A DNA stretch of 64,000 nt from an uncultured Dialister sp. (GTDB lineage Bacteria > Bacillota > Negativicutes > Veillonellales > Dialisteraceae), in NCBI GenBank assembly GCA_964587685.1, contig CAZPLS010000001.1:14134-78133 (forward strand). Reading direction: 5' to 3'. How positions within the stretch are numbered: position 1 is the stretch's first letter; each line of letters starts with the position of its first letter. A program made the translations under genes and the position numbers. Positions 1-64,000 of the stretch are shown here, piece by piece. The notes beneath the pieces are model-generated. The model did not search any database and was not told where the DNA came from. It saw only the letters and a list, made by a program, of their open reading frames with translations.

Positions 1-8
1 GACGGAAA

Positions 9-137
9 TTAAGATTTTGTTTGTCTGCCAGCAATTTGATAGCCTCGTTGATCATGATATTCATCCTTTCTGTACTTTTTTCGGTTATATCCAAAATTCA
101 CAAGAAGGATGACTGGCCATCGCCGCATCGTATCCAT
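9..137 (-). CDS. hypothetical 42-aa ORF immediately downstream of T-box copy 1 (possibly a gene remnant)
   Basis: ATG at 135-137 (minus) lies 6 nt after AAAGGAGA, just past the T-box terminator. Peptide is MDTMRRWPVILLVNFGYNRKKYRKDEYHDQRGYQIAGRQTKS with no recognisable family. The longer 9..218 ORF in the track would start inside the terminator. Confidence 0.25.
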   Translation of the reverse strand: MDTMRRWPVILLVNFGYNRKKYRKDEYHDQRGYQIAGRQTKS

Positions 138-161
138 CGGTTTCTCCTTTCCGGGGAGGAA

Positions 162-496
162 ATAAAAAATCCGCCCCTGACTCATTGTCAAGGACGGATA
201 CAAATTCCGCGGTGCCACCTTGCTTCAGGACATGACTCCTGCTCTTTGTCGGGATACCAACATATCCCCGGCTACTGACGTAAGCCTCACGTCGCAGTAT
301 ACTCGTTGCCTTTCCCCTGCGCCCTCAGCGGTCCATTTGACGGGCTGCGTTCTGCTGGATTCTCATCATCCCAGCTCTCTGTAAGTGCACGATCCGTTTT
401 GATCTCCGCTTCAACGGTTTTTCCTCCTGGTTATCCGGAAGGAATAATTTTATATGAAGTTACCATCATGTTACAGAATAATCTTTCCTTTGTCAA
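162..496 (-). promoter_or_regulatory. T-box riboswitch leader, copy 1 (probable Trp specifier UGG), with its own promoter and terminator
   Basis: On the minus strand: TTGACA (491-496), 17 nt, TAACAT (468-473). AGAGAG box at 375-380. UGG inside GUCAAAUGGACC at 333-335. T-box sequence AAGGUGGCACCGCGG at 207-223. Terminator hairpin CCGTCCTTGAC/GTCAGGGGCGG at 171-197 followed by a U-tract at 162-170. Confidence 0.75.
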
Positions 497-505
497 GCCG
501 TTCAA
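206..505. repeat. 300-bp perfect direct repeat, copy A (identical to 2836-3135)
   Basis: Base-by-base comparison of the printed sequence shows no mismatch. The six-frame peptides from the two copies are also identical. Confidence 0.95.
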
Positions 506-535
506 AACAACGAATATAAATATGCCTCAACTGCT

Positions 536-1117
536 TTATATCGCTCCGGTTTCCTTTATAAAGTTTCTGAGCATCGTTTTCCCATCCGGTGTCATAATGG
601 ATTCCGGATGAAATTGTACCCCGTAAATCGGATACGCCCTGTGCTGTACTGCCATGACCTCGCCGTCACTGGTCTCCGCCGTTATTTTCAATTCTTCCGG
701 CAGCGTATTCGCATCGGCCGCCAGCGAATGGTACCGTGCTACCCGCACCGTCTCAGGGCAACCCCTGAACAGCGGACATGCCGTATCCAGCCTGACCTCT
801 GACTGCTTTCCATGCATCAGCTTTCTGGCGTAAGTCACGACAGCGCCAAAAACCGCACAAATGGCCTGATGGCCAAGACACACACCCAGGACGGGAATCT
901 CTTTTCCCAGTGTCCCTGCCACTTCCATAATGATCCCCGCTGTCTCCGGCCTTCCCGGGCCCGGAGACAGAATGATATGGTCCGGATGCCGCTTTCTGAT
1001 TTCTTCCACAGTCATTTCATCATTTCGAATAACCGTGATATCCGGCTCCAGCTCCCCAATGAGCTGGTACAAATTATAGGAAAAGCTGTCGTAGTTATCA
1101 ATCAGAAGAATCATCAT
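536..1117 (-). CDS. trpG: anthranilate synthase component II / glutamine amidotransferase (TrpG/PabA type)
   Basis: 193 aa with class-I GATase motifs (GVCLGHQ, FHPES). ATGA overlap with trpE. Sits in a unit headed by a Trp-type T-box. Confidence 0.85.
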   Translation of the reverse strand: MMILLIDNYDSFSYNLYQLIGELEPDITVIRNDEMTVEEIRKRHPDHIILSPGPGRPETAGIIMEVAGTLGKEIPVLGVCLGHQAICAVFGAVVTYARKLMHGKQSEVRLDTACPLFRGCPETVRVARYHSLAADANTLPEELKITAETSDGEVMAVQHRAYPIYGVQFHPESIMTPDGKTMLRNFIKETGAI

Positions 1118-2589
1118 TCCACCTCCTGCGCCATTTTCAGCGCCGCAAGCGAGGCCCTCGCTTTATTCAGACATTCCTCGAATTCCTTTTCCGGAACAGA
1201 ATCGGCCACAATGCCGGCACCGCTCCGCACAAACACCCTGCCGTTTTTCTTATAGGCAATACGGATGGCAATGCATGTATCCATATTGCCGGTGAAGTCA
1301 ATATACCCAATCGCGCCGCCATAAATACCGCGCTTATTGTTTTCCAACTCACCGATAAGCTGACAGGCCCTGATTTTCGGCGCGCCTGAAAGGGTTCCCG
1401 CGGGAAGCACCGCTTCAATGGCGTCCAGCGCGTCCTTATCATCCCGCAGCACCCCGCGTACGACGGAACCAATATGCATCACATGGGAAAACCGCTCGAT
1501 GGAATGAAGAACCTCCACCTGGACCGTGCCGAACCGGCAGATCTTTCCCAAATCATTCCGGCCCAAATCGACCAGCATATTGTGCTCCGCCAGCTCCTTT
1601 TCATCCGAAAGCAGTTCTGCTTCCAGTGCCTGATCCTCCCCGGCCGTTTTCCCCCGCGGTCTTGTCCCTGCCAGAGGAAAGGTGCGAACCACGCCGTTTT
1701 CCAGCTTGACCAGCGTCTCCGGTGAGGCGCCCGCCACCTCCACATCCGTTCCCGAAAAATAAAACATGTAGGGGGATGGATTGATGGTGCGGAGAACTCG
1801 ATAGGTATTTAACAGACTCCCCTCAAAGGGCGCGCTCAGACGATTGGACAGAACCATCTGAAACACATCGCCTTCCCGGATATGGCGTTTAGCCGCCTCC
1901 ACCATGGCACAGAACCGCTCCCTGTCAAACAGCGCTGTCACCTCTCCTGTGAGTTTTCCGCCCGGTTCCTCGTTCTTTTCCCCACGATGAAGCAATTCAA
2001 TCATCCTTCTCAGCTCTCCAACGGCCTTATGGTAATTCATTTCCGGATTATCTGTGCACATATTCACGATAAGAATCATTTTTTGCCGCATATTGTCAAA
2101 AGCAATGACTTTATCAAACAGCATCAGATCCGCATCCTTGAAATGTTCCGTATCTTCAGCCCCGGTTCGCGCACTCGGCTCGCTGTAGCCGAGATAGTCA
2201 TAAGAAAAGTAACCAACCAGACCGCCTGTAAAAGGCGGCAGATAGTCCAACCGGGGGCTTTTATACCGGGAAAGAATCCCGCGCAAAAAATCCGATGGAT
2301 GTCCCCCGTCAGCTGCCAGTTCTCCATCAACAAAAATGCGGGGACCGCCGTCTTCCACACAGGTAATCTCCATTTTCGGATCAAAGCCAAGAAAGGTATA
2401 TCGTCCCCAGGTTTCATCCGCCTGTGCAGATTCCAGCATATAACAGTGAGCAGACAGATTCTTAAGAATTTTCATGGTTTCTATGGGTGTCGTAAAATCC
2501 GATAAGATTTCACAGCTCACCGGGATCACCGTGTATTTTCCCATGGAAGCGATGGAACTGACCTCCGACAGTGTTGGCCGAATATTCAT
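1114..2589 (-). CDS. trpE: anthranilate synthase component I
   Basis: 491 aa chorismate-binding enzyme. LESA...GRYTF N-terminal feedback-type motif and GGAIGY C-terminal motif. GGGGAGG RBS. The T-box leader is upstream. Confidence 0.85.
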   Translation of the reverse strand: MNIRPTLSEVSSIASMGKYTVIPVSCEILSDFTTPIETMKILKNLSAHCYMLESAQADETWGRYTFLGFDPKMEITCVEDGGPRIFVDGELAADGGHPSDFLRGILSRYKSPRLDYLPPFTGGLVGYFSYDYLGYSEPSARTGAEDTEHFKDADLMLFDKVIAFDNMRQKMILIVNMCTDNPEMNYHKAVGELRRMIELLHRGEKNEEPGGKLTGEVTALFDRERFCAMVEAAKRHIREGDVFQMVLSNRLSAPFEGSLLNTYRVLRTINPSPYMFYFSGTDVEVAGASPETLVKLENGVVRTFPLAGTRPRGKTAGEDQALEAELLSDEKELAEHNMLVDLGRNDLGKICRFGTVQVEVLHSIERFSHVMHIGSVVRGVLRDDKDALDAIEAVLPAGTLSGAPKIRACQLIGELENNKRGIYGGAIGYIDFTGNMDTCIAIRIAYKKNGRVFVRSGAGIVADSVPEKEFEECLNKARASLAALKMAQEVE

Positions 2590-2761
2590 TGGTATACCTC
2601 CCCATTGATTTGCTGCACCTATTCATGTCATTGTCCGGATGCTGTGCATCCAAAAGGATATTTTGTCAGCGCCCAAAGCGCCGCCATCGCATCATATACC
2701 GCATAAGGCCTCCCCAATACGAATATGTTTCTTTTCTGCCATGTCAGGCAAAGAAATCTCC

Positions 2762-3126
2762 AAAAAGAAAACGCCCCTGACAGACCAATTCTGTCAAGGA
2801 CGAATAGGGAACATTGCTTTGCAATCCCGGATGTATCCGCGGTGCCACCTTGCTTCAGGACATGACTCCTGCTCTTTGTCGGGATACCAACATATCCCCG
2901 GCTACTGACGTAAGCCTCACGTCGCAGTATACTCGTTGCCTTTCCCCTGCGCCCTCAGCGGTCCATTTGACGGGCTGCGTTCTGCTGGATTCTCATCATC
3001 CCAGCTCTCTGTAAGTGCACGATCCGTTTTGATCTCCGCTTCAACGGTTTTTCCTCCTGGTTATCCGGAAGGAATAATTTTATATGAAGTTACCATCATG
3101 TTACAGAATAATCTTTCCTTTGTCAA
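2762..3126 (-). promoter_or_regulatory. T-box riboswitch leader, copy 2 (probable Trp specifier), upstream of trpE
   Basis: Promoter (-35 at 3121-3126, -10 at 3098-3103), Stem I and T-box sequence (2837-2853) are the same as copy 1. The terminator differs: CGTCCTTGACAG/TCTGTCAGGGGCG at 2772-2802 plus a U-tract at 2762-2771. An extra small hairpin sits in the antiterminator region. Confidence 0.8.
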
Positions 3127-3135
3127 GCCGTTCAA
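2836..3135. repeat. 300-bp perfect direct repeat, copy B (identical to 206-505)
   Basis: Offset is exactly 2630 bp from copy A. Identity starts inside the T-box sequence and ends 9 bp beyond the -35 hexamer. Confidence 0.95.
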
Positions 3136-3198
3136 GGGGCTTGTAAAAACCTCTGAACGCCATGGCAACGCCATATTATCTCTTTATAAGACATGCCT

Positions 3199-3705
3199 TC
3201 ATCCGGATAAGTGCGCCGGGAAGGGATACCGCAAAAGGAACTGCCGTGCGCACACCCCTGTGAATGCGCCCGCAATGGCTCCGCTTGCGGCCAGCACAGG
3301 GAAATAGGCCAGCACGGAAGGGGTTCCAAGAACAGCCACCGCCACAGCCAGCTGTCCTGCATTATGAAGCACCGCGCCGCATACGCTGCAAAGGCAAATC
3401 CGACGCACCGGTAGCACCCGCTTCAACAGGAGCATGCCGATGAGACAGCTCACCCCTCCAGCCAGGCTGTAAAGAAGCGCTGCGGCCTGTCCGGCAAATA
3501 ACGCCGCCAGAAGAATACGCGCCAGTAGAACCAGCGCCGCCTCTCCCGGTCGGAATCGGCAGACCATCAGCACGGTGATGACATTCGCCAATCCGATTTT
3601 TACACCGGGTATTGGAATCGGCGGCGGGATCTGCATTTCTATGACAAACAAAATGAGAGAAAGCCCGGTAAGAATTGCCAGAACGTTCAATCGGCGTACA
3701 GACAT
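3199..3705 (-). CDS. Gx transporter family membrane protein (family historically mislabelled heptaprenyl diphosphate synthase component I)
   Basis: 168 aa, about 5 TM helices. Hallmark IPPPIPIPGVKIGLANVITV and CGAVLHNAGQL motifs. Last gene of the ApbE operon. Confidence 0.8.
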   Translation of the reverse strand: MSVRRLNVLAILTGLSLILFVIEMQIPPPIPIPGVKIGLANVITVLMVCRFRPGEAALVLLARILLAALFAGQAAALLYSLAGGVSCLIGMLLLKRVLPVRRICLCSVCGAVLHNAGQLAVAVAVLGTPSVLAYFPVLAASGAIAGAFTGVCARQFLLRYPFPAHLSG

Positions 3706-3727
3706 AGCCTCTCCCTTCTTTCTCCAT

Positions 3728-4060
3728 TCAATCCGCCCACTGGATCACCAGCCGGTGCGGCAGGCACACGATAGGCAGTCCGCCTTCAATGAGCTTTCCC
3801 GACTTCACGCAAATCTGATCCGGACAATCGGCGGACTGCATACGAATTTCCTTCGGCGCAATATAAATGGTATTGCGCCCGCTGTCACAAGTCAGGGTCA
3901 ATTCCTCCGGCTCCATTACTTCTGAAAGGTTCACCGTGCGGACAACTTTTCCATTCTGCAGAATCTCCGCCCGCTGCTTTTCTGGCGTTGACCCGCAGGC
4001 GGCAGCCATAGAAGAAAGTCCAAGAACCAGCGCTGCTGCTCCCAGCCGTCCGACCATCAT
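3728..4060 (-). CDS. NusG domain II-containing lipoprotein (DUF1312-like)
   Basis: 110 aa. Lipobox MAAAC-G. C-terminal CPDQICV...GLPIVCLPHRLVI motif typical of the family. ATGA overlap with the apbE stop. Confidence 0.75.
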   Translation of the reverse strand: MMVGRLGAAALVLGLSSMAAACGSTPEKQRAEILQNGKVVRTVNLSEVMEPEELTLTCDSGRNTIYIAPKEIRMQSADCPDQICVKSGKLIEGGLPIVCLPHRLVIQWAD

Positions 4061-5076
4061 TTCCGAAGCACCTCCACCGTACTGCCTGTATACTCCGGCA
4101 AAACAGAGAAGGCCTTTTCCAATCCTTCGGTAACCGTAATGCGCCGGCCCTCTTCAATCAGAATCATTTCAAAATCGTCGCGGCTGCGCCAAAAGGCACT
4201 GGCCCTGTCCCTGCCCATCACAAAGAGCGCGGTGGAAAGAGCATCGCACAAAAGCCCGTCCGATCCGATGACGGTGACAGAAAGGAGGCCGTTCTCCGCG
4301 GGATAGCCCGTGGCGGGATCTATGATATGATGCCAGCGCTTCCCCTCCGCATCGACGAAGTACCGTTCATAACTTCCCGATGTGACCACTGCCGCATCTC
4401 TCACAGAGATCATGCCCGCATAGCCTTCCCCATCAGGGGCGCGCAGCCCCACCCGCCAGGGCGTGCCGTCGGGCCGACTCCCCACCGCCTCCACATTGCC
4501 GCCAAGACTGATAATGGCAGAGCGCACGTTATGCCTGCGAAGAATACGGCCCGCCTCGCGGCCGGCATATCCCTTGCCGAGCGCACCAAAATCGATTTCC
4601 ATGCCCGGCGCAAGGACGAGCTTGTTCTTTTCCAGATGCACCCGCTGCCAGCCCGTGCGGCTTACCACCTCCCGGAGCTCACCGCTTCCGGGCACCCGGC
4701 GCTGTTCCTTCGTAAAGCCCCAGGCCTCCACGACGGGATAAATGGTGGGATCCAGTGCGCCTCCCGTTTGCTCCGCCAACGCAAGGGCCTCACGCATCAC
4801 CGCCTCCGCATCGCTGCCCAGCGTTACGGCCTCATCGGTGCGATGATTCACGCGCCACACATCGCTCCCCTCTCTGGTGACAGAAAGGGCGTCCTCTATG
4901 GCGCGTATGCCCTCCTCCGCCGCTTTCATCCCCTCCTCGGCGTACGGACCATAGGCAGTCATGGTCATGTACGTATTCATGGCGAAGAAATTTCGGGTGT
5001 ACTTCTTCGAGCCCTCCGCGCCGCAACCCGCCAACAGCAGGCAAACCGCAAGAAACAGCCCTAAAATCCGCTTCAT
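4057..5076 (-). CDS. apbE: FAD:protein FMN transferase (ApbE family) lipoprotein
   Basis: Start trimmed to MKRILGLFLAVCLLLAGCG (lipobox LAGC). ApbE-like body (FAMNTYMTMTAY, DPTIYP, GALGKGYA, SGSYERY). 1-nt TAATG overlap with the upstream flavodoxin gene. Confidence 0.9.
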   Translation of the reverse strand: MKRILGLFLAVCLLLAGCGAEGSKKYTRNFFAMNTYMTMTAYGPYAEEGMKAAEEGIRAIEDALSVTREGSDVWRVNHRTDEAVTLGSDAEAVMREALALAEQTGGALDPTIYPVVEAWGFTKEQRRVPGSGELREVVSRTGWQRVHLEKNKLVLAPGMEIDFGALGKGYAGREAGRILRRHNVRSAIISLGGNVEAVGSRPDGTPWRVGLRAPDGEGYAGMISVRDAAVVTSGSYERYFVDAEGKRWHHIIDPATGYPAENGLLSVTVIGSDGLLCDALSTALFVMGRDRASAFWRSRDDFEMILIEEGRRITVTEGLEKAFSVLPEYTGSTVEVLRK

Positions 5077-5798
5077 TACCAGCCCGCTTCGGCCAGCCAT
5101 GCATCAATGCGCGGCTTCGCGCTGTCTACATCCGGACGGTATACGCCCACAGGTCGCCCGACCACCGCCGAATCCGGCAGCGCTCCCCGCAGAGCTTCCA
5201 CGCTGTCTGCCAGCCCGCCGGTACCATGAGCGCAGAAGGGAATCACCGTTTTACCGGAAAAATCATAGCTTTCGAGGAATGTCAGAACCGGCATGGGAAG
5301 GGTGTACCACCAGTTCGGATAACCGAGGAACACCACGTCATAGGCATCCATATCAGGAACCTGCGCTGCCAGCTCCGGCCGGGCATTTCTCTGCTTCTCC
5401 ACCGCAGCCCGATCCAGACATTCATCATAATCGCTCGAATAGGGCTCCTTCACGCGAATGGAAAACAAGTCGCCTCCCGTCCGCTCCTGTATCCACCCGG
5501 CCAGCCTGGCCGTATTTCCCGGCGGAAGAACACTTGCTGAGGTGGACGCATCGGGATCTATAGCCGATGGGTTGGCCACATGCGTATTGTCCGCCCAGGT
5601 GAAATAGGCAATGAGAACCTTCCTGTCCGATTCACCCGGCGTCCGGCTCTCCACCGCGGGCGTTTCCCTCACCTCAGGAACCGCCGCCTGCGCCGTCTGC
5701 ACAGGGCCGACCGGGGCCGATGCAGACGGCTGCCCGCCGCATCCGGTCAGTACGGCCAGAACCCACGCTGACAAGGCCAGCGAAAACCACGATTTCAT
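5076..5798 (-). CDS. exported flavodoxin-like lipoprotein (Flavodoxin_4-type), paralogue 1
   Basis: Lipobox LTGC-G. Low-complexity linker, then VLIAYFTW...PPGNTARLA...TGGDLFSI...VVFLGYPNWWYTLPMPV...IPFCAHGTGG flavodoxin-fold motifs. Confidence 0.8.
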   Translation of the reverse strand: MKSWFSLALSAWVLAVLTGCGGQPSASAPVGPVQTAQAAVPEVRETPAVESRTPGESDRKVLIAYFTWADNTHVANPSAIDPDASTSASVLPPGNTARLAGWIQERTGGDLFSIRVKEPYSSDYDECLDRAAVEKQRNARPELAAQVPDMDAYDVVFLGYPNWWYTLPMPVLTFLESYDFSGKTVIPFCAHGTGGLADSVEALRGALPDSAVVGRPVGVYRPDVDSAKPRIDAWLAEAGW

Positions 5799-5905
5799 AG
5801 TGCTGCTCCTTTCTGTGCATCAGCCCGTTGTATATACGGTATGCACCCAATCCTTTACCGCCTGCTCCGAAGCGGTGACTTCCGCTGCTTTCAGATACTA
5901 TCCAT

Positions 5906-6574
5906 TCATGCCCGATGCTTCCGGCTCTGCCGCTGACGCGCCAGTGCCATAGCCTTCCAGCCCAACCAGATTCCAAGAACCATAATGGCCACGTGATCCA
6001 AATAAAATAAAAGTTTCGGTTCCTCGTAATCAAAGAACACAAACTCCATCCGCAGAAACAGGTAGTCTATCCAGTCCCTGCTCCAGAAAGCCCATACGCC
6101 GTACAGCGCAAAGCACGCCGCAGCGGCGGACAGGAGCCGTTTCAGCCCCGGCCCCGCCTTCCGCGTCATGGATGCAAACATATCTCCGTGCAGGCCTATG
6201 TGAAAGCTCATAATGAGAAATCCCCAATAGGCTGCGGTCATATGCATTTCTCTGCCAAGAGTCATGCTTCCAAGGCGCGGCAGAAACTCCACCGCAGGTC
6301 TTGCAAGAATGAGAGCGCTCCATAGAAGGGCCAGGATTACCAGGGCCAGGCAGAAATTGGCCCCGGCCTGAAGACGGCGAACCGCATTCCATCGCCCTCT
6401 CCGCAGAGAAGGCGCCCAATTCCGATTCAACCAGTGGTGGAAAAACAGGAGCACAAAGAAGCAGGTCCCTCCCACCATGTGTGCTGTCGTCCCAAAGAAA
6501 GGAAATCCCATGAGAAAGAACAGGCACACAGTCATAGCCGCATCCGTAATCCGCCGTATCTGCGCGCTCTTCAT
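5906..6574 (-). CDS. DUF4405-like polytopic membrane protein (cytochrome-b-like, His-rich TM helices)
   Basis: 222 aa, about 5-6 TM segments with intramembrane His residues (AHMVGG, FHHW, HMTAAYW, FHIGLH). Starts 3 nt after the upstream flavodoxin stop. Confidence 0.7.
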   Translation of the reverse strand: MKSAQIRRITDAAMTVCLFFLMGFPFFGTTAHMVGGTCFFVLLFFHHWLNRNWAPSLRRGRWNAVRRLQAGANFCLALVILALLWSALILARPAVEFLPRLGSMTLGREMHMTAAYWGFLIMSFHIGLHGDMFASMTRKAGPGLKRLLSAAAACFALYGVWAFWSRDWIDYLFLRMEFVFFDYEEPKLLFYLDHVAIMVLGIWLGWKAMALARQRQSRKHRA

Positions 6575-6577
6575 GGG

Positions 6578-7279
6578 TTATCCCACCAGATTCAGGGAAT
6601 TCACCCAATTGGCTACCGAATTCTCCGCACCTGCCGAAGAGGAATCCCGCACATGGAAGCCCTCTCTCACCGTGGCCCCCGGTTCCGCATTTCGAATGGT
6701 GTTCACCGTATCAGAAAGGGCGCTGCCGCCGGATGTGCAGAAGGGAACAATAATTTTGCCGGACAAATCATATTCATCAAGGAAGGTATAGAGCGCCATT
6801 GGCAAATCTCCCCACCAATTGGGATAGCCCAGGAAAATTACATCATAATCAGCCATATTCTCCACATGTGTGGCCAGCGCGGGCCGATCTCCCCGCTGCT
6901 GCTCTTCCCTCCCCTGATCCACAGTCGCGCGATACGTGGGCGGATAGGGATTCACTGTGCGAATGGAAAACAAATCGCCGCCGGTCAATTTCTGAATATT
7001 CCGTGCCACCAGCCCGGTATTGCCCGTCATTCCTTCCGCCGTGGGCTGTATGCTCGCGGACGTGGAGGCATCCGCCCCTGCAGGAATCTCCGCATTTTCT
7101 CCATAGGCAAAGTACGCAATAAGAATTTTGTGTTCTCCCTGCGGTGTCTGTGCTTCCTGCTGCACTGCCGGAGCCGGTGCCGGCGAAGAGGAAGCCGCAC
7201 TTCCCGTGCTGCCCGATGCGCAGGCCGTAAGGGCCAGCGTAAGCGCCGCTGCCGCCGCCAATGCACTGTATTTTTTCAT
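6578..7279 (-). CDS. exported flavodoxin-like lipoprotein (Flavodoxin_4-type), paralogue 2
   Basis: Start trimmed to MKKYSALAAAAALTLALTACA (lipobox LTAC) behind AAAGAAAGGGGA. Motifs ILIAYFAY...TGNTGLVA...TGGDLFSI...VIFLGYPNWWGDLPMAL...VPFCTSGGS. Confidence 0.8.
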   Translation of the reverse strand: MKKYSALAAAAALTLALTACASGSTGSAASSSPAPAPAVQQEAQTPQGEHKILIAYFAYGENAEIPAGADASTSASIQPTAEGMTGNTGLVARNIQKLTGGDLFSIRTVNPYPPTYRATVDQGREEQQRGDRPALATHVENMADYDVIFLGYPNWWGDLPMALYTFLDEYDLSGKIIVPFCTSGGSALSDTVNTIRNAEPGATVREGFHVRDSSSAGAENSVANWVNSLNLVG

Positions 7280-7539
7280 ATCGATTCCCCTTTCTTTAAC
7301 AAAATGATTATGTATTTGCCTGATTGTAGTATAAAATAGGGAGAATCTATATCTCAAATGTTTAGTTTGTATAGTGGATTATGCCCTGAATGCATTCATT
7401 TATCCCCTTTACCCCTTCTCTGCCGCGGGCTGATTATGCCTTTTCTCTATTCCATTTCTGCGGTTTGTCATTTCCCTGCCATTTTATTTTAATATATTTC
7501 TTCTTTATTGGAAAATATTTGTTTCTATATGAAAATTTA

Positions 7540-7568
7540 TTGACATATTTCTGTATGAATACTAATAT
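7540..7568 (+). promoter_or_regulatory. putative sigma-A promoter of the cbiK-like gene
   Basis: TTGACA (7540-7545), 17 nt, TAATAT (7563-7568). Bracketed by the inverted repeat TTTCTATAT (7522-7530) / ATATAGAAA (7565-7573). Confidence 0.45.
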
Positions 7569-7670
7569 AGAAATATCGTAGAGTCATGCGAAGGCCCATG
7601 GAATATGCCGGAACGCCGGAATCAGGGAATGATCCATGATGCCTTTATTGAATTCAAAGGAGGATTTTAT

Positions 7671-8654
7671 ATGAATCAGCGCATGAAAACTCTTCTTTCC
7701 GTTTCCTTAGCAGCCCTCGGCACCGCTGCCATTGGGCTCACCGCCAATGCGTATGAACTCAGCCCGGAGGTTAAAACGGCCACCCCCGCACTTCAGGAGG
7801 CGGCCAATATTGGTGTCTGGACCGGCGGCAACCCCGCTCTGGCCTCTCTGGAAAATAAGGACGCCATCCTTGTCATGGCTTTCGGCACCACCTTCACCGA
7901 TGCCCGCGCAAAGAATATTGATGCGGTGGAGGCAGCGATTCAGCAGGCCCATCCGAATATTCCTGTGTTTGAAGCCTATACGAGCCATATCATCATTGAA
8001 CGGGTAGAAGCAGCGGAAGGCATTCATAAGCCCACTCCGGAGGAAGCGTTTGCCCAGCTGAAGGCCGATGGATATACCCGTGTGGCCGTTGTTTCCCTCA
8101 ACGTCGTTCCCGGCATTGAATACGAATACAACCGCCTTGTAACCAAACAGTTTGCCAACGACTTCAAATCGGTTTCCTTTGCTACGCCCCTCATGTACTA
8201 CCAGGGAACAGAGGGTGAACCGGACCAGGTGGTTGACTTCGTCAAAGCCCTTTCTTCCCAGTTCCCCGCGCTCAGTGAAGATGAAGGCATCCTGCTCCTG
8301 GCTCACGGAACCCACCATCCCGCCAATGCGTACTATTCCGTCATTCAGGACCGCATTGGCGAAGTGGGACTGAACAATATTTTCGTATACTCCGTAGAGG
8401 GCCGTCCGAATCTGGAGGATGTCATTCCGAAGCTGAAGGAAAAAGGCATCGCCCATGTGACGCTCATGCCCATTATGCTCGTAGCGGGCGACCACGCCCA
8501 TAACGACATGGCCGGTGACGAGGAAGACAGCCACAAGGTCATTCTTGAAGGAGAAGGGTTCACTGTGGACACCTACATCCATGGCCTCGGAGAGAACCCG
8601 AATGTCCGCGCCCTGTATGTAGAAAGAGCCGATGAAGCAGTGGCTGCGCTGTAA
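7671..8654 (+). CDS. cbiK: sirohydrochlorin cobaltochelatase CbiK homologue with N-terminal signal peptide (periplasmic/exported type)
   Basis: Start trimmed to MNQRMKTLLSVSLAALGTAAIGLTANA-YE behind AAGGAGG. CbiK motifs ILVMAFGTT, LLLAHGTHH, VAGDHAHNDMAG. Confidence 0.8.
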   Translation: MNQRMKTLLSVSLAALGTAAIGLTANAYELSPEVKTATPALQEAANIGVWTGGNPALASLENKDAILVMAFGTTFTDARAKNIDAVEAAIQQAHPNIPVFEAYTSHIIIERVEAAEGIHKPTPEEAFAQLKADGYTRVAVVSLNVVPGIEYEYNRLVTKQFANDFKSVSFATPLMYYQGTEGEPDQVVDFVKALSSQFPALSEDEGILLLAHGTHHPANAYYSVIQDRIGEVGLNNIFVYSVEGRPNLEDVIPKLKEKGIAHVTLMPIMLVAGDHAHNDMAGDEEDSHKVILEGEGFTVDTYIHGLGENPNVRALYVERADEAVAAL

Positions 8655-8691
8655 TAACGAAGTATTCCCGGTCTTTTTGCCGGCATAATAA

Positions 8692-8719
8692 ACGCCCCTG
8701 CTTTTGCGGGGCGTTTTTA
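8692..8719 (+). terminator. putative intrinsic terminator/attenuator between cbiK and the binding-protein gene
   Basis: CGCCCC/GGGGCG stem followed by TTTTTAT. Confidence 0.5.
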
Positions 8720-8754
8720 TCTGACCGGCAGGATCTCCGTCAAAGGAGGCCTCC

Positions 8755-9681
8755 ATGAAATCGCTCTATTCATTTTTTACCGCCTGCCTTCTCTCCCTGG
8801 CGCTGGCAGGCTGCGCGGCCTCCCCTGCCGTAACGGAAGGGGAAAAAGCATTGACCTACAAGGGAGAGACTGTCACCGTCCCGGCCAAGCCGCAGCGGAT
8901 CGCCGTGCTGACCACACCGCTCCTCAATATGGTGTATGCCGTGGGAGGTACCGTTATCGCCCGCCCCATCACAGAAACCCCCATCCCGGATGAAGCGCAG
9001 AACGTGACGTCCCTGGGTACGCCTCAGCACATTGATATGGAAAAGCTCGTTTCTCTTTCACCCGATTTTGTCATCGGCGGGAAGAGCCAGAACGGAAAGC
9101 TGGAGCCGCTTCTTCAGAGCAACCGCATTCCCTACCTCCTGGTGGATTACGACGGCATCCATGACAATGTACCGCTTCTGCAATTTCTTGGCACCCTCTG
9201 CGGAAAGGAAGCGGAGGCCGAAGCGGTGTGCGCCGACTACGAAAAGCGCATGCGCGCCGCCAAAGAGGCCGCCGCTGCCCATACACCGGCGCGGATTGCC
9301 ATTCTCCGCGCCACCGGCCGGGATGTGACGGCAGAAACACCCACCGCCATCTGCGCCTCCATGGCGGAATACCTGGGCATGGACAATGTCCTTACCTCTC
9401 ATGGCACGCTTTCCTTCCAGACCAAGACGGTGCCCTATTCGCTGGAACAGCTCTCAGCGGATGATCCGGACATTCTCTTCATCGTTACCATGGGGAATGC
9501 TGACGCCATCAACCAGAAGCTGGACCAATCCATGAGGAATAACCCCGCCTGGGCCCATCTGTCAGCCGTTGCCAATGACCGGGTCTACTTCCTGCCCTCG
9601 GATCTCTTCCTTCTCAATCCGGGCATCCGCACCCCTGATGCGCTGGAGATGCTTTCGTCCCTGGCTTACCCGGACAAGTAA
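8755..9681 (+). CDS. ABC transporter substrate-binding lipoprotein, iron-chelate/corrinoid (FecB/BtuF) class
   Basis: Lipobox LAGC. PQRIAVL...SPDFVIGG...YFLPSDLF pattern typical of class III periplasmic binding proteins. Confidence 0.85.
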   Translation: MKSLYSFFTACLLSLALAGCAASPAVTEGEKALTYKGETVTVPAKPQRIAVLTTPLLNMVYAVGGTVIARPITETPIPDEAQNVTSLGTPQHIDMEKLVSLSPDFVIGGKSQNGKLEPLLQSNRIPYLLVDYDGIHDNVPLLQFLGTLCGKEAEAEAVCADYEKRMRAAKEAAAAHTPARIAILRATGRDVTAETPTAICASMAEYLGMDNVLTSHGTLSFQTKTVPYSLEQLSADDPDILFIVTMGNADAINQKLDQSMRNNPAWAHLSAVANDRVYFLPSDLFLLNPGIRTPDALEMLSSLAYPDK

Positions 9682-9704
9682 CAGTTTCAATTATACCTGA
9701 CAGC

Positions 9705-9751
9705 AAACCGCCCCTTTGTGAAGAGGAAATTCCTCCGCAAAGGGGCGGTTT
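9705..9751. terminator. bidirectional intrinsic terminator between convergent genes
   Basis: 14-bp stem AAACCGCCCCTTTG/CAAAGGGGCGGTTT. Confidence 0.7.
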
Positions 9752-9766
9752 GATCTGCCTGAAAAT

Positions 9767-10549
9767 TCACCGGCACAGTCCGTTAATGATGATGCACGGC
9801 CTTCCGCCGCGCTCTTCCACTTCGGCGTCCACACCGAATATGTGGGCAATTGACTCGTGGGTCAGCACCTCTCCCGGCGGGCCGCTCCGCTGAATCAGCC
9901 CGTCCTCTAGTATGCAGACCTTGGAGGAATACCGGCAGGCATGGCCAATGTCATGGAGCACCAGAATGACCGTAAGTCCCTCTTCCCGATTGAGCTGGCT
10001 GATCAGCTCCAGCACCTCCAGCTGGTGGCACACATCCAGGTAGGTGGTGGGCTCATCCAGAATCAAAACCTCCGGCTCCTGGGCCAGCGCCATGGCAATC
10101 CACACGCGCTGCCGCTCTCCCCCCGAAAGAGACGCCACGGTGCGCTCCTTCAGCTGGTAGGTATGGGTCCTTCGAAGGGCGTCCGCCACAATGGCCCGGT
10201 CCCGGGTGGACACGCCGCTCCACCAGTGCTGGTAGGGATAGCGACCGCATGCGGCCAGCTCCAGCACCGTCATGTCCTTCGGTGTTTCGTGAATCTGCGG
10301 CAGGAAGGCCGCCTTTCTTGCCAGCTCTCCCGTACGGTAGGAGCGCAGGTCCCGCCCATCAATACAGACGGTCCCCTCATCAGGCTTCAGGTTGCCTGTA
10401 ATTACCTTGAGCAGTGTGGATTTTCCGCACCCGTTCCGCCCGAGGAAGGAAACAATCTGCCCCTGCTCCACCGTGCAGTCCGCACCGCACAGCACCGGAT
10501 GGCCGCCGAAGGCCACCTTGACGCCCTTCACTTCCACTGCCGCTTTCAT
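9767..10549 (-). CDS. ABC transporter ATP-binding protein (FecE/BtuD class)
   Basis: Start trimmed to MKAAVEVKG with an ATGA overlap on the permease stop. Walker A GRNGCGKST, signature LSGGERQR, Walker B LILDEPT. Confidence 0.9.
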   Translation of the reverse strand: MKAAVEVKGVKVAFGGHPVLCGADCTVEQGQIVSFLGRNGCGKSTLLKVITGNLKPDEGTVCIDGRDLRSYRTGELARKAAFLPQIHETPKDMTVLELAACGRYPYQHWWSGVSTRDRAIVADALRRTHTYQLKERTVASLSGGERQRVWIAMALAQEPEVLILDEPTTYLDVCHQLEVLELISQLNREEGLTVILVLHDIGHACRYSSKVCILEDGLIQRSGPPGEVLTHESIAHIFGVDAEVEERGGRPCIIINGLCR

Positions 10550-11556
10550 CAGGTGCTCCTCCTCAGAAGGTACAGGAAAAAGGGCGCCCCCAGAAAGGCC
10601 ATAATAATGCCCGCCGGGATTTCCACCGGTGCAAATACCGTCCGGCCCAGGGTATCGCACAGCACGAGGATGCCCGCGCCCAGCAGGGCCGAGCCGGGGA
10701 TGAGGTATTTAAAATCCGAACCGATAAGAAGGCGCACGATATGCGGCACAACGAGCCCCACAAAGCCGATGAGTCCGGCAATGCTCACCGCACCGGCCGC
10801 CAGAAGCGCCGCCGCCGCGGTCATGAGAAAACGCACCCGTTCCACGGGCAGGCCCAGGCCGCGCGCCGTTTCGTCCCCCAGAGACAGAATGGTCAGCGCC
10901 TTGGCCCCCAGCACGGCAAACAGCAATCCCAGCACCGTATAGGGAAAGAGCGCCTCCACCTGGGGCCAGCTCCGCGCGGACAGGCCGCCCACCATCCACA
11001 GGAGCGCCCCCTGCACCCGATCCGAATAAAAGACGAGCAGGGCGGAAATGCCGCTTCCCAGTAAAGCGCTCACCGCCACGCCGGCCAGTATGATCCGATT
11101 CGGCCGAATGCCGCTCTTCCACGCCAGCGCATACACCGCCCCCGCTGAAAGCATGGCCCCCACAAAGGCCGCCGGCGTCAGGAGGAGGGACGCGTCAGGC
11201 ATGAAAATGAGCATGATAACCCCTGCCAGGCCGGCACCGCTTGACACGCCCACAATGCCGGGATCCGCCAGGGGATTTTTCATCACCGCCTGCAGGATGG
11301 CGCCGGATACGGCCAGGTCTGCCCCCACCAGGGCGCCGGTGAGGTTCCTGGGAAAGCGAATGTTCCAGATCACCATGCCGTCCGTCCCCGTTACCGGGCC
11401 GAAGAGAATGTCCACGATGCGGGAAAAGGGAATGTCTGCCGAGCCGAAGACCAGACTCCCCACCATCACCGCGGCGGTAAATACCAGGCAAGCCGCAAGA
11501 ACGGACAAACGGACCGCTTTATTTTTCCCTGATGCTTCCTCTGTCGTTTTTTTCAT
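10549..11556 (-). CDS. FecCD-family iron-chelate/corrinoid ABC permease
   Basis: 335 aa polytopic protein. Typical motifs GAILQAVMKNPLADPGIVGVSSGA and LLGAGILVLCD. Confidence 0.9.
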   Translation of the reverse strand: MKKTTEEASGKNKAVRLSVLAACLVFTAAVMVGSLVFGSADIPFSRIVDILFGPVTGTDGMVIWNIRFPRNLTGALVGADLAVSGAILQAVMKNPLADPGIVGVSSGAGLAGVIMLIFMPDASLLLTPAAFVGAMLSAGAVYALAWKSGIRPNRIILAGVAVSALLGSGISALLVFYSDRVQGALLWMVGGLSARSWPQVEALFPYTVLGLLFAVLGAKALTILSLGDETARGLGLPVERVRFLMTAAAALLAAGAVSIAGLIGFVGLVVPHIVRLLIGSDFKYLIPGSALLGAGILVLCDTLGRTVFAPVEIPAGIIMAFLGAPFFLYLLRRST

Positions 11557-11632
11557 ACCGCCTCCCTCAGCGGAACCGTGCCCGCCGTACTATTTCATCA
11601 GAAAAAGAGAGCCGCAGCAAAGCGGCTCTCCC

Positions 11633-12295
11633 TCAGTCTTTCAAGTCCTGTACATAAAGCATGTTGTCCCGGCGCACCAGGTTGTAGAGCATGGCATTGA
11701 TCACAGAGGCCACCACCGGACTTCCGCCCTTGGTGCCGCGCACCGTAATATAGGGAACCCTGCATTCCTTGATGAGGAATTCCTTTGATTCCGCCGCACC
11801 GACAAAGCCCACGGGAATCCCAATGATAAGGGCCGGCATGATTGCCTCTTCCTTAGTCATACGAATGGCTTCAAAGAGAGCCGTAGGGGCGTTGCCCACC
11901 GCAATGATGGAGCCGTTGAGGTCCTTGCCAAAGGAATGAATCGCTTCCATAGAGCGGGACACATTCTTTTCCCTGGCGCTCTTAATGACGTCCGGATCCG
12001 CGATGCGGCAGAACACCTGCCCGCCCAGCACGGAGAGAGCGCGCTTATTGATGCCTGTCTGCACCATGGTTACGTCGCAGTAAATATTGCAGCCCCGGCG
12101 GAGCGCTTCAATGCCCGTGGCCACGGCCCCGCGGCTTGTCTGGATAAGATGTCCGTAATCCACATCCCCGGAGGCATGAATCATACGGGAGTACACAGTG
12201 ATTTCCTCGGGAGTCAAATCCAAATCCTTGATGAATGGATAAATCATTTCCATACTGGTTTCTTCGATCGCCTTCGGATTCTTAATAAAATTCAT
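11633..12295 (-). CDS. cbiC: cobalt-precorrin-8 methylmutase
   Basis: 220 aa. Motifs IHASGD, GNAPTAL, GIPVGFVGAAESK, GGSPVVASVINA. Confidence 0.9.
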   Translation of the reverse strand: MNFIKNPKAIEETSMEMIYPFIKDLDLTPEEITVYSRMIHASGDVDYGHLIQTSRGAVATGIEALRRGCNIYCDVTMVQTGINKRALSVLGGQVFCRIADPDVIKSAREKNVSRSMEAIHSFGKDLNGSIIAVGNAPTALFEAIRMTKEEAIMPALIIGIPVGFVGAAESKEFLIKECRVPYITVRGTKGGSPVVASVINAMLYNLVRRDNMLYVQDLKD

Positions 12296-13082
12296 GCTGT
12301 TCCTCCATATATTTCAATACCTGTTCCTCTGAAGAAAATACAGGTACATCACTCAGATACGCTTTTGGTTTTTCAATAACAATCACGTGTATGTGCTCGT
12401 CCATGGCCGCTTTCAGCTTCGTATCGCTTCCGCCCACAAGGCCGCTGTTCTTTGTCACCATCACATCGGCATGGCAGTCCCGGATCATGGCGCGATTCAT
12501 TTCATAAGAAAAGGGACCCTGCAGCGCCAGAATCTGCCGCGCCTTCAATCCCAGCTCCTCACACATCCGGACCACACCGGAAAGTGGAAGCACCCGGGCC
12601 CACAGGGTCTTTCCCTGAAGGGCCTCGGCATGGACGAAGAGGGGCAGCGTTTTGGATCCTGTGGTGAGCAGGATGCTTTCGCCGAGATGCCCGGCCAGGT
12701 CGGCCGCTTCTTCTTCGTTGGCGACGATATGCAGCTTTTCGTAATCAGGGAGCTCTATGCCCGGCCGCTCGTAGCGCACATAGGCAATGCCCGCTTCCCG
12801 GCAGGCAGCCTGCGCCGTTTCCGACACCACCGCCGCATAGGGATGACTGCAGTCCAGGATGACCGTAATTCCTTTGGAACGAATCTCCCAAAGCATTTCT
12901 TCCTTCGTAAAGCGCCCCACCTCAATGGTGATACCTTCGTGCTCAGCGAGGATCTTGCCGTACTGGCTGACCACGGTCATGAGAATCGTTTCCTGCCGGC
13001 CCTCGGGCTGCGTCCGTATCCAGTCGGCAAGATGCGCTGCTATTTCCCGACCATCCTGCGTCCCGGAAATAATCCAGATCAA
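12282..13082 (-). CDS. cbiJ: cobalt-precorrin-6A reductase
   Basis: 266 aa, MIWIISGTQDGRE N-terminus. CobK/CbiJ-like and located inside the cbi operon. Confidence 0.85.
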   Translation of the reverse strand: MIWIISGTQDGREIAAHLADWIRTQPEGRQETILMTVVSQYGKILAEHEGITIEVGRFTKEEMLWEIRSKGITVILDCSHPYAAVVSETAQAACREAGIAYVRYERPGIELPDYEKLHIVANEEEAADLAGHLGESILLTTGSKTLPLFVHAEALQGKTLWARVLPLSGVVRMCEELGLKARQILALQGPFSYEMNRAMIRDCHADVMVTKNSGLVGGSDTKLKAAMDEHIHVIVIEKPKAYLSDVPVFSSEEQVLKYMEEQHEFY

Positions 13083-13903
13083 AGCTTGTATCCCCGCGGC
13101 GTAATCATAACCCCGTCTGCTATGTAGGTGTTGCTGTTGCCGATGATGACGGTGGACTGCATGTCCACCTCTTCCTCAGGCAGCTTTTCCAGGGTGGTCA
13201 CCGTCCAGTTCATGCCGGGACGGCCCGCCTTGCGCACAATGCCCACGGGCGTGGCGGGATTTCTGTATTCCAGTACAATATCCCGAACCTGATTCAGGTA
13301 ATCTGACCGGCCGCGGCTCTTCGGATTGTAGAGAGCAATCACGAAATCTCCCTCCGCGGCCAGGCGCGCCCTCTTTTTGATCTGCTCCCACGGCGTCATA
13401 AGGTCCGAAAGGGAAATGACTGCATAGTCGTGCATAAGGGGAGCGCCCAGCGCGGCGGCGGAGGTGTTGGCCGCGGTCAGACCCGGTATAATCTCGCAAA
13501 CCGGCCGCTTGTCCTCGGGGATCTTCTGAATGAGCTCCAGCACAAGGCCCGCCATGCCGTACACACCTGGATCTCCGGAGGAAATAACCGCCACGCTGTA
13601 ACCCTCCGCAGCGAGGTCCACCGCTTTCTGACAGCGCTCCACCTCCTGCCGCATGCCATTGCCCACAACGGTTTTTCCTTCAAGGCGATTGCGAATCAAA
13701 GCAATGTATGTATTATAGCCTACAATGATTTCCGCTTCATCAATCGCGGCAGCCGCCTTCGGCGTCATTTCCTCTTCATGGCCCGGCCCGATGCCGACGA
13801 CACGGATAAGCCCACGGCCACTGCCGCTGTGGCATCCACAAATTTTGTCTTCGGAAGCAATGTTTTCCCCTGCCACGCTTCCCTGAGTGCTGCTGACTCG
13901 CAT
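13079..13903 (-). CDS. cbiH: cobalt-factor III / precorrin-3B C17-methyltransferase
   Basis: VVGIGPG...TP_methylase fold. The ATG at 13903 gives a 30-aa extension and a 139-nt overlap with cbiG, so the true start is uncertain. Confidence 0.8.
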   Translation of the reverse strand: MRVSSTQGSVAGENIASEDKICGCHSGSGRGLIRVVGIGPGHEEEMTPKAAAAIDEAEIIVGYNTYIALIRNRLEGKTVVGNGMRQEVERCQKAVDLAAEGYSVAVISSGDPGVYGMAGLVLELIQKIPEDKRPVCEIIPGLTAANTSAAALGAPLMHDYAVISLSDLMTPWEQIKKRARLAAEGDFVIALYNPKSRGRSDYLNQVRDIVLEYRNPATPVGIVRKAGRPGMNWTVTTLEKLPEEEVDMQSTVIIGNSNTYIADGVMITPRGYKL

Positions 13904-14850
13904 ACATTCCCCACTCCAATCGTTTTTTCTACAAATTCAGAAACAGCCACATGGCCCGCATCCGCCCATTGTTTCAGCTCATCTGCCGGATAAAAATGAA
14001 TGGGCAGATTCATGTGCTCTGCAAACTGCAGAAGCCCCGGCTCATTTGCCTTCACATCCACCGACGCGAGGGCCTTTACCTGCCAGCTTTCTGCACCAAT
14101 TGTATGTAAAGCGCCGCAGAAGGCATCGCGAATGCGCTCCTCCGGCGTGCCGCGCCGGCATCCCAGGCCGACAAAGAGATTTTTCGGCCGGAGGTATACA
14201 TGAGGCACCGCCACAGCCAGACGCGATTCGCTGATCACCGCCGCCGCCTCACAGGGAACATCCTCCCCATAAAGCACCGCCTCAATGCCAAGAGCGGCCA
14301 GTTTCTTCCGCACCTCTCCCGCAAAGGGCAGCTCCGGATCCACGAGCCACGCAAAGGACTTCCCCTCCGCGATGGCGCTATTGACCGGTTTTAACGCAGC
14401 CAGCGGCTCCACCCGCATGTACAGCTTCCTCGCTACGTCATCCGGCGCGGGACGGCCGTGCACGTCTGTCGCCGTGGTGATAACCGCATCGGCACCCACG
14501 GCCGCGGCAATTTCTCTGGCCCAGTCATTGGCGCCGCCCAAATGGCCTGACAGGAGAGAAATGCAGTGATTCCCGCATTCATCCATAACCAGCACCGCCG
14601 GATCCGACGCCTTGCTCACAATGTGCGGCGCGATGGCACGCACGGCGATACCGGATGCCATGATGTAGAGAAGTCCGTCATAGCGGCTGAAAATCTCCTC
14701 CGTGAGCGAAAAGGTTCGCTGAAAGAGCACCGCCCCTTCTCCGCTCTCCGCCCCCGCCCTTTCATAACAGGTGATTCCGTCAAGAGCGGCGCGCACGCGC
14801 TGGCCCAGGAGGGCCCCCCTGCGGGATACGGAGATCACCGCGCCTTTCAT
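13765..14850 (-). CDS. cbiG: cobalt-precorrin-5A hydrolase
   Basis: 361 aa with CbiG N- and C-terminal domains (LVMDECGNHCISLLSGHLGGAN, SVDVKANEPGLLQFAE). Confidence 0.85.
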   Translation of the reverse strand: MKGAVISVSRRGALLGQRVRAALDGITCYERAGAESGEGAVLFQRTFSLTEEIFSRYDGLLYIMASGIAVRAIAPHIVSKASDPAVLVMDECGNHCISLLSGHLGGANDWAREIAAAVGADAVITTATDVHGRPAPDDVARKLYMRVEPLAALKPVNSAIAEGKSFAWLVDPELPFAGEVRKKLAALGIEAVLYGEDVPCEAAAVISESRLAVAVPHVYLRPKNLFVGLGCRRGTPEERIRDAFCGALHTIGAESWQVKALASVDVKANEPGLLQFAEHMNLPIHFYPADELKQWADAGHVAVSEFVEKTIGVGNVCESAALREAWQGKTLLPKTKFVDATAAVAVGLSVSSASGRAMKRK

Positions 14851-15617
14851 TGGCTGTCTGTTCCCTGCCGGAACATGGTGGTAAACCGGCGGTCGTACAA
14901 TTTGGACAGCTCATATTCACAGTCAAGAACGCGCCCCACGACGATCATTGCCTGGCGGGTTACCCCTTCCTTATGAATGATGTCTGCAATGGTGGCAATG
15001 GTGCCGCGCAGTATTTTTTCATCCGGCCAGGTGGCGCGGACTACGATGGCCACGGGCGTATCCGCCGGATACCCGCCGTCCATGAGCTGCTGCATCACCT
15101 TATCAATGGCCTGAACAGAGAGGAAGATGCACATGGTGGCCTGATGCTGCGCCAGAGAAGTGAGATTTTCCTTCGGCGGCATGGGCGTACGCCCTTCCAT
15201 GCGGGTAATGATGATGCTCTGGGACACATTGGGCAGGGTGTATTCCTGCTTCAGCGCCGCCGCGGACGCAAGGAACGAGCTTACCCCCGGAACCACCTCA
15301 AAGTCATCGATGCCCGCCGCCCGAAGGCCGTCCATCTGCTCCTGAATGGCGCCATAAATGGCGGGATCTCCCGTGTGCACCCGGGCCACCATCTTCCCTT
15401 CCTTTACCGCGCGAATTTCCACATCCAGCACCTCATCCAGGTTCATGGATGCGCTGTTGTAAATCTCCGCGTCCTCCCTGGCCCACTTCAGGATCTCCGG
15501 ATTGACCAGCGAGCCGGCATAAATGATGACATCCGCCTCTGATACAAGGCGGCGCCCCTTTACCGTAATCAGCTCCGGGTCTCCCGGACCGGCGCCGATG
15601 AAATAGACTTTCCCCAT
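14847..15617 (-). CDS. cbiF: cobalt-precorrin-4 C11-methyltransferase
   Basis: MGKVYFIGAGPGDPELITVKG...IIYAGSLV motif. Confidence 0.9.
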   Translation of the reverse strand: MGKVYFIGAGPGDPELITVKGRRLVSEADVIIYAGSLVNPEILKWAREDAEIYNSASMNLDEVLDVEIRAVKEGKMVARVHTGDPAIYGAIQEQMDGLRAAGIDDFEVVPGVSSFLASAAALKQEYTLPNVSQSIIITRMEGRTPMPPKENLTSLAQHQATMCIFLSVQAIDKVMQQLMDGGYPADTPVAIVVRATWPDEKILRGTIATIADIIHKEGVTRQAMIVVGRVLDCEYELSKLYDRRFTTMFRQGTDSQ

Positions 15618-15628
15618 AATAAGCCTCC

Positions 15629-16222
15629 TCAGCCAATATTATTTTCAGCGGATTTTTTCACCGCCGTAAAAATGAAAACAGGACTCAGCGGACTGTACAG
15701 ATGGTAATGGCCCAGCTTCCGCAGGCGATTCACCTGCATTTGAAAGCCTTCCAGCGTGTACGGCCGGCTGGCAAAGGCAGAAACCACCTCACCGGTCGTC
15801 TCCGCGGTAACCGCCGTCAGAATGAGGCGTCCCCCTGCTGCCAGATGGGCATCCGCTTCATCAAGGATGGCGTCCAGGTGCCCCCCTGTACCGCCAATGA
15901 TAATGACATCACAGGGAGGGAGCGCCTTCATCGCCTCCGGCGCGGAACCCTGCACCACAACAATATTTTTACAGCCAAACTTTTCTGCATTCTGCTGAAT
16001 GAGCCCAATCCCCTCAGGATTGCGCTCCACCGCATAGACCGTCCCCGTTCCCGAGGCCAGCGCCGCCTCCACCGAGATGGAGCCTGTTCCTGCGCCGATG
16101 TCCGCTACGGTATCTCCCGGTGCGATGGCCGCTTTCACCATGACCATCGCGCGGATTTCCGCTTTTGTCATCGGCACCTTTCCCCGAATGAACTCCTCGT
16201 CGGCAATTCCAAAGGTATACAT
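15629..16222 (-). CDS. cbiT: cobalt-precorrin-6B C15-methyltransferase (decarboxylating)
   Basis: FIRGKVPMTKAEIRA...DIGAGTGSISVE SAM-methyltransferase motif. Confidence 0.85.
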   Translation of the reverse strand: MYTFGIADEEFIRGKVPMTKAEIRAMVMVKAAIAPGDTVADIGAGTGSISVEAALASGTGTVYAVERNPEGIGLIQQNAEKFGCKNIVVVQGSAPEAMKALPPCDVIIIGGTGGHLDAILDEADAHLAAGGRLILTAVTAETTGEVVSAFASRPYTLEGFQMQVNRLRKLGHYHLYSPLSPVFIFTAVKKSAENNIG

Positions 16223-16848
16223 TATCCCATCACCGCCAATACGGATTCTCCAAAGCCCGGAAGCTGCCCTATCTCCTCAAGAGTCCCCCGGACGATGTGT
16301 TCATTTTCATACGACACATGCTCCGCCGCAGCCGCCGCTGTGTCCTTCGGCCAGCCGCGCTTCATGAGCTCCTGCGCAATGTACGCGGGATTGTGCTCAT
16401 AATCAGTAATAAAAGAGAGCTTCTTTCCCGGTTCATAGGCCAGCTTCTCCTCTGCCGGCACACGGCCGTGAAAGGAGAGCCATTCTGATCCCTGCCAGGA
16501 CTCGCCAAGGCAGCAATAGGCAGCCTGTACGGAGGAAATCCCTGGTATGACCTCTACCTCCGTGTGAGAAAACTTTGTTTTCAGCCACGGAAGAAGGCTG
16601 TAGAAACCGGGATCTCCGGATACCATGACCACCACATTGTCCTTATCCAGTGCGTCCGCAATCCAGTCAGCAAGGAGGGAAAGCTTCCCCGTTATGGGAT
16701 AGGTTTCCTGGCCTTCCCTGGCAAAATCAGCCAGGGCGCGCCGCCCGCCCGCAAGGTACTTCGCCTCTCTTATAGCCCGCAGGGCTTTCGGCAGAATATA
16801 GTCTGCCCCGCCCGGCCCGATGCCAGCGACAATCAAACGATGTGCCAT
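16222..16848 (-). CDS. cbiE: cobalt-precorrin-7 C5-methyltransferase
   Basis: LIVAGIGPGGADYILPKAL tetrapyrrole methylase N-terminus. Abuts cbiT. Confidence 0.85.
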   Translation of the reverse strand: MAHRLIVAGIGPGGADYILPKALRAIREAKYLAGGRRALADFAREGQETYPITGKLSLLADWIADALDKDNVVVMVSGDPGFYSLLPWLKTKFSHTEVEVIPGISSVQAAYCCLGESWQGSEWLSFHGRVPAEEKLAYEPGKKLSFITDYEHNPAYIAQELMKRGWPKDTAAAAAEHVSYENEHIVRGTLEEIGQLPGFGESVLAVMG

Positions 16849-17945
16849 GATTCTTCCTCTGTAATATCCGCCGCATGGCTCGATGCGGCAATGACCGTGC
16901 CGTCCATACCGGCAAACACAACGCCCACCCGGGCCTTTCCGAAAATATATCGCTCGCTTCTCACCTGCGCCCGCTCCGCCATCTGCTGATAAATGGCTTC
17001 CAGGTGCTCATCGGCTATGATTTTTTCCGCGCCGTCAGTGGTGATGCAGTCCATGATGGCCCGCACCACCTCGCTTCCCGCCCCGTTCAGCGCCGCATAG
17101 GACGCCAGTGTTTCCATCCGGCCGTCGCTGTACCGGTTGTGCGTGTGAAAGCTTCCGGACGCCACCTTGACCAGCTTGCCCATGTGCCCGATGAGAAGGA
17201 GCTTCGTAAATCCCACGGCCACGGCCTGCTCGAGCATGTATCCGATGAAATTGCTCGTCTCTGCAATGGCATCCCGCGGAATGCCCATCCTGGCGGCTGC
17301 ATTTTCTCCTATCCGTCCCGGGGCGAGCACGGCAGTGTGAAAGCCGCATCCTTTTATGACGGAAAGTTGGGGCGCAAGGGACCGCTTGTAGGCATCCTCG
17401 CTCATGGGCTTCACGATCCCCGTAGTGCCCAGCACGGAAATGCCGCCCACTATCCCCATGACAGGATTGAGCGTCTGTTTGGCCAACTCCTCGCCCGCAG
17501 GAATCGATACGGTCACCTCCAGGCCCTTCTCCCGCCCTGCCATTTCCTCATAGACATGACGCATCATGAGCTGCGGCCCCGGATTGATGGCCGGTTTCCC
17601 CACCGGTACCTGCAGGCCCGGCTTTGTCACCGTTCCAACGCCCTTCCCTGCCTTGAGAACCAGTCCGGGCGTACTCTTGTAACGCACCGTAACGACAACG
17701 GGGGTACCATGGGTGCAGTCCAGATCATCTCCCCCGTCCTTCAGTACGGTGGCCGTGCCGATGCCGCCCTCCGCCGAAGCGGACGCCACCGGCACAGTGA
17801 TCTCCACATGCTGCGGTGAAAGAACCGTCACGGTTCGGGGAAATTCGCCGCGAAGGGCGAGGAGCGCCGCCTTCATGGCCGCTGTGGCCGACGCCCCGGT
17901 GGTGTACCCTTCCCGCATGGGCTTTTCCGGATTTGGCGCGTCCAT
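16833..17945 (-). CDS. cbiD: cobalt-precorrin-5B C1-methyltransferase
   Basis: REGYTTGASATAAMKAAL and GISVLGTTGIVKPMS motifs. ATGA overlap with the yajQ stop. Confidence 0.9.
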   Translation of the reverse strand: MDAPNPEKPMREGYTTGASATAAMKAALLALRGEFPRTVTVLSPQHVEITVPVASASAEGGIGTATVLKDGGDDLDCTHGTPVVVTVRYKSTPGLVLKAGKGVGTVTKPGLQVPVGKPAINPGPQLMMRHVYEEMAGREKGLEVTVSIPAGEELAKQTLNPVMGIVGGISVLGTTGIVKPMSEDAYKRSLAPQLSVIKGCGFHTAVLAPGRIGENAAARMGIPRDAIAETSNFIGYMLEQAVAVGFTKLLLIGHMGKLVKVASGSFHTHNRYSDGRMETLASYAALNGAGSEVVRAIMDCITTDGAEKIIADEHLEAIYQQMAERAQVRSERYIFGKARVGVVFAGMDGTVIAASSHAADITEEESWHIV

Positions 17946-18436
17946 CAGCGATAGTTCACAAACTGCAGCTCTGCCGGCAAATCCTGATTTTTCAGGAATG
18001 CAATGGCTTCCTGCAGCGCATCCTTATCTTTCCCGCTTACGCGAAGCTCGTCTCCGTTGATCTTCGCCTGCACCTTGATGCCGGAATTTTTAATGCGCTT
18101 TACAATATCCTTGGCCAGCTCCGCTTCGATGCCGTTTTTAAACGTCAGCACCTGCCGCACCATGCCGCCTGCTGCAGGCTCTTTCTTTCCCTCAGTGATA
18201 TTTTTCAGGGAAATCCCCCGCTTCACCAGCTTGGCATTGACAATTTCCCGGACAAGGCGAAGCTTGAAGTCATCATCGCCGAGAAGTGTCATTGTTTTGT
18301 CCGCCAGCGTCACAGAGCTCTTGCTCCCTTTAAAATCATAACGGGTGCCAATTTCCTTCGCAGCCTGATTGACCGCATTGGCCGCCTCCGCCAAATCCGT
18401 ACGGCACACCACGTCGAACGAATAATCCTTTGCCAT
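17945..18436 (-). CDS. yajQ: YajQ-family nucleotide (cyclic-di-GMP)-binding protein
   Basis: 163 aa. MAKDYSFDVV...RYDFKGS...VQAKINGDELRV pattern of UPF0234/YajQ. Confidence 0.85.
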   Translation of the reverse strand: MAKDYSFDVVCRTDLAEAANAVNQAAKEIGTRYDFKGSKSSVTLADKTMTLLGDDDFKLRLVREIVNAKLVKRGISLKNITEGKKEPAAGGMVRQVLTFKNGIEAELAKDIVKRIKNSGIKVQAKINGDELRVSGKDKDALQEAIAFLKNQDLPAELQFVNYR

Positions 18437-18627
18437 CCCAAATCCTCCCAGTCCGTAAAATTTTTAAGCCTGTTGAAAATGCCTGCCACTTACCTGCATC
18501 GCTTTTTTATTATATATGGCTCATCCGTTTTTTTCTACCACCTCGGTACAAGCCCCAGCCCTGCCCGGTTCTGCCGGTATCACAAGCCTGCGAGCGAGAA
18601 AAGGATAACCAGGAGATTCATACACAG

Positions 18628-18660
18628 CAAAAGGCGAAACCCATACCATTTCGCCTTTTG
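18628..18660 (-). terminator. intrinsic terminator after the rhodanese gene
   Basis: AAAAGGCGAAA/TTTCGCCTTTT stem with a U-run on the minus strand. Confidence 0.65.
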
Positions 18661-18716
18661 CGTACGCTGTGAACTTAGGGCAGCAACAAGGCGCCTTTCT
18701 GCAGATGCCCGCTCCT

Positions 18717-19109
18717 TTACGGATTGGATCCGCGGACGATTTCATAAGGCCAATCGATAATGCCTCCGAATTCCGCCACATTGGCATATCCCAGATCCGC
18801 CAGTTTCTCTGCACCCATTTTGCTGCGTCTTCCGCTCCGGCAGTATACCAGCACCTCTGTCTCCTTATCCGGTATAACTGCCGCGGCATTTTCCTCAGAA
18901 ATCGTACCGAGCGGAAGGAGCCTCGCTCCGGGCACATGACCCTCGCTGTATTCCGCCGGCTCCCGCACATCCACAATCACGGCGCCGTCGGTCATTCTTC
19001 CTCTGGCTTCCTGCGGAGAAATGGATTCATACGGGGCGGCACCGCTCAACATGCTGCATCCAGCCAGTCCAAGTGCCATCACACAACCCAATGACCAGTT
19101 CATTTTCAT
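18717..19109 (-). CDS. rhodanese-like domain lipoprotein
   Basis: Lipobox LAGC-S. DVREPAEYSEGHVPGA and the active-site loop YCRSGRRS. Confidence 0.8.
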   Translation of the reverse strand: MKMNWSLGCVMALGLAGCSMLSGAAPYESISPQEARGRMTDGAVIVDVREPAEYSEGHVPGARLLPLGTISEENAAAVIPDKETEVLVYCRSGRRSKMGAEKLADLGYANVAEFGGIIDWPYEIVRGSNP

Positions 19110-19235
19110 AGCGCCTCTTTTTTTGACATGTCTCCTAAACCGTTCTCATTATATAATAAATTCAAATTTTTGAATATACCCATTGCCGTATATTTCTCCT
19201 GCGCCAATTCCCCATGAGTCACACCCGGTTCCCGG

Positions 19236-19985
19236 TCATTCTCCCTCCATCTCCGGGAGAAACTTCCAGTACTTCATCGGCATGAATGACCGGCGAAGGG
19301 CCGGATTCCGCCGCGCCTCCACCGCGATATGCCGGTAATAGGTCTGCCAGAGGCTGCGGAAATTCTGCTCATTCGCGCTGTCTGGCAAGCTCTCCTCCCG
19401 CACAGGCACCTCCCCAAGGAGGAGTTCCTGTCCATCCCAGTACAAGGCGCGGCGGCGGCGCACGTCGTGGATGGCCCATGGGTTTTGACCAAGGCGCTTT
19501 CGAAAATGCGGGCCCAGCAGGGGAAGCACATCGTGGGTGGGTGCGATTTCTGCATAGAGCAGTCCCTCTTCCAGCTCGCGAAAACGAACCAGCCCAAGGA
19601 GCTTCCCCGCTTCCGCGCCCGTACGCTGCGCCCACTGAAACACCGTCCACATCCATGGTTCGGCCCGCCTGGCATAGATCTCCTTTTTCAGGCGAAATCC
19701 TTCCTTTACATAATGGAATAGAACGTCCCCTCGTCCAGCCTCCTCCGCCAGAAATGCGCGGTACAGCCACTGAGAGGCCGCCCGGCCGCAGTCCCTGTAA
19801 AACGCGGCGGCCACCCTTTCCGCCAGGTCCGGCCGGGTTTCCACCCGCTTTTCTTCCGAAAACAACCCTGCCGAATGGCAGTCCTCACCAATATGCTCCG
19901 TATGGCTGGTCCCGTCGTGGTATGCTTCGTAAACTGCGCAGAGAAATCCGGAAAAGGTTCCATCGTACCAATAATTCATTGTCAC
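19236..19985 (-). CDS. probable DNA metabolism protein, DUF4130 (TIGR03915-like) partner of the radical SAM protein
   Basis: 249 aa. YDGTFSGFLCAVYEAY N-terminus typical of the family. ATGA overlap with the upstream radical SAM gene. Confidence 0.75.
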   Translation of the reverse strand: MTMNYWYDGTFSGFLCAVYEAYHDGTSHTEHIGEDCHSAGLFSEEKRVETRPDLAERVAAAFYRDCGRAASQWLYRAFLAEEAGRGDVLFHYVKEGFRLKKEIYARRAEPWMWTVFQWAQRTGAEAGKLLGLVRFRELEEGLLYAEIAPTHDVLPLLGPHFRKRLGQNPWAIHDVRRRRALYWDGQELLLGEVPVREESLPDSANEQNFRSLWQTYYRHIAVEARRNPALRRSFMPMKYWKFLPEMEGE

Positions 19986-21238
19986 ACCTGTCCTTCAAAC
20001 AGACTCATTTCCTCCATGGCCCGCTGCTCCTTCTGCGACAGCAAGTCCCGCCGCAGGGACAAAGTATCCCCGCCGCCGTAATATCGGCCGCCCACGGTGA
20101 GAAAATGGCGGGCCCTCTTCCACACGAGGCCGATCCGACGCAAACTATCCACGGACAGCCATCCGTACCGGCGCAGGTTGACGATGCGCAGCGCGGACTG
20201 CACACCGATGCCGGGAACACGCAGGAGCATCTCATAGGATGCCCGGTTCACTTCCACGGGAAACTGGCTCCGATGCCGCAGAGCCCACAGCGCCTTGGGA
20301 TCCATAGTGAGATCAAAATCAGGGGCCGACTCCGGCGCCAGCTCATCCGCCGTGAAGTGGTAAAACCGAAGCAGCCAGTCCGCCTGATAGAGCCTGTTTT
20401 CCCTGAGAAGAGGCGGCTGGGACACCGCGGGAAGATGCTTTCCCGCCATGACAGGCACATAGGCGGAATAATAGACCCGCTTGAGCCCCACCGCCCGGTA
20501 CAGCCCCTCGCTGAGGTGCAGAATCTGCCGGTCGCTCTCCCCGCTCGCCCCGACAATGAGCTGCGTCGTCTGCCCTGCGGGCACAAAAGATTCGCTGCGG
20601 CGCCCCTTCTTTTCCGCTTTCTTCTCCTCCAGTCGTTCATGAATGAATGCCATGGGCGACAAAATGGCTTTCCTTGATTTCTCCGGCGCCAGGAGGCGCA
20701 GCGACCGCTCCGACGGGAGCTCCATATTGACGCTCATCCGGTCCACATACCGTCCCAACTCGTCTATCAGGCGCACATCTGCCCCCGGAATGGCCTTCAT
20801 ATGAATGTACCCGTTGAAGTACTCCCGTTTCCGCAGGAGTTTGGCTGTCTGAATCAGAAGCTCTGTGGTGTAATCCGGCGAACGGATAATGCCCGAACTC
20901 AGGAAGAGTCCTTCAATGTAGTTCCTGCGGTAAAATTCCATGGTAATGCGAGTGATTTCCTCCGGGGACAGGATGGCCCGGGGCGTGTCATGGCTCCTGC
21001 GGTTCACGCAGTACTCGCAGTCATACATGCACATATTGGTCATGAGAATTTTCAACAGGGAAATACACCGTCCATCGGCGGCCCAGGAATGACAAATCCC
21101 CGCATAGCTCGCGCTGCCGGTGCCGCCGGGGCGATTCTTTCGATTCGACCCGCTCGAGGAGCAGGATACATCGTACTTCGCCGCATCCGCCAGGATGGCC
21201 AGCTTCTCCGCCATTTCCATTCGCATCTTCCTCTCCAA
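19982..21238 (-). CDS. putative DNA modification/repair radical SAM protein (TIGR03916-like) with C-terminal helix-hairpin-helix region
   Basis: AAKYDVSCSSSG N-terminus, CMYDCEYCVN radical-SAM cluster motif, LLRVPGIGVQSALRIV HhH-like motif. Several in-frame ATGs near the start. Confidence 0.8.
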   Translation of the reverse strand: MERKMRMEMAEKLAILADAAKYDVSCSSSGSNRKNRPGGTGSASYAGICHSWAADGRCISLLKILMTNMCMYDCEYCVNRRSHDTPRAILSPEEITRITMEFYRRNYIEGLFLSSGIIRSPDYTTELLIQTAKLLRKREYFNGYIHMKAIPGADVRLIDELGRYVDRMSVNMELPSERSLRLLAPEKSRKAILSPMAFIHERLEEKKAEKKGRRSESFVPAGQTTQLIVGASGESDRQILHLSEGLYRAVGLKRVYYSAYVPVMAGKHLPAVSQPPLLRENRLYQADWLLRFYHFTADELAPESAPDFDLTMDPKALWALRHRSQFPVEVNRASYEMLLRVPGIGVQSALRIVNLRRYGWLSVDSLRRIGLVWKRARHFLTVGGRYYGGGDTLSLRRDLLSQKEQRAMEEMSLFEGQV

Positions 21239-21439
21239 ACATTTTTTCTATTCTAACATGTATAGAAACTTTGTTCCATCCCATAAGCAAGATTTTTCAT
21301 CTCCGGCAGAACGTACCGAAAAGGGACCTGCTCCTTTTCCCGGCAGGTAAAAATCAGAAACCGCTCCACCTATGGCGCTGGCTGGAATGGCTCCTGTCAG
21401 GCGCAGTCAATCAGTGCTCCCAATCCTCTGAAGGCAATA

Positions 21440-21485
21440 AAAAAACGCGGCCTGCCGATTCGGCTGTCAGCAGGCAGCGTTTTTC
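21440..21485 (-). terminator. intrinsic terminator after citC
   Basis: About 11-bp stem with one mismatch (ACGCGGCCTGC/GCAGGCAGCGT), followed by a T7 run on the minus strand. Confidence 0.6.
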
Positions 21486-21496
21486 ATAGATTACTG

Positions 21497-22543
21497 TTAA
21501 ATTTTCTGACCAAGGCTCGCCATGAGCTTCATTTTATGAATAATTGCCTCACCGGCCTCGCTCCGGAGGTAATCCAGCGTGGTGCGGGGCACCATACGGC
21601 GCACCGTTTCCCAATCGTCTTCCACCAGGGCCCGGCGTACCGATGACGCGCTCACGACCTGTTCGCCTTTTTGCTGGCGCGGGATAATTTTCAGCTCAAT
21701 ACCGTTCGTTCCAAACACTTCCTTCATCGCTCTGTTGTACGCCAGCGTGGTTTTGTCGGAAGGCTCATCCCCCACGAAACGCACCGTGATGTTAAGCGCC
21801 GGAGCGATACGCGTAGCAAAGACGGTCGCGTCCAGTTTCGTCTGCGCCGCCAGCTCCTGCGTCCCCTTGATGAAGTATGTCGGGAACGTGGCGTTGGAAA
21901 TAATGTAATCGCCGCCGCTCACAATCTGCACGCTCTTCATGTCCTGCACGCCCTGTTTCATGAGCGAAATACGGGTGGAGAACGGGAAAATGGAGCGGTC
22001 CTCCTGTACGGCGAAAATAATGACTTCATCGCAGTTGTTCACGGCGTATTCCACCAGAGAGCGGTGTCCCAGGGTGAAGGGGTTGCAGTTCATGACGATG
22101 GCGCCGCGGTTGCGCCCCTCGCCAGTGCCGAGAACCGGGCGAATGCGGTTTAAATATTCCTCCAGCGTATTCTGTCCCTTTTCAAGAAGGGCTGCGTAAG
22201 GCTCGGCCACGCTCACCAGCTTGAACCCCATGTGCTCGAACACGGGCACGTTCTGGGGCTTCGTAAAAATCTGGTTACCCGTGATGCCGCGCCGATGAGA
22301 CTCCCCTTCCAGATTGCGGATAATGCGGTGGGTGAGCCCTTTGTGCTGGTAGTCCTCGGAAATGGCAATATCCCGAAGCACCCGGCCGCCCAGGGAGCCT
22401 GTACCAATCAATTTTCCATCATCAAAAAGGCCCATTGTATAATCAATATTACCCGTAAATGTTAAGTCAAATCCCTTGAGGTATTCCTCAACCTGTGCCT
22501 TTGCCTGCGGGTCAGTCAGGAAAATTTCCTGTTCTGTGATCAT
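21497..22543 (-). CDS. citC: [citrate (pro-3S)-lyase] ligase
   Basis: 348 aa. N-terminal GNAT-like part plus a cytidylyltransferase-like core (IVMNCNPFTLGHRSLVE, ISNATFPTYF, RFVGDEP). Confidence 0.85.
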   Translation of the reverse strand: MITEQEIFLTDPQAKAQVEEYLKGFDLTFTGNIDYTMGLFDDGKLIGTGSLGGRVLRDIAISEDYQHKGLTHRIIRNLEGESHRRGITGNQIFTKPQNVPVFEHMGFKLVSVAEPYAALLEKGQNTLEEYLNRIRPVLGTGEGRNRGAIVMNCNPFTLGHRSLVEYAVNNCDEVIIFAVQEDRSIFPFSTRISLMKQGVQDMKSVQIVSGGDYIISNATFPTYFIKGTQELAAQTKLDATVFATRIAPALNITVRFVGDEPSDKTTLAYNRAMKEVFGTNGIELKIIPRQQKGEQVVSASSVRRALVEDDWETVRRMVPRTTLDYLRSEAGEAIIHKMKLMASLGQKI

Positions 22544-22642
22544 CGTATGCCTCCTTCAGAAATTCTTTGTTATGCAAAAAAGTAAATCATTCATGACAAA
22601 ATTTGCCATGGCCTTATTATAGCAGATGTACGCTCATAAAGC

Positions 22643-22691
22643 AAAAAAGGATTCTATTTCGGAAAAATATTCCATCTTTCCGAAATAGAAT
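22643..22691 (-). terminator. intrinsic terminator after tatD
   Basis: 15-bp perfect stem ATTCTATTTCGGAAA/TTTCCGAAATAGAAT, followed by CCTTTTTT on the minus strand. Confidence 0.7.
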
Positions 22692-22743
22692 ACCTCTTTT
22701 ATTCTATGAGTGTATCAAATACTTGAATCTGACACCTGCCCTG

Positions 22744-23517
22744 TTATTCCTTAATCTGATAAATATTCAGGGCGTTTTTGCTTGTCGCCTCAATCACTGT
22801 CTCCACAGGAAGATCCTTCAGGCGGGCAATTTCCTGCGCCACGTACTGCACCTTTGACGGGTCATTTCTGCGCCCGCGGAAGGGAGGCGGCGTCAGGTAC
22901 GGGCTATCCGTTTCCACCAGCATCCGGTCCAGCGGCACCTCTTTCGCCACTTCCTTGAGCTTGGTGCTCTTCGGAAACACCACCGGCCCGGCAAAGGAAA
23001 TGTAAAATCCCATCCGGATTAGCTCTTTTGCCATTTCCAGGCTCCCGCTGTAGCAGTGAAGGATGCCCCGAAGGCGCGGCGTTTGGTGCTCCTTCAGAAT
23101 CTGCACCGTGTCGCCGTGGGCGTCCCGATCATGAATGATGATGGGCAGATCCAGCTCCGCCGCCAGATCTATCTGGCGACCGAACCATTCCTTCTGCGTC
23201 GTCTCATCGCTGTAGAAGTAGTAGTAATCGAGGCCAATTTCTCCAATGGCCACGATTTTTCTGTGCTGTTGTGCCAGCTCGCGGATAGCCGCAAGCTCCT
23301 CCTCGGTGGCCTTCGATGTCAGATGGGGATGGATGCCTGCCGCGGCGTACACATGGGGGTACTGCTCCGCGATGGCCAGTGCTTTCCGACTCGATTCCAG
23401 GTCCTCAGCCGGGCACACCACGTAATCGCACACATCCCATACCGCTTCCATCATGGATTCCCGGTCATTGTCAAAGGCCTTGTCATAAACATGTGCATGC
23501 GAATCAAAGAGTTTCAT
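22744..23517 (-). CDS. tatD: TatD-family metal-dependent hydrolase/DNase
   Basis: MKLFDSHAH...GEIGLDYYY...HDRDAH...VETDSPYL motifs. Conserved position after metG. Confidence 0.9.
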   Translation of the reverse strand: MKLFDSHAHVYDKAFDNDRESMMEAVWDVCDYVVCPAEDLESSRKALAIAEQYPHVYAAAGIHPHLTSKATEEELAAIRELAQQHRKIVAIGEIGLDYYYFYSDETTQKEWFGRQIDLAAELDLPIIIHDRDAHGDTVQILKEHQTPRLRGILHCYSGSLEMAKELIRMGFYISFAGPVVFPKSTKLKEVAKEVPLDRMLVETDSPYLTPPPFRGRRNDPSKVQYVAQEIARLKDLPVETVIEATSKNALNIYQIKE

Positions 23518-23518
23518 T

Positions 23519-25462
23519 TCACTTCACTCGGCTTCCTGCGGGCATATCGACAAAGGGAACGGTGAGCTGCCCATCCTTTGATGCAGCAAGAATCATCCCC
23601 TGCGATTCGATGCCCATCAGTTTGGCAGGCTTGAGATTGGCCACGAATATGACATGCTTTCCCACCAGGTCTTCGGGACGGTAGTACTGGGCAATGCCGC
23701 TCACCACGGTACGCGTTTCATTCCCAAGGGATACGGTCATTTTAATGAGCTTCTTCGACTTTTTCACTGCCTCCGCCGTAAGGATTTCCGCAATGCGCAG
23801 GTCGGTGCGGAAAAAGTCGTCTATGGTAATCTGAGGAAGCGTCGGCTCCTCCGGCTCCGCCTTCTTTTCTTTCTGTTTAGCGACAGATGCCGGTTCTGCC
23901 TCAGACTCTTCCTCCACTTCAATGCGCGGGAAAATCTGCTCACCCTTCTTCGTCTCTGTTCCCTCCGGCAGCTGGCCCCATACCGCGTCAGCAAGGAGTG
24001 CGCCCTTGAAATTGGTCAGTCCGAGCTGGTTCCAGATTTTCTCTGCCGCAATGGGGATGACCGGCTCCGCCAGGATGGCCGTGATCCGGAGTCCTTCGCA
24101 AAGGTGGTACAGCACGGCATCAAGAAGAGGCGCTTTCTGCGGATCCTTCGCCAGTATCCACGGTGCCGTCACATCAATGTACTTATTCAAAGACCGCACA
24201 AAGGTCCATACCGCCTTCAGTGCGTCATTAATCTTCCATTCCTCCATGCCCTTCCGATATGCCTGCAGTGCTTCCGCCGCATGGTTCTCCACCTGTCGGG
24301 ATGCTTCAAGGATCACTTCATCGCCTGCCGCATCGCCCCGGACGACACAACCTGCGCGGTACTTCTCTGCCATGGACAGCGTCCGGTACAGCAAATTGCC
24401 CAAGTCGTTGGACAAATCGGAATTGATCCGGCTGATGAAGCGGTCCCGGCTGAAGTTGCCATCCTGTCCCAGCTGAATATCATTGAGGAGGTAGTACCGG
24501 ATGGCATCGGAGCCGAATTCCTGCAGAAGCGGAAGGGGATCCACCACATTGCCCTTTGATTTGGACATCTTTTCTCCGTCCACGATGAGCCAGCCATGAC
24601 CGTACACCATTTTCGGCATTTCAATGCCCAGGCTCATGAGCATGATCGGCCATATAATGGTATGAAAACGGACAATTTCCTTGCCCACGAGGTGAACATC
24701 TGCCGGCCAGAAGGTTTTGAATTTTTCCGGATTATCCAAAATGCCTGCCGCAGTGAGGTAGTTCACCAGCGCGTCAAACCATACGTACACCACATGCTTC
24801 GTGTCAAAGGGCACGGGAATCCCCCAGGAAAAGCTGGTGCGGGACACGCAGAGATCCTCGAGGCCGCTCTTCACGAACTGAATCATTTCATTTCTGCGGG
24901 ACGCGGGCTGAATGAAGTCCGGGTGGTCTTCCACATACTGCATCCACCGATCCGCATACTTCGACATTTTGAAGAAATAGGCTTCCTCGCTCACCCGCTG
25001 CAGAGGGCGTCCGCAGTCCGGGCAGAGATGGTTCTCATCCAGTTTATTTTCCGGCCAGAAAGATTCGCAGGGCACACAGTACCAGCCCTCATACTTGCCC
25101 TTGTAAATGTCTCCGTTGTCGTAGGCCCTCTGGAAGAGCATCTGCACCACTTTTTTGTGACGCTCCTCCGTGGTGCGGATGAAGTCGTCATTGGAAATGT
25201 TCAATTCCTTCCAGAGCTGCTGGAACATGCTCACCACCTGGGTGGTGTATTCCAGGGGCGTAACGCCTGCCTCCTCGGCCTTTTGTTCAATTTTCTGGCC
25301 GTGCTCATCCGAACCGGTAAGGAAAAACACTTCGTCTCCTGCCAGGCGGTGGTACCGCGCTACGCAGTCGGCAATGGTCGTGCAATAGGTATGACCAATG
25401 TGGAGCTTTGCACTGGGATAGTAAATCGGTGTGGTAATGAAGTACTTCTGTTTGTCAGACAT
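23519..25462 (-). CDS. metG: methionine--tRNA ligase (with C-terminal tRNA-binding domain)
   Basis: Start trimmed to MSDKQKYFITTPIYYPSAKLHIGH behind GGGAGGA. HIGH and KMSKS motifs, CPDCG zinc knuckle. Confidence 0.95.
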   Translation of the reverse strand: MSDKQKYFITTPIYYPSAKLHIGHTYCTTIADCVARYHRLAGDEVFFLTGSDEHGQKIEQKAEEAGVTPLEYTTQVVSMFQQLWKELNISNDDFIRTTEERHKKVVQMLFQRAYDNGDIYKGKYEGWYCVPCESFWPENKLDENHLCPDCGRPLQRVSEEAYFFKMSKYADRWMQYVEDHPDFIQPASRRNEMIQFVKSGLEDLCVSRTSFSWGIPVPFDTKHVVYVWFDALVNYLTAAGILDNPEKFKTFWPADVHLVGKEIVRFHTIIWPIMLMSLGIEMPKMVYGHGWLIVDGEKMSKSKGNVVDPLPLLQEFGSDAIRYYLLNDIQLGQDGNFSRDRFISRINSDLSNDLGNLLYRTLSMAEKYRAGCVVRGDAAGDEVILEASRQVENHAAEALQAYRKGMEEWKINDALKAVWTFVRSLNKYIDVTAPWILAKDPQKAPLLDAVLYHLCEGLRITAILAEPVIPIAAEKIWNQLGLTNFKGALLADAVWGQLPEGTETKKGEQIFPRIEVEEESEAEPASVAKQKEKKAEPEEPTLPQITIDDFFRTDLRIAEILTAEAVKKSKKLIKMTVSLGNETRTVVSGIAQYYRPEDLVGKHVIFVANLKPAKLMGIESQGMILAASKDGQLTVPFVDMPAGSRVK

Positions 25463-25578
25463 GTTGCATCCTCCCTGTTTGCGTTCGTATTGTTTCATTA
25501 TACCGCACTTGTGAACAGAATGGGAATTCCTCCCGCCATGGAAAAACCTGACCCTGCATGCGCAAGATCAGGTTTTCT

Positions 25579-26427
25579 TTACGTTTCTTTGGCCGCCTGA
25601 AGAAGAAACTGATACACCTCCCGGCGGGAGCGGTTCCACTTCACGGAGATTTGCCGCGCCGCCTCCTTCAGGGACATCTCCTCCGCCAGGGCGAGCGCCT
25701 CCTCCTGCCAGCTCACCTGTGGCGCCGATTCCTCCTGTTTGCCTGTAAAGCCCTCCACAAGCACCACATATTCCCCGCGGGGCGGCTCCTCCGCGAGCTT
25801 TGCCAGAATGTCCGACAGGGACGCGCGCCGGAAGGTTTCAAATTTTTTTGTAAGCTCTCTCGCAGTAACGGCCTGCCTGTCTCCAAGCGCCTCCAGCAGG
25901 ATGCCCAAAGTCTCCTTCAGACGGTGCGGCGCTTCGTAAAAAATAAGTGTGAAGGGAATGGTTTTCACCGCATCCAGAAGCTCCCTTCGATTGGCGGCGT
26001 TTCTGGGCAGGAATCCGATGAAAACAAACTGCCTCGCGTCGAGTCCCGAAGCAATGAGCGCCGTGAGAGCCGCATTGGGGCCGGGCAGGGGCACCACGGG
26101 AATGTGCTCCGCCAGAGCCTGACGCACCAGCTCCGCCCCGGGGTCGGAAATAACCGGCATGCCTGCGTCGCTCACCTGGGCCACTGATTTTCCTTCCTTC
26201 AGCGCCGCGATGAGCTTCGGCCCCATCTCCTTTTTGTTGTGCTCATGATAGGATACCACGGGCCGCTCAATGCCCAGGTGCTGCAGAAGGATGCGCGTGT
26301 GCCGCGTATCCTCACAGGCCAGAATATCCGCCTGACCAAGCAGGGAGACTGCCCGCGCCGTCACATCAGCCAGATTGCCGATGGGTGTGGGCACCAGGTA
26401 AAGTGTTCCTCCCATAACCTCTTCCAT
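25579..26427 (-). CDS. rsmI: 16S rRNA (cytidine1402-2'-O)-methyltransferase
   Basis: GTLYLVPTPIGNLADVT...ILACEDTRHT...VSDAGMPVISDPG motifs. Confidence 0.9.
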   Translation of the reverse strand: MEEVMGGTLYLVPTPIGNLADVTARAVSLLGQADILACEDTRHTRILLQHLGIERPVVSYHEHNKKEMGPKLIAALKEGKSVAQVSDAGMPVISDPGAELVRQALAEHIPVVPLPGPNAALTALIASGLDARQFVFIGFLPRNAANRRELLDAVKTIPFTLIFYEAPHRLKETLGILLEALGDRQAVTARELTKKFETFRRASLSDILAKLAEEPPRGEYVVLVEGFTGKQEESAPQVSWQEEALALAEEMSLKEAARQISVKWNRSRREVYQFLLQAAKET

Positions 26428-26436
26428 AGTTCCTCC

Positions 26437-27225
26437 CTACTTTCCATACATGGTCAGTACCTCATCGGTATAGCTTCCATCTTTTTTATGAACGATGAGC
26501 GGCGGCTCCACGATGACACCGGCATGGCCGCCGTACTTCCATTCACCGAGCACGCGCACCGCCGCCTCCCCTTCATGGCTGTACACGAACCGGAGCCGCT
26601 TTGCTTCCATGTGAAAGGAACGGCCCAGCGCCAGCAAATCCCCGATCCGGTCCGCCCGATGCACCATGGTGAGAAGGCCCCCGTACGTCAAAAGAAACGC
26701 GGCCGCACGAAACACATCCTCCAGGGACGCGGTCAGCTCATGGCAGGCCGACGCCACGGCCGCCTTCCCGCTGAGCGCGCCCCGGCCCACTTCCCGGTAC
26801 GGCGGATTGACTACAGCGGACGTAAAGGCACCGTGTCGAAACCATTGCTCCGGCCGGCAGTAATCCCCTTTCACAATACGGATGCGGTCCTCTCTGTGGT
26901 TCCCCACCGCATTCCGCCGCGCCAGGTCCGCCATCACCGGATTTTTTTCTATCCCCGTCACATCCTCCGCTCCGAACGCGGTGAGAAGCAGAGGAATAAC
27001 GCCCGTGCCCGTACCGAGATCCACTATGCGATCCCTTCGCCGCACCCGCACAAAGTGAGCCAGCAGCACCGAGTCAATGGAAAAGCAGAACTGGTCCGGC
27101 CTCTGAATGATGCGCATACCATCCCGCACCAGGTCATCCAGCCGCTCCCCGTCCTGCAGTTCAAAGTCCACTTGGTTTCCCCTTTGCATGAAATCCGTAC
27201 CCAAAAACGGCTTCCCTTCACTCAT
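26437..27225 (-). CDS. SAM-dependent methyltransferase, YabB / tRNA1(Val) m6A37 methyltransferase-like
   Basis: IVDLGTGTGVIPLLL SAM motif and VVNPPY N6-adenine methyltransferase motif. Start trimmed to MSEGKPF. Conserved yaaT-yabB-rsmI order. Confidence 0.75.
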   Translation of the reverse strand: MSEGKPFLGTDFMQRGNQVDFELQDGERLDDLVRDGMRIIQRPDQFCFSIDSVLLAHFVRVRRRDRIVDLGTGTGVIPLLLTAFGAEDVTGIEKNPVMADLARRNAVGNHREDRIRIVKGDYCRPEQWFRHGAFTSAVVNPPYREVGRGALSGKAAVASACHELTASLEDVFRAAAFLLTYGGLLTMVHRADRIGDLLALGRSFHMEAKRLRFVYSHEGEAAVRVLGEWKYGGHAGVIVEPPLIVHKKDGSYTDEVLTMYGK

Positions 27226-28069
27226 TGTCCTCGGAAGCAATATCATCCCAGGACAGAATGCGGGACTTTTGCCCCTCCAGCTGCACCTTTACGGTGCGGC
27301 GCTGGCTGTTCACATACACGATGACGCCATTGCCGTTATCAGTGAAGACCTTCATACCCACCCGCGGTGCCTGCATTTCTGCATGCCGTTTTTCTGCCAC
27401 CGCAATTTTCGGGCACTTCAATTCCCCCGATGTATAGAGGCTGTTTTCATAGCGAAGGCAGCACATGAGCCGCCCGCAGGCGCCGGAAATTTTTGTGGGG
27501 TTGAGGGACAGTCCCTGTGTCTTGGCCATTTTGATGGACACGGGGGCAAAATCACCCAGGAATGTGGCGCAGCACAAAGGCCGGCCGCAGGGGCCGATGC
27601 CGGACACCTGCTTCGCCTCATCTCGAACGCCCACCTGCCGGAGCTCAATGCGGGTGTGAAACACCGAGGCCAGCTCCTTCACCAGCTCGCGGAAATCCAC
27701 CCGTCCCTCCGCAGTAAAGAAGAACACAATCTTGCTCCTGTCAAAGGTATATTCCACGCGAAGCAATTTCATGGGGCATTTAAACTTTTCAATTTTTTTC
27801 AGACAAATCTCGAAGGCATCGGCTTCGCGCCTCCGGTTCCGCTCCATCTGCACGCGATCCTTCTCCGTGGCGATGCGGATGATGGGCTTCAATTCGCCGT
27901 CCTCTTCCTTTCGGTTCACCTCTCGCGGAAGGAGAACGACGTAGCCGTATTCCATGCCCCGGGCTGTTTCCACAATCACCCCGTCATCCAAATGCAGCTC
28001 AAGCCCATTGGGTGCAAAATCGTATATTTTCCCGGCTCGTTTGAACCGAATTCCTGCTGCTATATCCAT
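27218..28069 (-). CDS. ricT: PSP1 domain protein / stage 0 sporulation protein YaaT (RicT)
   Basis: GIRFKRAGKIYDF...GPCGRPLCCATFL...CGRLMCCLRYE motifs. Confidence 0.85.
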   Translation of the reverse strand: MDIAAGIRFKRAGKIYDFAPNGLELHLDDGVIVETARGMEYGYVVLLPREVNRKEEDGELKPIIRIATEKDRVQMERNRRREADAFEICLKKIEKFKCPMKLLRVEYTFDRSKIVFFFTAEGRVDFRELVKELASVFHTRIELRQVGVRDEAKQVSGIGPCGRPLCCATFLGDFAPVSIKMAKTQGLSLNPTKISGACGRLMCCLRYENSLYTSGELKCPKIAVAEKRHAEMQAPRVGMKVFTDNGNGVIVYVNSQRRTVKVQLEGQKSRILSWDDIASEDNE

Positions 28070-28091
28070 ATAATCATTCCTTTCGGACCGA

Positions 28092-29096
28092 TTACCCCTT
28101 CCGTATATGTATTAAAGATATCAAAACCATATCCCAAATGTTTTTTATTGAAATATATCTGCGATTGGCCGCCTCTGCCTGAGACAGCACCTGCAGGGCC
28201 GCCTCCGCGCGGCCATCCTTCCAGGCCGGAGCCAATCTCGTTTCTCTGTCCAGAAGTTGGCGGCACCGAACCAAATCGGGACGGTTGGCTTCCGCCAATA
28301 TCAAAAGGTCTCTTCCGATGAGAACCATCCAACGAAGCATGCGGCGGAATTCCTTTCGGTCCGCAGCGGCCTTATCCACCCCTTCTGAAAAAGGGATGTC
28401 ACTGTCCGTCAAACTCTCCCAGCACTGCATTGCCTCTTCCGGCTGGGACGTCCCGGACAAGCCGAGCATTTCCTTCGTCAGTCCCGGATTTCCTTCGGAC
28501 AGGAAAAACGCCTCATCCGCCTCTTCCTTTGTCTTGAATGGAAACAGGTCCGGCCTTGCCGCCGCAAGGGCATCGTACTCTTTTCGGGACAGCAGAAAAA
28601 AAGGAAACCGCTCGCCCCGGGAAACAATGGTTGGAAGGAGCGCATCCAGATCATGTGTAATAAGAATGAAATATACCTGTGCCGGCGGCTCTTCCAGCGT
28701 TTTCAGCATAATGTTGGCCGCAGCCGGCATCATCGTCTGCGCTTCATCAATGATGCACACATGAGGCGCATCGTCAAAAGACACCATGGCGTCAAGAAAC
28801 AGGCGGAACTGATCGATGCGAAGTTCCATCCCCGTCGGGCGAATATACCACACCCGGCCGCCGGCCGTCGTGAATACCGGCTCTTTCGCCGGCTGTGCCT
28901 CCGCGGTCCAGGCCGCCCCTTCCTCTGACACATCACAGCCGGTTAGCGTCCCGGCCAGGTCAAAGGCGGCGGTGGTTTTGCCCAGTCCTTCATCACCATA
29001 AAAAATCATAGTATGAGGCACGCGACCCTCTGCCAGGAGCTGGCTCATATCATTTTTCAGCCGTTCCTGTCCGTACAGATGAGGGAAAATTTCCAC
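28092..29096 (-). CDS. holB: DNA polymerase III subunit delta'
   Basis: RVPHTMIFYGDEGLGKTT Walker-like motif, IIDEAQTM, LKTLEEPP. Confidence 0.85.
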   Translation of the reverse strand: MEIFPHLYGQERLKNDMSQLLAEGRVPHTMIFYGDEGLGKTTAAFDLAGTLTGCDVSEEGAAWTAEAQPAKEPVFTTAGGRVWYIRPTGMELRIDQFRLFLDAMVSFDDAPHVCIIDEAQTMMPAAANIMLKTLEEPPAQVYFILITHDLDALLPTIVSRGERFPFFLLSRKEYDALAAARPDLFPFKTKEEADEAFFLSEGNPGLTKEMLGLSGTSQPEEAMQCWESLTDSDIPFSEGVDKAAADRKEFRRMLRWMVLIGRDLLILAEANRPDLVRCRQLLDRETRLAPAWKDGRAEAALQVLSQAEAANRRYISIKNIWDMVLISLIHIRKG

Positions 29097-29224
29097 AGGC
29101 GTACCTCCTTTTGCGCCAGAGCATAAAGCACCCTGCCGTAATATATGTATTTTATCATGGAGGAGTACAGTATGACAATTTTCGTCCGCTCATTCCATCT
29201 GCACCTGGTTCCGCTCTCCTTTCG

Positions 29225-29256
29225 CAGAAAAAGCACAGCCCCTTCCCTGTGCTTCT
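29225..29256 (-). terminator. intrinsic terminator after the HAD hydrolase gene
   Basis: AAGCACAG/CTGTGCTT stem followed by TTTTTCTG on the minus strand. Confidence 0.6.
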
Positions 29257-29263
29257 CTGCGAT

Positions 29264-30397
29264 TTATGGCAATAGATTTTCTATATCCGTCACCCGCGCC
29301 GCGCAGGGCACGTTTGCTGCTTCAAAAAGGGGCGCCGCCTTCTCGCCTTCCAGTCCGGTCAGGACCCCGATGCACCGCATGCCCGCCGCCGCAGCTCCCA
29401 GAATGTCCGAGCAGGAATCCCCGATGACGTACACCGCATCATCCCGACCGGGCTTTTTTTCTCCCCGCGCATAGGCGGTATAATTTTCCTTGTTCCTCCC
29501 GTACAGGGCACATTCATACAGAAAGGGATGGGGCTTGGTCAAATCAGAACAGCCCAGGCTCTGCTCGGCCTCCATCACGTCGCTCGCCGTGGCTATGAAG
29601 AAGGGATCAAATTCCTCATACCAGTGAAAGAGCCGGAACGGCACCTCCATCTCCAGGCGGGACCGGCCCGTGGCCACGGCGATATCCCAGCCCTTCTCCT
29701 TCAGACGCCGGAAGAGCTGCTTCACCGCCTCCTGTGGAGCGAGGGGAATTTCATTCTGGAGAAATCCCCCTTTTTCCCCGACCCAGGGCAGGCGGTGGTA
29801 CTGCTCAACAAACCCGTCATCGCCGAGGTACCAGGCCTGGAACGCTTCGGTATGCATGCGCCACAGGTCAGACGACAGCTTCGCCCATGGCGGCACCTCT
29901 CCAAAGGTTTTCTCCAAAACCTTCTCTATACAGGCAAAGACAGCGCTGCCCTGCCGATCTTCCGGAATGGTGCGCACCCAAGCCTGCAGAATGTCTTCCG
30001 CCTTCGGCAGGGGCAGTCCCATCACGGCCAGGCCGGCCTTCCGAAAATCCTCCTCCCGGTCAAACCGGAGAGACAGGACATCCCCGCCCGTGCGCTGCCG
30101 GTACTCCTCCCCCAAAAGCCAGAAGCAGGTGACAAGCCAGGCATGCACCATATCCCAGTTGGAATTAATACCCCTTCGCTTGAGCCACGCCAGAAGACGG
30201 TCCTGTCCCCATACGGCTGCCCGGATCGCTGCGGTCTGCCCGTCGGTCACTGCCGACGCGTCAAAGTCCTCCCGCTCCGAGGGAAGGCCCATGTACCTGC
30301 GCCCATAGAGAATCTCCCACACTGTCAGGGCGGATACATCATAGTACCGCTCCTCGCTGAGAAGCACGCCGTCCACGTCAAATATAACCTTTTTCAT
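29264..30397 (-). CDS. HAD-superfamily hydrolase with large cap insertion
   Basis: Start trimmed to MKKVIFDVDGVLL (DxDGV motif I) behind GGAGGAA. C-terminal YVIGDSCSD motif. Confidence 0.7.
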   Translation of the reverse strand: MKKVIFDVDGVLLSEERYYDVSALTVWEILYGRRYMGLPSEREDFDASAVTDGQTAAIRAAVWGQDRLLAWLKRRGINSNWDMVHAWLVTCFWLLGEEYRQRTGGDVLSLRFDREEDFRKAGLAVMGLPLPKAEDILQAWVRTIPEDRQGSAVFACIEKVLEKTFGEVPPWAKLSSDLWRMHTEAFQAWYLGDDGFVEQYHRLPWVGEKGGFLQNEIPLAPQEAVKQLFRRLKEKGWDIAVATGRSRLEMEVPFRLFHWYEEFDPFFIATASDVMEAEQSLGCSDLTKPHPFLYECALYGRNKENYTAYARGEKKPGRDDAVYVIGDSCSDILGAAAAGMRCIGVLTGLEGEKAAPLFEAANVPCAARVTDIENLLP

Positions 30398-30470
30398 TGG
30401 TTCCTCCGCCCTTTTTTCTGCCCTGCAGGCCCTCTGATAAAAAGCAGGCGCTTTCCCGCGCCCGCTCCTG

Positions 30471-31406
30471 TCATGCATCCAGCAGGTAATCCTTCGCCAT
30501 CCAGCGGCGAGTGGATGTGAAATTGATCGTCAGCCATTTCTGGGAAGACGGATAGCCAATCGCCCGGTCAATGTCGTCCCGAATGGCATCCTGGTCCGCC
30601 ACGGTCATGGTGTGGCGGCTGTGGTCCACCAGAATATCTATTTCTATTATTTTAGCACGGCCGTATTGCTGCACGCTCGATACGTAATCCACAAATCCAT
30701 ACCGGGCCATGCTGTCATCCATGACGCGCTGCACCTGCTCGTGAAGCTCCTCCGGCGCCATGCCCAGAATTTGCCGGAACGACGGCTGCAAAATCCGCAA
30801 GGCCGGACGAATCATATGAAACGACAGGGCCAGCATAATCAGTGGATCCGCATACCGGCTCCATTCCGCATAGGCGGTTTGTTCCAGTCCCCAGGCAATG
30901 CCGAAGGAGAGGAGCAGCCCCGCCGCAAGCATCATATCCACATACCAGCTTACATTGTCAAAATGAACCAGGTTCGACTGAAGCCTGCGGTTTTGCCGCT
31001 TCAGGTAAAAATAAAAGGATGCCGCCATGACCGCAAAGAAGAGGGCAAAGTACACCGCAAGGCCGAAATCCATGGCCCGCCCGCCTTCCATCAGCCCCTT
31101 CAGGCCTGCCGCAGCGGCCACAAGGACCACCAGCAGCGTGAGGGCGCCTTCCGCACAAAGCACCAGCGGCTCGAGCTGCCAATAGCCGAACTGAAAGCGC
31201 CGGCTCGTTTCTTTTGCTATCAGTCTGGATGTAAGCAGCATGAGCAGCTTGATGATCACAGCCACAGCGGAAAAAATACCATCCGTTAAAATGGCCTGAG
31301 AGCCGCTCAGCAGCCCTGTGGCAATACCGGCACATCCAACGATGGCCATAACGGCCGCAGAATATATGAGGAGCTGCTGCTCCCGTTTCTGAAATATGGT
31401 TTGCAT
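30471..31406 (-). CDS. cation diffusion facilitator (CDF) family transporter
   Basis: Six predicted TM helices plus a C-terminal cytoplasmic domain. ATG at 31406 behind GGAGG (the track starts at an upstream TTG). Confidence 0.85.
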   Translation of the reverse strand: MQTIFQKREQQLLIYSAAVMAIVGCAGIATGLLSGSQAILTDGIFSAVAVIIKLLMLLTSRLIAKETSRRFQFGYWQLEPLVLCAEGALTLLVVLVAAAAGLKGLMEGGRAMDFGLAVYFALFFAVMAASFYFYLKRQNRRLQSNLVHFDNVSWYVDMMLAAGLLLSFGIAWGLEQTAYAEWSRYADPLIMLALSFHMIRPALRILQPSFRQILGMAPEELHEQVQRVMDDSMARYGFVDYVSSVQQYGRAKIIEIDILVDHSRHTMTVADQDAIRDDIDRAIGYPSSQKWLTINFTSTRRWMAKDYLLDA

Positions 31407-31652
31407 AGTAGCCTCCAATATCTGTCTGTTTCAAACATTTCCCGATTCCCTGTATGTTCCGTCCTTTGTGTTTTCCTGTTTTACAGATTTGATGGCTCCT
31501 TCTCCCTTCCTGCTGTGGCGCTTCGTTTTCTTCTGCCGAAAAGAATATATTGTATGCTCAGTTTAATTCTACAATATTTTCCAATTCCATACAACTCGCC
31601 CCACTTCAGGCCTGATTTTTGCCATTTTCAAAGCAGCAAATTCCCATATGCA

Positions 31653-32339
31653 TCAAAAAATCCGGTCCTGATGCCCTGCCTCCTTTTTATTTCCCTTTTT
31701 CCGGTCCCGCACTTCCATTTCCCTGAGCACATCGGTGAAAGATACCCCCGCATTTTCCCAGAGGACAAAAAGATGGTACAGCAAGTCGCAGGACTCGCTC
31801 ACAATCTCCTTCCGGTCCCCGTGCTGGTCCGCGATGATCACCTCCGCCGCTTCCTCTCCTATTTTTTTGTCAATCTTATTTTTCCCTTCCGCCTGAAGGT
31901 AATTGGTGTAGGATTTTTCCACGGGACAGTCCCGGCGCTCTTTAATTTCCTCGTAGAGCTGCCAGAGGATGCGCAAGCTCCCCGTCTCCTCCAATCCGCC
32001 CTGCCACTCCGCCAGCGGCCGGTAAAAGCAGGACCGGTGCCCGGTATGGCAGGCCGGCCCGTCCGGCACGGCCTCCACCACGAGCGTATCTCTGTCGCAA
32101 TCCACAAGGATGCGGCGCACGTGCTGGAAATGACCGGATTCCTCGCCCTTGTGCCAAAGCTTTTGCCGGGACCGGCTGTAAAACCAGGTTTCCCCGCTCT
32201 CTATGGTTTTGGCAAGAGATTCCCGATTCATGTAGGCCATCATGAGCACCTCGCCCGTGCGCGCGTCCTGCACCACCGCCGGAATGAGCCCCTTCTCATC
32301 AAACGCAAGCGTTTCCATTGAAACCGATTCCATTGCCAT
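31653..32339 (-). CDS. hisIE: bifunctional phosphoribosyl-AMP cyclohydrolase / phosphoribosyl-ATP diphosphatase
   Basis: [21 protein letters not shown]...CHTGHRSCF (HisI part) and the C-terminal HisE helix bundle. Confidence 0.9.
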
Positions 32340-32344
32340 CCCCC

Positions 32345-33103
32345 TTACAGCCGCACAGGCACGCCTTCCTCCGCCAGGTACTTCTTGAGCCCGGCGATGG
32401 GAATGGTGCCGAAATGAAACACAGAAGCAGCCAGCGCCGCATCCGCCCCTGCATGAAACACGTCGAGGAAATCCTTCTTTTTCCCCGCGCCGCCCGATGC
32501 AATAATCGGGATGGACAATGTTTCTGCCAGAATCCGATTCAGCACCAGGTCATAGCCGGACACCTCGCCGTCTGCATCCATGGAATTCATACAGATTTCG
32601 CCCGCTCCAAGGGCTTCGCCCTTCTTTGCCCAGGCCACCGCATCGAGACCGGTATTTCTGCGGCCCCCTTCCACATACACATCCCAGCCGCCACGGCCAT
32701 TCCGCTTCGCATCGATGGACAAGACCACGCACTGACTGCCAAACCGCTCCGCCGCCTCGCTGATAAGGCCGGGGTTGGCCACCGCGGCGGAATTGACGGA
32801 CACTTTGTCCGCGCCGGCGAGCAGCATGTCCCGAAAATCATCGGCACTGCGGATGCCGCCGCCCACAGTGAAGGGAATGGTGAGCTCTGCCCCCACTGCC
32901 TTCACTACATCCACAAACAGGGCGCGCTGCTCATGGGTGGCGGTAATATCGTAAAAGACAAGCTCGTCGGCGCCGCTATCCGAGTACCATTTACCCAATT
33001 TCACCGGGTCATCCACATCGCGCAGATTCTGAAACTGTTTCCCCTTCACCACCCGTCCGTGATTCACATCCAGGCAGGGAATAATTCGTTTTGCCAGCAT
33101 CAT
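32345..33103 (-). CDS. hisF: imidazole glycerol phosphate synthase cyclase subunit
   Basis: [11 protein letters not shown]...[12 protein letters not shown]...ASGGAG motifs. Confidence 0.95.
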
Positions 33104-33819
33104 GCCTCCTGTATTTTCCGAATATCCTTCATGGTAATCGCGCCCTCATAGAGAGCCTTCCCGCAAATTGCTCCGTACAGCCCCATGACGGAGAGGCGTT
33201 CCAGATCCGCCGGACAGGACATGCCCCCCGAGGCGATGAGAGAAATGCCCGGTATGGCATTGAGCGCCCCCAGCATGTCAAAATTCGGGCCGGTGAGCAT
33301 GCCGTCTCTGGAAATATCCGTGTAAATGATGACCGATACGCCCTGCCGCACCAGCTCCTCCGCAAAGGGAATCACTTCCCTGGAGGTGCTGTCCGTCCAT
33401 CCGTGAGAGGCAGCGCGGCTGCCCTTCGCATCAATGGAAACGGCAATATGGTCTGCCCCGAAACGCTGCACCATGGCCGGCGCCAGTTCGGGATGCTCAA
33501 TCGCCGCGGACCCGAGGATCACCCGGCGGGCGCCAAGGGCCAGGTATTCCTCCACCGCCTCTGCCGTGCGGATGCCGCCGCCCACCTCAACAGGAATGGT
33601 CACGGCCCGGCACACCGCCTTCACGGCGGACCGATTAACCCCAATGCCGCTAAAGGCGCCGTCCAGATCTACCAGGTGAAGGTACTTTGCCCCCTCTCGT
33701 TCCCACCGGAGGGCCATCTCTGCCGGATCCTGACCATAGACCGTCACATCGTCCGCCTTCCCCTGACGGAGACGCACGCATTGCCCATTTTTTATATCAA
33801 TGGCTGGAAATACAATCAT
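33100..33819 (-). CDS. hisA: 1-(5-phosphoribosyl)-5-[(5-phosphoribosylamino)methylideneamino]imidazole-4-carboxamide isomerase
   Basis: Start trimmed to [17 protein letters not shown], a 4-nt overlap with hisH. VGGGIR and ASGG motifs. Confidence 0.9.
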
Positions 33820-34442
33820 AGCAAGCCCCCGCTGAACCAATCTGAAATATTGCGCCACATCTGCGCCCCCACCTCACCGGATTTTTCCGGATGGAACTGG
33901 AGTCCCACCACATTGTCCCTGCCAATAATGGCAGGAACAGCGCGGCCGTAATCCGCACAGGCGATGACGTCGTCCGTATCCGCCGGCGACTTGTAATAGG
34001 AATGAACGAAGTACACGTACGGATGAGGCGGAAGTCCTCTGCCGATCCAGTGGCTTCTCCGAAACACCAGCTCATTCCATCCCATGTGAGGCACCTTCAG
34101 CGCCCCCTCGGGAAAGCGCACCACCTCGCCAGGAATCAGCCCCAACCCGGCCACGCGCCCCCCTTCCTCTGACACGTCGCAGAACGCCTGCATGCCGAGG
34201 CAGATGCCCACGATTTTTTTCCCTCCTGCTGCTTCCTCCCGGATGAGCTCCGCCAGTCCGTAAGCATTCAGATGATTCATTGCGTCTTTCATCGCTCCCA
34301 CCCCCGGCAGGATGAGCGCATCCGCCCTGCGAATCTGTTCCGCGCTCCGGGTGATTTCACAGTCAATACCCGCCCGGCACGCCGCGCGATACACATTCGC
34401 CAGGTTTCCCGCATCATAGTCGATAATCGCCGCTTTCATCAA
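33816..34442 (-). CDS. hisH: imidazole glycerol phosphate synthase glutamine amidotransferase subunit
   Basis: IIDYDAGNL...GICLGMQ...QFHPEKS triad motifs. Confidence 0.9.
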   Translation of the reverse strand: MMKAAIIDYDAGNLANVYRAACRAGIDCEITRSAEQIRRADALILPGVGAMKDAMNHLNAYGLAELIREEAAGGKKIVGICLGMQAFCDVSEEGGRVAGLGLIPGEVVRFPEGALKVPHMGWNELVFRRSHWIGRGLPPHPYVYFVHSYYKSPADTDDVIACADYGRAVPAIIGRDNVVGLQFHPEKSGEVGAQMWRNISDWFSGGLL

Positions 34443-35020
34443 AGCACCCCCTTGGAGGACAGCACGGTCTCTTCGCCCCGGAATGATACCGCTTCCGCCA
34501 GGGCATGACCCAGACCCTTGAACAGGGATTCTACAATATGATGGCCGTTCACGCCATAGAGAAGCGCCATGTGCAGGTTCATTTCTCCGTGCATGGCAAA
34601 GGCCAGGAAAAACTCTCTCGTCATTTCCGTTTCAAACGTACCGATGCGCTCCACCGGAATGGGGGCGTCATATACGAAGTAAGGCCGCCCGGACAAATCC
34701 ACCACCACCCGGGAGAGTGCCTCGTCCATGGGGCAGAAAAAGCACCCGTACCGCCGAATGCCCCGCTTATCCCCCAGGGCGGCGGCAAAGGCTTTGCCCA
34801 GGGCGATGCCGATATCCTCTACGGTATGGTGATTGTCCACCTCGAGATCCCCCTTCGCTTCCAGGGTGAGGGAAAACCCGCCGTGCACCGCCAGGAGCGT
34901 CAGCATGTGGTCAAAGAAGCCTATACCGCTGGTTCCGGTAAACATGCCCTTTCCATCCAGACAAAGGCCGATGCGGATCTGCGTCTCCGCGGTACGTCTC
35001 TCAATCTCAGCACTTCGCAT
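34439..35020 (-). CDS. hisB: imidazoleglycerol-phosphate dehydratase
   Basis: RRTAETQI...GFFDHML...DNHHTVEDIGIALG...GVNGHHIVES motifs. Confidence 0.9.
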   Translation of the reverse strand: MRSAEIERRTAETQIRIGLCLDGKGMFTGTSGIGFFDHMLTLLAVHGGFSLTLEAKGDLEVDNHHTVEDIGIALGKAFAAALGDKRGIRRYGCFFCPMDEALSRVVVDLSGRPYFVYDAPIPVERIGTFETEMTREFFLAFAMHGEMNLHMALLYGVNGHHIVESLFKGLGHALAEAVSFRGEETVLSSKGVL

Positions 35021-36092
35021 GCCCCATCACCTCCTGCAGAACCCGCAGCACCTCATCATTGGTTTCCGCCGCTGTCACCGTAATTCGAAACGCCCCGGGA
35101 AGTAAGGGATTCCCCACATAACGCTTCACCAGGATGCCTGCCCGGCGCCAGGCTTCAAAAAGAATCTCCGCTGCCTCTGGCGCCGCCTGCATAAGGAGAA
35201 AATTGGTCCTTGAGGGGTACACCGTCACGCCGGGAATACCCTTCATGGCGTTATACATCCGTTCCCGCTCGGCTACAATGCCATCCCGGACAGAGTCTAT
35301 GTACGAACGCCGACGAAGAGCGATTTCTGCAATTCCCTGGGTAAGGGAATTCAGATTGTACGGATTCTTTACCTTTGCTGCTTCTCTGATGAGCGCCCGC
35401 TCCGCCAGTATATAGCCGCACCGGAGCCCGGCCAGGCCGAAGGCTTTGGATAAGGTTCTCAGAACGATAAGGTTCGGGTATTGGCCAATCAGAGACACGG
35501 CGCTCTCTTCCCCGGCAAACTCCATGTACGCTTCGTCCACGAAGACCAGATTGTCTGCTGCCTTCAGGCACTCTTCTATGAAGGACTGGGGCAACAGCTC
35601 TCCCGTGGGATTGTTCGGGTTGCACAGAAAGGTCAGTTTTGGCTGTTCCCTGTAAATGGCAGAAAGAAGCCCTTCCCGATCCCGCCGTCCCAGGGGCGCA
35701 TCGGGCACCTTTTCAACCCTTGCTCCCAGAAGTCTGGCTCCCACCTCGTACATGTCAAAGGTGGGGGCATGCATCAGCACCAGGTCTCCTTCATTAAGGA
35801 AGGTATGGAGGACGCAGGTAATCATTTCGTCGCCGCCGCTGCCCGCCAGTATTTCATCAGGCGCTACACCCATGTACTCTGCCAGCACCTTCCTCAGGGA
35901 ATCGGCGAGCGGGCGAGGATACACCTGCGGCTGATAACGGGCCAGCAAGTCCTCCACATCATGACGAATCGCCGGCACCGACAAGATATTGAAATAATTT
36001 TCATTCGCATTGATCACCCGCGCTTCATTGGCTGGCGCGGCCTCGTAGGGCGCAAATTCCCTCACCTCCCGGCGGAGCCATTCAGTCTTCAT
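35007..36092 (-). CDS. hisC: histidinol-phosphate aminotransferase
   Basis: Class-II aminotransferase with the PLP lysine in TLSKAFGLAGLRCGY. Start trimmed to MKTEWLRREV. Confidence 0.85.
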   Translation of the reverse strand: MKTEWLRREVREFAPYEAAPANEARVINANENYFNILSVPAIRHDVEDLLARYQPQVYPRPLADSLRKVLAEYMGVAPDEILAGSGGDEMITCVLHTFLNEGDLVLMHAPTFDMYEVGARLLGARVEKVPDAPLGRRDREGLLSAIYREQPKLTFLCNPNNPTGELLPQSFIEECLKAADNLVFVDEAYMEFAGEESAVSLIGQYPNLIVLRTLSKAFGLAGLRCGYILAERALIREAAKVKNPYNLNSLTQGIAEIALRRRSYIDSVRDGIVAERERMYNAMKGIPGVTVYPSRTNFLLMQAAPEAAEILFEAWRRAGILVKRYVGNPLLPGAFRITVTAAETNDEVLRVLQEVMGHAKC

Positions 36093-37371
36093 CGCGCACC
36101 TCCATGGCCCGGGCGTGTCCATCCAGTCCTTCCGCTCTGGCAAAGAGCTGCACCTTTTTGGAAATAGTCCGGAAGGCTTCCCTGGTATAGCACTCCACGC
36201 TGCTGTGCTTTACGAAGTCATACACTCCCAGCGGCGAGGAAAAGGCCGCCGTCCCCGATGTGGGCAGGGTGTGATTCGGGCCCGCCATGTAGTCTCCAAT
36301 GGGCTCGGAGGTGTATTCTCCCAGGAATATGGCGCCCGCATTTTGTACGAGGGGCAGGTACTGCTCGGGCTCAGGGAGGGCGATTTCCAGGTGCTCCGGT
36401 GCAATTTTATTCACCACATCAAAGCACTGCGCTGCGGTTCCGCACAGAAAAACCTTCGCATAATCGCCCACAGAATTCCGGATGATTTCGTACCGCGGAA
36501 GCCCCTTCATCTGCTTGTTCATTTCCGCCTCCACCGCCCGGCCAAAGTCCGCGTCCGTCGTCACCAGGAACACCGCAGCCCGGGGGTCGTGCTCCGCCTG
36601 GGACAGCAGGTCTGCCGCCACCCATTCCGGATTGGCCCGCCCATCGGCTACGCAGCATACCTCCGACGGACCGGCAATCATATCAATCCCCACAGTGCCG
36701 TACACCAGGCGCTTGGCCATGGCCACGAAGGCATTGCCCGGTCCGGCGATTTTAAACACCGGCTCCACCGTTTCTGTCCCATAGGCAAGCATGGCAATGG
36801 CCTGCGCGCCCCCTGCCTTGTAAATCTCCCGGACGCCTGCCACATGGGCCGCCGCCAGAATGTAGGGATTGATTTTGCCGTCCTTTCCCGGCGGTGTGGT
36901 CATAGCGATGGACGGACAGCCGGCCACCACGGCCGGCACCGTATCCATGAGCACCGTGGAGGGATAGGCCGCGCGCCCGCCGGGAACGTACACGCCCACC
37001 CGCCAGATGGGCTCATACTTTTCTCCCAGCCTCACCCCGGGCCGGAACTCCTTTATCCACGATTCCCTGACCTGCTCCCGGTGGTACATTTCTATGTTTT
37101 CTTTCGCTTCCTGCAGCACCGCCATGAACGCATCGCCCACAGAGGCAACGGCTTCTTCTATTTCCGCCTCCGTCACGCGAAGGTCCGTAAGCTCCGCCCC
37201 GTCAAACTGCTTCGTGAGACGCTTCACCGCCTCATCGCCATTCTGACGTACATCCTCCAGGATGGCCTTGGCAGCCTGCTCCACCTCGGCGGACAGATTG
37301 GCCTGCCGATTGGTCATCCGCCTGATCTCTCGCAAAGAGAATCCTTCCTCCGGCACCTCTATCCATTCCAT
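36082..37371 (-). CDS. hisD: histidinol dehydrogenase
   Basis: 429 aa. Motifs VYVPGGRAAYPSTVLM, GPSEV, QAEHDP. Confidence 0.9.
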   Translation of the reverse strand: MEWIEVPEEGFSLREIRRMTNRQANLSAEVEQAAKAILEDVRQNGDEAVKRLTKQFDGAELTDLRVTEAEIEEAVASVGDAFMAVLQEAKENIEMYHREQVRESWIKEFRPGVRLGEKYEPIWRVGVYVPGGRAAYPSTVLMDTVPAVVAGCPSIAMTTPPGKDGKINPYILAAAHVAGVREIYKAGGAQAIAMLAYGTETVEPVFKIAGPGNAFVAMAKRLVYGTVGIDMIAGPSEVCCVADGRANPEWVAADLLSQAEHDPRAAVFLVTTDADFGRAVEAEMNKQMKGLPRYEIIRNSVGDYAKVFLCGTAAQCFDVVNKIAPEHLEIALPEPEQYLPLVQNAGAIFLGEYTSEPIGDYMAGPNHTLPTSGTAAFSSPLGVYDFVKHSSVECYTREAFRTISKKVQLFARAEGLDGHARAMEVRDED

Positions 37372-37386
37372 ATGCCTACCTCTTTT

Positions 37387-38010
37387 CTATTTATCAAACC
37401 CGCAGGTACGGATAAACCGCGCCAGCTCATCAGACTTTGTTTTATAAGACACCCTGTTGCAGATGAGCCGCGCCGAAAGCTCCAGAAATTCCTCATACGC
37501 CTCGAGGCCATTCTCCCGGAGGGTGGTGCCCGTTTCAACGATATCCACGATCACATCGGCCAGCCCCACGAGGGGGGCCAGCTCCACCGAGCCGTTAAGC
37601 TTGATGATGTCCACCGGCTGGAAGCGACTCGCAAAGTACTGGCGGGCGATGCCGGGATACTTCGATGCCACGGTGAGAATCCGCTTCTTCATCACATCCC
37701 GCCGGCCCTGGATGCCCGATACGGCCATGCGGCAGGCCCCGATCCCCAGGTCCAGAATCTCGTACACATCCTCCGCGCCGTTTTCTATGAGAATGTCCTT
37801 CCCCACAATCCCCGCATCGGCGGCACCCCGGCGCACATACACCGCCACGTCGGGCGATTTGACCAGTGTCACCTTAAGAACTCCGGAAGCATCTGTAAAA
37901 ATCAGCTTCCGACTGTCATCGCTGTAAAGCGGAAATTCCCAGCCGCCCTTCTGCAGGCGGTGCATGACCGTTTTCGCTATCCGCCCCTTGGCCAGTGCAA
38001 TGTGAAGCAT
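37387..38010 (-). CDS. hisG: ATP phosphoribosyltransferase, short (HisZ-dependent) form
   Basis: 207 aa. LHIALAKGRI, GIVGKDIL and VDIVETGTTLREN motifs. Confidence 0.9.
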   Translation of the reverse strand: MLHIALAKGRIAKTVMHRLQKGGWEFPLYSDDSRKLIFTDASGVLKVTLVKSPDVAVYVRRGAADAGIVGKDILIENGAEDVYEILDLGIGACRMAVSGIQGRRDVMKKRILTVASKYPGIARQYFASRFQPVDIIKLNGSVELAPLVGLADVIVDIVETGTTLRENGLEAYEEFLELSARLICNRVSYKTKSDELARFIRTCGFDK

Positions 38011-38011
38011 G

Positions 38012-39226
38012 TCACAGCCTCCTCAGTCGGGCGTCAATGTCTTCCTTCGTGGCGGGCCGCCCATCCATTACATACCCGCCGCGATTCCAGTACACGACCA
38101 ATCGATAATCCTTCGGTGATATGGTGTTTCTTTCATTGGCACCGAGCACGGCAAAGCCCTCCCGGCGCCACCCATTGATATCCCGAATGAGCGACGACGA
38201 CACGATGTCGTAAATCACTGCCAGGTCCGCCGACGGCTGTATCGCCTCAAGCATGCCCGCCTCCGCCATGTATTCATAGAGAAGATTCATATTCATGCCA
38301 AACCCGCAGGCCGGCCGGCGGACATGAAACGCCTCAGACAAGCGGTCATACCGGCCGCCGCCGATGAGCGAATAGAGCGCCCCATGGGCATAAATTTTAA
38401 ATACCGAATCGGTGTAATAGCCCATGTGAGAGGTAAAGCCCAAATCCAGCTGCACCCGGTCTCCATAGCCGGCATGGACGAGGTAAGCATACACCTCCTT
38501 CGTCCGTTCCAGGGCCTGCGCCATGCCTCTGTTCAGAGCCATTTCCTCCGCCCGGCCCATAGTGGGCTCATAATTGCCGAACAACCGGGGCAGCGCCGTG
38601 AGCACACCCCGCTGCAGCTTCGTCACCGTCAGCTCGTCCGCCGTTTTTTGGAGTGCCACCAGATTGCGTTCCTCCAGCTCTCTCCGCACCCGGGCCAGCG
38701 TCTCCGGCGGGAGCTGCAGGTCCGCAAACAAGGCGTCCATATAAGCCACGGTCCCCAGGTCGATGCGCATGGAGGCGATCCCCAATTCCTCAAGAAATTC
38801 CGCGGCGGTGACAATGACCTCCCCGTCGCATTCCGGCGTGCCGTCTCCCAGCACCTCCATGCCGCTCTGCAGAAAATACTTGCCGTGAGTGGATTTTCCG
38901 TAATATTCCCGGAACACGGTCGACACGTAGCCAAACTTCAGCAGCTGCTTTGTATCAGGATACTCCCGGGCCACTGTTTTGACCAGCGGAAGTGTCACGT
39001 CCGGCCGCATAACCAGCACCGTGCCGTCCGCATCGATGGTTTTTACCATTTCCTTCTGCAGCGCGGGAAAATACTGTCCGTAGGTGTTGTAATCCTCAAA
39101 GGTGGGCGTCTGGATGATCCGGCAGCCGTGGCGATGCAGGACCTGCAGCACCTTCGTCTGAATGCGGTCATAATTGACCATTTCCTCCTCATGGACCATC
39201 TGTAATTCTTCCAATGTCTGCTTCAT
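38012..39226 (-). CDS. hisZ: ATP phosphoribosyltransferase regulatory subunit (HisRS paralogue)
   Basis: 404 aa class-II aaRS-like core without an anticodon-binding function. First gene of the his operon. Confidence 0.85.
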   Translation of the reverse strand: MKQTLEELQMVHEEEMVNYDRIQTKVLQVLHRHGCRIIQTPTFEDYNTYGQYFPALQKEMVKTIDADGTVLVMRPDVTLPLVKTVAREYPDTKQLLKFGYVSTVFREYYGKSTHGKYFLQSGMEVLGDGTPECDGEVIVTAAEFLEELGIASMRIDLGTVAYMDALFADLQLPPETLARVRRELEERNLVALQKTADELTVTKLQRGVLTALPRLFGNYEPTMGRAEEMALNRGMAQALERTKEVYAYLVHAGYGDRVQLDLGFTSHMGYYTDSVFKIYAHGALYSLIGGGRYDRLSEAFHVRRPACGFGMNMNLLYEYMAEAGMLEAIQPSADLAVIYDIVSSSLIRDINGWRREGFAVLGANERNTISPKDYRLVVYWNRGGYVMDGRPATKEDIDARLRRL

Positions 39227-39429
39227 GGCCCCTCCTGTTTCTGATGGTTGTATTTATATGGCAATACGTTATCACAGTAAAGAGAAAAAGTAAAGTCTTT
39301 TCTTTCAGAAGCCTGCCAATTCTCCATGCCCTGCCGCCTGCCTGCGCTCAGGCGAAGCACTTCCTATCACTGTTCTTTCTATGCTATATTACAAGTAAGG
39401 ACAATGCGTGGTAAACAGAGGAGATTCCC

Positions 39430-39792
39430 ATGAAACTTGCAAAGCTATGCCTCATCCTGTCTGCCGCGGTGCTGCTCACCGCCCTCTCTCCCTGTGCCGA
39501 TGCAGCCACCAACAAGGCCGCCGGTCAGGTCAACCGCACCCTGAGCCGGCTCAATGACAAGCGGGACACCCAGCTCCGGGACAACAGCCGGAGAGCCCGC
39601 ACGGAGCGGACGCAGCGCGCCCGGGAGCAGGCGCAGCCCGGCCATCCGCAAAACCGTACCCGGAAGCAGGCGGAAGACACGAGGAACCGCCTTGATACCA
39701 TTCAGGACAAGCAGACCGATATGAGAAACGCCCGGGAAAGAGACGCGGCGCAGAAAAAAGCGCAGCAGGAGGAGGAAAAAAAGAAATCGTAA
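39430..39792 (+). CDS. hypothetical exported, highly charged (R/Q/D/K/E-rich) low-complexity protein
   Basis: GAGGAG RBS. Signal peptide MKLAKLCLILSAAVLLTALSPCADA-A. Followed by a strong terminator. No family recognised. Confidence 0.55.
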   Translation: MKLAKLCLILSAAVLLTALSPCADAATNKAAGQVNRTLSRLNDKRDTQLRDNSRRARTERTQRAREQAQPGHPQNRTRKQAEDTRNRLDTIQDKQTDMRNARERDAAQKKAQQEEEKKKS

Positions 39793-39799
39793 GCACATG

Positions 39800-39830
39800 A
39801 AAACAGGCCCCGAAAGGAAGCCTGTTTTTC
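39800..39830. terminator. bidirectional intrinsic terminator (serves 39430-39792 and pyrD)
   Basis: AAACAGGC/GCCTGTTT stem flanked by A- and T-runs. Confidence 0.7.
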
Positions 39831-39836
39831 ATTGGT

Positions 39837-40748
39837 TTATTCCGTTTTGAACGTGCCCACCAGGTCAGATGCATTGGCCACGCCGCTCGCATCGCCCCAG
39901 GCGGAAAGCTCCGCCGCGATGCGGGCGATGGCGTCGGGGCTGGCCAGCGTAGCCGTCCCCACCTGCACGGCCGATGCGCCCACCACGAGGAATTCCGCAG
40001 CATCCTCACCGGTCATGATGCCGCCCAGGCCGCACACAGGGATATGCACCGCCCTCGCCACCTGCCACACCATGCGAAGGGCCACCGGCTTCACCGCCGG
40101 CCCGGAGAGCCCCCCTGTCACATTTCCAAGAATCGGCCGCCGGGTCCGCAAATCCACAGCAATGCCAAGAAGGGTATTGATGAGCGAAATGGCGTCAGCC
40201 CCCGCTTCCTCCACCGCTTTGGCAATGGCTACGATGTCCGTCACATTGGGCGACAGCTTGACCATGACCGGAAGGTCCGTGTGTGCCTTCACGATGCGGG
40301 TCACCTCCGCCGCCGTTTCCGGGTGCGTGCCGAAGGCAAGGCTGCCGTTCTTTACATTCGGGCAGGAAATATTCATTTCAAGGGCAGATATGCCCGGCAC
40401 GGTGAGCATTTCTGCCACCCGGCCATATTCTTCTTCCGTGTGTCCCACAATATTTGCGATCAGCGGAACGTCATACTGCCGAAGCCGGGGCAGGATATGT
40501 TCCACGAAATAGGGCGCGCCTGGATTTTCAAGACCGATGGCATTCAGCATGCCTGCGGACGTCTCCGCCACGCGCACACCGCTATTTCCTCCCCACGGCT
40601 CGCAGGCCAGGCCTTTCAGGGAAATGGCCCCCACGTCCCGATTCAAATCCAGGTAATCCGCATATTCCAGCCCAAAGCCGAACGTACCGGAGGCGGCGAT
40701 AAGTGGATTTTTCATGGACATGCCAAGGAAGTCGATGGATAGGTTCAT
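39837..40748 (-). CDS. pyrD: dihydroorotate dehydrogenase B (NAD+), catalytic subunit
   Basis: NPLIAASGTFGFG...NISCPNV...GGI motifs. Paired with pyrK. Confidence 0.9.
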   Translation of the reverse strand: MNLSIDFLGMSMKNPLIAASGTFGFGLEYADYLDLNRDVGAISLKGLACEPWGGNSGVRVAETSAGMLNAIGLENPGAPYFVEHILPRLRQYDVPLIANIVGHTEEEYGRVAEMLTVPGISALEMNISCPNVKNGSLAFGTHPETAAEVTRIVKAHTDLPVMVKLSPNVTDIVAIAKAVEEAGADAISLINTLLGIAVDLRTRRPILGNVTGGLSGPAVKPVALRMVWQVARAVHIPVCGLGGIMTGEDAAEFLVVGASAVQVGTATLASPDAIARIAAELSAWGDASGVANASDLVGTFKTE

Positions 40749-41512
40749 AATACGACCTCCCTTGAATTAAATACCGGACCGTTGAGGCAGACCTTGTAAT
40801 GGCCTTTGACGCCCCGCCGATCACACACGCAGGCAAGACAGCCCCCGGTTCCGCAGCCCATTCTCCGCTCGAGAGAGACCTCGCAGGCAATGCCGGCCTG
40901 CTCTGCCAATTCCGCCGTTTTTTTCATCATGATGCCCGGGCCGCAGGTAACCACTTCCTCCACGTCCTCCCGGGCCAATATGTCGGGAAGCACGGAAATG
41001 GCAAATCCTTTTATCCCGCAGGAACCGTCATCGGTGGTCACGATGAGCTCGCGCAGCGTTTCCGGAAAGAAATCCTTCCAGAATACCTCGTCCTTGTTCC
41101 GTCCCCCAATGGCCACCGTCATTTGCCCTGGTTTTGCCCGCCGGGCGGTAAACAGAATGGGCGCAATACCCACGCCGCCTCCCACGCCGACGAAATGGCC
41201 GGAGGGAATGGTAAATCCCCGTCCAAGGGGTCCCAGGCAGTCCACCACATCCCCTTCCTTCAGCCAGGAAAGGATCCGCGTGCCGCCGCCAACCACCCGG
41301 TAAAAGATTTCCACAATGCCCCGACCGGGCACCGTTCCCGCAATGGAAATGGGCCGGCGAAGGATGCGCGTGCCATCGGGAATGCGGATATTGACGAACT
41401 GACCGGGCACGGCCTCCCCGGCTATGCGGGGCAGTTCGATTTCCATGCGCCAGATATCCGGTCCGGCCAGCATATGCCTGCGAATGACACCTTTTTCTAT
41501 GTACCCTGCCAT
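40745..41512 (-). CDS. pyrK: dihydroorotate dehydrogenase electron-transfer subunit
   Basis: FNR-like fold (RRPISI) plus the C-terminal [2Fe-2S] motif CGTGGCLACVC. Confidence 0.9.
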   Translation of the reverse strand: MAGYIEKGVIRRHMLAGPDIWRMEIELPRIAGEAVPGQFVNIRIPDGTRILRRPISIAGTVPGRGIVEIFYRVVGGGTRILSWLKEGDVVDCLGPLGRGFTIPSGHFVGVGGGVGIAPILFTARRAKPGQMTVAIGGRNKDEVFWKDFFPETLRELIVTTDDGSCGIKGFAISVLPDILAREDVEEVVTCGPGIMMKKTAELAEQAGIACEVSLERRMGCGTGGCLACVCDRRGVKGHYKVCLNGPVFNSREVVL

Positions 41513-41513
41513 A

Positions 41514-44500
41514 TCATTCCTCCTTTACATAATCCTGCATAGCCTCCACATGGGTAATGTTGGAGTGGCCCGCCATGACGTTCAGCACCTCCCGGGCCGT
41601 ATCCAGGGATGTGAGACAGGGGATGGCCAGTTCCACTGCGATGCGGCGCAGGTCATAGCCCTGCTGCTCTATTTCCGTTCCGTAGGAAATGGTGTTGATC
41701 ACCGCGTCCACCCGGCCGGACTTGAGGTAATTTTCGCAATTCTCCCCTTTTTCGTTCATCTTTTTCACGATTTCCACAGCGATGCCCTTTTCGCGGAAAT
41801 ACGCCCCCGTTCCGGAAGTGCAGATGATATGATACCCTGCCGCGGCAAAGCCTCTGGCCACCTCTGCGGCCTCCTCCTTGTCTCTGTCGCTCACCGTAAT
41901 CAGAATGTTGCCCTCGGCAGGCACATCCAGATTGGACGCCACCACCGCCTTGTACAGCGCTTCCTGGTAGCTGTGACCGATGCCCATTACCTCTCCGGTG
42001 GACTTCATTTCCGGTCCGAGCTTGATTTCCACAAGGCCCAGCTTCGAGAACGAGAATACCGGCGCTTTGATTGCCACATACGGCTTTGGCTTCATCAGCC
42101 CCAGCGGAACACCGAGCGCGACCAGAGGCGTGCCGAGCGCCACCCGAACAGCGCACTCCACCATATTGATGCCGGTGACCTTGCTCATGAACGGCACCGT
42201 GCGGGAAGCACGCGGATTGACTTCTATCACATAGACCTTGTCCTGGACCACGATAAACTGGATGTTCACCAGCCCCTTTACATTCATGGCGCAGGCAATG
42301 TCCTTCGTATATTTCACCAGCGTATCAATGATCTCCTGAGACAGGTGCTGCGGCGGATAGACCGCAAACGAGTCGCCGGAATGAACGCCCGCTCGCTCAA
42401 TCTGCTCCATGATGCCGGGGATGCATACGTCAATGCCGTCGGAAATGGCGTCCACTTCCACCTCGCGGCCCACCATGTACTGGTCAATCAGCACCGGGTG
42501 CTCGTGAGAGGCCACCACCGCTTCGCGCAGGTACTGTATCAGCTCTGCTTCCTCATACACAATCTGCATGGCGCGGCCGCCCAGGACATAGCTCGGCCGG
42601 ACAATAAGGGGATAATCCAATTCCTTTGTCTTTTCCAGCGCTTCCGCCACGCTTTCCACAAGGCATCCCTTCGGACGGGGAATCCGCAGCTGACCCATGA
42701 GTGTGTCAAAACGCTCTCTGTCCTCAGCCAGGTCAATGCCTTCGTTGGACGTGCCGATGATGCGCACGCCCTGCTTGGCCATGGGTGATGCCAGATTGAT
42801 GGCCGTCTGTCCGCCGAACTGGCAGATAACGCCTTCGGGCTTTTCCTTTTCAATGATCTCCATCACGTCTTCTTCCGTGAGCGGCTCGAAGTAAAGCGCG
42901 TCCGACGTGTCAAAGTCGGTGGACACCGTTTCCGGGTTGTTATTGATGACAATGGAACGCTTCCCTGCCTTGCGCAGCGCCCAGGAGGCGTGAACGGAGC
43001 AGTAATCAAATTCGATACCCTGACCGATACGGATGGGGCCGGAGCCAAAGACCACCACGGAATTCTCTCCCTGCGGTTTCACCTCGTCCTCCTGTCCGTA
43101 GGTGGAGTAGTAGTACGGCGTGTGTGCTTCAAATTCGGCGGCGCAGGTGTCCACCATCTTGTAGTCCGGATGAATCTGCAGCTTCTTTTTCAGCCGGGTG
43201 ACATCCTTCGTATCCTCCGGAATGAAGTGGGCAATGGCGCTGTCGGGCATGTGAATGCGCTTGGCATTGCGGAGCGTATCCTCATTGAGGCCTTCCTTCC
43301 GGAGCCGTTCCTCTGCCATGATGATGTTTTTGATTTTATAGAGGAAGAACAGATCGATTTTGGTAATGCGGTTGATTTCCTCCGGTTCAATGCCGCGCCA
43401 CAGCGCTTCTGCGACAACGAAAAGACGTTCATCATCCACCCGATGAAGGAGGCAGCGAATGTCGTACAGAGACTGATTGTCCAGCTTGGCCAGGTGAATG
43501 TATCCCTCGCCCACCTCCAGGCAGCGCATGGCCTTAATCAGCGCCCCTTCAAACGTGCGGTCAATAGCCATCACCTCGCCGGTTGCCTTCATCTGTGTGC
43601 CGATGGCGCGGTCGGCAAGGGTAAACTTCTCAAAGGGCCACCGCGGGAATTTCAGCACCACGTAGTCAATGGACGGCTCAAAGCAGGCTTTTGTATTGCC
43701 CGTAATGGCATTGGTGATTTCATCAAGATGCATGCCAAGCGCAATTTTGGCCGCTACCTTCGCAATGGGATACCCCGTCGCTTTGGACGCAAGGGCGGAA
43801 GAACGACTCACCCGGGGATTCACTTCGATGACATAGTAATTGTTTGTCCGCGAATCAAGAGCGTACTGCACGTTGCAGCCCCCTTCAATTTCCAGGTAGC
43901 GGATGATCTGGATGGACGCCGTGCGAAGCATCTGAAACTGCTGATCCGTCAGCGTCTGTGTCGGCGCCACGACAATGGAATCGCCGGTATGAACACCTAC
44001 CGGATCCACGTTTTCCATGGAGCAGACAATGATGCAGTTGTCCGCGCTGTCGCGCATCACTTCAAATTCAATTTCCTTCCATCCCGCAACGCTGCGTTCC
44101 ACGAGAATCTGATTGATGGGAGACAGCTTGATGCCGCGAGTGGCAATTTCCTCCATTTCATACCGGTCGTGGGCAATGCCGCCGCCAGTACCGCCCAGGG
44201 TGTAGGCAGGGCGGATGATAACCGGATACCCGATCTTCTCCGCAAAGGCCATGGCCGGTTCAAGCTCCTCAAATACGTCCGATTCCGGTACGGGCTGGTT
44301 GATTTCCTCCATGGCCTTCTTAAAGAGCTCCCGGTCCTCCGCGTGCTGAATCGCCCGCAGGGAGGTACCGAGCAGCTTCACGTTGTACTCGTCCAGCACG
44401 CCCGCATTGGCCAGCTGCACGGCCATATTGAGGCCCACTTGCCCGCCGAGTGTGGCCAGCAGCGCATCGGGCCGTTCTTTTTTGATCACTTCCGTCACAA

Positions 44501-44714
44501 AAGGAAGTGTGATCGGTTCAATATAAACTCTGTCCGCAATATCCGCATCGGTCATAATGGTGGAAGGATTGCTGTTCACCAGCACCACCTCGATGCCCTC
44601 TTCATGAAGCGACCGGCAGGCCTGCGTACCGGCATAGTCAAATTCTGCCGCCTGGCCGATGATGATTGGTCCGGAACCAATAACCAAAACTTTCTTTATC
44701 TCTGGATTTATCAT
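41514..44714 (-). CDS. carB: carbamoyl-phosphate synthase large subunit
   Basis: 1066 aa, duplicated ATP-grasp halves, typical N-terminus [26 protein letters not shown]. Confidence 0.95.
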
Positions 44715-45775
44715 TTGGCAGCGGCCTCCATTGCTTCTTTAAACTGGGTGAACAGGTAGTAATTGTCCGTCGGTCCGGGAGCGGCCTCCGGGTGGTACTG
44801 CACGGCCTGAATGGGAAGCGTTTTGTGGCGGAACCCTTCTATGGTTCCGTCATTGATGCTCCGGTGCGTCACCTCGAGGCAGTCAGGGAGCCCCTCATCT
44901 GACACGGCATAGCCATGGTTCTGGCTGGTAATGTACACGCGGCCCGTGCGAAAATCCTTGACAGGGTGATTGGCGCCGCGGTGGCCGAAGGGCAGCTTGA
45001 AGGTACGCGCCCCGAAGGCAAGGGCCAGCACCTGCAGGCCCATGCAGATCCCGAACACAGGCTTTTTGTCCGCAATCTGCTGCACCGTCTTCACCACATA
45101 GTCCAGGTCCTGCGGATCTCCCGGTCCGGGCGACAGGAAGATGCCGTCCGGTGCAATGGACAGGAGCTCCTCCGCCGGTGTGTCCGATGGGAAGACATGG
45201 ACCGTGCAGTCATTGACCGCAAGGCTCACGAGAATATTTTTCTTCAGCCCGCAGTCAAGGAGGGCTACCTTGTACTTACCGTTTCCATAGGTGTAGGGTA
45301 CCGCGGTGGTCACCCGCTTCACCTGGTCCCGATGGAGCGGCTGGGACAGCCATTCCCTGATGTCCTCTTCCCTGCGGTCCGCACTGACAATGACCCCCTT
45401 CATCACGCCCTGCGAACGAAGGGTGCGCGTCACCGCCCGGGTGTCCACATGGTACAGGCAGGGCACCCGATACCGCCTGATGAAATCCGATATGGATTCC
45501 CTGCATTCCCAGTTGCTGGGGTGGAAGCAGATTTGGTCCAACACATACCCGGCCGCAGCGGGCTTGGCATTCTGCATGAACGCGTCGTTTGCGCCGTAGT
45601 TGCCGATGAGGGGATAGGTGAGCGTCAGAATCTGGCCTTCATAGGAAGGGTCCGTAAAGCATTCCTGATAGCCGGTCATGCCGGTATTAAACACAACCTC
45701 CCCGAGCCCTTCGGCCGTACCGAGGAGCTCTCCTTCAAAACGGGCTCCGTTTTCCAGTATGAGATACCCTTTCAT
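44711..45775 (-). CDS. carA: carbamoyl-phosphate synthase small (glutaminase) subunit
   Basis: 354 aa. GICMGLQ catalytic Cys and YHPEA motif. Confidence 0.95.
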
Positions 45776-47064
45776 TTCAGCACTTTCCCTTCCTTCATCA
45801 CAATGTCTCCATCCACCACCGTGAGCACAGCCTTTCCCTTCAGTGTAACGCCTTCAAAAGGGGTAAAGAGAGCTTTGGTGTAGAGCTCTTTTCCGTACAC
45901 GGTCCACTCCTTATTGGGATCTATGACCGTCACATCCGCCGGCGCGCCCTCAGCCAGAGAGCCCCCCTCCACGCCGAGCAGGCGGGCGGGATTGACAGAC
46001 ATGAGCTCCACAATGCGGTCTATGGTTATGCGCCCTTTGTGGTACAGCTCCGTCAGAACCGCGGCCAGAGAGGTTTCCAGCCCGGCGATGCCGTTGGGAG
46101 CACAGCAGAACGGCGCGTCCTTTTCCTCATTCGTATGCGGCGCGTGGTCCGTAATAATGGCATCTATCGTCCCGTCAAGCAGACCCTCAATCAGTGCCTG
46201 CCGATCCTCCTCCGTGCGAATGGGCGGCGCCATTTTAAATGCCGTATCATAATTTCTCAGGCAGTCATCGGTGAAAAAGAGGTGCTGCGCCGTCACTTCC
46301 GTCGACACCGAATACCCATCTGCCTTGGCCCGGCGAATCAGCTCCACCGCGCCCTTGGAGCTCACATGGGCAATATGCACATGGCAGCCCGTGAGCCTTG
46401 ACAGAATGATATCTCTTGCCACTGCCAGGTCCTCCCCGGCCGCCGGCCTGCCCGTAACGCCGATGCGGTAGGACACCTTTCCTTCATTCATGTAACCGTC
46501 GCCGCACATGGTCATATCCTCCGCATGATCAATGACCATGCGGCCGAACATGTTTGCATATTCCATGGCCCGGCGCATAAAATTGGCGCTTTCCACATAA
46601 TGGCCGTCATCAGAGAATGCCGCAGCGCCGGCCGCCGCCATATCTCCCATTTCGGAAAGCTGCTTTCCCTCAAGATTCTTTGACACGGCTCCGATAATGC
46701 TTACCTTCACCACGCCCAGACGCTCCGCTCGCTTCTGCACGTCGCGGAGAACGGCCGCATTGTCAATGACCGGCGATGTATTGGCCATAGTCGCTACGCG
46801 GGTCACCCCTCCGGCAGCGGCCGCCTGCGTGCCGGTATACATGTCTTCCTTTGCTTCCTGCCCCGGTTCCCGGAGGTGCACATGCATATCTATGAGCCCG
46901 GGAACCACAAAGCATCCCTTTGCATCGTATATGTCCGCCGACGCATCCGCTTCGGCCGTCCCGCCGGCAGCGAGGATGCGCCCGTTTTTGATCACCACAT
47001 CGCCCGCCTCATGCTGACCCATGGCCGGATTGATGATGATGCCGTTCTTAATGATCAGCTTCAA
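45772..47064 (-). CDS. pyrC: dihydroorotase
   Basis: GLIDMHVHLREPG and ITDHAPH amidohydrolase motifs. Confidence 0.9.
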   Translation of the reverse strand: MKLIIKNGIIINPAMGQHEAGDVVIKNGRILAAGGTAEADASADIYDAKGCFVVPGLIDMHVHLREPGQEAKEDMYTGTQAAAAGGVTRVATMANTSPVIDNAAVLRDVQKRAERLGVVKVSIIGAVSKNLEGKQLSEMGDMAAAGAAAFSDDGHYVESANFMRRAMEYANMFGRMVIDHAEDMTMCGDGYMNEGKVSYRIGVTGRPAAGEDLAVARDIILSRLTGCHVHIAHVSSKGAVELIRRAKADGYSVSTEVTAQHLFFTDDCLRNYDTAFKMAPPIRTEEDRQALIEGLLDGTIDAIITDHAPHTNEEKDAPFCCAPNGIAGLETSLAAVLTELYHKGRITIDRIVELMSVNPARLLGVEGGSLAEGAPADVTVIDPNKEWTVYGKELYTKALFTPFEGVTLKGKAVLTVVDGDIVMKEGKVLK

Positions 47065-48013
47065 GGTTCTTCCCCTCCGTCAGTGTCAAATACAAAAGCG
47101 CCATTCGAATGGCCACGCCGTTTCGCACTTCTTCCTGAATCATGGATTGTTCATCATAGGCCACATCATAGGCAATCTCTACACCCCGATTCATCGGCCC
47201 GGGATGGAGCACGACTGCATGCGGTTTGGCCAGTCGGAGCCGCGCCGCCGTGAGGCCGAACACGCGGGCATATTCCCGAAGTGTCGGGATAAAGCCTGCC
47301 GCCGACCGTTCCAATTGAATGCGAAGTACATTCACCGCATCGGCATCCCGCAATGCCTCTTCAATGCTGTCGTCAATCACCACGCCCAAATCGGCAAGCT
47401 CCGGCGGCACCAGCGTGCGCGGTCCGTAGAGATGCACCTTTGCCCCCATTTTGAGAAAACCGTAAATATCGCTTCTTGCCACACGGGAATGCAGAACATC
47501 TCCCAGGATGACATACTTCATCCCCTCAAAGGGAATGCCAGCCTGTCTGACCGTATAGAGATCAAGAAGCGCCTGGCTCGGATGCTCATGCGCACCGTCC
47601 CCGCCATTAAATATAACCGGGGTCTTCACCAGAGGACTCCATACCTTAGATGCAAAAAGAGCGGCGCCCTCTGACGAATCACGAATGACTACCGCATCCA
47701 CCCCCATCGCAAAAACGGTCAGGAGGGTATCTCTCATGCTCTCCCCTTTCGTCATCGAGCTGCCGCTCTTTGTAATATTCACCACATCCGCACCAAGATA
47801 CTTTCCTGCCAGCTCGAAGGAACTGCGGGTCCGCGTGGATGCTTCCGAAAAAACAGTAACAATGGATTTCCCTTTCAGATACTCTTTTTTCTTATTCCCT
47901 GAAAGCACGATCCGTTTCATCTGATCAGCCATCTCAAGCACACGTCGGATTTCATCTGCCGTAAGATCTTCCAGCCCCAAGATGGAACGTCCGGTGAGCA
48001 CAACCTCTCCCAT
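47048..48013 (-). CDS. pyrB: aspartate carbamoyltransferase catalytic subunit
   Basis: SEASTRTRSSFE carbamoyl-phosphate motif, plus HPSQ and HPGPMNRG. Confidence 0.9.
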   Translation of the reverse strand: MGEVVLTGRSILGLEDLTADEIRRVLEMADQMKRIVLSGNKKKEYLKGKSIVTVFSEASTRTRSSFELAGKYLGADVVNITKSGSSMTKGESMRDTLLTVFAMGVDAVVIRDSSEGAALFASKVWSPLVKTPVIFNGGDGAHEHPSQALLDLYTVRQAGIPFEGMKYVILGDVLHSRVARSDIYGFLKMGAKVHLYGPRTLVPPELADLGVVIDDSIEEALRDADAVNVLRIQLERSAAGFIPTLREYARVFGLTAARLRLAKPHAVVLHPGPMNRGVEIAYDVAYDEQSMIQEEVRNGVAIRMALLYLTLTEGKNLEADH

Positions 48014-48148
48014 GTCGGCCTCCTTTCCCCTGCGCTTTCGCGCATGGAGGGAAATACCCGCCGCCCCGCGGCCCCGTGTATTTCCCTCCTGTCAAATGTA
48101 AAATGTTCCATTCCCATCAATAATAAAGGACATACAGGCAAAATTCAA
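48014..48148 (-). promoter_or_regulatory. putative pyr operon promoter and about 100-nt structured leader
   Basis: On the minus strand: TTGAAT (48143-48148, overlapping the OLD stop), 17 nt, TATTAT (48120-48125). Perfect 12-bp hairpin GGAGGGAAATAC/GTATTTCCCTCC (48045-48088). GCGCGAAAGCGC mini-hairpin, then the GGAAAGGAGG RBS. Confidence 0.4.
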
Positions 48149-49797
48149 GTACTCATGTGTTCTGCCCGTTCTCTTTCCCTGCGGTGCGCCAGCGCTGACG
48201 CCGCTTCGATGACCCGGCGGAAGGACGGAGGAATATCCTCCTCCCCGAGAGCCAGCCCCAGGACCCGGCCCATGATGACCCCCTTGTTGCCGTAGAGCCA
48301 GGCAAAGTAGTAAAATTGCAGGGCCCTCTCGTCCCGGCCGGAAATATTTTCCAGCTTCCTTGGCCGGTTGAAGTACCGGGTCTGCTCCAGCTTCTGGCCA
48401 GCCTTCTTCACCATGGCTGACGATACATAGGTGCTCCCTTCCCCGGTGCTCCGAATAATTTCATCGAGCATGCGCCGCTTGTTTCTCCCAAGGCAGGTCA
48501 TGACCACATCCATCTCATAGCAGATATAGTCCGTATAAAATACATACGGCGACGTCTTCGACCCGGTCATGACGTCCCGGTCATAGAAGCAGACCGCCGG
48601 GACGTGGAAACGTCGCATCAGCTTGGCAATTTTGGCAATGGAGCTCTCCCCCCGGGCATTGATGAGACAAATCCCCTGGTAATCAAAATCCATCTTCATC
48701 GTGCGCGCAAAGTATTCAAAGGACCCATACTCCGTCTCGCCCTCCACCAGAACGGCGCACTGGGCATACAGAGCCTCTTTTACCTCGGGGAAATGCATAA
48801 TCAGGTGCTTTTCTATTTCCCTGTCAAAATGAAACGAAGCGCCGCAGGCCGCGCGCACTTCCATACCCGGCCCCCAGTAGAGCCGGATGATGGTGCGGTA
48901 ATCGTTGATCAGCGCCTCTGCCGAATGGGTCACCACGAAAAGCTGGCCGTCCAGCCCGTCAATTCCGAACACCTCCTGGAGCAGCTGCACAAAAAGCGGC
49001 TCTTCATTGTTCAGAATCCGCTGCAGAAAGGACAGCACCGCCCGCTGCATGTAGGGATTCATGTGCTGCTCCGGCTCATCGATGCTCACCATGACCGGCA
49101 AGTAGCGCTTCCCTTTTTTATCGGTCATGACAATTTCTTCAAAGGGAACCGCCCGGCTTTTCTTTTTCTGAAACAGCCGGGACAGCACGTAGGTCCCCGC
49201 GGCAAGGAGTACCTGCATGGTGCTTCGCCCGGCGCCGCCATGGGAATGGCCAAAAATGGCGTGCATCAGCCGCATCGCCGCCGCATCGGCGGCCCCCGAC
49301 ATATCCAGTTCGATGCCGTCCTGCGCAAAGAGCCTTTCCAGATTCCGGCAGTTCTCCTCGCTGAAATGAAGGCACGCTTCAAAGAGCTCCCGGATTTCCG
49401 CCGCTCCCCTTATGATATTTTGTCTCTGCATCGCCTCATGAAGCGACTGGGCCAAATAGTACATCCGGCGGATATATTCCAGAGGCAGCTCTTCTCCCTG
49501 ACCGTTTGTCAAATGGGGCATCACTTCATGGATGTGCTGCGTCAGCACAAGATCCACCGTATCTTCCGTGCCCTTATCTCCGACAGACAGGGTGTACACC
49601 ACGCGAATGGGCCGCTCCGGATCCTGAAAATCTCTTTCCCGAAATCCGCAGCCGGAAAGGGTGGTGCCCAGCAAATCAAGGAAATTGCTTTTCCCTATGT
49701 TATTATCTCCCACGAGGTAATTCACGCGCTCATGAAAAACCATTTCCAGGGATCGGAAGGTGCGGTAATTTTCGATGGTAATTCTGGAAAGATACAT
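48145..49797 (-). CDS. OLD-family ATP-dependent endonuclease (ABC-type ATPase + C-terminal TOPRIM), stand-alone
   Basis: 550 aa. Walker A GDNNIGKS, Walker B VSIDEPEQH, H-loop LFVVTHS. TOPRIM motifs VLVEGETE, ARGESS and FYDRDV (DxD). Confidence 0.8.
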   Translation of the reverse strand: MYLSRITIENYRTFRSLEMVFHERVNYLVGDNNIGKSNFLDLLGTTLSGCGFRERDFQDPERPIRVVYTLSVGDKGTEDTVDLVLTQHIHEVMPHLTNGQGEELPLEYIRRMYYLAQSLHEAMQRQNIIRGAAEIRELFEACLHFSEENCRNLERLFAQDGIELDMSGAADAAAMRLMHAIFGHSHGGAGRSTMQVLLAAGTYVLSRLFQKKKSRAVPFEEIVMTDKKGKRYLPVMVSIDEPEQHMNPYMQRAVLSFLQRILNNEEPLFVQLLQEVFGIDGLDGQLFVVTHSAEALINDYRTIIRLYWGPGMEVRAACGASFHFDREIEKHLIMHFPEVKEALYAQCAVLVEGETEYGSFEYFARTMKMDFDYQGICLINARGESSIAKIAKLMRRFHVPAVCFYDRDVMTGSKTSPYVFYTDYICYEMDVVMTCLGRNKRRMLDEIIRSTGEGSTYVSSAMVKKAGQKLEQTRYFNRPRKLENISGRDERALQFYYFAWLYGNKGVIMGRVLGLALGEEDIPPSFRRVIEAASALAHRRERERAEHMST

Positions 49798-49970
49798 GCG
49801 TCCTCCTCACCGGCGCCGTACGCCTCTGTACTTTATTATATCATTCCCTCCCTGAAATATCGGTCTCTTTCCGGCCCGCTTTCCCGGTTCCCTGCTCTCC
49901 CGTCTTCCCTGCTCTTGACAACGCGCCCTTTTCTCTTCATGATAAGAACAATTCAGCAAAGGAAATCTCT

Positions 49971-50453
49971 ATGAGCAAGGAAAAGAAAACCAATGTGATG
50001 CGCATTCTTGACAAGGCGCATATCCCTTACACAGCCAAATCCTATCCCTATGACGAAAGCGACCTTTCGGGCGTGCATGCCGCAGAGGCACTGGGCATGC
50101 CGGCGGATATGGTCTTCAAAACCATCGTCGTCCGGGGCGACAAAACGGGACCGGTCGTATTCTGCCTCCCCTCGGACCAGGAGCTTGACCTGAAAACAGC
50201 CGCTCATGTAAGCGGCAACAAGAGTGTGTCCATGCTCCATGTGCGGGAGCTTCCCGGCCTGACGGGATACATCCGCGGCGGATGCTCCCCCATTGGCATG
50301 AAGAAACAATTTCCCACATATATTGACAGCTCCTGCGACGAGCACAGCACCATCAGCATCAGCGCCGGCCAGCGGGGCATGCAGGTGTGCCTGGCGCCAG
50401 CGGCCCTGGTCCGATTCCTGGGCGCACAAAAAGCGCCTGTCACCCGCAGCTAG
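49971..50453 (+). CDS. ybaK: Cys-tRNA(Pro)/Cys-tRNA(Cys) deacylase
   Basis: 160 aa. TNVMRILD...FKTIVV...GGCSPIG YbaK/EbsC motifs. Confidence 0.85.
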   Translation: MSKEKKTNVMRILDKAHIPYTAKSYPYDESDLSGVHAAEALGMPADMVFKTIVVRGDKTGPVVFCLPSDQELDLKTAAHVSGNKSVSMLHVRELPGLTGYIRGGCSPIGMKKQFPTYIDSSCDEHSTISISAGQRGMQVCLAPAALVRFLGAQKAPVTRS

Positions 50454-50489
50454 AAAAGGAGCAGCCCCTTCCAAAGGGCTGCTCCTTTT
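50454..50489. terminator. bidirectional intrinsic terminator between ybaK and budA
   Basis: 14-bp stem AAAAGGAGCAGCCC/GGGCTGCTCCTTTT. Confidence 0.75.
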
Positions 50490-50492
50490 CCA

Positions 50493-51242
50493 TTATTCTT
50501 CTGTATCGCGCATGGCCTTTTCCATGTCCCGCGTATCGCAGAGACAGATCCGGGAAAAGGCTTTCCCCTCCGGCAGGCGGACAGCATGCTCAAAAATGGG
50601 ATACACCTGCAGGTTCATTACCTCTGACTGTATATCCAGCAAATGGCCGCCGCAGGACAGGTCATCCGCCAGGAAATGAAAATGCCAGAACGGAATATTA
50701 ACGTGGGTCATAAACCGGGGAAAGAGGAATCCCAAAAGGGTCCCGGACACGTGCTTCATGTGGAATACCTTCTGCGCCTTCGCCGCCTCCAGCAGTGTGG
50801 GATAGGGCTTCTCCTGCTTTCCAATGCTGCGGACCTCCACCGCCGCATCATCCACATGGCCCCGGATCGCATAAATAATGTTGGGATCCTCCAGGGTCCA
50901 CTCGCCGATCTTTTCTTCCATTTCCTCCCGGTTTCCGATGCCCTCGATGCGGTGCAGCGGCGCAAACCGGTCAAAGCAGGTCACCTGCGCAAAGGAAACC
51001 ATCTTCTCCGGCAGGGCTTCCTCCACCGTGCCGTCATCCTTACAAACATAGGCCGTTCCATCAAGAACCACCAGCTCACCGTCAATGCCCTCAAAGGTGC
51101 CGATGCCAAAATCCCCGCGGCAAAGGAGCTCCTTCACCGAAATCACGCCTTCCATCACGCCCTGCATCAGAGCGTCAATGACAGACACCTGGTATACGGA
51201 ATGTCTGTTAATCCATCTTTCTCTGTAACTCAATTCCTGCAT
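50493..51242 (-). CDS. budA: alpha-acetolactate decarboxylase
   Basis: Start trimmed to MQELSY behind GAAGGAG. VYQVSVIDALMQGV...GDFGIGTFEGIDGELVVLDG...FWHFHFL motifs. Confidence 0.85.
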   Translation of the reverse strand: MQELSYRERWINRHSVYQVSVIDALMQGVMEGVISVKELLCRGDFGIGTFEGIDGELVVLDGTAYVCKDDGTVEEALPEKMVSFAQVTCFDRFAPLHRIEGIGNREEMEEKIGEWTLEDPNIIYAIRGHVDDAAVEVRSIGKQEKPYPTLLEAAKAQKVFHMKHVSGTLLGFLFPRFMTHVNIPFWHFHFLADDLSCGGHLLDIQSEVMNLQVYPIFEHAVRLPEGKAFSRICLCDTRDMEKAMRDTEE

Positions 51243-51457
51243 AATGATCTCCTTCTCGCTTGCAACGTTCATTTTTCCTTTAAGTCCATTATATAGTATC
51301 TTCATCGTTCCTATCAATGATAACGCATAGACCCGCCCGGGCATGGCTGCCCCAAATGGGCCTGTGCGTTGCTGCTTTCCCGGTACGTCAATTCCCACAT
51401 TGCATCTATTATAGCACGAACGCCCTTATCTTCATTTAAAATTTTCAAAACTCACTC

Positions 51458-51807
51458 TTGACATCCATCCCTTCTATTGGATATACTCATAAAAACCAGT
51501 ACATACACGCAAGGATGGAGAAGGGACTGGGAATCCTTACAGAGAGGCAGCGGTTGGTGCGAGCTGTCAGGAGGAAACTGTCTTTCCGCTTCAGAGCGAT
51601 GAGTGAAGAATTCATCGGGCCTGCCCGTTACAGCAGACGCAAGATGGCCGTAAGGCAATTTGGGTGGTATCGCGGGTTCTCTCGTCCCTTGGGATGAAGA
51701 GACTTTTTTATTATCCGGACTGTCTTTGGCAAATTGGGTGGCACCGCGAGAAGAGAAGCTCGTCCCATGGGACACTTCTCTTTTTTTGTTTCAATAAGGA
51801 GGATAGT
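51458..51807 (+). promoter_or_regulatory. T-box riboswitch leader of the serC-serA operon, with two tandem antiterminator/terminator modules
   Basis: TTGACA (51458-51463), 18 nt, TATACT (51482-51487). AGAGAG (51541-51546), GGUGCGA distal-loop motif, F-box CCGUUA (51625-51630). T-box sequence 1 at 51657-51676 with terminator 1 at 51677-51709. T-box sequence 2 at 51731-51750 with terminator 2 at 51748-51787. Confidence 0.8.
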
Positions 51808-52878
51808 ATGAAACGCGTATGGAACTTCAACGCCGGCCCTTCCCCGATGCCGCTTTCCGTCCTGGAGGAAATACGGGACGAATTCACCGATTACGGCGGC
51901 ACAGGCATGGGCATCATTGAAATGAGTCACCGCTCCAAAGAATTTCTGGCCCTTCTGGCAGAAACGAAGGCGCTCCTTGCAGAGCTGATGGAGCTCGGCG
52001 ATGACCAGGAGATCATTTTCGTCCAGGGCGGCGGCTCCATGCAGTTTGTCATGGAGGCGTACAATTTCCTTCACACCCGCGCGGCCTATGCCGACACGGG
52101 GGTATGGGCCAGCAAGGCGCGGGATGCGGCCCAATTTTTCGGCGAAGCCTATGACGCCAACTCCGCCGGGGACAGAAACTATTCCTATATCCCGAATACC
52201 TATGACATCCGTCCCGGCACCGATTATCTCCACATCACAACGAACAATACCATTTACGGTACGGAATACTGGGAATTTCCCCAGGTCCAGGTGCCCCTTA
52301 TCTGCGATATGTCCAGCGACATTCTCTCCCGCCGCGTCGACTGCCGCCAGTTTTCCCTGATCTGGGCAGGCATTCAGAAAAATCTCGGCGCCGCCGGAAC
52401 GGCCCTCGCCATTATCAAAAAAGATTTCCTTGAAACGGCGCGCACCGATGTGCCGGAGTTCCTGAAATACCGCACCTTTGTGGACAAGGATTCCACCTAC
52501 AATACGCCGTCGGTTTTCTGCATTTACACGCTGAACAAAATGCTTCACTGGATCAAGAATATGGGCGGCGTGGACGCAATGGAAATTCTGAACAAAAAGA
52601 AGGCCGACCTTCTCTACGACACCATTGATGGAAGCGGCGGATTCTACCGGGGTCATGCCGAGCCTGCCTTCCGGAGCCGCATGAATGTGACGTTCAATCT
52701 GGCGGATCCCGCCATGGAAAAAGACTTTATCGCCAAAGCCAAAGAAAACCAGCTTATCGGCGTGGGCGGCCATCGCCTCGTGGGCGGCTGCCGCGTATCT
52801 CTGTACAATGCGGTCACGCTGGAAGCGGCGGAAGCCATGACGGATTTTATGAAGGAATATGCGCGTACCAACGGCTGA
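51808..52878 (+). CDS. serC: 3-phosphoserine/phosphohydroxythreonine aminotransferase
   Basis: Start trimmed to MKRVWNFNAGPSPMP behind AAGGAGG. GAQKNLG-type PLP lysine motif (GIQKNLGAAG). Confidence 0.9.
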   Translation: MKRVWNFNAGPSPMPLSVLEEIRDEFTDYGGTGMGIIEMSHRSKEFLALLAETKALLAELMELGDDQEIIFVQGGGSMQFVMEAYNFLHTRAAYADTGVWASKARDAAQFFGEAYDANSAGDRNYSYIPNTYDIRPGTDYLHITTNNTIYGTEYWEFPQVQVPLICDMSSDILSRRVDCRQFSLIWAGIQKNLGAAGTALAIIKKDFLETARTDVPEFLKYRTFVDKDSTYNTPSVFCIYTLNKMLHWIKNMGGVDAMEILNKKKADLLYDTIDGSGGFYRGHAEPAFRSRMNVTFNLADPAMEKDFIAKAKENQLIGVGGHRLVGGCRVSLYNAVTLEAAEAMTDFMKEYARTNG

Positions 52879-52908
52879 TTCTCTGTTATGTAAAAAGGAG
52901 GCCCTCTC

Positions 52909-54501
52909 ATGTACAAAATCTTTATCACCAACGACGTCGCCAAGGAAGCCAAAGAATACCTGGAAAAGGAATTCCTCGTGGATATTCTCCCCAACATGGA
53001 GGAGGATGAACTCTGCAAGGCTATCGTGAGCTATGATGCCATCATCACCCGCAGCCAGACCCGCATCACCGCCAAAGTCATCGAAGCGGCAAAGAACCTG
53101 AAGGTCATCGGCCGCGCCGGCGTCGGCGTGGACGGCATTGACATTCCTGCCGCAACCAAGCACGGCATTACGGTAGTCAACACCCCTGAATCCAACACCA
53201 TCGCCGCCTGCGAGCACACCCTGGCTCTTATGCTGGCCATGACGCGCTATGTTCCGCAGGCCCATCAATCCATCATGGAAGGCTTATGGGACAGAAAAAG
53301 CTTCACCGGCATCCAGCTTCTCGATAAGACCGTAGGGATTATCGGCGTAGGCCGTGTGGGATCCAATGTGGCCAAACGCCTGCAGGCGTTCAACATGCGG
53401 ACCATTGGCTATGACCCCTATATTCCCCTCGAACGGGGCAAGCAGCTCGGCGTGGAGCTGGTCGATCTGGATACCCTTCTCGCACAGTCCGATTTCATCA
53501 CCCTTCATACCCCCCTTACGGATGAAACATTCCACATGATTTCCGCAAAAGAAATTGCCAAAATGAAGGACGGCGTGCGCATTGTCAATGCGAGCCGCGG
53601 CGCGGTTATCAAAATTGAGGACCTGGCAGAAGCCCTTAAAACGGGGAAGGTGGCCGCCGCCGGTATTGACGTATGGGCGAGCGAGCCTTTGAAGCCGGAA
53701 GACAACCCGTTCATCGGCATGAAAAATGTCTGCCTGACCCCCCATCTCGGCGCTTCCACGATAGAAGCGCAGATCGGCGTAGCCACCGATGCCGCCAAAG
53801 GCGTCGCTGATGCGCTCCACGGCGAGCCGGTAGCCACCGCGGTCAATGCCTCCCCCATCACGAAGAGCACCCTCGCTGTCATCCAGCCCTACTTCGACCT
53901 GTGCGAGCGGATGGGCAACATCGCCATTTACCTGGCGGATGGGCACATCGGCCGCGTTACGGTGGAGTACACCGGCGAGCTTCATGACACGGAGGTGGCC
54001 CCCCTCACCACCGCCGTCATCAAAGGACTGCTCACGCCGGTACTCCAGGCCACTGTCAACTTCGTCAATGCAAGAAACATTGCAGAAGAACGCCACATGG
54101 AGGTTCGGGAAATCAAGGGCAGCAAGGGCACCTACTTCACCACCTCCATCACGGTCACCATTGAAACAGAAAAAGGCACCCATCAGATCACGGGCGTTCT
54201 CTTTGACCGCCGGGAGGCCAAGATCGTCCAGATTGACGGCTACCTCATGGATTTCGAGCCCAAGGGCTACCTCCTCATCGCCCCCCATGCGGACCGGCCG
54301 AACATGATTGGGCAAATCGCGGGCATCCTCGGAAATGCAGGCATCAACATCAACGGCATGCAGGTGGGCCGCACGCCCCAGGAAGGCACCAATATCATGG
54401 CGGTGGCTCTCGATGCGGATCTGCCCAATGATCTCCTCATTGCTCTCAAAAACATTGACGGCATTCTTGACTTGAAAGTTATTAATTGCGAAAAACACTG
54501 A
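52909..54501 (+). CDS. serA: D-3-phosphoglycerate dehydrogenase (long form with ASB and ACT domains)
   Basis: 530 aa. GIIGVGRVGSNVA NAD motif and a C-terminal ACT-like region. Confidence 0.9.
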   Translation: MYKIFITNDVAKEAKEYLEKEFLVDILPNMEEDELCKAIVSYDAIITRSQTRITAKVIEAAKNLKVIGRAGVGVDGIDIPAATKHGITVVNTPESNTIAACEHTLALMLAMTRYVPQAHQSIMEGLWDRKSFTGIQLLDKTVGIIGVGRVGSNVAKRLQAFNMRTIGYDPYIPLERGKQLGVELVDLDTLLAQSDFITLHTPLTDETFHMISAKEIAKMKDGVRIVNASRGAVIKIEDLAEALKTGKVAAAGIDVWASEPLKPEDNPFIGMKNVCLTPHLGASTIEAQIGVATDAAKGVADALHGEPVATAVNASPITKSTLAVIQPYFDLCERMGNIAIYLADGHIGRVTVEYTGELHDTEVAPLTTAVIKGLLTPVLQATVNFVNARNIAEERHMEVREIKGSKGTYFTTSITVTIETEKGTHQITGVLFDRREAKIVQIDGYLMDFEPKGYLLIAPHADRPNMIGQIAGILGNAGININGMQVGRTPQEGTNIMAVALDADLPNDLLIALKNIDGILDLKVINCEKH

Positions 54502-54509
54502 GGTCTGCC

Positions 54510-55148
54510 ATGGTTCGTATTATTCTTATCCGGCACGGGGAAACCACGTGGAACGTGGAGGGACGGTACCAGGGGCAGGTGGACACGCCTCTGTCCCCGA
54601 GGGGCATCGCCCAGGGCCGCGCTGCGGCGGAGGCTCTGCGCTCCCTTACCATCGATGCGGCCGTCTCCAGCCCCCTTTCAAGAGCAAAGGACACCTGCGG
54701 ATTCACCGCCGCCCTTCACAATCTCTCCGTAACCTGCGACGACCGCCTTACAGAAATCTCCCACGGCGCCTGGGAAGGCGAATTTGCCGAAGACATCAAG
54801 GCACGGTATCCCACGGAATTTCACCTCTGGCACACCCACCCTGCGAGGGTGCAGATGCCCGGGGGCGAAAACCTGGAGGATGTGCGCCGCCGGGCCAGAG
54901 CCGCTTTTGACGACATGGCCGAAACATATGACGGAAAAACCGTTCTTGTCGCCGCCCATGACGCGGTAAACAAGGTCATCCTCTGCGACCTTCTCGGCAT
55001 CGATATAGATCACTTCTGGCAAATCAAACAGGACAATGCGTGCATCAATGTGGTCGAATACAGCGACGGCCGCTGGCGCCTGGTTCTGATGAATTCCACC
55101 GTCCATCTCGGGTACCTCGTAAGCGGCATTGAACAAAAGGGGCTGTAA
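54510..55148 (+). CDS. histidine phosphatase superfamily protein (dPGM-like); candidate phosphoserine phosphatase, alternatively CobC-like
   Basis: LIRHGETTWN (RHG motif) and a second His in VAAHDAV. ATG lies 8 nt after the serA stop, behind GAGG. Confidence 0.75.
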   Translation: MVRIILIRHGETTWNVEGRYQGQVDTPLSPRGIAQGRAAAEALRSLTIDAAVSSPLSRAKDTCGFTAALHNLSVTCDDRLTEISHGAWEGEFAEDIKARYPTEFHLWHTHPARVQMPGGENLEDVRRRARAAFDDMAETYDGKTVLVAAHDAVNKVILCDLLGIDIDHFWQIKQDNACINVVEYSDGRWRLVLMNSTVHLGYLVSGIEQKGL

Positions 55149-55151
55149 GCC

Positions 55152-55190
55152 AAAAGGACAGGGCACTGGATCATGCCCTGTCCTTTTTTG
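55152..55190 (+). terminator. intrinsic terminator of the ser operon
   Basis: 14-bp stem AAAAGGACAGGGCA/TGCCCTGTCCTTTT followed by a T-run. Confidence 0.75.
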
Positions 55191-55248
55191 CGCGGCCGGC
55201 CGCCTCCTTCGATGACCAGCCTATCCCCTTTTGACCGTTATTCTCCAA

Positions 55249-55282
55249 CCAAAAAAGATGCGGATATCCGCATCTTTTTTTC
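55249..55282 (-). terminator. intrinsic terminator after rpsI
   Basis: AAAAAAGATGCGGA/TCCGCATCTTTTTT perfect palindromic hairpin. Confidence 0.75.
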
Positions 55283-55285
55283 GTA

Positions 55286-55678
55286 TCAGCGCTTGCTGAA
55301 CTGGCTTGCTCTTCTTGCTTTCTTGAGACCGTATTTCTTACGTTCCTTCATACGGGGATCCCGCGTGAGAAGGCCAGCGCTCTTCAGCACCTTGCGGTAC
55401 TCTCCGTCCACTTCGAGCAGCGCACGGCTGATGCCGTGACGAATGGCGCCTGCCTGACCTGTACGGCCGCCGCCCTTCACATTGGCGATCACATCGTAAG
55501 CGGCCGTCGTGCCCGTCAGTTCAAGGGGCTGCTTAATGATGAGCTCGAGAGTCTTCAAATCGAAGTAGTCATCAAGGGTGCGTCCATTGATGATAATATT
55601 TCCCTGACCCGGTACCAGACGGACTCTGGCAACGGATGTTTTTCTGCGGCCCGTGCCGTAGTAAGTAGCTTCTGCCAT
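55286..55678 (-). CDS. rpsI: 30S ribosomal protein S9
   Basis: 130 aa. YYGTGRRK...[19 protein letters not shown]...[12 protein letters not shown]...KR terminus. Confidence 0.95.
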
Positions 55679-55701
55679 GTTTTTTCCCTTCCCTTCTGGT
55701 A

Positions 55702-56142
55702 TTAACGGATGTCAAATTTCAGTTCTTCCGGCTGCTGTGCTGCATGGGGATGTTCGGGCCCTGCATACACATGGAGCTTTCTGTACATCTGATCTCCAAG
55801 TCTGTTCTTCGGCAGCATGCCGCGAATCGCATGCTCCACCATCTTCACCGGCTTGTACTTCAGCATGTAGTTTGCCTTTTCGTACCGATCTCCGCCGATG
55901 TATCCGGTATAGTGGAAGTACACCTTCTTCGTCAGCTTCTTGCCGGTGAGAACAACCTTGTCCGCATTGACAATGATGACATAATCGCCGGTGTCAACAT
56001 GCGGTGTAAAAGTAACCTTATTCTTACCCCGAAGGATTTCTGCCACCCCGGCAGCTAAACGGCCAAGAGTTTTGCCTTCAGCGTCAACGACATACCATTT
56101 CCGAGTGATATTGCTCGAATTGGCCATAAATGTATCTTTCAT
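55702..56142 (-). CDS. rplM: 50S ribosomal protein L13
   Basis: 146 aa. [17 protein letters not shown]...[12 protein letters not shown] motifs. Confidence 0.95.
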
Positions 56143-56253
56143 GCTGTTTCCTCCTTAAATATTGACCGCAAGATTTCATCCTTCCTCCGGGGCTAGTGGT
56201 TTCCGGACAAATCTCACAAAGAGCATTTTAACGGGTTCCGCGCCAATTGTCAA
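56143..56253 (-). promoter_or_regulatory. rplM-rpsI promoter and short structured leader (possible L13-type leader)
   Basis: On the minus strand: TTGACA (56248-56253), 17 nt, TAAAAT (56225-56230). About 80-nt leader containing a CCGGAAACCACTAGCCCCGG hairpin before AAGGAGGAA. Confidence 0.5.
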
Positions 56254-56351
56254 GGATAAAAACGCCAAATTTTTCAGAAAAATCGCCGCTTTCCCGGCGC
56301 CTCTGCCGCCAGGCCAATACAGGTCCCCGCCGCCATGAACCAAAGCTTCCC

Positions 56352-56387
56352 CAAAAAAACTCACTGCTCCATTTCCGGCAGTGAGTC
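56352..56387 (-). terminator. intrinsic terminator after sdaAA
   Basis: ACTCACTGC/GCAGTGAGT stem followed by a T7 run on the minus strand. Confidence 0.7.
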
Positions 56388-56417
56388 TGCTGCTTTTTTA
56401 TTTTTGATGCGCTGAAT

Positions 56418-57299
56418 TTACGAATTCTTCATCTTCCGCTTCAGCTCTTTGGCGATGCGCTGGCCCGTAGGCGACATGGCCAAACCGGCCTCGCTCGTTT
56501 CCCGCAGGGATTCCGGCAGGAGGCGGCCCACCTTCCCCATGGTTTCAATCACTTCATCGGGAGGAATGACGCTCTTGATGCCCGAAAGGGCCATTTCCGC
56601 CGCGGTGAGCGCAATGACCGCATCAAAACCGTTCCGCTTGACGCAGGGAACCTCCACCAGTCCCGCCACGGGGTCACACACGAGGCCCATCACGTTTTTT
56701 ATGCCCAGCGCCAGGGCATGGCCCATCTGCTCCGTCGTGCCGCCCATAAGGTCAACCGCCCCGGCCGCAGCCATTCCTATGGCCGTGCCGCATTCCGCCT
56801 GACAGCCTCCCACCGCACCAGCGATGGAGGCGTGCTCCGCCACAATCCGTCCAATCGCGCCGGCGGTAAACAGCGCGCGGGTGTACTCGTCGGCGGTGGC
56901 GTGGATCTCATGCCCCACCGCACCGAACACGGCGGGCACAATGCCGCAGGCCCCCGCGGTGGGACAGGCCACGATGCGGTACATTTTTGCATTGGCTTCC
57001 GCTGCCGCCATGGCATAGGCGCAGGCCCGCCGGCAGACAGGGCTCAAAAACCGCATTCTGGCCCGGAAAAACCGGTTGGCGTCCCCGCCAACCATCCCGC
57101 TTACGGAGAGCGATTTGTCCGCCAGTCCCCGACGAACGGAATGCTCAAAAACGGGGATGAGATTTTTCATGCGCGCCCACGCGTCTTCATAGGAAATATT
57201 TCCGTCCTCTGCTTCTCTCCGGCAGGCGATGACCCCGGGGGAGCAGTGACGGCGGTCCGCCTCTTCAAAAAGCTCCCGAATGGAATGATACTCCTTCAT
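56418..57299 (-). CDS. sdaAA: L-serine ammonia-lyase, iron-sulfur-dependent, alpha subunit
   Basis: 293 aa. ACPTAGACGIVP and GGCQAECG motifs. Confidence 0.9.
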   Translation of the reverse strand: MKEYHSIRELFEEADRRHCSPGVIACRREAEDGNISYEDAWARMKNLIPVFEHSVRRGLADKSLSVSGMVGGDANRFFRARMRFLSPVCRRACAYAMAAAEANAKMYRIVACPTAGACGIVPAVFGAVGHEIHATADEYTRALFTAGAIGRIVAEHASIAGAVGGCQAECGTAIGMAAAGAVDLMGGTTEQMGHALALGIKNVMGLVCDPVAGLVEVPCVKRNGFDAVIALTAAEMALSGIKSVIPPDEVIETMGKVGRLLPESLRETSEAGLAMSPTGQRIAKELKRKMKNS

Positions 57300-57309
57300 G
57301 CCGTCCTCC

Positions 57310-64000: not shown

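Follow-up and report, generated by a model that had tools for sequence, protein, structure and literature searches.

The six co-directional genes on the minus strand at 3199–7279 of the window, the 64,000-nucleotide stretch of DNA that was analysed, raise the question of whether they encode a system that flavinylates exported flavodoxins and carries electrons across the membrane to them. The operon reads Fld1, DUF4405, Fld2, ApbE, NusG_II and Gx (PF07456), and its six products are identical, residue for residue, to gene calls in a public protein collection. The first-pass annotation had described a tightly packed, co-directional unit, and all ORFs, their strand, coordinates and junctions were confirmed. 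Fld1 and DUF4405 are separated by a 3-nt gap (TAAcccATG, read from the sequence) and DUF4405 and Fld2 by 107 nt, while the Fld2 stop and the ApbE start share 1 nt (TAATG), ApbE and NusG_II overlap by 4 nt (ATGA) and 22 nt lie between NusG_II and Gx. A ribosome-binding site, GGGGA, stands ahead of the Fld1 ATG at 7279. A candidate promoter (TTGAGA-18-TATACT, a consensus match only, 10/12) lies at 7328–7357 on the minus strand, approximately 50 nt ahead of the Fld1 start codon, within the divergent intergenic region that the operon shares with an exported CbiK gene. Profile searches gave Pfam matches for all six genes, that of DUF4405 being sub-threshold, and no Pfam match among the antisense and alternative-frame ORFs of the operon region.

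The co-occurrence of these genes extends to several other assemblies. L001, L085/L086 and L091 preserve the order Fld-DUF4405-(Fld)-ApbE-NusG_II-Gx, which also recurs in two more distant loci, L089 (52% identity) and L072 (38%), the latter a Eubacteriales MAG. Thus, the arrangement does not result from chance. The number of flavodoxin copies varies among close relatives from one (L089) through two (L085/L086) to three (L001 and L091).

Both flavodoxins are predicted to be exported lipoproteins of the Flavodoxin_4 family. Fld1 (6578–7279, minus strand, 233 residues, PF12682 at 9e-28) consists of a signal peptide with lipobox LTA-C20, a low-complexity linker extending to approximately residue 50 and a flavodoxin domain spanning residues 52–233. 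The lipobox Cys-20 is invariant in 55 homologues. In the AF2 model residues 1–43 are disordered and the pLDDT of the domain is mostly above 85. Fld2 (5076–5798, minus strand, 240 residues, PF12682 at 1.1e-28, lipobox LTG-C20) displays 41% identity to Fld1 and represents a distinct subtype with a VLPPGN loop; in other loci, 8 of 11 flavodoxins of the Fld2 subtype directly adjoin DUF4405. The lipoboxes LTAC, LTGC and LAGC proposed for the flavodoxins and ApbE are all present, with a weaker one, AAAC, in the NusG_II protein.

The two flavodoxins share a flavinylation-type motif, DASTSAS, which comprises residues 70–76 of Fld1 (7052–7072, minus strand) and residues 83–89 of Fld2 (5532–5552, minus strand), with Ser-76 and Ser-89 as the predicted FMN acceptors. 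Its TSAS core resembles the [S/T]GA[S/T]-like motif recognized by ApbE-type enzymes and deviates from the canonical form in that Ser replaces Gly (TSAS versus TGAS). In Fld1, Ala-75 and Ser-76 are invariant among the 55 homologues, and Fld2-like proteins of Clostridia loci carry motifs of the same class (DATTSAS, DATSSAS). In both proteins the motif is located within a β1/α1 insertion, which in Fld1 is approximately 22 residues long and precedes the phosphate-binding TGNT loop. The Foldseek matches 3KLB (TM 0.80) and 4ICI (TM 0.77) align to Fld1 only from residues 83–85 onward, and therefore the Fld1 insertion is extra. An insertion at the same position is flavinylated in homologues (Huang et al. 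2024, PMC11334425). The motif, which was absent from the first-pass annotation, is the strongest sequence evidence for flavinylation.

The distribution of the motif follows that of the insertion and of ApbE. Across 80 DUF4405 loci the motif occurs in 31 of 32 insertion-bearing flavodoxin domains and in none of 88 short ones. Similarly, ApbE is encoded in 7 of the 26 loci with a motif-bearing flavodoxin and in 0 of the 38 without (Fisher p = 0.001), and among DUF4405 loci with a classed flavodoxin it accompanies insertion-bearing forms only. None of 28 classifiable insertion-bearing flavodoxins is predicted to be cytosolic, compared with 22 of 85 classifiable short ones. The proposal that ApbE flavinylates the exported flavodoxins thus finds support in the motif, the insertion and this co-occurrence. 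ApbE is nearby in only 11 of the 80 loci, and many exported flavodoxins beside Clostridia DUF4405 genes lack both the insertion and an ApbE gene close by; the short lipoprotein forms number 54. In general, therefore, the DUF4405-flavodoxin partnership does not require covalent flavin.

The DUF4405-family membrane protein (5906–6574, minus strand, 222 residues) is predicted to be a six-helix dihaem cytochrome b. Its PF14358 score of 21.1 bits (E = 4.6e-4) falls below the Pfam gathering cutoff of 26.7 bits. The assignment is nevertheless judged sound by homology: PF14358 is matched by 32 of 32 aligned homologues at E ≤ 0.001, and most of the 88 homologues have a precomputed PF14358 domain. The four His motifs that had been noted within the transmembrane helices, as expected for b-haem ligation, correspond to His-32, His-46, His-111 and His-125. 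Among 32 sequences His-46, His-111 and His-125 are invariant and His-32 is at least 90% conserved. The AF2 model (pLDDT 91.5) displays six helices, with the His residues placed in helices 2 and 4 as pairs 14 residues apart. With topology assigned by positive-inside analysis, the model predicts that the outer haem would be bound by His-32/His-111 and the inner haem by His-46/His-125. The prokaryotic cytochrome b561 family (PF01292) is weakly matched by 4 of the 32 homologues. A Foldseek search with the model gave no significant PDB match, and its likeness to MsrQ and PepSY cytochromes therefore comes from the His pattern alone. A DUF4405 homologue binds haem b (PMC11334425). The core of the earlier reading, a His-rich protein carrying electrons across the membrane, is therefore supported by the conserved His residues and the six-helix model.

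The three remaining genes encode candidate flavin-handling functions. The ApbE-family FAD:protein FMN transferase is a 339-residue lipoprotein (4057–5076, minus strand, PF02424 at 3.6e-85, lipobox LAG-C), which matches the NCBIfam ApbE model at 1.8e-38, below the equivalog cutoff of that model. The small NusG_II lipoprotein (3728–4060, minus strand, 110 residues, PF07009 at 4.5e-27; formerly DUF1312) is EetA-like and matches Lin0431 in the PDB at 2.5e-8. We take DUF1312 to be PF07009, and Listeria lmo2639 is presumably eetA. DUF1312 is present in lmo2639 (PMC3091722). Since Listeria deficient in eetA shows no phenotype (PMC9973259), any role of NusG_II in flavin handling is putative. The Gx or Hpre_diP_synt_I protein (3199–3705, minus strand, 168 residues, Pfam PF07456 at 3.8e-38), with a weak match to the NCBIfam ECF-S folT family, is by sequence an EetB-type, ECF-S-like FAD-exporter subunit. 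EetB, defined as PF07456, binds and exports FAD in Listeria, and flavinylation outside the cytoplasm depends on it; its partners in that organism are an ECF-T subunit and ATPases (Rivera-Lugo et al. 2023, PMC9973259). Neither kind of partner was found in the operon, nor was a gene for an electron donor, an acceptor or a terminal reductase, which makes the earlier description of the system as self-contained too strong.

Taken together, the operon is best read, with a probability of roughly 0.8, as an ApbE-dependent flavinylation and trans-membrane electron-transfer system of the DUF4405/Flavodoxin_4 class acting outside the cytoplasm. At the present locus this reading is based on the gene content, sequence motifs, residue conservation, topology and synteny described above; the flavinylation of Flavodoxin_4 proteins, the haem b of DUF4405 and FAD export by EetB were demonstrated by others on homologues and would apply here by analogy. 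FAD would be exported by the EetB-like protein, using ECF-T and ATPase subunits encoded elsewhere and possibly assisted by the EetA-like lipoprotein. ApbE would then move the FMN moiety onto Fld1 Ser-76 and Fld2 Ser-89, in the loop inserted beside the ordinary flavodoxin FMN site. Covalent attachment would tether the cofactor so that it could not diffuse away outside the cytoplasm. DUF4405 would conduct electrons from the haem at the cytoplasmic face (His-46/His-125) to that at the outer face (His-32/His-111), which would pass them to the membrane-anchored flavodoxins, and these may reduce some periplasmic acceptor. Reduced flavodoxin, ferredoxin or quinol are candidate donors. Which way the electrons flow, what donates and accepts them and which of the two flavodoxins docks on DUF4405 are inferred. 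Veillonellales are diderm bacteria. The closest relatives belong to Veillonellales/Dialister, so the host is probably a diderm of this order and its lipoproteins, including the flavodoxins, would be periplasmic; the term surface-tethered, previously applied to them, is thus doubtful.

Could the flavodoxins instead bind FMN non-covalently, with ApbE, NusG_II and the EetB-like protein forming a general flavin-trafficking cassette for substrates elsewhere, such as Rnf- or Nqr-type proteins? The common co-localisation of eetB and apbE with Rnf and other systems (PMC9973259), the many DUF4405-flavodoxin loci that have no nearby ApbE and the Gly to Ser departure would fit this explanation. It is, however, highly improbable given the invariant Ala-Ser core, the restriction of the motif to the insertion-bearing, exported subclass, the exclusive pairing of ApbE with that subclass in DUF4405 loci, the overlap of the Fld2 stop with the ApbE start, and the ApbE- and Ser/Thr-dependent flavinylation of homologues with the same insertion (PMC11334425). 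A second alternative retains the machinery and changes its purpose from energy-conserving respiration to periplasmic repair or detoxification, MsrPQ-like in function; targets might be, for example, quinones, compounds with nitro or azo groups, or components of the envelope that have become oxidised. The operon has no terminal reductase gene, Fld1 and Fld2 weakly match the FMN_red, Flavodoxin_2 and azoreductase families, and related Clostridia loci associate DUF4405 and flavodoxins with hydrolases, an aldo-keto reductase, CMD/AhpD-like proteins and Cyclophil_like2 and not with respiratory enzymes. However, those associated genes vary by locus and are absent from the present operon, and any substrate is hypothetical; such a role is possible but only tentative.

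The neighbouring uptake system, at the end of a cobalamin-synthesis operon, comprises an exported CbiK paralogue, a Peripla_BP_2 lipoprotein, a FecCD permease and an ABC ATPase. If the module were a periplasmic reductase dedicated to this system, its substrates would be Fe(III), Co(III), haem or a corrinoid, reduced for chelation, dechelation or import. FoxB, which acts on ferric siderophores as a periplasmic reductase, offers an analogy. Huang et al. (PMC11334425) cite this PepSY-type protein as a structurally comparable flavinylation-associated cytochrome. The operon is divergent from the exported CbiK gene across a common 390-nt promoter region, L091, L001 and L085/L086 retain its placement between the end of the cbi block and the trp genes, and in L085 it lies 188 nt after an ABC ATPase on the same strand. 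However, each of the two units also occurs without the other: L085 lacks CbiK and the binding protein, genes for FecCD, the ABC ATPase and the binding protein are all missing from L001, the surroundings of the module in L089 and L072 are unrelated, and in Dialister invisus the CbiK-SBP-ABC-FecCD-cbi block is adjoined by mreB instead. A CbiK-like neighbour occurs in 1 of the 80 DUF4405 loci (L001 only). The linkage is confined to close relatives and resembles synteny passed down in a single lineage, and a dedicated role in uptake is unlikely.

Electron transfer through DUF4405 to flavinylated flavodoxins, the preferred reading, has counterparts in several known systems. The non-covalent Flavodoxin_4 structures 3KLB, 4ICI and 4J8P share the fold and FMN-site residues (TM 0.77–0.80, E = 1e-17 to 1e-21) and have no signal peptide, no linker and no counterpart of the ~22-residue DASTSAS insertion. 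MsrQ, PepSY-type FoxB and prokaryotic cytochrome b561 display the same four His residues on two transmembrane helices, spaced for two stacked b haems, and deliver electrons to a periplasmic partner. In contrast, the DUF4405 protein of the operon shows no similarity to them that sequence or Foldseek comparison could detect, and helix count and partner proteins differ; by analogy it would work like these families and is not a member of them. The extracellular electron transfer locus of Listeria monocytogenes (FmnB/ApbE, PplA, EetA, EetB, FmnA, Ndh2, DmkA/B) similarly combines an ApbE-type lipoprotein, an EetB-type PF07456 FAD-exporter subunit beside a small EetA-like protein and a flavinylated lipoprotein as electron carrier outside the cytoplasm. 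Its conduit is Ndh2 with demethylmenaquinone and PplA consists of FMN_bind domains, whereas here the conduit is a predicted haem protein, the carriers have the flavodoxin fold and the ECF-T (FmnA) gene is absent.

The closest precedent is that of Huang, Meheust, Barquera and Light (mSystems 2024, PMC11334425), who described clusters of apbE, DUF4405, flavinylated Flavodoxin_4 and a flavin exporter, with an Oscillospiraceae example in their Fig. 6C, and demonstrated ApbE- and Ser/Thr-dependent covalent flavinylation of two Flavodoxin_4 homologues. The cluster type has thus been known since 2024 and the interpretation is not new. The first-pass annotation knew of no experimental description and credited the DUF4405-ApbE link to a 2021 survey; the relevant paper is that of 2024, and the 2021 eLife survey mentions neither DUF4405 nor flavodoxin substrates. 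Compared by description and not by direct sequence comparison with the published proteins SHO45324.1, WP_073032509.1 and MBD5117352.1, the present operon shares the phylum Bacillota, ApbE, a four-His DUF4405, an EetB-type transporter and an exported Flavodoxin_4 with the flavinylation motif in the β1/α1 insertion. It differs in being known from genes alone, in a DUF4405 divergent enough to score below the Pfam cutoff, in its probable Veillonellales (diderm) genome and in encoding two paralogous, predicted flavinylatable flavodoxins.

Six open reading frames lie in one direction on the minus strand at 3199-7279 and encode the Flavodoxin_4 lipoprotein Fld1 (6578..7279, 233 aa), a DUF4405-like membrane protein (5906..6574, 222 aa), a second Flavodoxin_4 lipoprotein, Fld2 (5076..5798, 240 aa), ApbE (4057..5076, 339 aa), a NusG_II protein (3728..4060, 110 aa) and a PF07456 'Gx' protein (3199..3705, 168 aa). 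Start codons were picked from the sequence, and all six products are residue-for-residue identical to gene calls in a public protein collection. The first-pass annotation had described co-directional, tightly packed genes, and this is confirmed with the junctions it had stated. Fld1 and the DUF4405 gene are separated by 3 nt and the DUF4405 gene and Fld2 by 107 nt, Fld2 and ApbE overlap by 1 nt in TAATG, thus co-localising apbE with a flavodoxin gene, ApbE and NusG_II share an ATGA overlap, and 22 nt separate NusG_II from the Gx gene. The family assignments were upheld by Pfam profiles for both flavodoxins (PF12682, over cutoff at 9e-28 for Fld1 and 1.1e-28 for Fld2), ApbE (PF02424, 3.6e-85 over the full-length profile), NusG_II (PF07009, 4.5e-27) and Hpre_diP_synt_I (PF07456, 3.8e-38), but not for the DUF4405-like protein, whose PF14358 score of 21.1 bits (E = 4.6e-4) falls under the 26.7-bit cutoff. 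A promoter-like site is located ~50 nt upstream of Fld1, and a search of the divergent promoter region (7250-7700) for RNA elements, riboswitches among them, gave only a match at chance level. ORFs that are antisense to the operon genes or read in alternative frames returned no family match and were dropped as extra genes.

Both flavodoxins display a basic N-terminus followed by a hydrophobic stretch, a lipobox (LTA-C20 in Fld1, LTG-C20 in Fld2) and a low-complexity linker, and the lipobox Cys is invariant in 55 homologues. By sequence rules Fld1 and Fld2 are thus predicted to be located outside the cytoplasm, and the same location is predicted for ApbE from its LAG-C lipobox. Since the Negativicutes, to which the relatives belong, are diderm, the operon lipoproteins are most likely periplasmic and not exposed on the cell surface, which corrects the earlier description of the flavodoxins as surface-tethered. 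An insertion of ~22 residues between β1 and the TGNT phosphate loop carries the motif DASTSAS at residues 70-76 of Fld1 and 83-89 of Fld2, with its Ala-Ser invariant in 55/55 sequences; this flavinylation-type insertion and motif had no place in the previous account of the two proteins. DASTSAS resembles the [S/T]GA[S/T] ApbE motif defined in PMC8238504, the second motif position being Ser and not Gly, and in homologues the Flavodoxin_4 flavinylation site likewise lies in an insertion between β1 and α1 (PMC11334425). Ser76 of Fld1 and Ser89 of Fld2 are therefore the predicted sites of covalent FMN attachment. In the model of Fld1, residues 1-43 are disordered while the flavodoxin domain is confident and superposes on 3KLB, 4ICI and 4J8P with Foldseek TM scores of 0.77-0.80 (0.80 for 3KLB). 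Alignment with the crystal structures 3KLB and 4ICI, both of non-covalent Flavodoxin_4 proteins, begins only at residue 83-85, so that the insertion is missing from them.

The DUF4405-like protein is clearly homologous to DUF4405 at the sequence level despite its sub-cutoff Pfam score. A homology search recovered 88 relatives, most of which contain PF14358, including those at E = 1e-30 to 1e-45, and all members of a 32-sequence alignment match this profile at E <= 0.001, four of them also matching prokaryotic cytochrome b561. In this alignment His-46, His-111 and His-125 are invariant and His-32 is at least 90% conserved, and these are the four intramembrane His residues that the first-pass annotation had picked out. 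The AlphaFold2 model (pLDDT 91.5, pTM 0.87) comprises six long helices, with His-32 and His-46 in helix 2 and His-111 and His-125 in helix 4, the two residues of each helix being 14 positions apart. By its Lys and Arg distribution, the protein has both termini and loops 2-3 and 4-5 on the cytoplasmic side; with this topology two haem sites are predicted, of which the outer would be held by His-32 and His-111 and the inner by His-46 and His-125. The protein could not be shown to belong structurally to the MsrQ, FoxB or b561 families, as Foldseek against the PDB gave nothing at E <= 0.001 beyond chance helical-bundle matches, and in Pfam the window protein matched none of the MsrQ, PepSY (FoxB) and cytochrome b561 families.

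Flavin export is the probable contribution of the PF07456 gene, which adjoins those for NusG_II and ApbE and thus has apbE and an eetA-like gene as neighbours. No literature statement that equates EetA with NusG_II was found, the indirect mention being that of DUF1312, which we take to be PF07009, for lmo2639, presumably eetA. This domain is reported in lmo2639 of Listeria (PMC3091722). EetB, which corresponds to PF07456, is an ECF-S-like FAD-binding subunit required for FAD export and PplA flavinylation, and among 4,214 genomes eetB adjoins eetA in 3,328 and apbE in 2,169 (Rivera-Lugo et al. 2023, PMC9973259). Neither an ECF-T nor an ECF-A/A' partner is encoded among the six genes or their annotated neighbours; eetB is co-localised with ECF-T in only 291 of the 4,214 genomes (PMC9973259).

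The preferred reading of the operon, to which we assign a probability of about 0.8, is a four-step mechanism of flavinylation and trans-membrane electron transfer. The EetB-like protein would export FAD together with ECF subunits encoded elsewhere, ApbE would attach FMN to Fld1 at Ser76 and to Fld2 at Ser89, two DUF4405 haems would carry electrons over the membrane, and the tethered flavodoxins would then reduce a periplasmic acceptor. What the present analysis shows of this scheme is the gene set with its motifs, the topology and the synteny. Its chemistry would be that of homologues, to which the experiments are confined: two Flavodoxin_4 proteins were flavinylated on co-expression of the cognate ApbE in a Ser/Thr-dependent manner, and the Oscillospiraceae DUF4405 protein MBD5117352.1 binds haem b, its four central His residues being inferred as ligands by the authors (PMC11334425). 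Donor and acceptor of the electrons, and the direction in which these flow, are the parts that we infer.

Recurrence of the module in other genomes was assessed by scanning a single genome of each species with a 12-sequence alignment as query; this yielded at least 500 DUF4405-encoding loci, 80 of which were kept. The co-occurrence that the first-pass annotation proposed to survey is found outside this genome. The complete order is found again in L001, at 78% identity and with a third flavodoxin, in L091, which has three flavodoxins, and in L085/L086, all comparison loci from other assemblies, and a shorter form, Fld-DUF4405-ApbE-NusG_II-Gx, in L089 (52% identity) and in L072, from an Eubacteriales MAG (38% identity). 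The third flavodoxin gene lies between the DUF4405 gene and the Fld2 orthologue (10660-11343 in L001, 10660-11340 in L091), a position occupied in the window by the 107-nt spacer only (5799-5905). The best DUF4405 relative belongs to a 'Veillonellales bacterium' MAG. Within 10 kb of DUF4405, a Flavodoxin_4 gene is present in 68/80 loci, ApbE in 11/80 and NusG_II plus PF07456 in 3/80. Flavodoxins were classed by insertion length and a relaxed motif, because the strict expression D..[ST][GSA]A[ST] undercounts (18/140). In the DUF4405 loci the motif is carried by 31 of the 32 insertion-bearing flavodoxin domains against none of 88 short domains, and ApbE is encoded in 7/26 loci with a motif-bearing flavodoxin against 0/38 without one (p = 0.001); none of the insertion-bearing flavodoxins is predicted to be cytosolic. 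The strict company that ApbE keeps with the insertion-bearing subclass in these loci is one lead, and the Fld2-like subtype as the usual DUF4405 neighbour is another (directly beside DUF4405 in 8/11 cases, compared with 5/21 for the Fld1-like subtype).

Clostridia DUF4405 genes (for example in L007, L009, L015, L018, L029, L077 and L090, among loci L002-L080) reside in larger flavodoxin-rich clusters that lack ApbE. These contain exported flavodoxins devoid of the insertion for flavinylation, ~490-aa flavodoxins extended by an additional N-terminal region, short cytosolic flavodoxins, Cyclophil_like2 proteins and hydrolases. Such clusters appear to be the same DUF4405 conduit in a non-flavinylated form, of which no description was found in the literature examined. 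A short cytosolic flavodoxin is found beside DUF4405 in 18/64 Clostridia loci, where exported forms also occur, and these cytosolic proteins are a possible candidate for the electron donor.

The neighbourhood of the operon raises the alternative that the module was recruited in the Veillonellales lineage as a periplasmic reductant for an exported CbiK and a FecCD-type importer dedicated to metal or tetrapyrrole uptake. The operon is divergent from an exported CbiK paralogue (7671..8654, plus strand), with a Sec signal peptide and the CbiK domain from residue 65, and from the adjacent gene of a Peripla_BP_2 lipoprotein (8755..9681, plus), and both of these converge on the ABC ATPase and FecCD permease genes (9767-11556, minus) that end the cbiD..cbiC operon. 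Were the module so recruited, at the end of the cobalamin operon, trans-membrane electron transfer would be coupled to acquiring cobalt, iron, haem or corrinoids by reduction, and the long-puzzling periplasmic CbiK would gain a redox partner. The CbiK of the window resembles the periplasmic CbiK of Desulfovibrio. Dialister invisus (class Negativicutes), the source of CbiK homologues at 69% identity, keeps the CbiK-SBP-ABC-FecCD-cbi block in L092 with mreB adjacent and not the module, while in L085 the module comes with neither CbiK nor the binding protein, the transporter genes are missing from L001, and L089 and L072 place the module in unrelated contexts. The link between module and CbiK/ABC block is therefore taken as inherited synteny; a general association was rejected on the neighbourhoods of CbiK homologues, and recruitment in this one lineage is very improbable. 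Rfam recorded no cobalamin riboswitch, tRNA-like or other family at gathering score over the whole window (1-64000), despite the long cbi operon.

The Gx gene is followed by a T-box leader and then by trpE (1114..2589) and trpG (536..1117), which do not belong to the unit. These two genes are flanked by a perfect direct repeat of 300 nt (206-505 and 2836-3135), and each copy contains a minus-strand T-box (187-423 and 2793-3053; 82.9 and 74.4 bits, E = 1e-17 and 1.6e-15, under the Rfam cutoff of 93 bits); a strong terminator-like hairpin is present at 2802..2772. In L085 and L091 trpD directly follows the Gx gene and trpEG is absent, so that trpEG and the duplicated leader of the window look like an insertion or duplication, possibly an assembly artefact. 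A radical SAM protein (418 aa) and, after it, a DUF4130 protein (249 aa) are encoded at 19236-21238 (minus), with the cbi operon on one side and a citrate lyase ligase gene on the other. Further along, a GajA-like OLD-family nuclease (48145-49797, minus; PADLOC GajA 2.9e-111, Pfam AAA_15 and OLD-like TOPRIM) is encoded beside pyrimidine-synthesis genes, with no match to a GajB model among the neighbouring ORFs checked. Three large minus-strand ORFs of 546, 404 and 510 aa (51628-53268, 53284-54498 and 58078-59610) have no Pfam or PADLOC match and may be part of a region next to the GajA-like gene that is variable or mobile.

The 2021 eLife survey credited in the first-pass annotation with tying ApbE to DUF4405 includes neither DUF4405 nor flavodoxin substrates, and where that annotation knew of no experimental description, both the cluster type and experiments on homologues are found in Huang et al. 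2024 (PMC11334425). No physiological role was found assigned to the DUF4405/Flavodoxin_4 class in later literature. In this well-supported annotation, the labels 'flavodoxin', 'hypothetical protein' and 'heptaprenyl diphosphate synthase component I' become one coherent flavinylation and electron-transfer operon. Clusters of apbE often encode together DUF4405, a flavinylated Flavodoxin_4 protein and the Listeria-type extracytoplasmic flavin transporter (PMC11334425), and the present operon extends this class to a probable diderm gut Negativicute.

Follow-up and report, generated by a model that had tools for sequence, protein, structure and literature searches.

Two exported flavodoxin paralogues, FldA and FldB, are encoded in the window, the whole 64,000-nucleotide stretch of uncultured Dialister sp. 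DNA that was analysed, and both carry the heptad D-A-S-T-S-A-S. The question raised by this locus is whether the heptad is a variant ApbE flavinylation site or a structural loop of the flavodoxin fold. The ApbE motif is D-x-x-[S/T]-G-A-[S/T], in which FMN is attached to the last residue (PMC12052999; PMC8238504). Asp at position 1, Thr at position 4, Ala at position 6, and Ser at position 7 are present in both heptads, but the canonical Gly at position 5 is absent and Ser takes its place. In our best explanation, which we hold to be highly probable, FldA and FldB are exported flavodoxins with FMN covalently attached by ApbE at the last Ser of the heptad.

The flavodoxin operon

The flavodoxin genes are part of a single operon on the minus strand, consisting of fldA, a DUF4405 gene, fldB, apbE, a NusG_II lipoprotein gene, and a gene for an EetB-type FAD-exporter subunit. 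Translation of fldA starts at the ATG at 7279, which gives a gene from 7279 to 6578 encoding a Flavodoxin_4 lipoprotein of 233 residues (PF12682, E 9e-28). FldB, encoded at 5076..5798, is a Flavodoxin_4 lipoprotein of 240 residues (PF12682, E 1.1e-28). The PF12682 scores of both proteins are above the Pfam cut-off, and an alignment of 168 residues gives 48% identity between the two. Both N termini show a lipoprotein signal peptide with a hydrophobic segment leading up to the lipobox Cys (...VLAVLTGC and ...LTLALTAC). By this judgement, which is one of sequence pattern, as are all signal-peptide calls made here, FldA and FldB are predicted to be extracytosolic. A third DASTSAS flavodoxin copy is found elsewhere in the source genome.

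Between the two flavodoxin genes, a DUF4405-type membrane protein of 222 residues (5906..6574) is predicted to be a di-haem b cytochrome. Its PF14358 score of 21.1 bits is below the cut-off of 26.7, and it is 29% identical (E 1e-16) to a paralogue on contig C103 which itself scores over the cut-off with 39.3 bits. Four membrane-embedded His residues are conserved in the flavodoxin-linked homologues (H32 in 34/35; H46, H111, and H125 in 35/35) and would bind two haems. Haem b binding has been shown for a DUF4405 protein (PMC11334425).

The open reading frame of the FMN transferase ApbE (PF02424, E 3.6e-85) spans 4057..5100. The protein probably begins at the ATG at 5076, a codon overlapping the stop of fldB, and would then carry a lipoprotein signal (MKRILGLFLAVCLLLAGC); fldB and apbE are, on this gene model, translationally coupled. 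The start of the next gene, encoding a NusG_II-domain lipoprotein of 110 residues (3728..4060; PF07009, E 4.5e-27), overlaps the apbE stop codon (ATGA). This lipoprotein is probably an EetA-like partner of EetB, since we take EetA to be the PF07009 family. Two genes downstream of apbE, at 3199..3705, lies the gene for the EetB homologue (PF07456, E 3.8e-38), an ECF-S-like FAD-binding exporter subunit which would provide FAD for the extracytosolic ApbE. EetB is defined as PF07456 and is required for FAD export in Listeria, and the synteny of eetA and eetB has been described (PMC9973259). A Pfam domain search found no glycosyltransferase or kinase genes in the operon. Genes for a CbiK-type chelatase and a BtuF/FecB-type importer (7605-11556), adjoining a corrin operon, are transcribed divergently from the flavodoxin operon.

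Sequence and structural position of the heptad

The minus strand reads GAT GCC TCC ACG TCC GCG AGC from 7072 to 7052 in fldA and GAT GCG TCC ACC TCA GCA AGT from 5552 to 5532 in fldB, confirming the identical DASTSAS reported in the initial annotation. The heptad comprises residues 70-76 of FldA and 83-89 of FldB. In the register of D-x-x-[S/T]-G-A-[S/T] (PMC12052999), the predicted FMN acceptors are Ser76 of FldA (codon 7054..7052) and Ser89 of FldB (codon 5534..5532). The two copies differ synonymously at five of the seven codons (2, 4, 5, 6, and 7). The flanks have diverged as described, and the pairwise alignment includes a 5-residue indel before the G-N-T.

Heptad identity combined with synonymous codon differences had been taken as proof of selection on the peptide, and this argument was rejected. 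An identical 7-residue run is unremarkable on its own because the paralogues are 48% identical and share longer runs (TGGDLFSIR, nine residues; FLGYPNWW, eight residues), and old paralogues should differ synonymously along their whole length. Selection is nevertheless supported by the wider family, since across hundreds of homologues the heptad is the sole conserved island within an otherwise variable loop. The case for selection is therefore made from family-wide conservation and not from the FldA/FldB pair.

The AlphaFold2 model of FldB (mean pLDDT 87.7) places β1 at residues 61-65, a loop at 66-94 that contains the heptad, and α1 at 95-107. The heptad region (residues 81-90, mean pLDDT 74) has the lowest confidence in the folded domain. 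The best structural hits of the model are 4ICI, FMN-bound 3KLB, 4J8P, and 3EDO, with Foldseek E values of 5e-12 to 2e-8 and TM-scores of 0.77-0.83 normalised by target length. These four non-covalent Flavodoxin_4 structures have the same fold as FldB, and their sequences can be aligned with it from α1 onward, but they lack the insertion of ~25 residues, the motif, and a signal peptide. The HMMER alignment to FMN-bound 3KLB splits at the insertion, which puts it inside the FMN phosphate-binding loop. According to the 3KLB alignment, the family alignment, and the model, the insertion is located between β1 and α1, three residues ahead of G-N-T, and family members without it have a gap at this position. 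As the initial annotation had proposed, the heptad thus sits in the loop just before the phosphate-binding G-N-T, a position mapped here by sequence and predicted secondary structure.

Conservation of the motif and its relation to export

The pattern D-A-x-[TS]-S-A-S is found in 117 of the 120 closest homologues. Motif positions were counted in 78 domains with the insertion, taken from representatives at 50% identity. At position 5, Ser is found in 63/78 and Gly in 4/78, with Arg, Gln, Thr, His, Ala, and Glu also seen. The replacement of Gly with Ser, correctly noted in both heptads, is therefore the majority state of the subfamily and not an oddity. At position 4, 25/78 domains have Ala or Gly. 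Position 7 is Ser in 76/78, and Ser or Thr in all 78, although the latter was required by the search pattern and hence gives no independent evidence. As a consequence of the usual D-A-x-[STA]-S-A-S sequence, motif scanners demanding S-G-A-T miss the motif of this subfamily.

The motif was never found in domains without the insertion in the family alignments. Signal or lipoprotein peptides are present on 56 of the 62 motif-bearing proteins scored, and the remaining six are probably truncated. The motif had been expected to be limited to members bearing signal peptides, and it does mark exported members only. The converse does not hold, since both the insertion and the motif are missing from many exported Flavodoxin_4 proteins. 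Three such proteins are encoded in the same genome, and a DUF4405 neighbour has also been seen for proteins of this kind. Export alone, therefore, does not force covalent attachment.

Association with ApbE

Flavodoxin pairs with D-A-x-x-S-A-S occur in 7 of the 53 genomes of the taxonomic family, six in the window's genus and one in another genus. In all seven genomes apbE lies directly beside the pair. The arrangement seen in the window is kept in six related genomes. Since these genomes are kin within one family, the 7/7 linkage may represent only one or two evolutionary events. ApbE is present in 9 of the 46 family genomes without the pair. Within the window's genus, it occurs in 6/6 genomes with the operon and in 0/6 without it. 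Of 80 named loci in other taxa, 34 have a motif-bearing flavodoxin, and ApbE is encoded in the flank of 8/34 of these, compared with 0/46 loci without one. The genus pattern and these flanks support the flavinylation reading.

Whole-genome presence of ApbE was also tried as a discriminator and rejected. ApbE was present in 10/10 motif genomes but also in 8/10 controls (one of these eight being a match broken by stop codons); ApbE is so common in those taxa that its mere presence does not discriminate. The informative measures are instead the distance to apbE and the pattern of presence and absence within the family.

A single ApbE is encoded in the assembled source genome, which is 79% complete, and neither FMN_bind nor RnfD/NqrB proteins were found there. 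When all its open reading frames were scanned for the motif, no credible ApbE substrate emerged beyond the three DASTSAS flavodoxins. With a single ApbE and none of the usual substrate families, these flavodoxins are the only credible substrates in the assembly; given the 79% completeness, further substrates could be encoded in the unassembled part.

Comparison with described systems

The initial annotation regarded a covalently flavinylated flavodoxin as unusual, but such a class is already known. ApbE-associated Flavodoxin_4 proteins with a motif-bearing β1-α1 insertion were described by Huang et al. in 2024 (mSystems, PMC11334425). Flavinylation with the cognate ApbE was shown there for two members, Anaerocolumna xylanovorans SHO45324.1 and Desulfosporosinus lacus WP_073032509.1, and was lost when the predicted site was changed to alanine (PMC11334425). 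FldA and FldB share with this class the PF12682 domain, the β1-α1 insertion, an ApbE-like motif ending in Ser, the extracytosolic location, the co-localised apbE, the Firmicutes host, and a predicted acceptor beside the conserved FMN site. No architectural difference separates them, with the likeness set by the published description, in which the motif letters are not printed.

The same study described gene clusters that combine apbE with DUF4405, a haem b cytochrome, as well as a flavinylated Flavodoxin_4 and a flavin exporter (PMC11334425). The gene-cluster type, like the surface-flavodoxin class, is thus known and was partly tested in 2024. The window operon is a counterpart of the Oscillospiraceae cluster (Fig. 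6C of that paper), whose DUF4405 protein, MBD5117352.1, binds haem b; the two share all four components within a single operon. In the window these include a DUF4405-type protein with four conserved His, which scores below the Pfam cut-off, and a PF07456 EetB homologue as the exporter subunit. In the window the cytochrome gene stands between two flavodoxin paralogues, whereas close relatives have three.

The canonical ApbE substrates (NqrC, NqrB, RnfG, RnfD, PplA, NosR, and FMN_bind domains) have in common with the two heptads the Asp at position 1, Thr at position 4, Ala at position 6, a hydroxyl at position 7, and an extracytosolic location. The heptads differ in having Ser rather than Gly at position 5 and Ser rather than the preferred Thr as the acceptor. 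A change of Gly to Ala in a model ApbE substrate retained ~50% flavinylation (PMC12052999). FldA and FldB also have a flavodoxin fold instead of FMN_bind, with the flavin pocket already present in non-covalent relatives. A further parallel is the engineered 'flavin-fixing' (Tong et al., JACS 2023, PMC10722498; reviewed in PMC12052999), in which an ApbE motif near the bound FMN phosphate yields a covalent flavoprotein. That system is a laboratory design, while in FldA and FldB a natural loop insertion would give the same solution.

Alternative explanations

In ordinary flavodoxins, phosphate is bound by loops rich in hydroxyls. The heptad could be only a structural or phosphate-contacting loop, with FMN bound non-covalently as in 3KLB and ApbE serving another substrate, an explanation we consider improbable. 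The Ser at position 5 is in its favour, as are the motif-free exported Flavodoxin_4 proteins of the same genome, also DUF4405-adjacent, from which non-covalent surface flavodoxins appear viable. However, the D...A-S pattern fits the ApbE register and not the phosphate loop T/S-x-T-G-x-T, which is kept separately as G-N-T. The assembled genome offers ApbE no other candidate substrate, and within the genus ApbE is found only where motif-bearing flavodoxins occur. Homologues of the same architecture are covalently flavinylated at the motif Ser/Thr (PMC11334425).

Flavinylation on another hydroxyl of the heptad (Ser85, Thr86, or Ser87 in FldB) instead of the last Ser is very improbable, even though hydroxyls are counted on four of its seven residues and the model is least confident at the heptad. 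In all characterised ApbE substrates the acceptor is the last motif residue, seven positions from Asp (PMC12052999), and only position 7 is a constant hydroxyl because positions 4 and 5 vary. Ser/Thr-rich exposed lipoprotein loops can also be modified in other ways, and the heptad might, for instance, be O-glycosylated, phosphorylated, or recognised by a protease or sortase-like enzyme, with no flavin role. Nothing specific was found in favour of this explanation, the Pfam search of the operon found no glycosyltransferase or kinase, and flavin chemistry is indicated both by the position in the FMN-phosphate loop and by the close association with apbE and eetB; it is extremely improbable. All tests made here agree with the preferred explanation, a variant ApbE site on an exported flavodoxin, which is supported by the motif register, the insertion position, the coupling to apbE, the conservation, and the published experiments on the class.

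Proposed mechanism and possible electron acceptor

The gene content, domain families, lipoboxes, insertion position, conservation, and ApbE linkage have been observed for FldA and FldB, while Ser/Thr-dependent and ApbE-dependent flavinylation of two flavodoxins and haem b in DUF4405 are known from homologues (PMC11334425). From these we infer flavinylation at Ser76 and Ser89. FldA and FldB would be flavodoxins anchored by lipid to the cytoplasmic membrane, on its outer face. The EetB-type exporter, probably together with the NusG_II lipoprotein, would carry FAD out of the cell, and the lipoprotein ApbE would transfer its FMN moiety to the last Ser of the heptad as a phosphoester. Because the heptad lies where ordinary flavodoxins have their FMN-phosphate loop, the tethered FMN could occupy the usual flavin pocket and would not be lost by diffusion. 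In the direction and towards the kind of acceptor that we infer, electrons from the cytoplasm or membrane would pass through the di-haem DUF4405 cytochrome to the flavodoxins and on to an extracytosolic acceptor.

A tentative and on the whole unlikely proposal is that the flavodoxin pair is the extracytosolic reductant for the divergent signal-peptide-bearing CbiK-type chelatase and the BtuF/FecB-type ABC importer. If true, the electrons would serve reductive metal release or insertion in a haem, corrinoid, or siderophore outside the cell. The divergent exported cbiK adjoins the operon in three of five related operon-bearing genomes, and this conservation is too weak for the adjacency to assign the acceptor, an argument rejected for this reason.

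Implications

FldA and FldB add two more members, or three with the extra genomic copy, to the surface-flavoprotein class published in 2024. They are a clean example, since the genome's only ApbE appears to be dedicated solely to flavodoxins. One possible explanation of the D-A-x-[ST]-S-A-S motif, and of the variants with His, Thr, Arg, and Pro, is that the specificity of flavodoxin-dedicated ApbE enzymes is relaxed or has co-evolved. Motif-free exported flavodoxins linked to DUF4405 are common as well, and the view that flavin can be kept outside the cell only by covalent attachment needs qualifying accordingly.

The Flavodoxin Genes and Their Operon

The heptad D-A-S-T-S-A-S, a candidate ApbE motif, lies in two paralogous genes of the Dialister sp. 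window, fldA (7279..6578, minus strand, 233 aa) and fldB (5798..5076, minus strand, 240 aa). The ATG at 7279 has been taken as the sensible start of the fldA ORF. Both products match PF12682 Flavodoxin_4 (E 9e-28 for FldA and 1e-28 for FldB) and have a lipoprotein signal peptide at the N-terminus. Reading the minus strand at both sites confirms the identical heptad reported in the initial annotation, encoded by GAT GCC TCC ACG TCC GCG AGC in fldA (7072..7052, aa 70-76) and GAT GCG TCC ACC TCA GCA AGT in fldB (5552..5532, aa 83-89), as well as the five synonymous differences, which fall in codons 2, 4, 5, 6, and 7. Selection on the peptide, which had been deduced from this pattern, is supported by the family-wide data, but the codon pattern alone is a weak argument. 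FldA and FldB are 48% identical over 168 residues in a pairwise alignment that also contains longer identical runs, TGGDLFSIR (9) and FLGYPNWW (8), so an identical run of seven is unsurprising.

The two genes belong to a single tightly packed minus-strand operon comprising fldA, a DUF4405-type gene, fldB, apbE, and the genes of a NusG_II-domain lipoprotein and a PF07456 protein. The DUF4405-type membrane protein (6574..5906, minus strand, 222 aa) is a predicted di-haem b cytochrome whose DUF4405 match is below threshold. Among its flavodoxin-linked homologues, His32 is conserved in 34/35 and His46, His111, and His125 in 35/35. A paralogue on contig C103 of the same genome, with which it shares 29% identity, scores above the Pfam DUF4405 cut-off. 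The longest apbE ORF (PF02424, E 4e-85) begins at an ATG at 5100, within fldB. Translation from the likely start, ATG 5076 on the minus strand, yields a clean lipoprotein signal, MKRILGLFLAVCLLLAGC; this ATG overlaps the stop codon of fldB (TAATG), suggesting translational coupling of the two genes. Also on the minus strand are the NusG_II-domain lipoprotein gene (4060..3728, 110 aa) and the PF07456 gene (3705..3199, assigned by Pfam match). Listeria EetB, an FAD-binding ECF-S-like exporter subunit supplying FAD to extracytosolic ApbE, belongs to PF07456; co-localization of eetB with apbE is seen in 2,169 genomes, and with eetA in 3,328 (PMC9973259).

In the same-genus relative G043, a third lipoprotein flavodoxin with the loop D-M-P-A-S-A-S and the core AYPNWW is encoded between the DUF4405 gene and fldB (L002:1570-2253), and in G044 and G045, also of this genus, a profile match falls at the corresponding site. 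In the window, no more than a 108-nt spacer (5799-5905) separates the DUF4405 gene from fldB, so one paralogue appears to have been lost from, or never gained by, its operon.

Position and Conservation of the Motif

The initial annotation placed the heptad in a loop ahead of the G-N-T motif, and this location is borne out by three lines of evidence. The HMMER alignment of FldB with 3KLB, an FMN-bound Flavodoxin_4 structure, falls into two pieces, beta1 (KVLIAYF) and G-N-T with alpha1 onward, leaving ~25 FldB residues between them without a counterpart. In a 46-sequence alignment, the insertless homologues show a gap exactly at this insertion. The AlphaFold2 model of FldB (mean pLDDT 87.7) has the Flavodoxin_4 crystal structures 4ICI, 3KLB, 4J8P, and 3EDO as its top structural matches and places the heptad (83-89) in the loop between beta1 (61-65) and alpha1 (95-107), the region of lowest confidence within the folded domain. 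The FMN phosphate is held by the beta1-alpha1 loop in flavodoxins, and it is through this phosphate that ApbE attaches FMN to its target. Covalent attachment is thus consistent with where the insertion lies. Another insertion of ~14 residues, YFSRxGxNYxxGxxxxLxxGNT, is found at the same loop in cytosolic Flavodoxin_4 proteins (L008, L010, L015, L020, and many more loci), and these carry no flavinylation motif. With two distinct insertion types, the loop is an insertion hotspot in the family.

Among the 120 closest homologues, 117 show D-A-x-[TS]-S-A-S at the same place, and those whose N-terminus is complete are lipoproteins. Among the best 150 representatives of 50%-identity clusters, 78 insertion-bearing domains with the motif were scored. 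Because the scoring pattern itself demanded Asp at position 1, Ala or Pro at 6, and Ser or Thr at 7, these three residues carry no independent weight. At position 4, the domains have Thr, Ser, Ala, or Gly. Position 5, the canonical Gly, is Ser in 63 domains and Gly in four, the rest having Arg, Gln, Thr, His, Ala, or Glu. Ser for Gly is thus the normal state of the insertion-bearing subfamily. Other natural endings are S-P-S, H-A-T, H-A-S, T-A-S, and G-A-S. Loci of other genomes (L026, L027-L034, L045, L009, and L007) provide D-A-V-x-S-P-S, with Pro at position 6, D-A-S-x-H-A-T and D-V-S-T-H-A-S, with His at position 5, D-A-S-A-T-A-S, and the canonical-like D-T-V-A-G-A-S. The spread suggests that ApbE may tolerate much variation at position 5.

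None of the 71 domains with a short or no insertion among the best 150 representatives has the motif. A signal or lipoprotein N-terminus is present in 56 of the 62 motif-bearing first domains, the remainder being apparently truncated, and ~32 insertless first domains also have signal-like N-termini. The proposed restriction of the motif to signal-peptide members holds in one direction: motif-bearing proteins are mostly exported, but export does not imply the motif.

Association with ApbE

Among 53 genomes of the same taxonomic family, Flavodoxin_4 is found in 49 and ApbE in only 16. Among the candidate insertion-type genes retrieved from them, pairs of D-A-x-x-S-A-S flavodoxins occur in seven genomes (G000, which is the window's genome, G041-G045, and G035), and apbE immediately adjoins the pair in all seven. 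Within the window's genus, six genomes have the operon and ApbE together and six have neither. As the seven genomes are kin, their linkage may go back to no more than one or two evolutionary events. Of 80 named loci in other taxa, 34 hold a motif-bearing flavodoxin and 46 do not; apbE is within the fetched flank at eight of the former and at none of the latter. Whole-genome presence of ApbE was rejected as a discriminator (10/10 motif genomes vs 8/10 controls).

The window's genome (79% complete) has a single ApbE, and neither an FMN_bind nor an RnfD/NqrB family protein was found in this assembly. Across all its ORFs, scanning for the motif gave only FldA, FldB, and a third DASTSAS lipoprotein flavodoxin as credible ApbE substrates. 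The third is encoded outside the window on contig C3 (L101:1187-2254), is fused to a C-terminal Cyclophil_like2 domain (PF18050), and has a LysR regulator and a Zn-dependent dehydrogenase as neighbours, with no apbE linkage. Flavodoxin-Cyclophil_like2 homologues of ~376 aa are very common.

Probable Flavinylation and Proposed Function

Huang et al. (mSystems 2024, PMC11334425) mined apbE neighbourhoods and noted that a flavinylated Flavodoxin_4 and the flavin exporter are frequently encoded in apbE-DUF4405 clusters as well. In their experiments, co-expression with the cognate ApbE led to flavinylation of the A. xylanovorans and D. lacus proteins, Ala at the predicted site abolished it, and an Oscillospiraceae DUF4405 protein was shown to bind haem b. 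The window operon is an instance of exactly this apbE-DUF4405-Flavodoxin_4-exporter cluster. In the canonical motif D-x-x-[S/T]-G-A-[S/T], FMN is attached to the last residue, and a Gly-to-Ala change leaves ~50% flavinylation (PMC12052999, a 2025 review), so a non-Gly residue at position 5 is compatible with ApbE catalysis.

The loop position, family conservation, ApbE linkage, and the homologues of PMC11334425 together support the heptad as a variant flavinylation site, with FMN very probably on its last Ser (Ser89 in FldB, Ser76 in FldA). Some flavodoxins without the motif are exported too. Three such Flavodoxin_4 domains, lacking insertion and motif, are encoded in the same genome. Its second DUF4405 module, outside the window on contig C103 (L102:14-2874), has the DUF4405 gene flanked by two insertless flavodoxins, a membrane-anchored FGE-sulfatase-Flavodoxin_4 fusion on one side and a Flavodoxin_4 with a signal peptide on the other. 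As both are devoid of the loop insertion and of any ApbE motif, they appear to be exported with FMN held non-covalently. That the heptad itself is purely a structural loop with non-covalent FMN is unlikely beside the evidence for flavinylation. Attachment at another of its hydroxyls, away from the residue used in the canonical motif, is less probable still, and a modification unrelated to flavin is hardly to be expected. The heptad observation is thus confirmed and its flavinylation reading supported. The idea that a covalently flavinylated flavodoxin would be unusual does not stand, as the system was already described in 2024.

In the proposed mechanism, the EetB-type transporter would export FAD, and the lipoprotein ApbE would transfer FMN to the two Ser residues, where the tethered FMN would sit in the ordinary flavodoxin pocket. 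Electrons would cross the membrane via the DUF4405 di-haem cytochrome to FldA and FldB, which would then reduce some extracytosolic acceptor. Divergent from fldA (7605-11556) are genes for a signal-peptide CbiK-type chelatase and a Peripla_BP_2 binding lipoprotein of an ABC importer. In G043, G044, and G045, though not in G041 or G035, cbiK stays next to fldA, and the importer is likewise a conserved neighbour in three of these five related genomes. The exported CbiK homologue and importer beside fldA, not counted here as evidence, hint at the electron acceptor.
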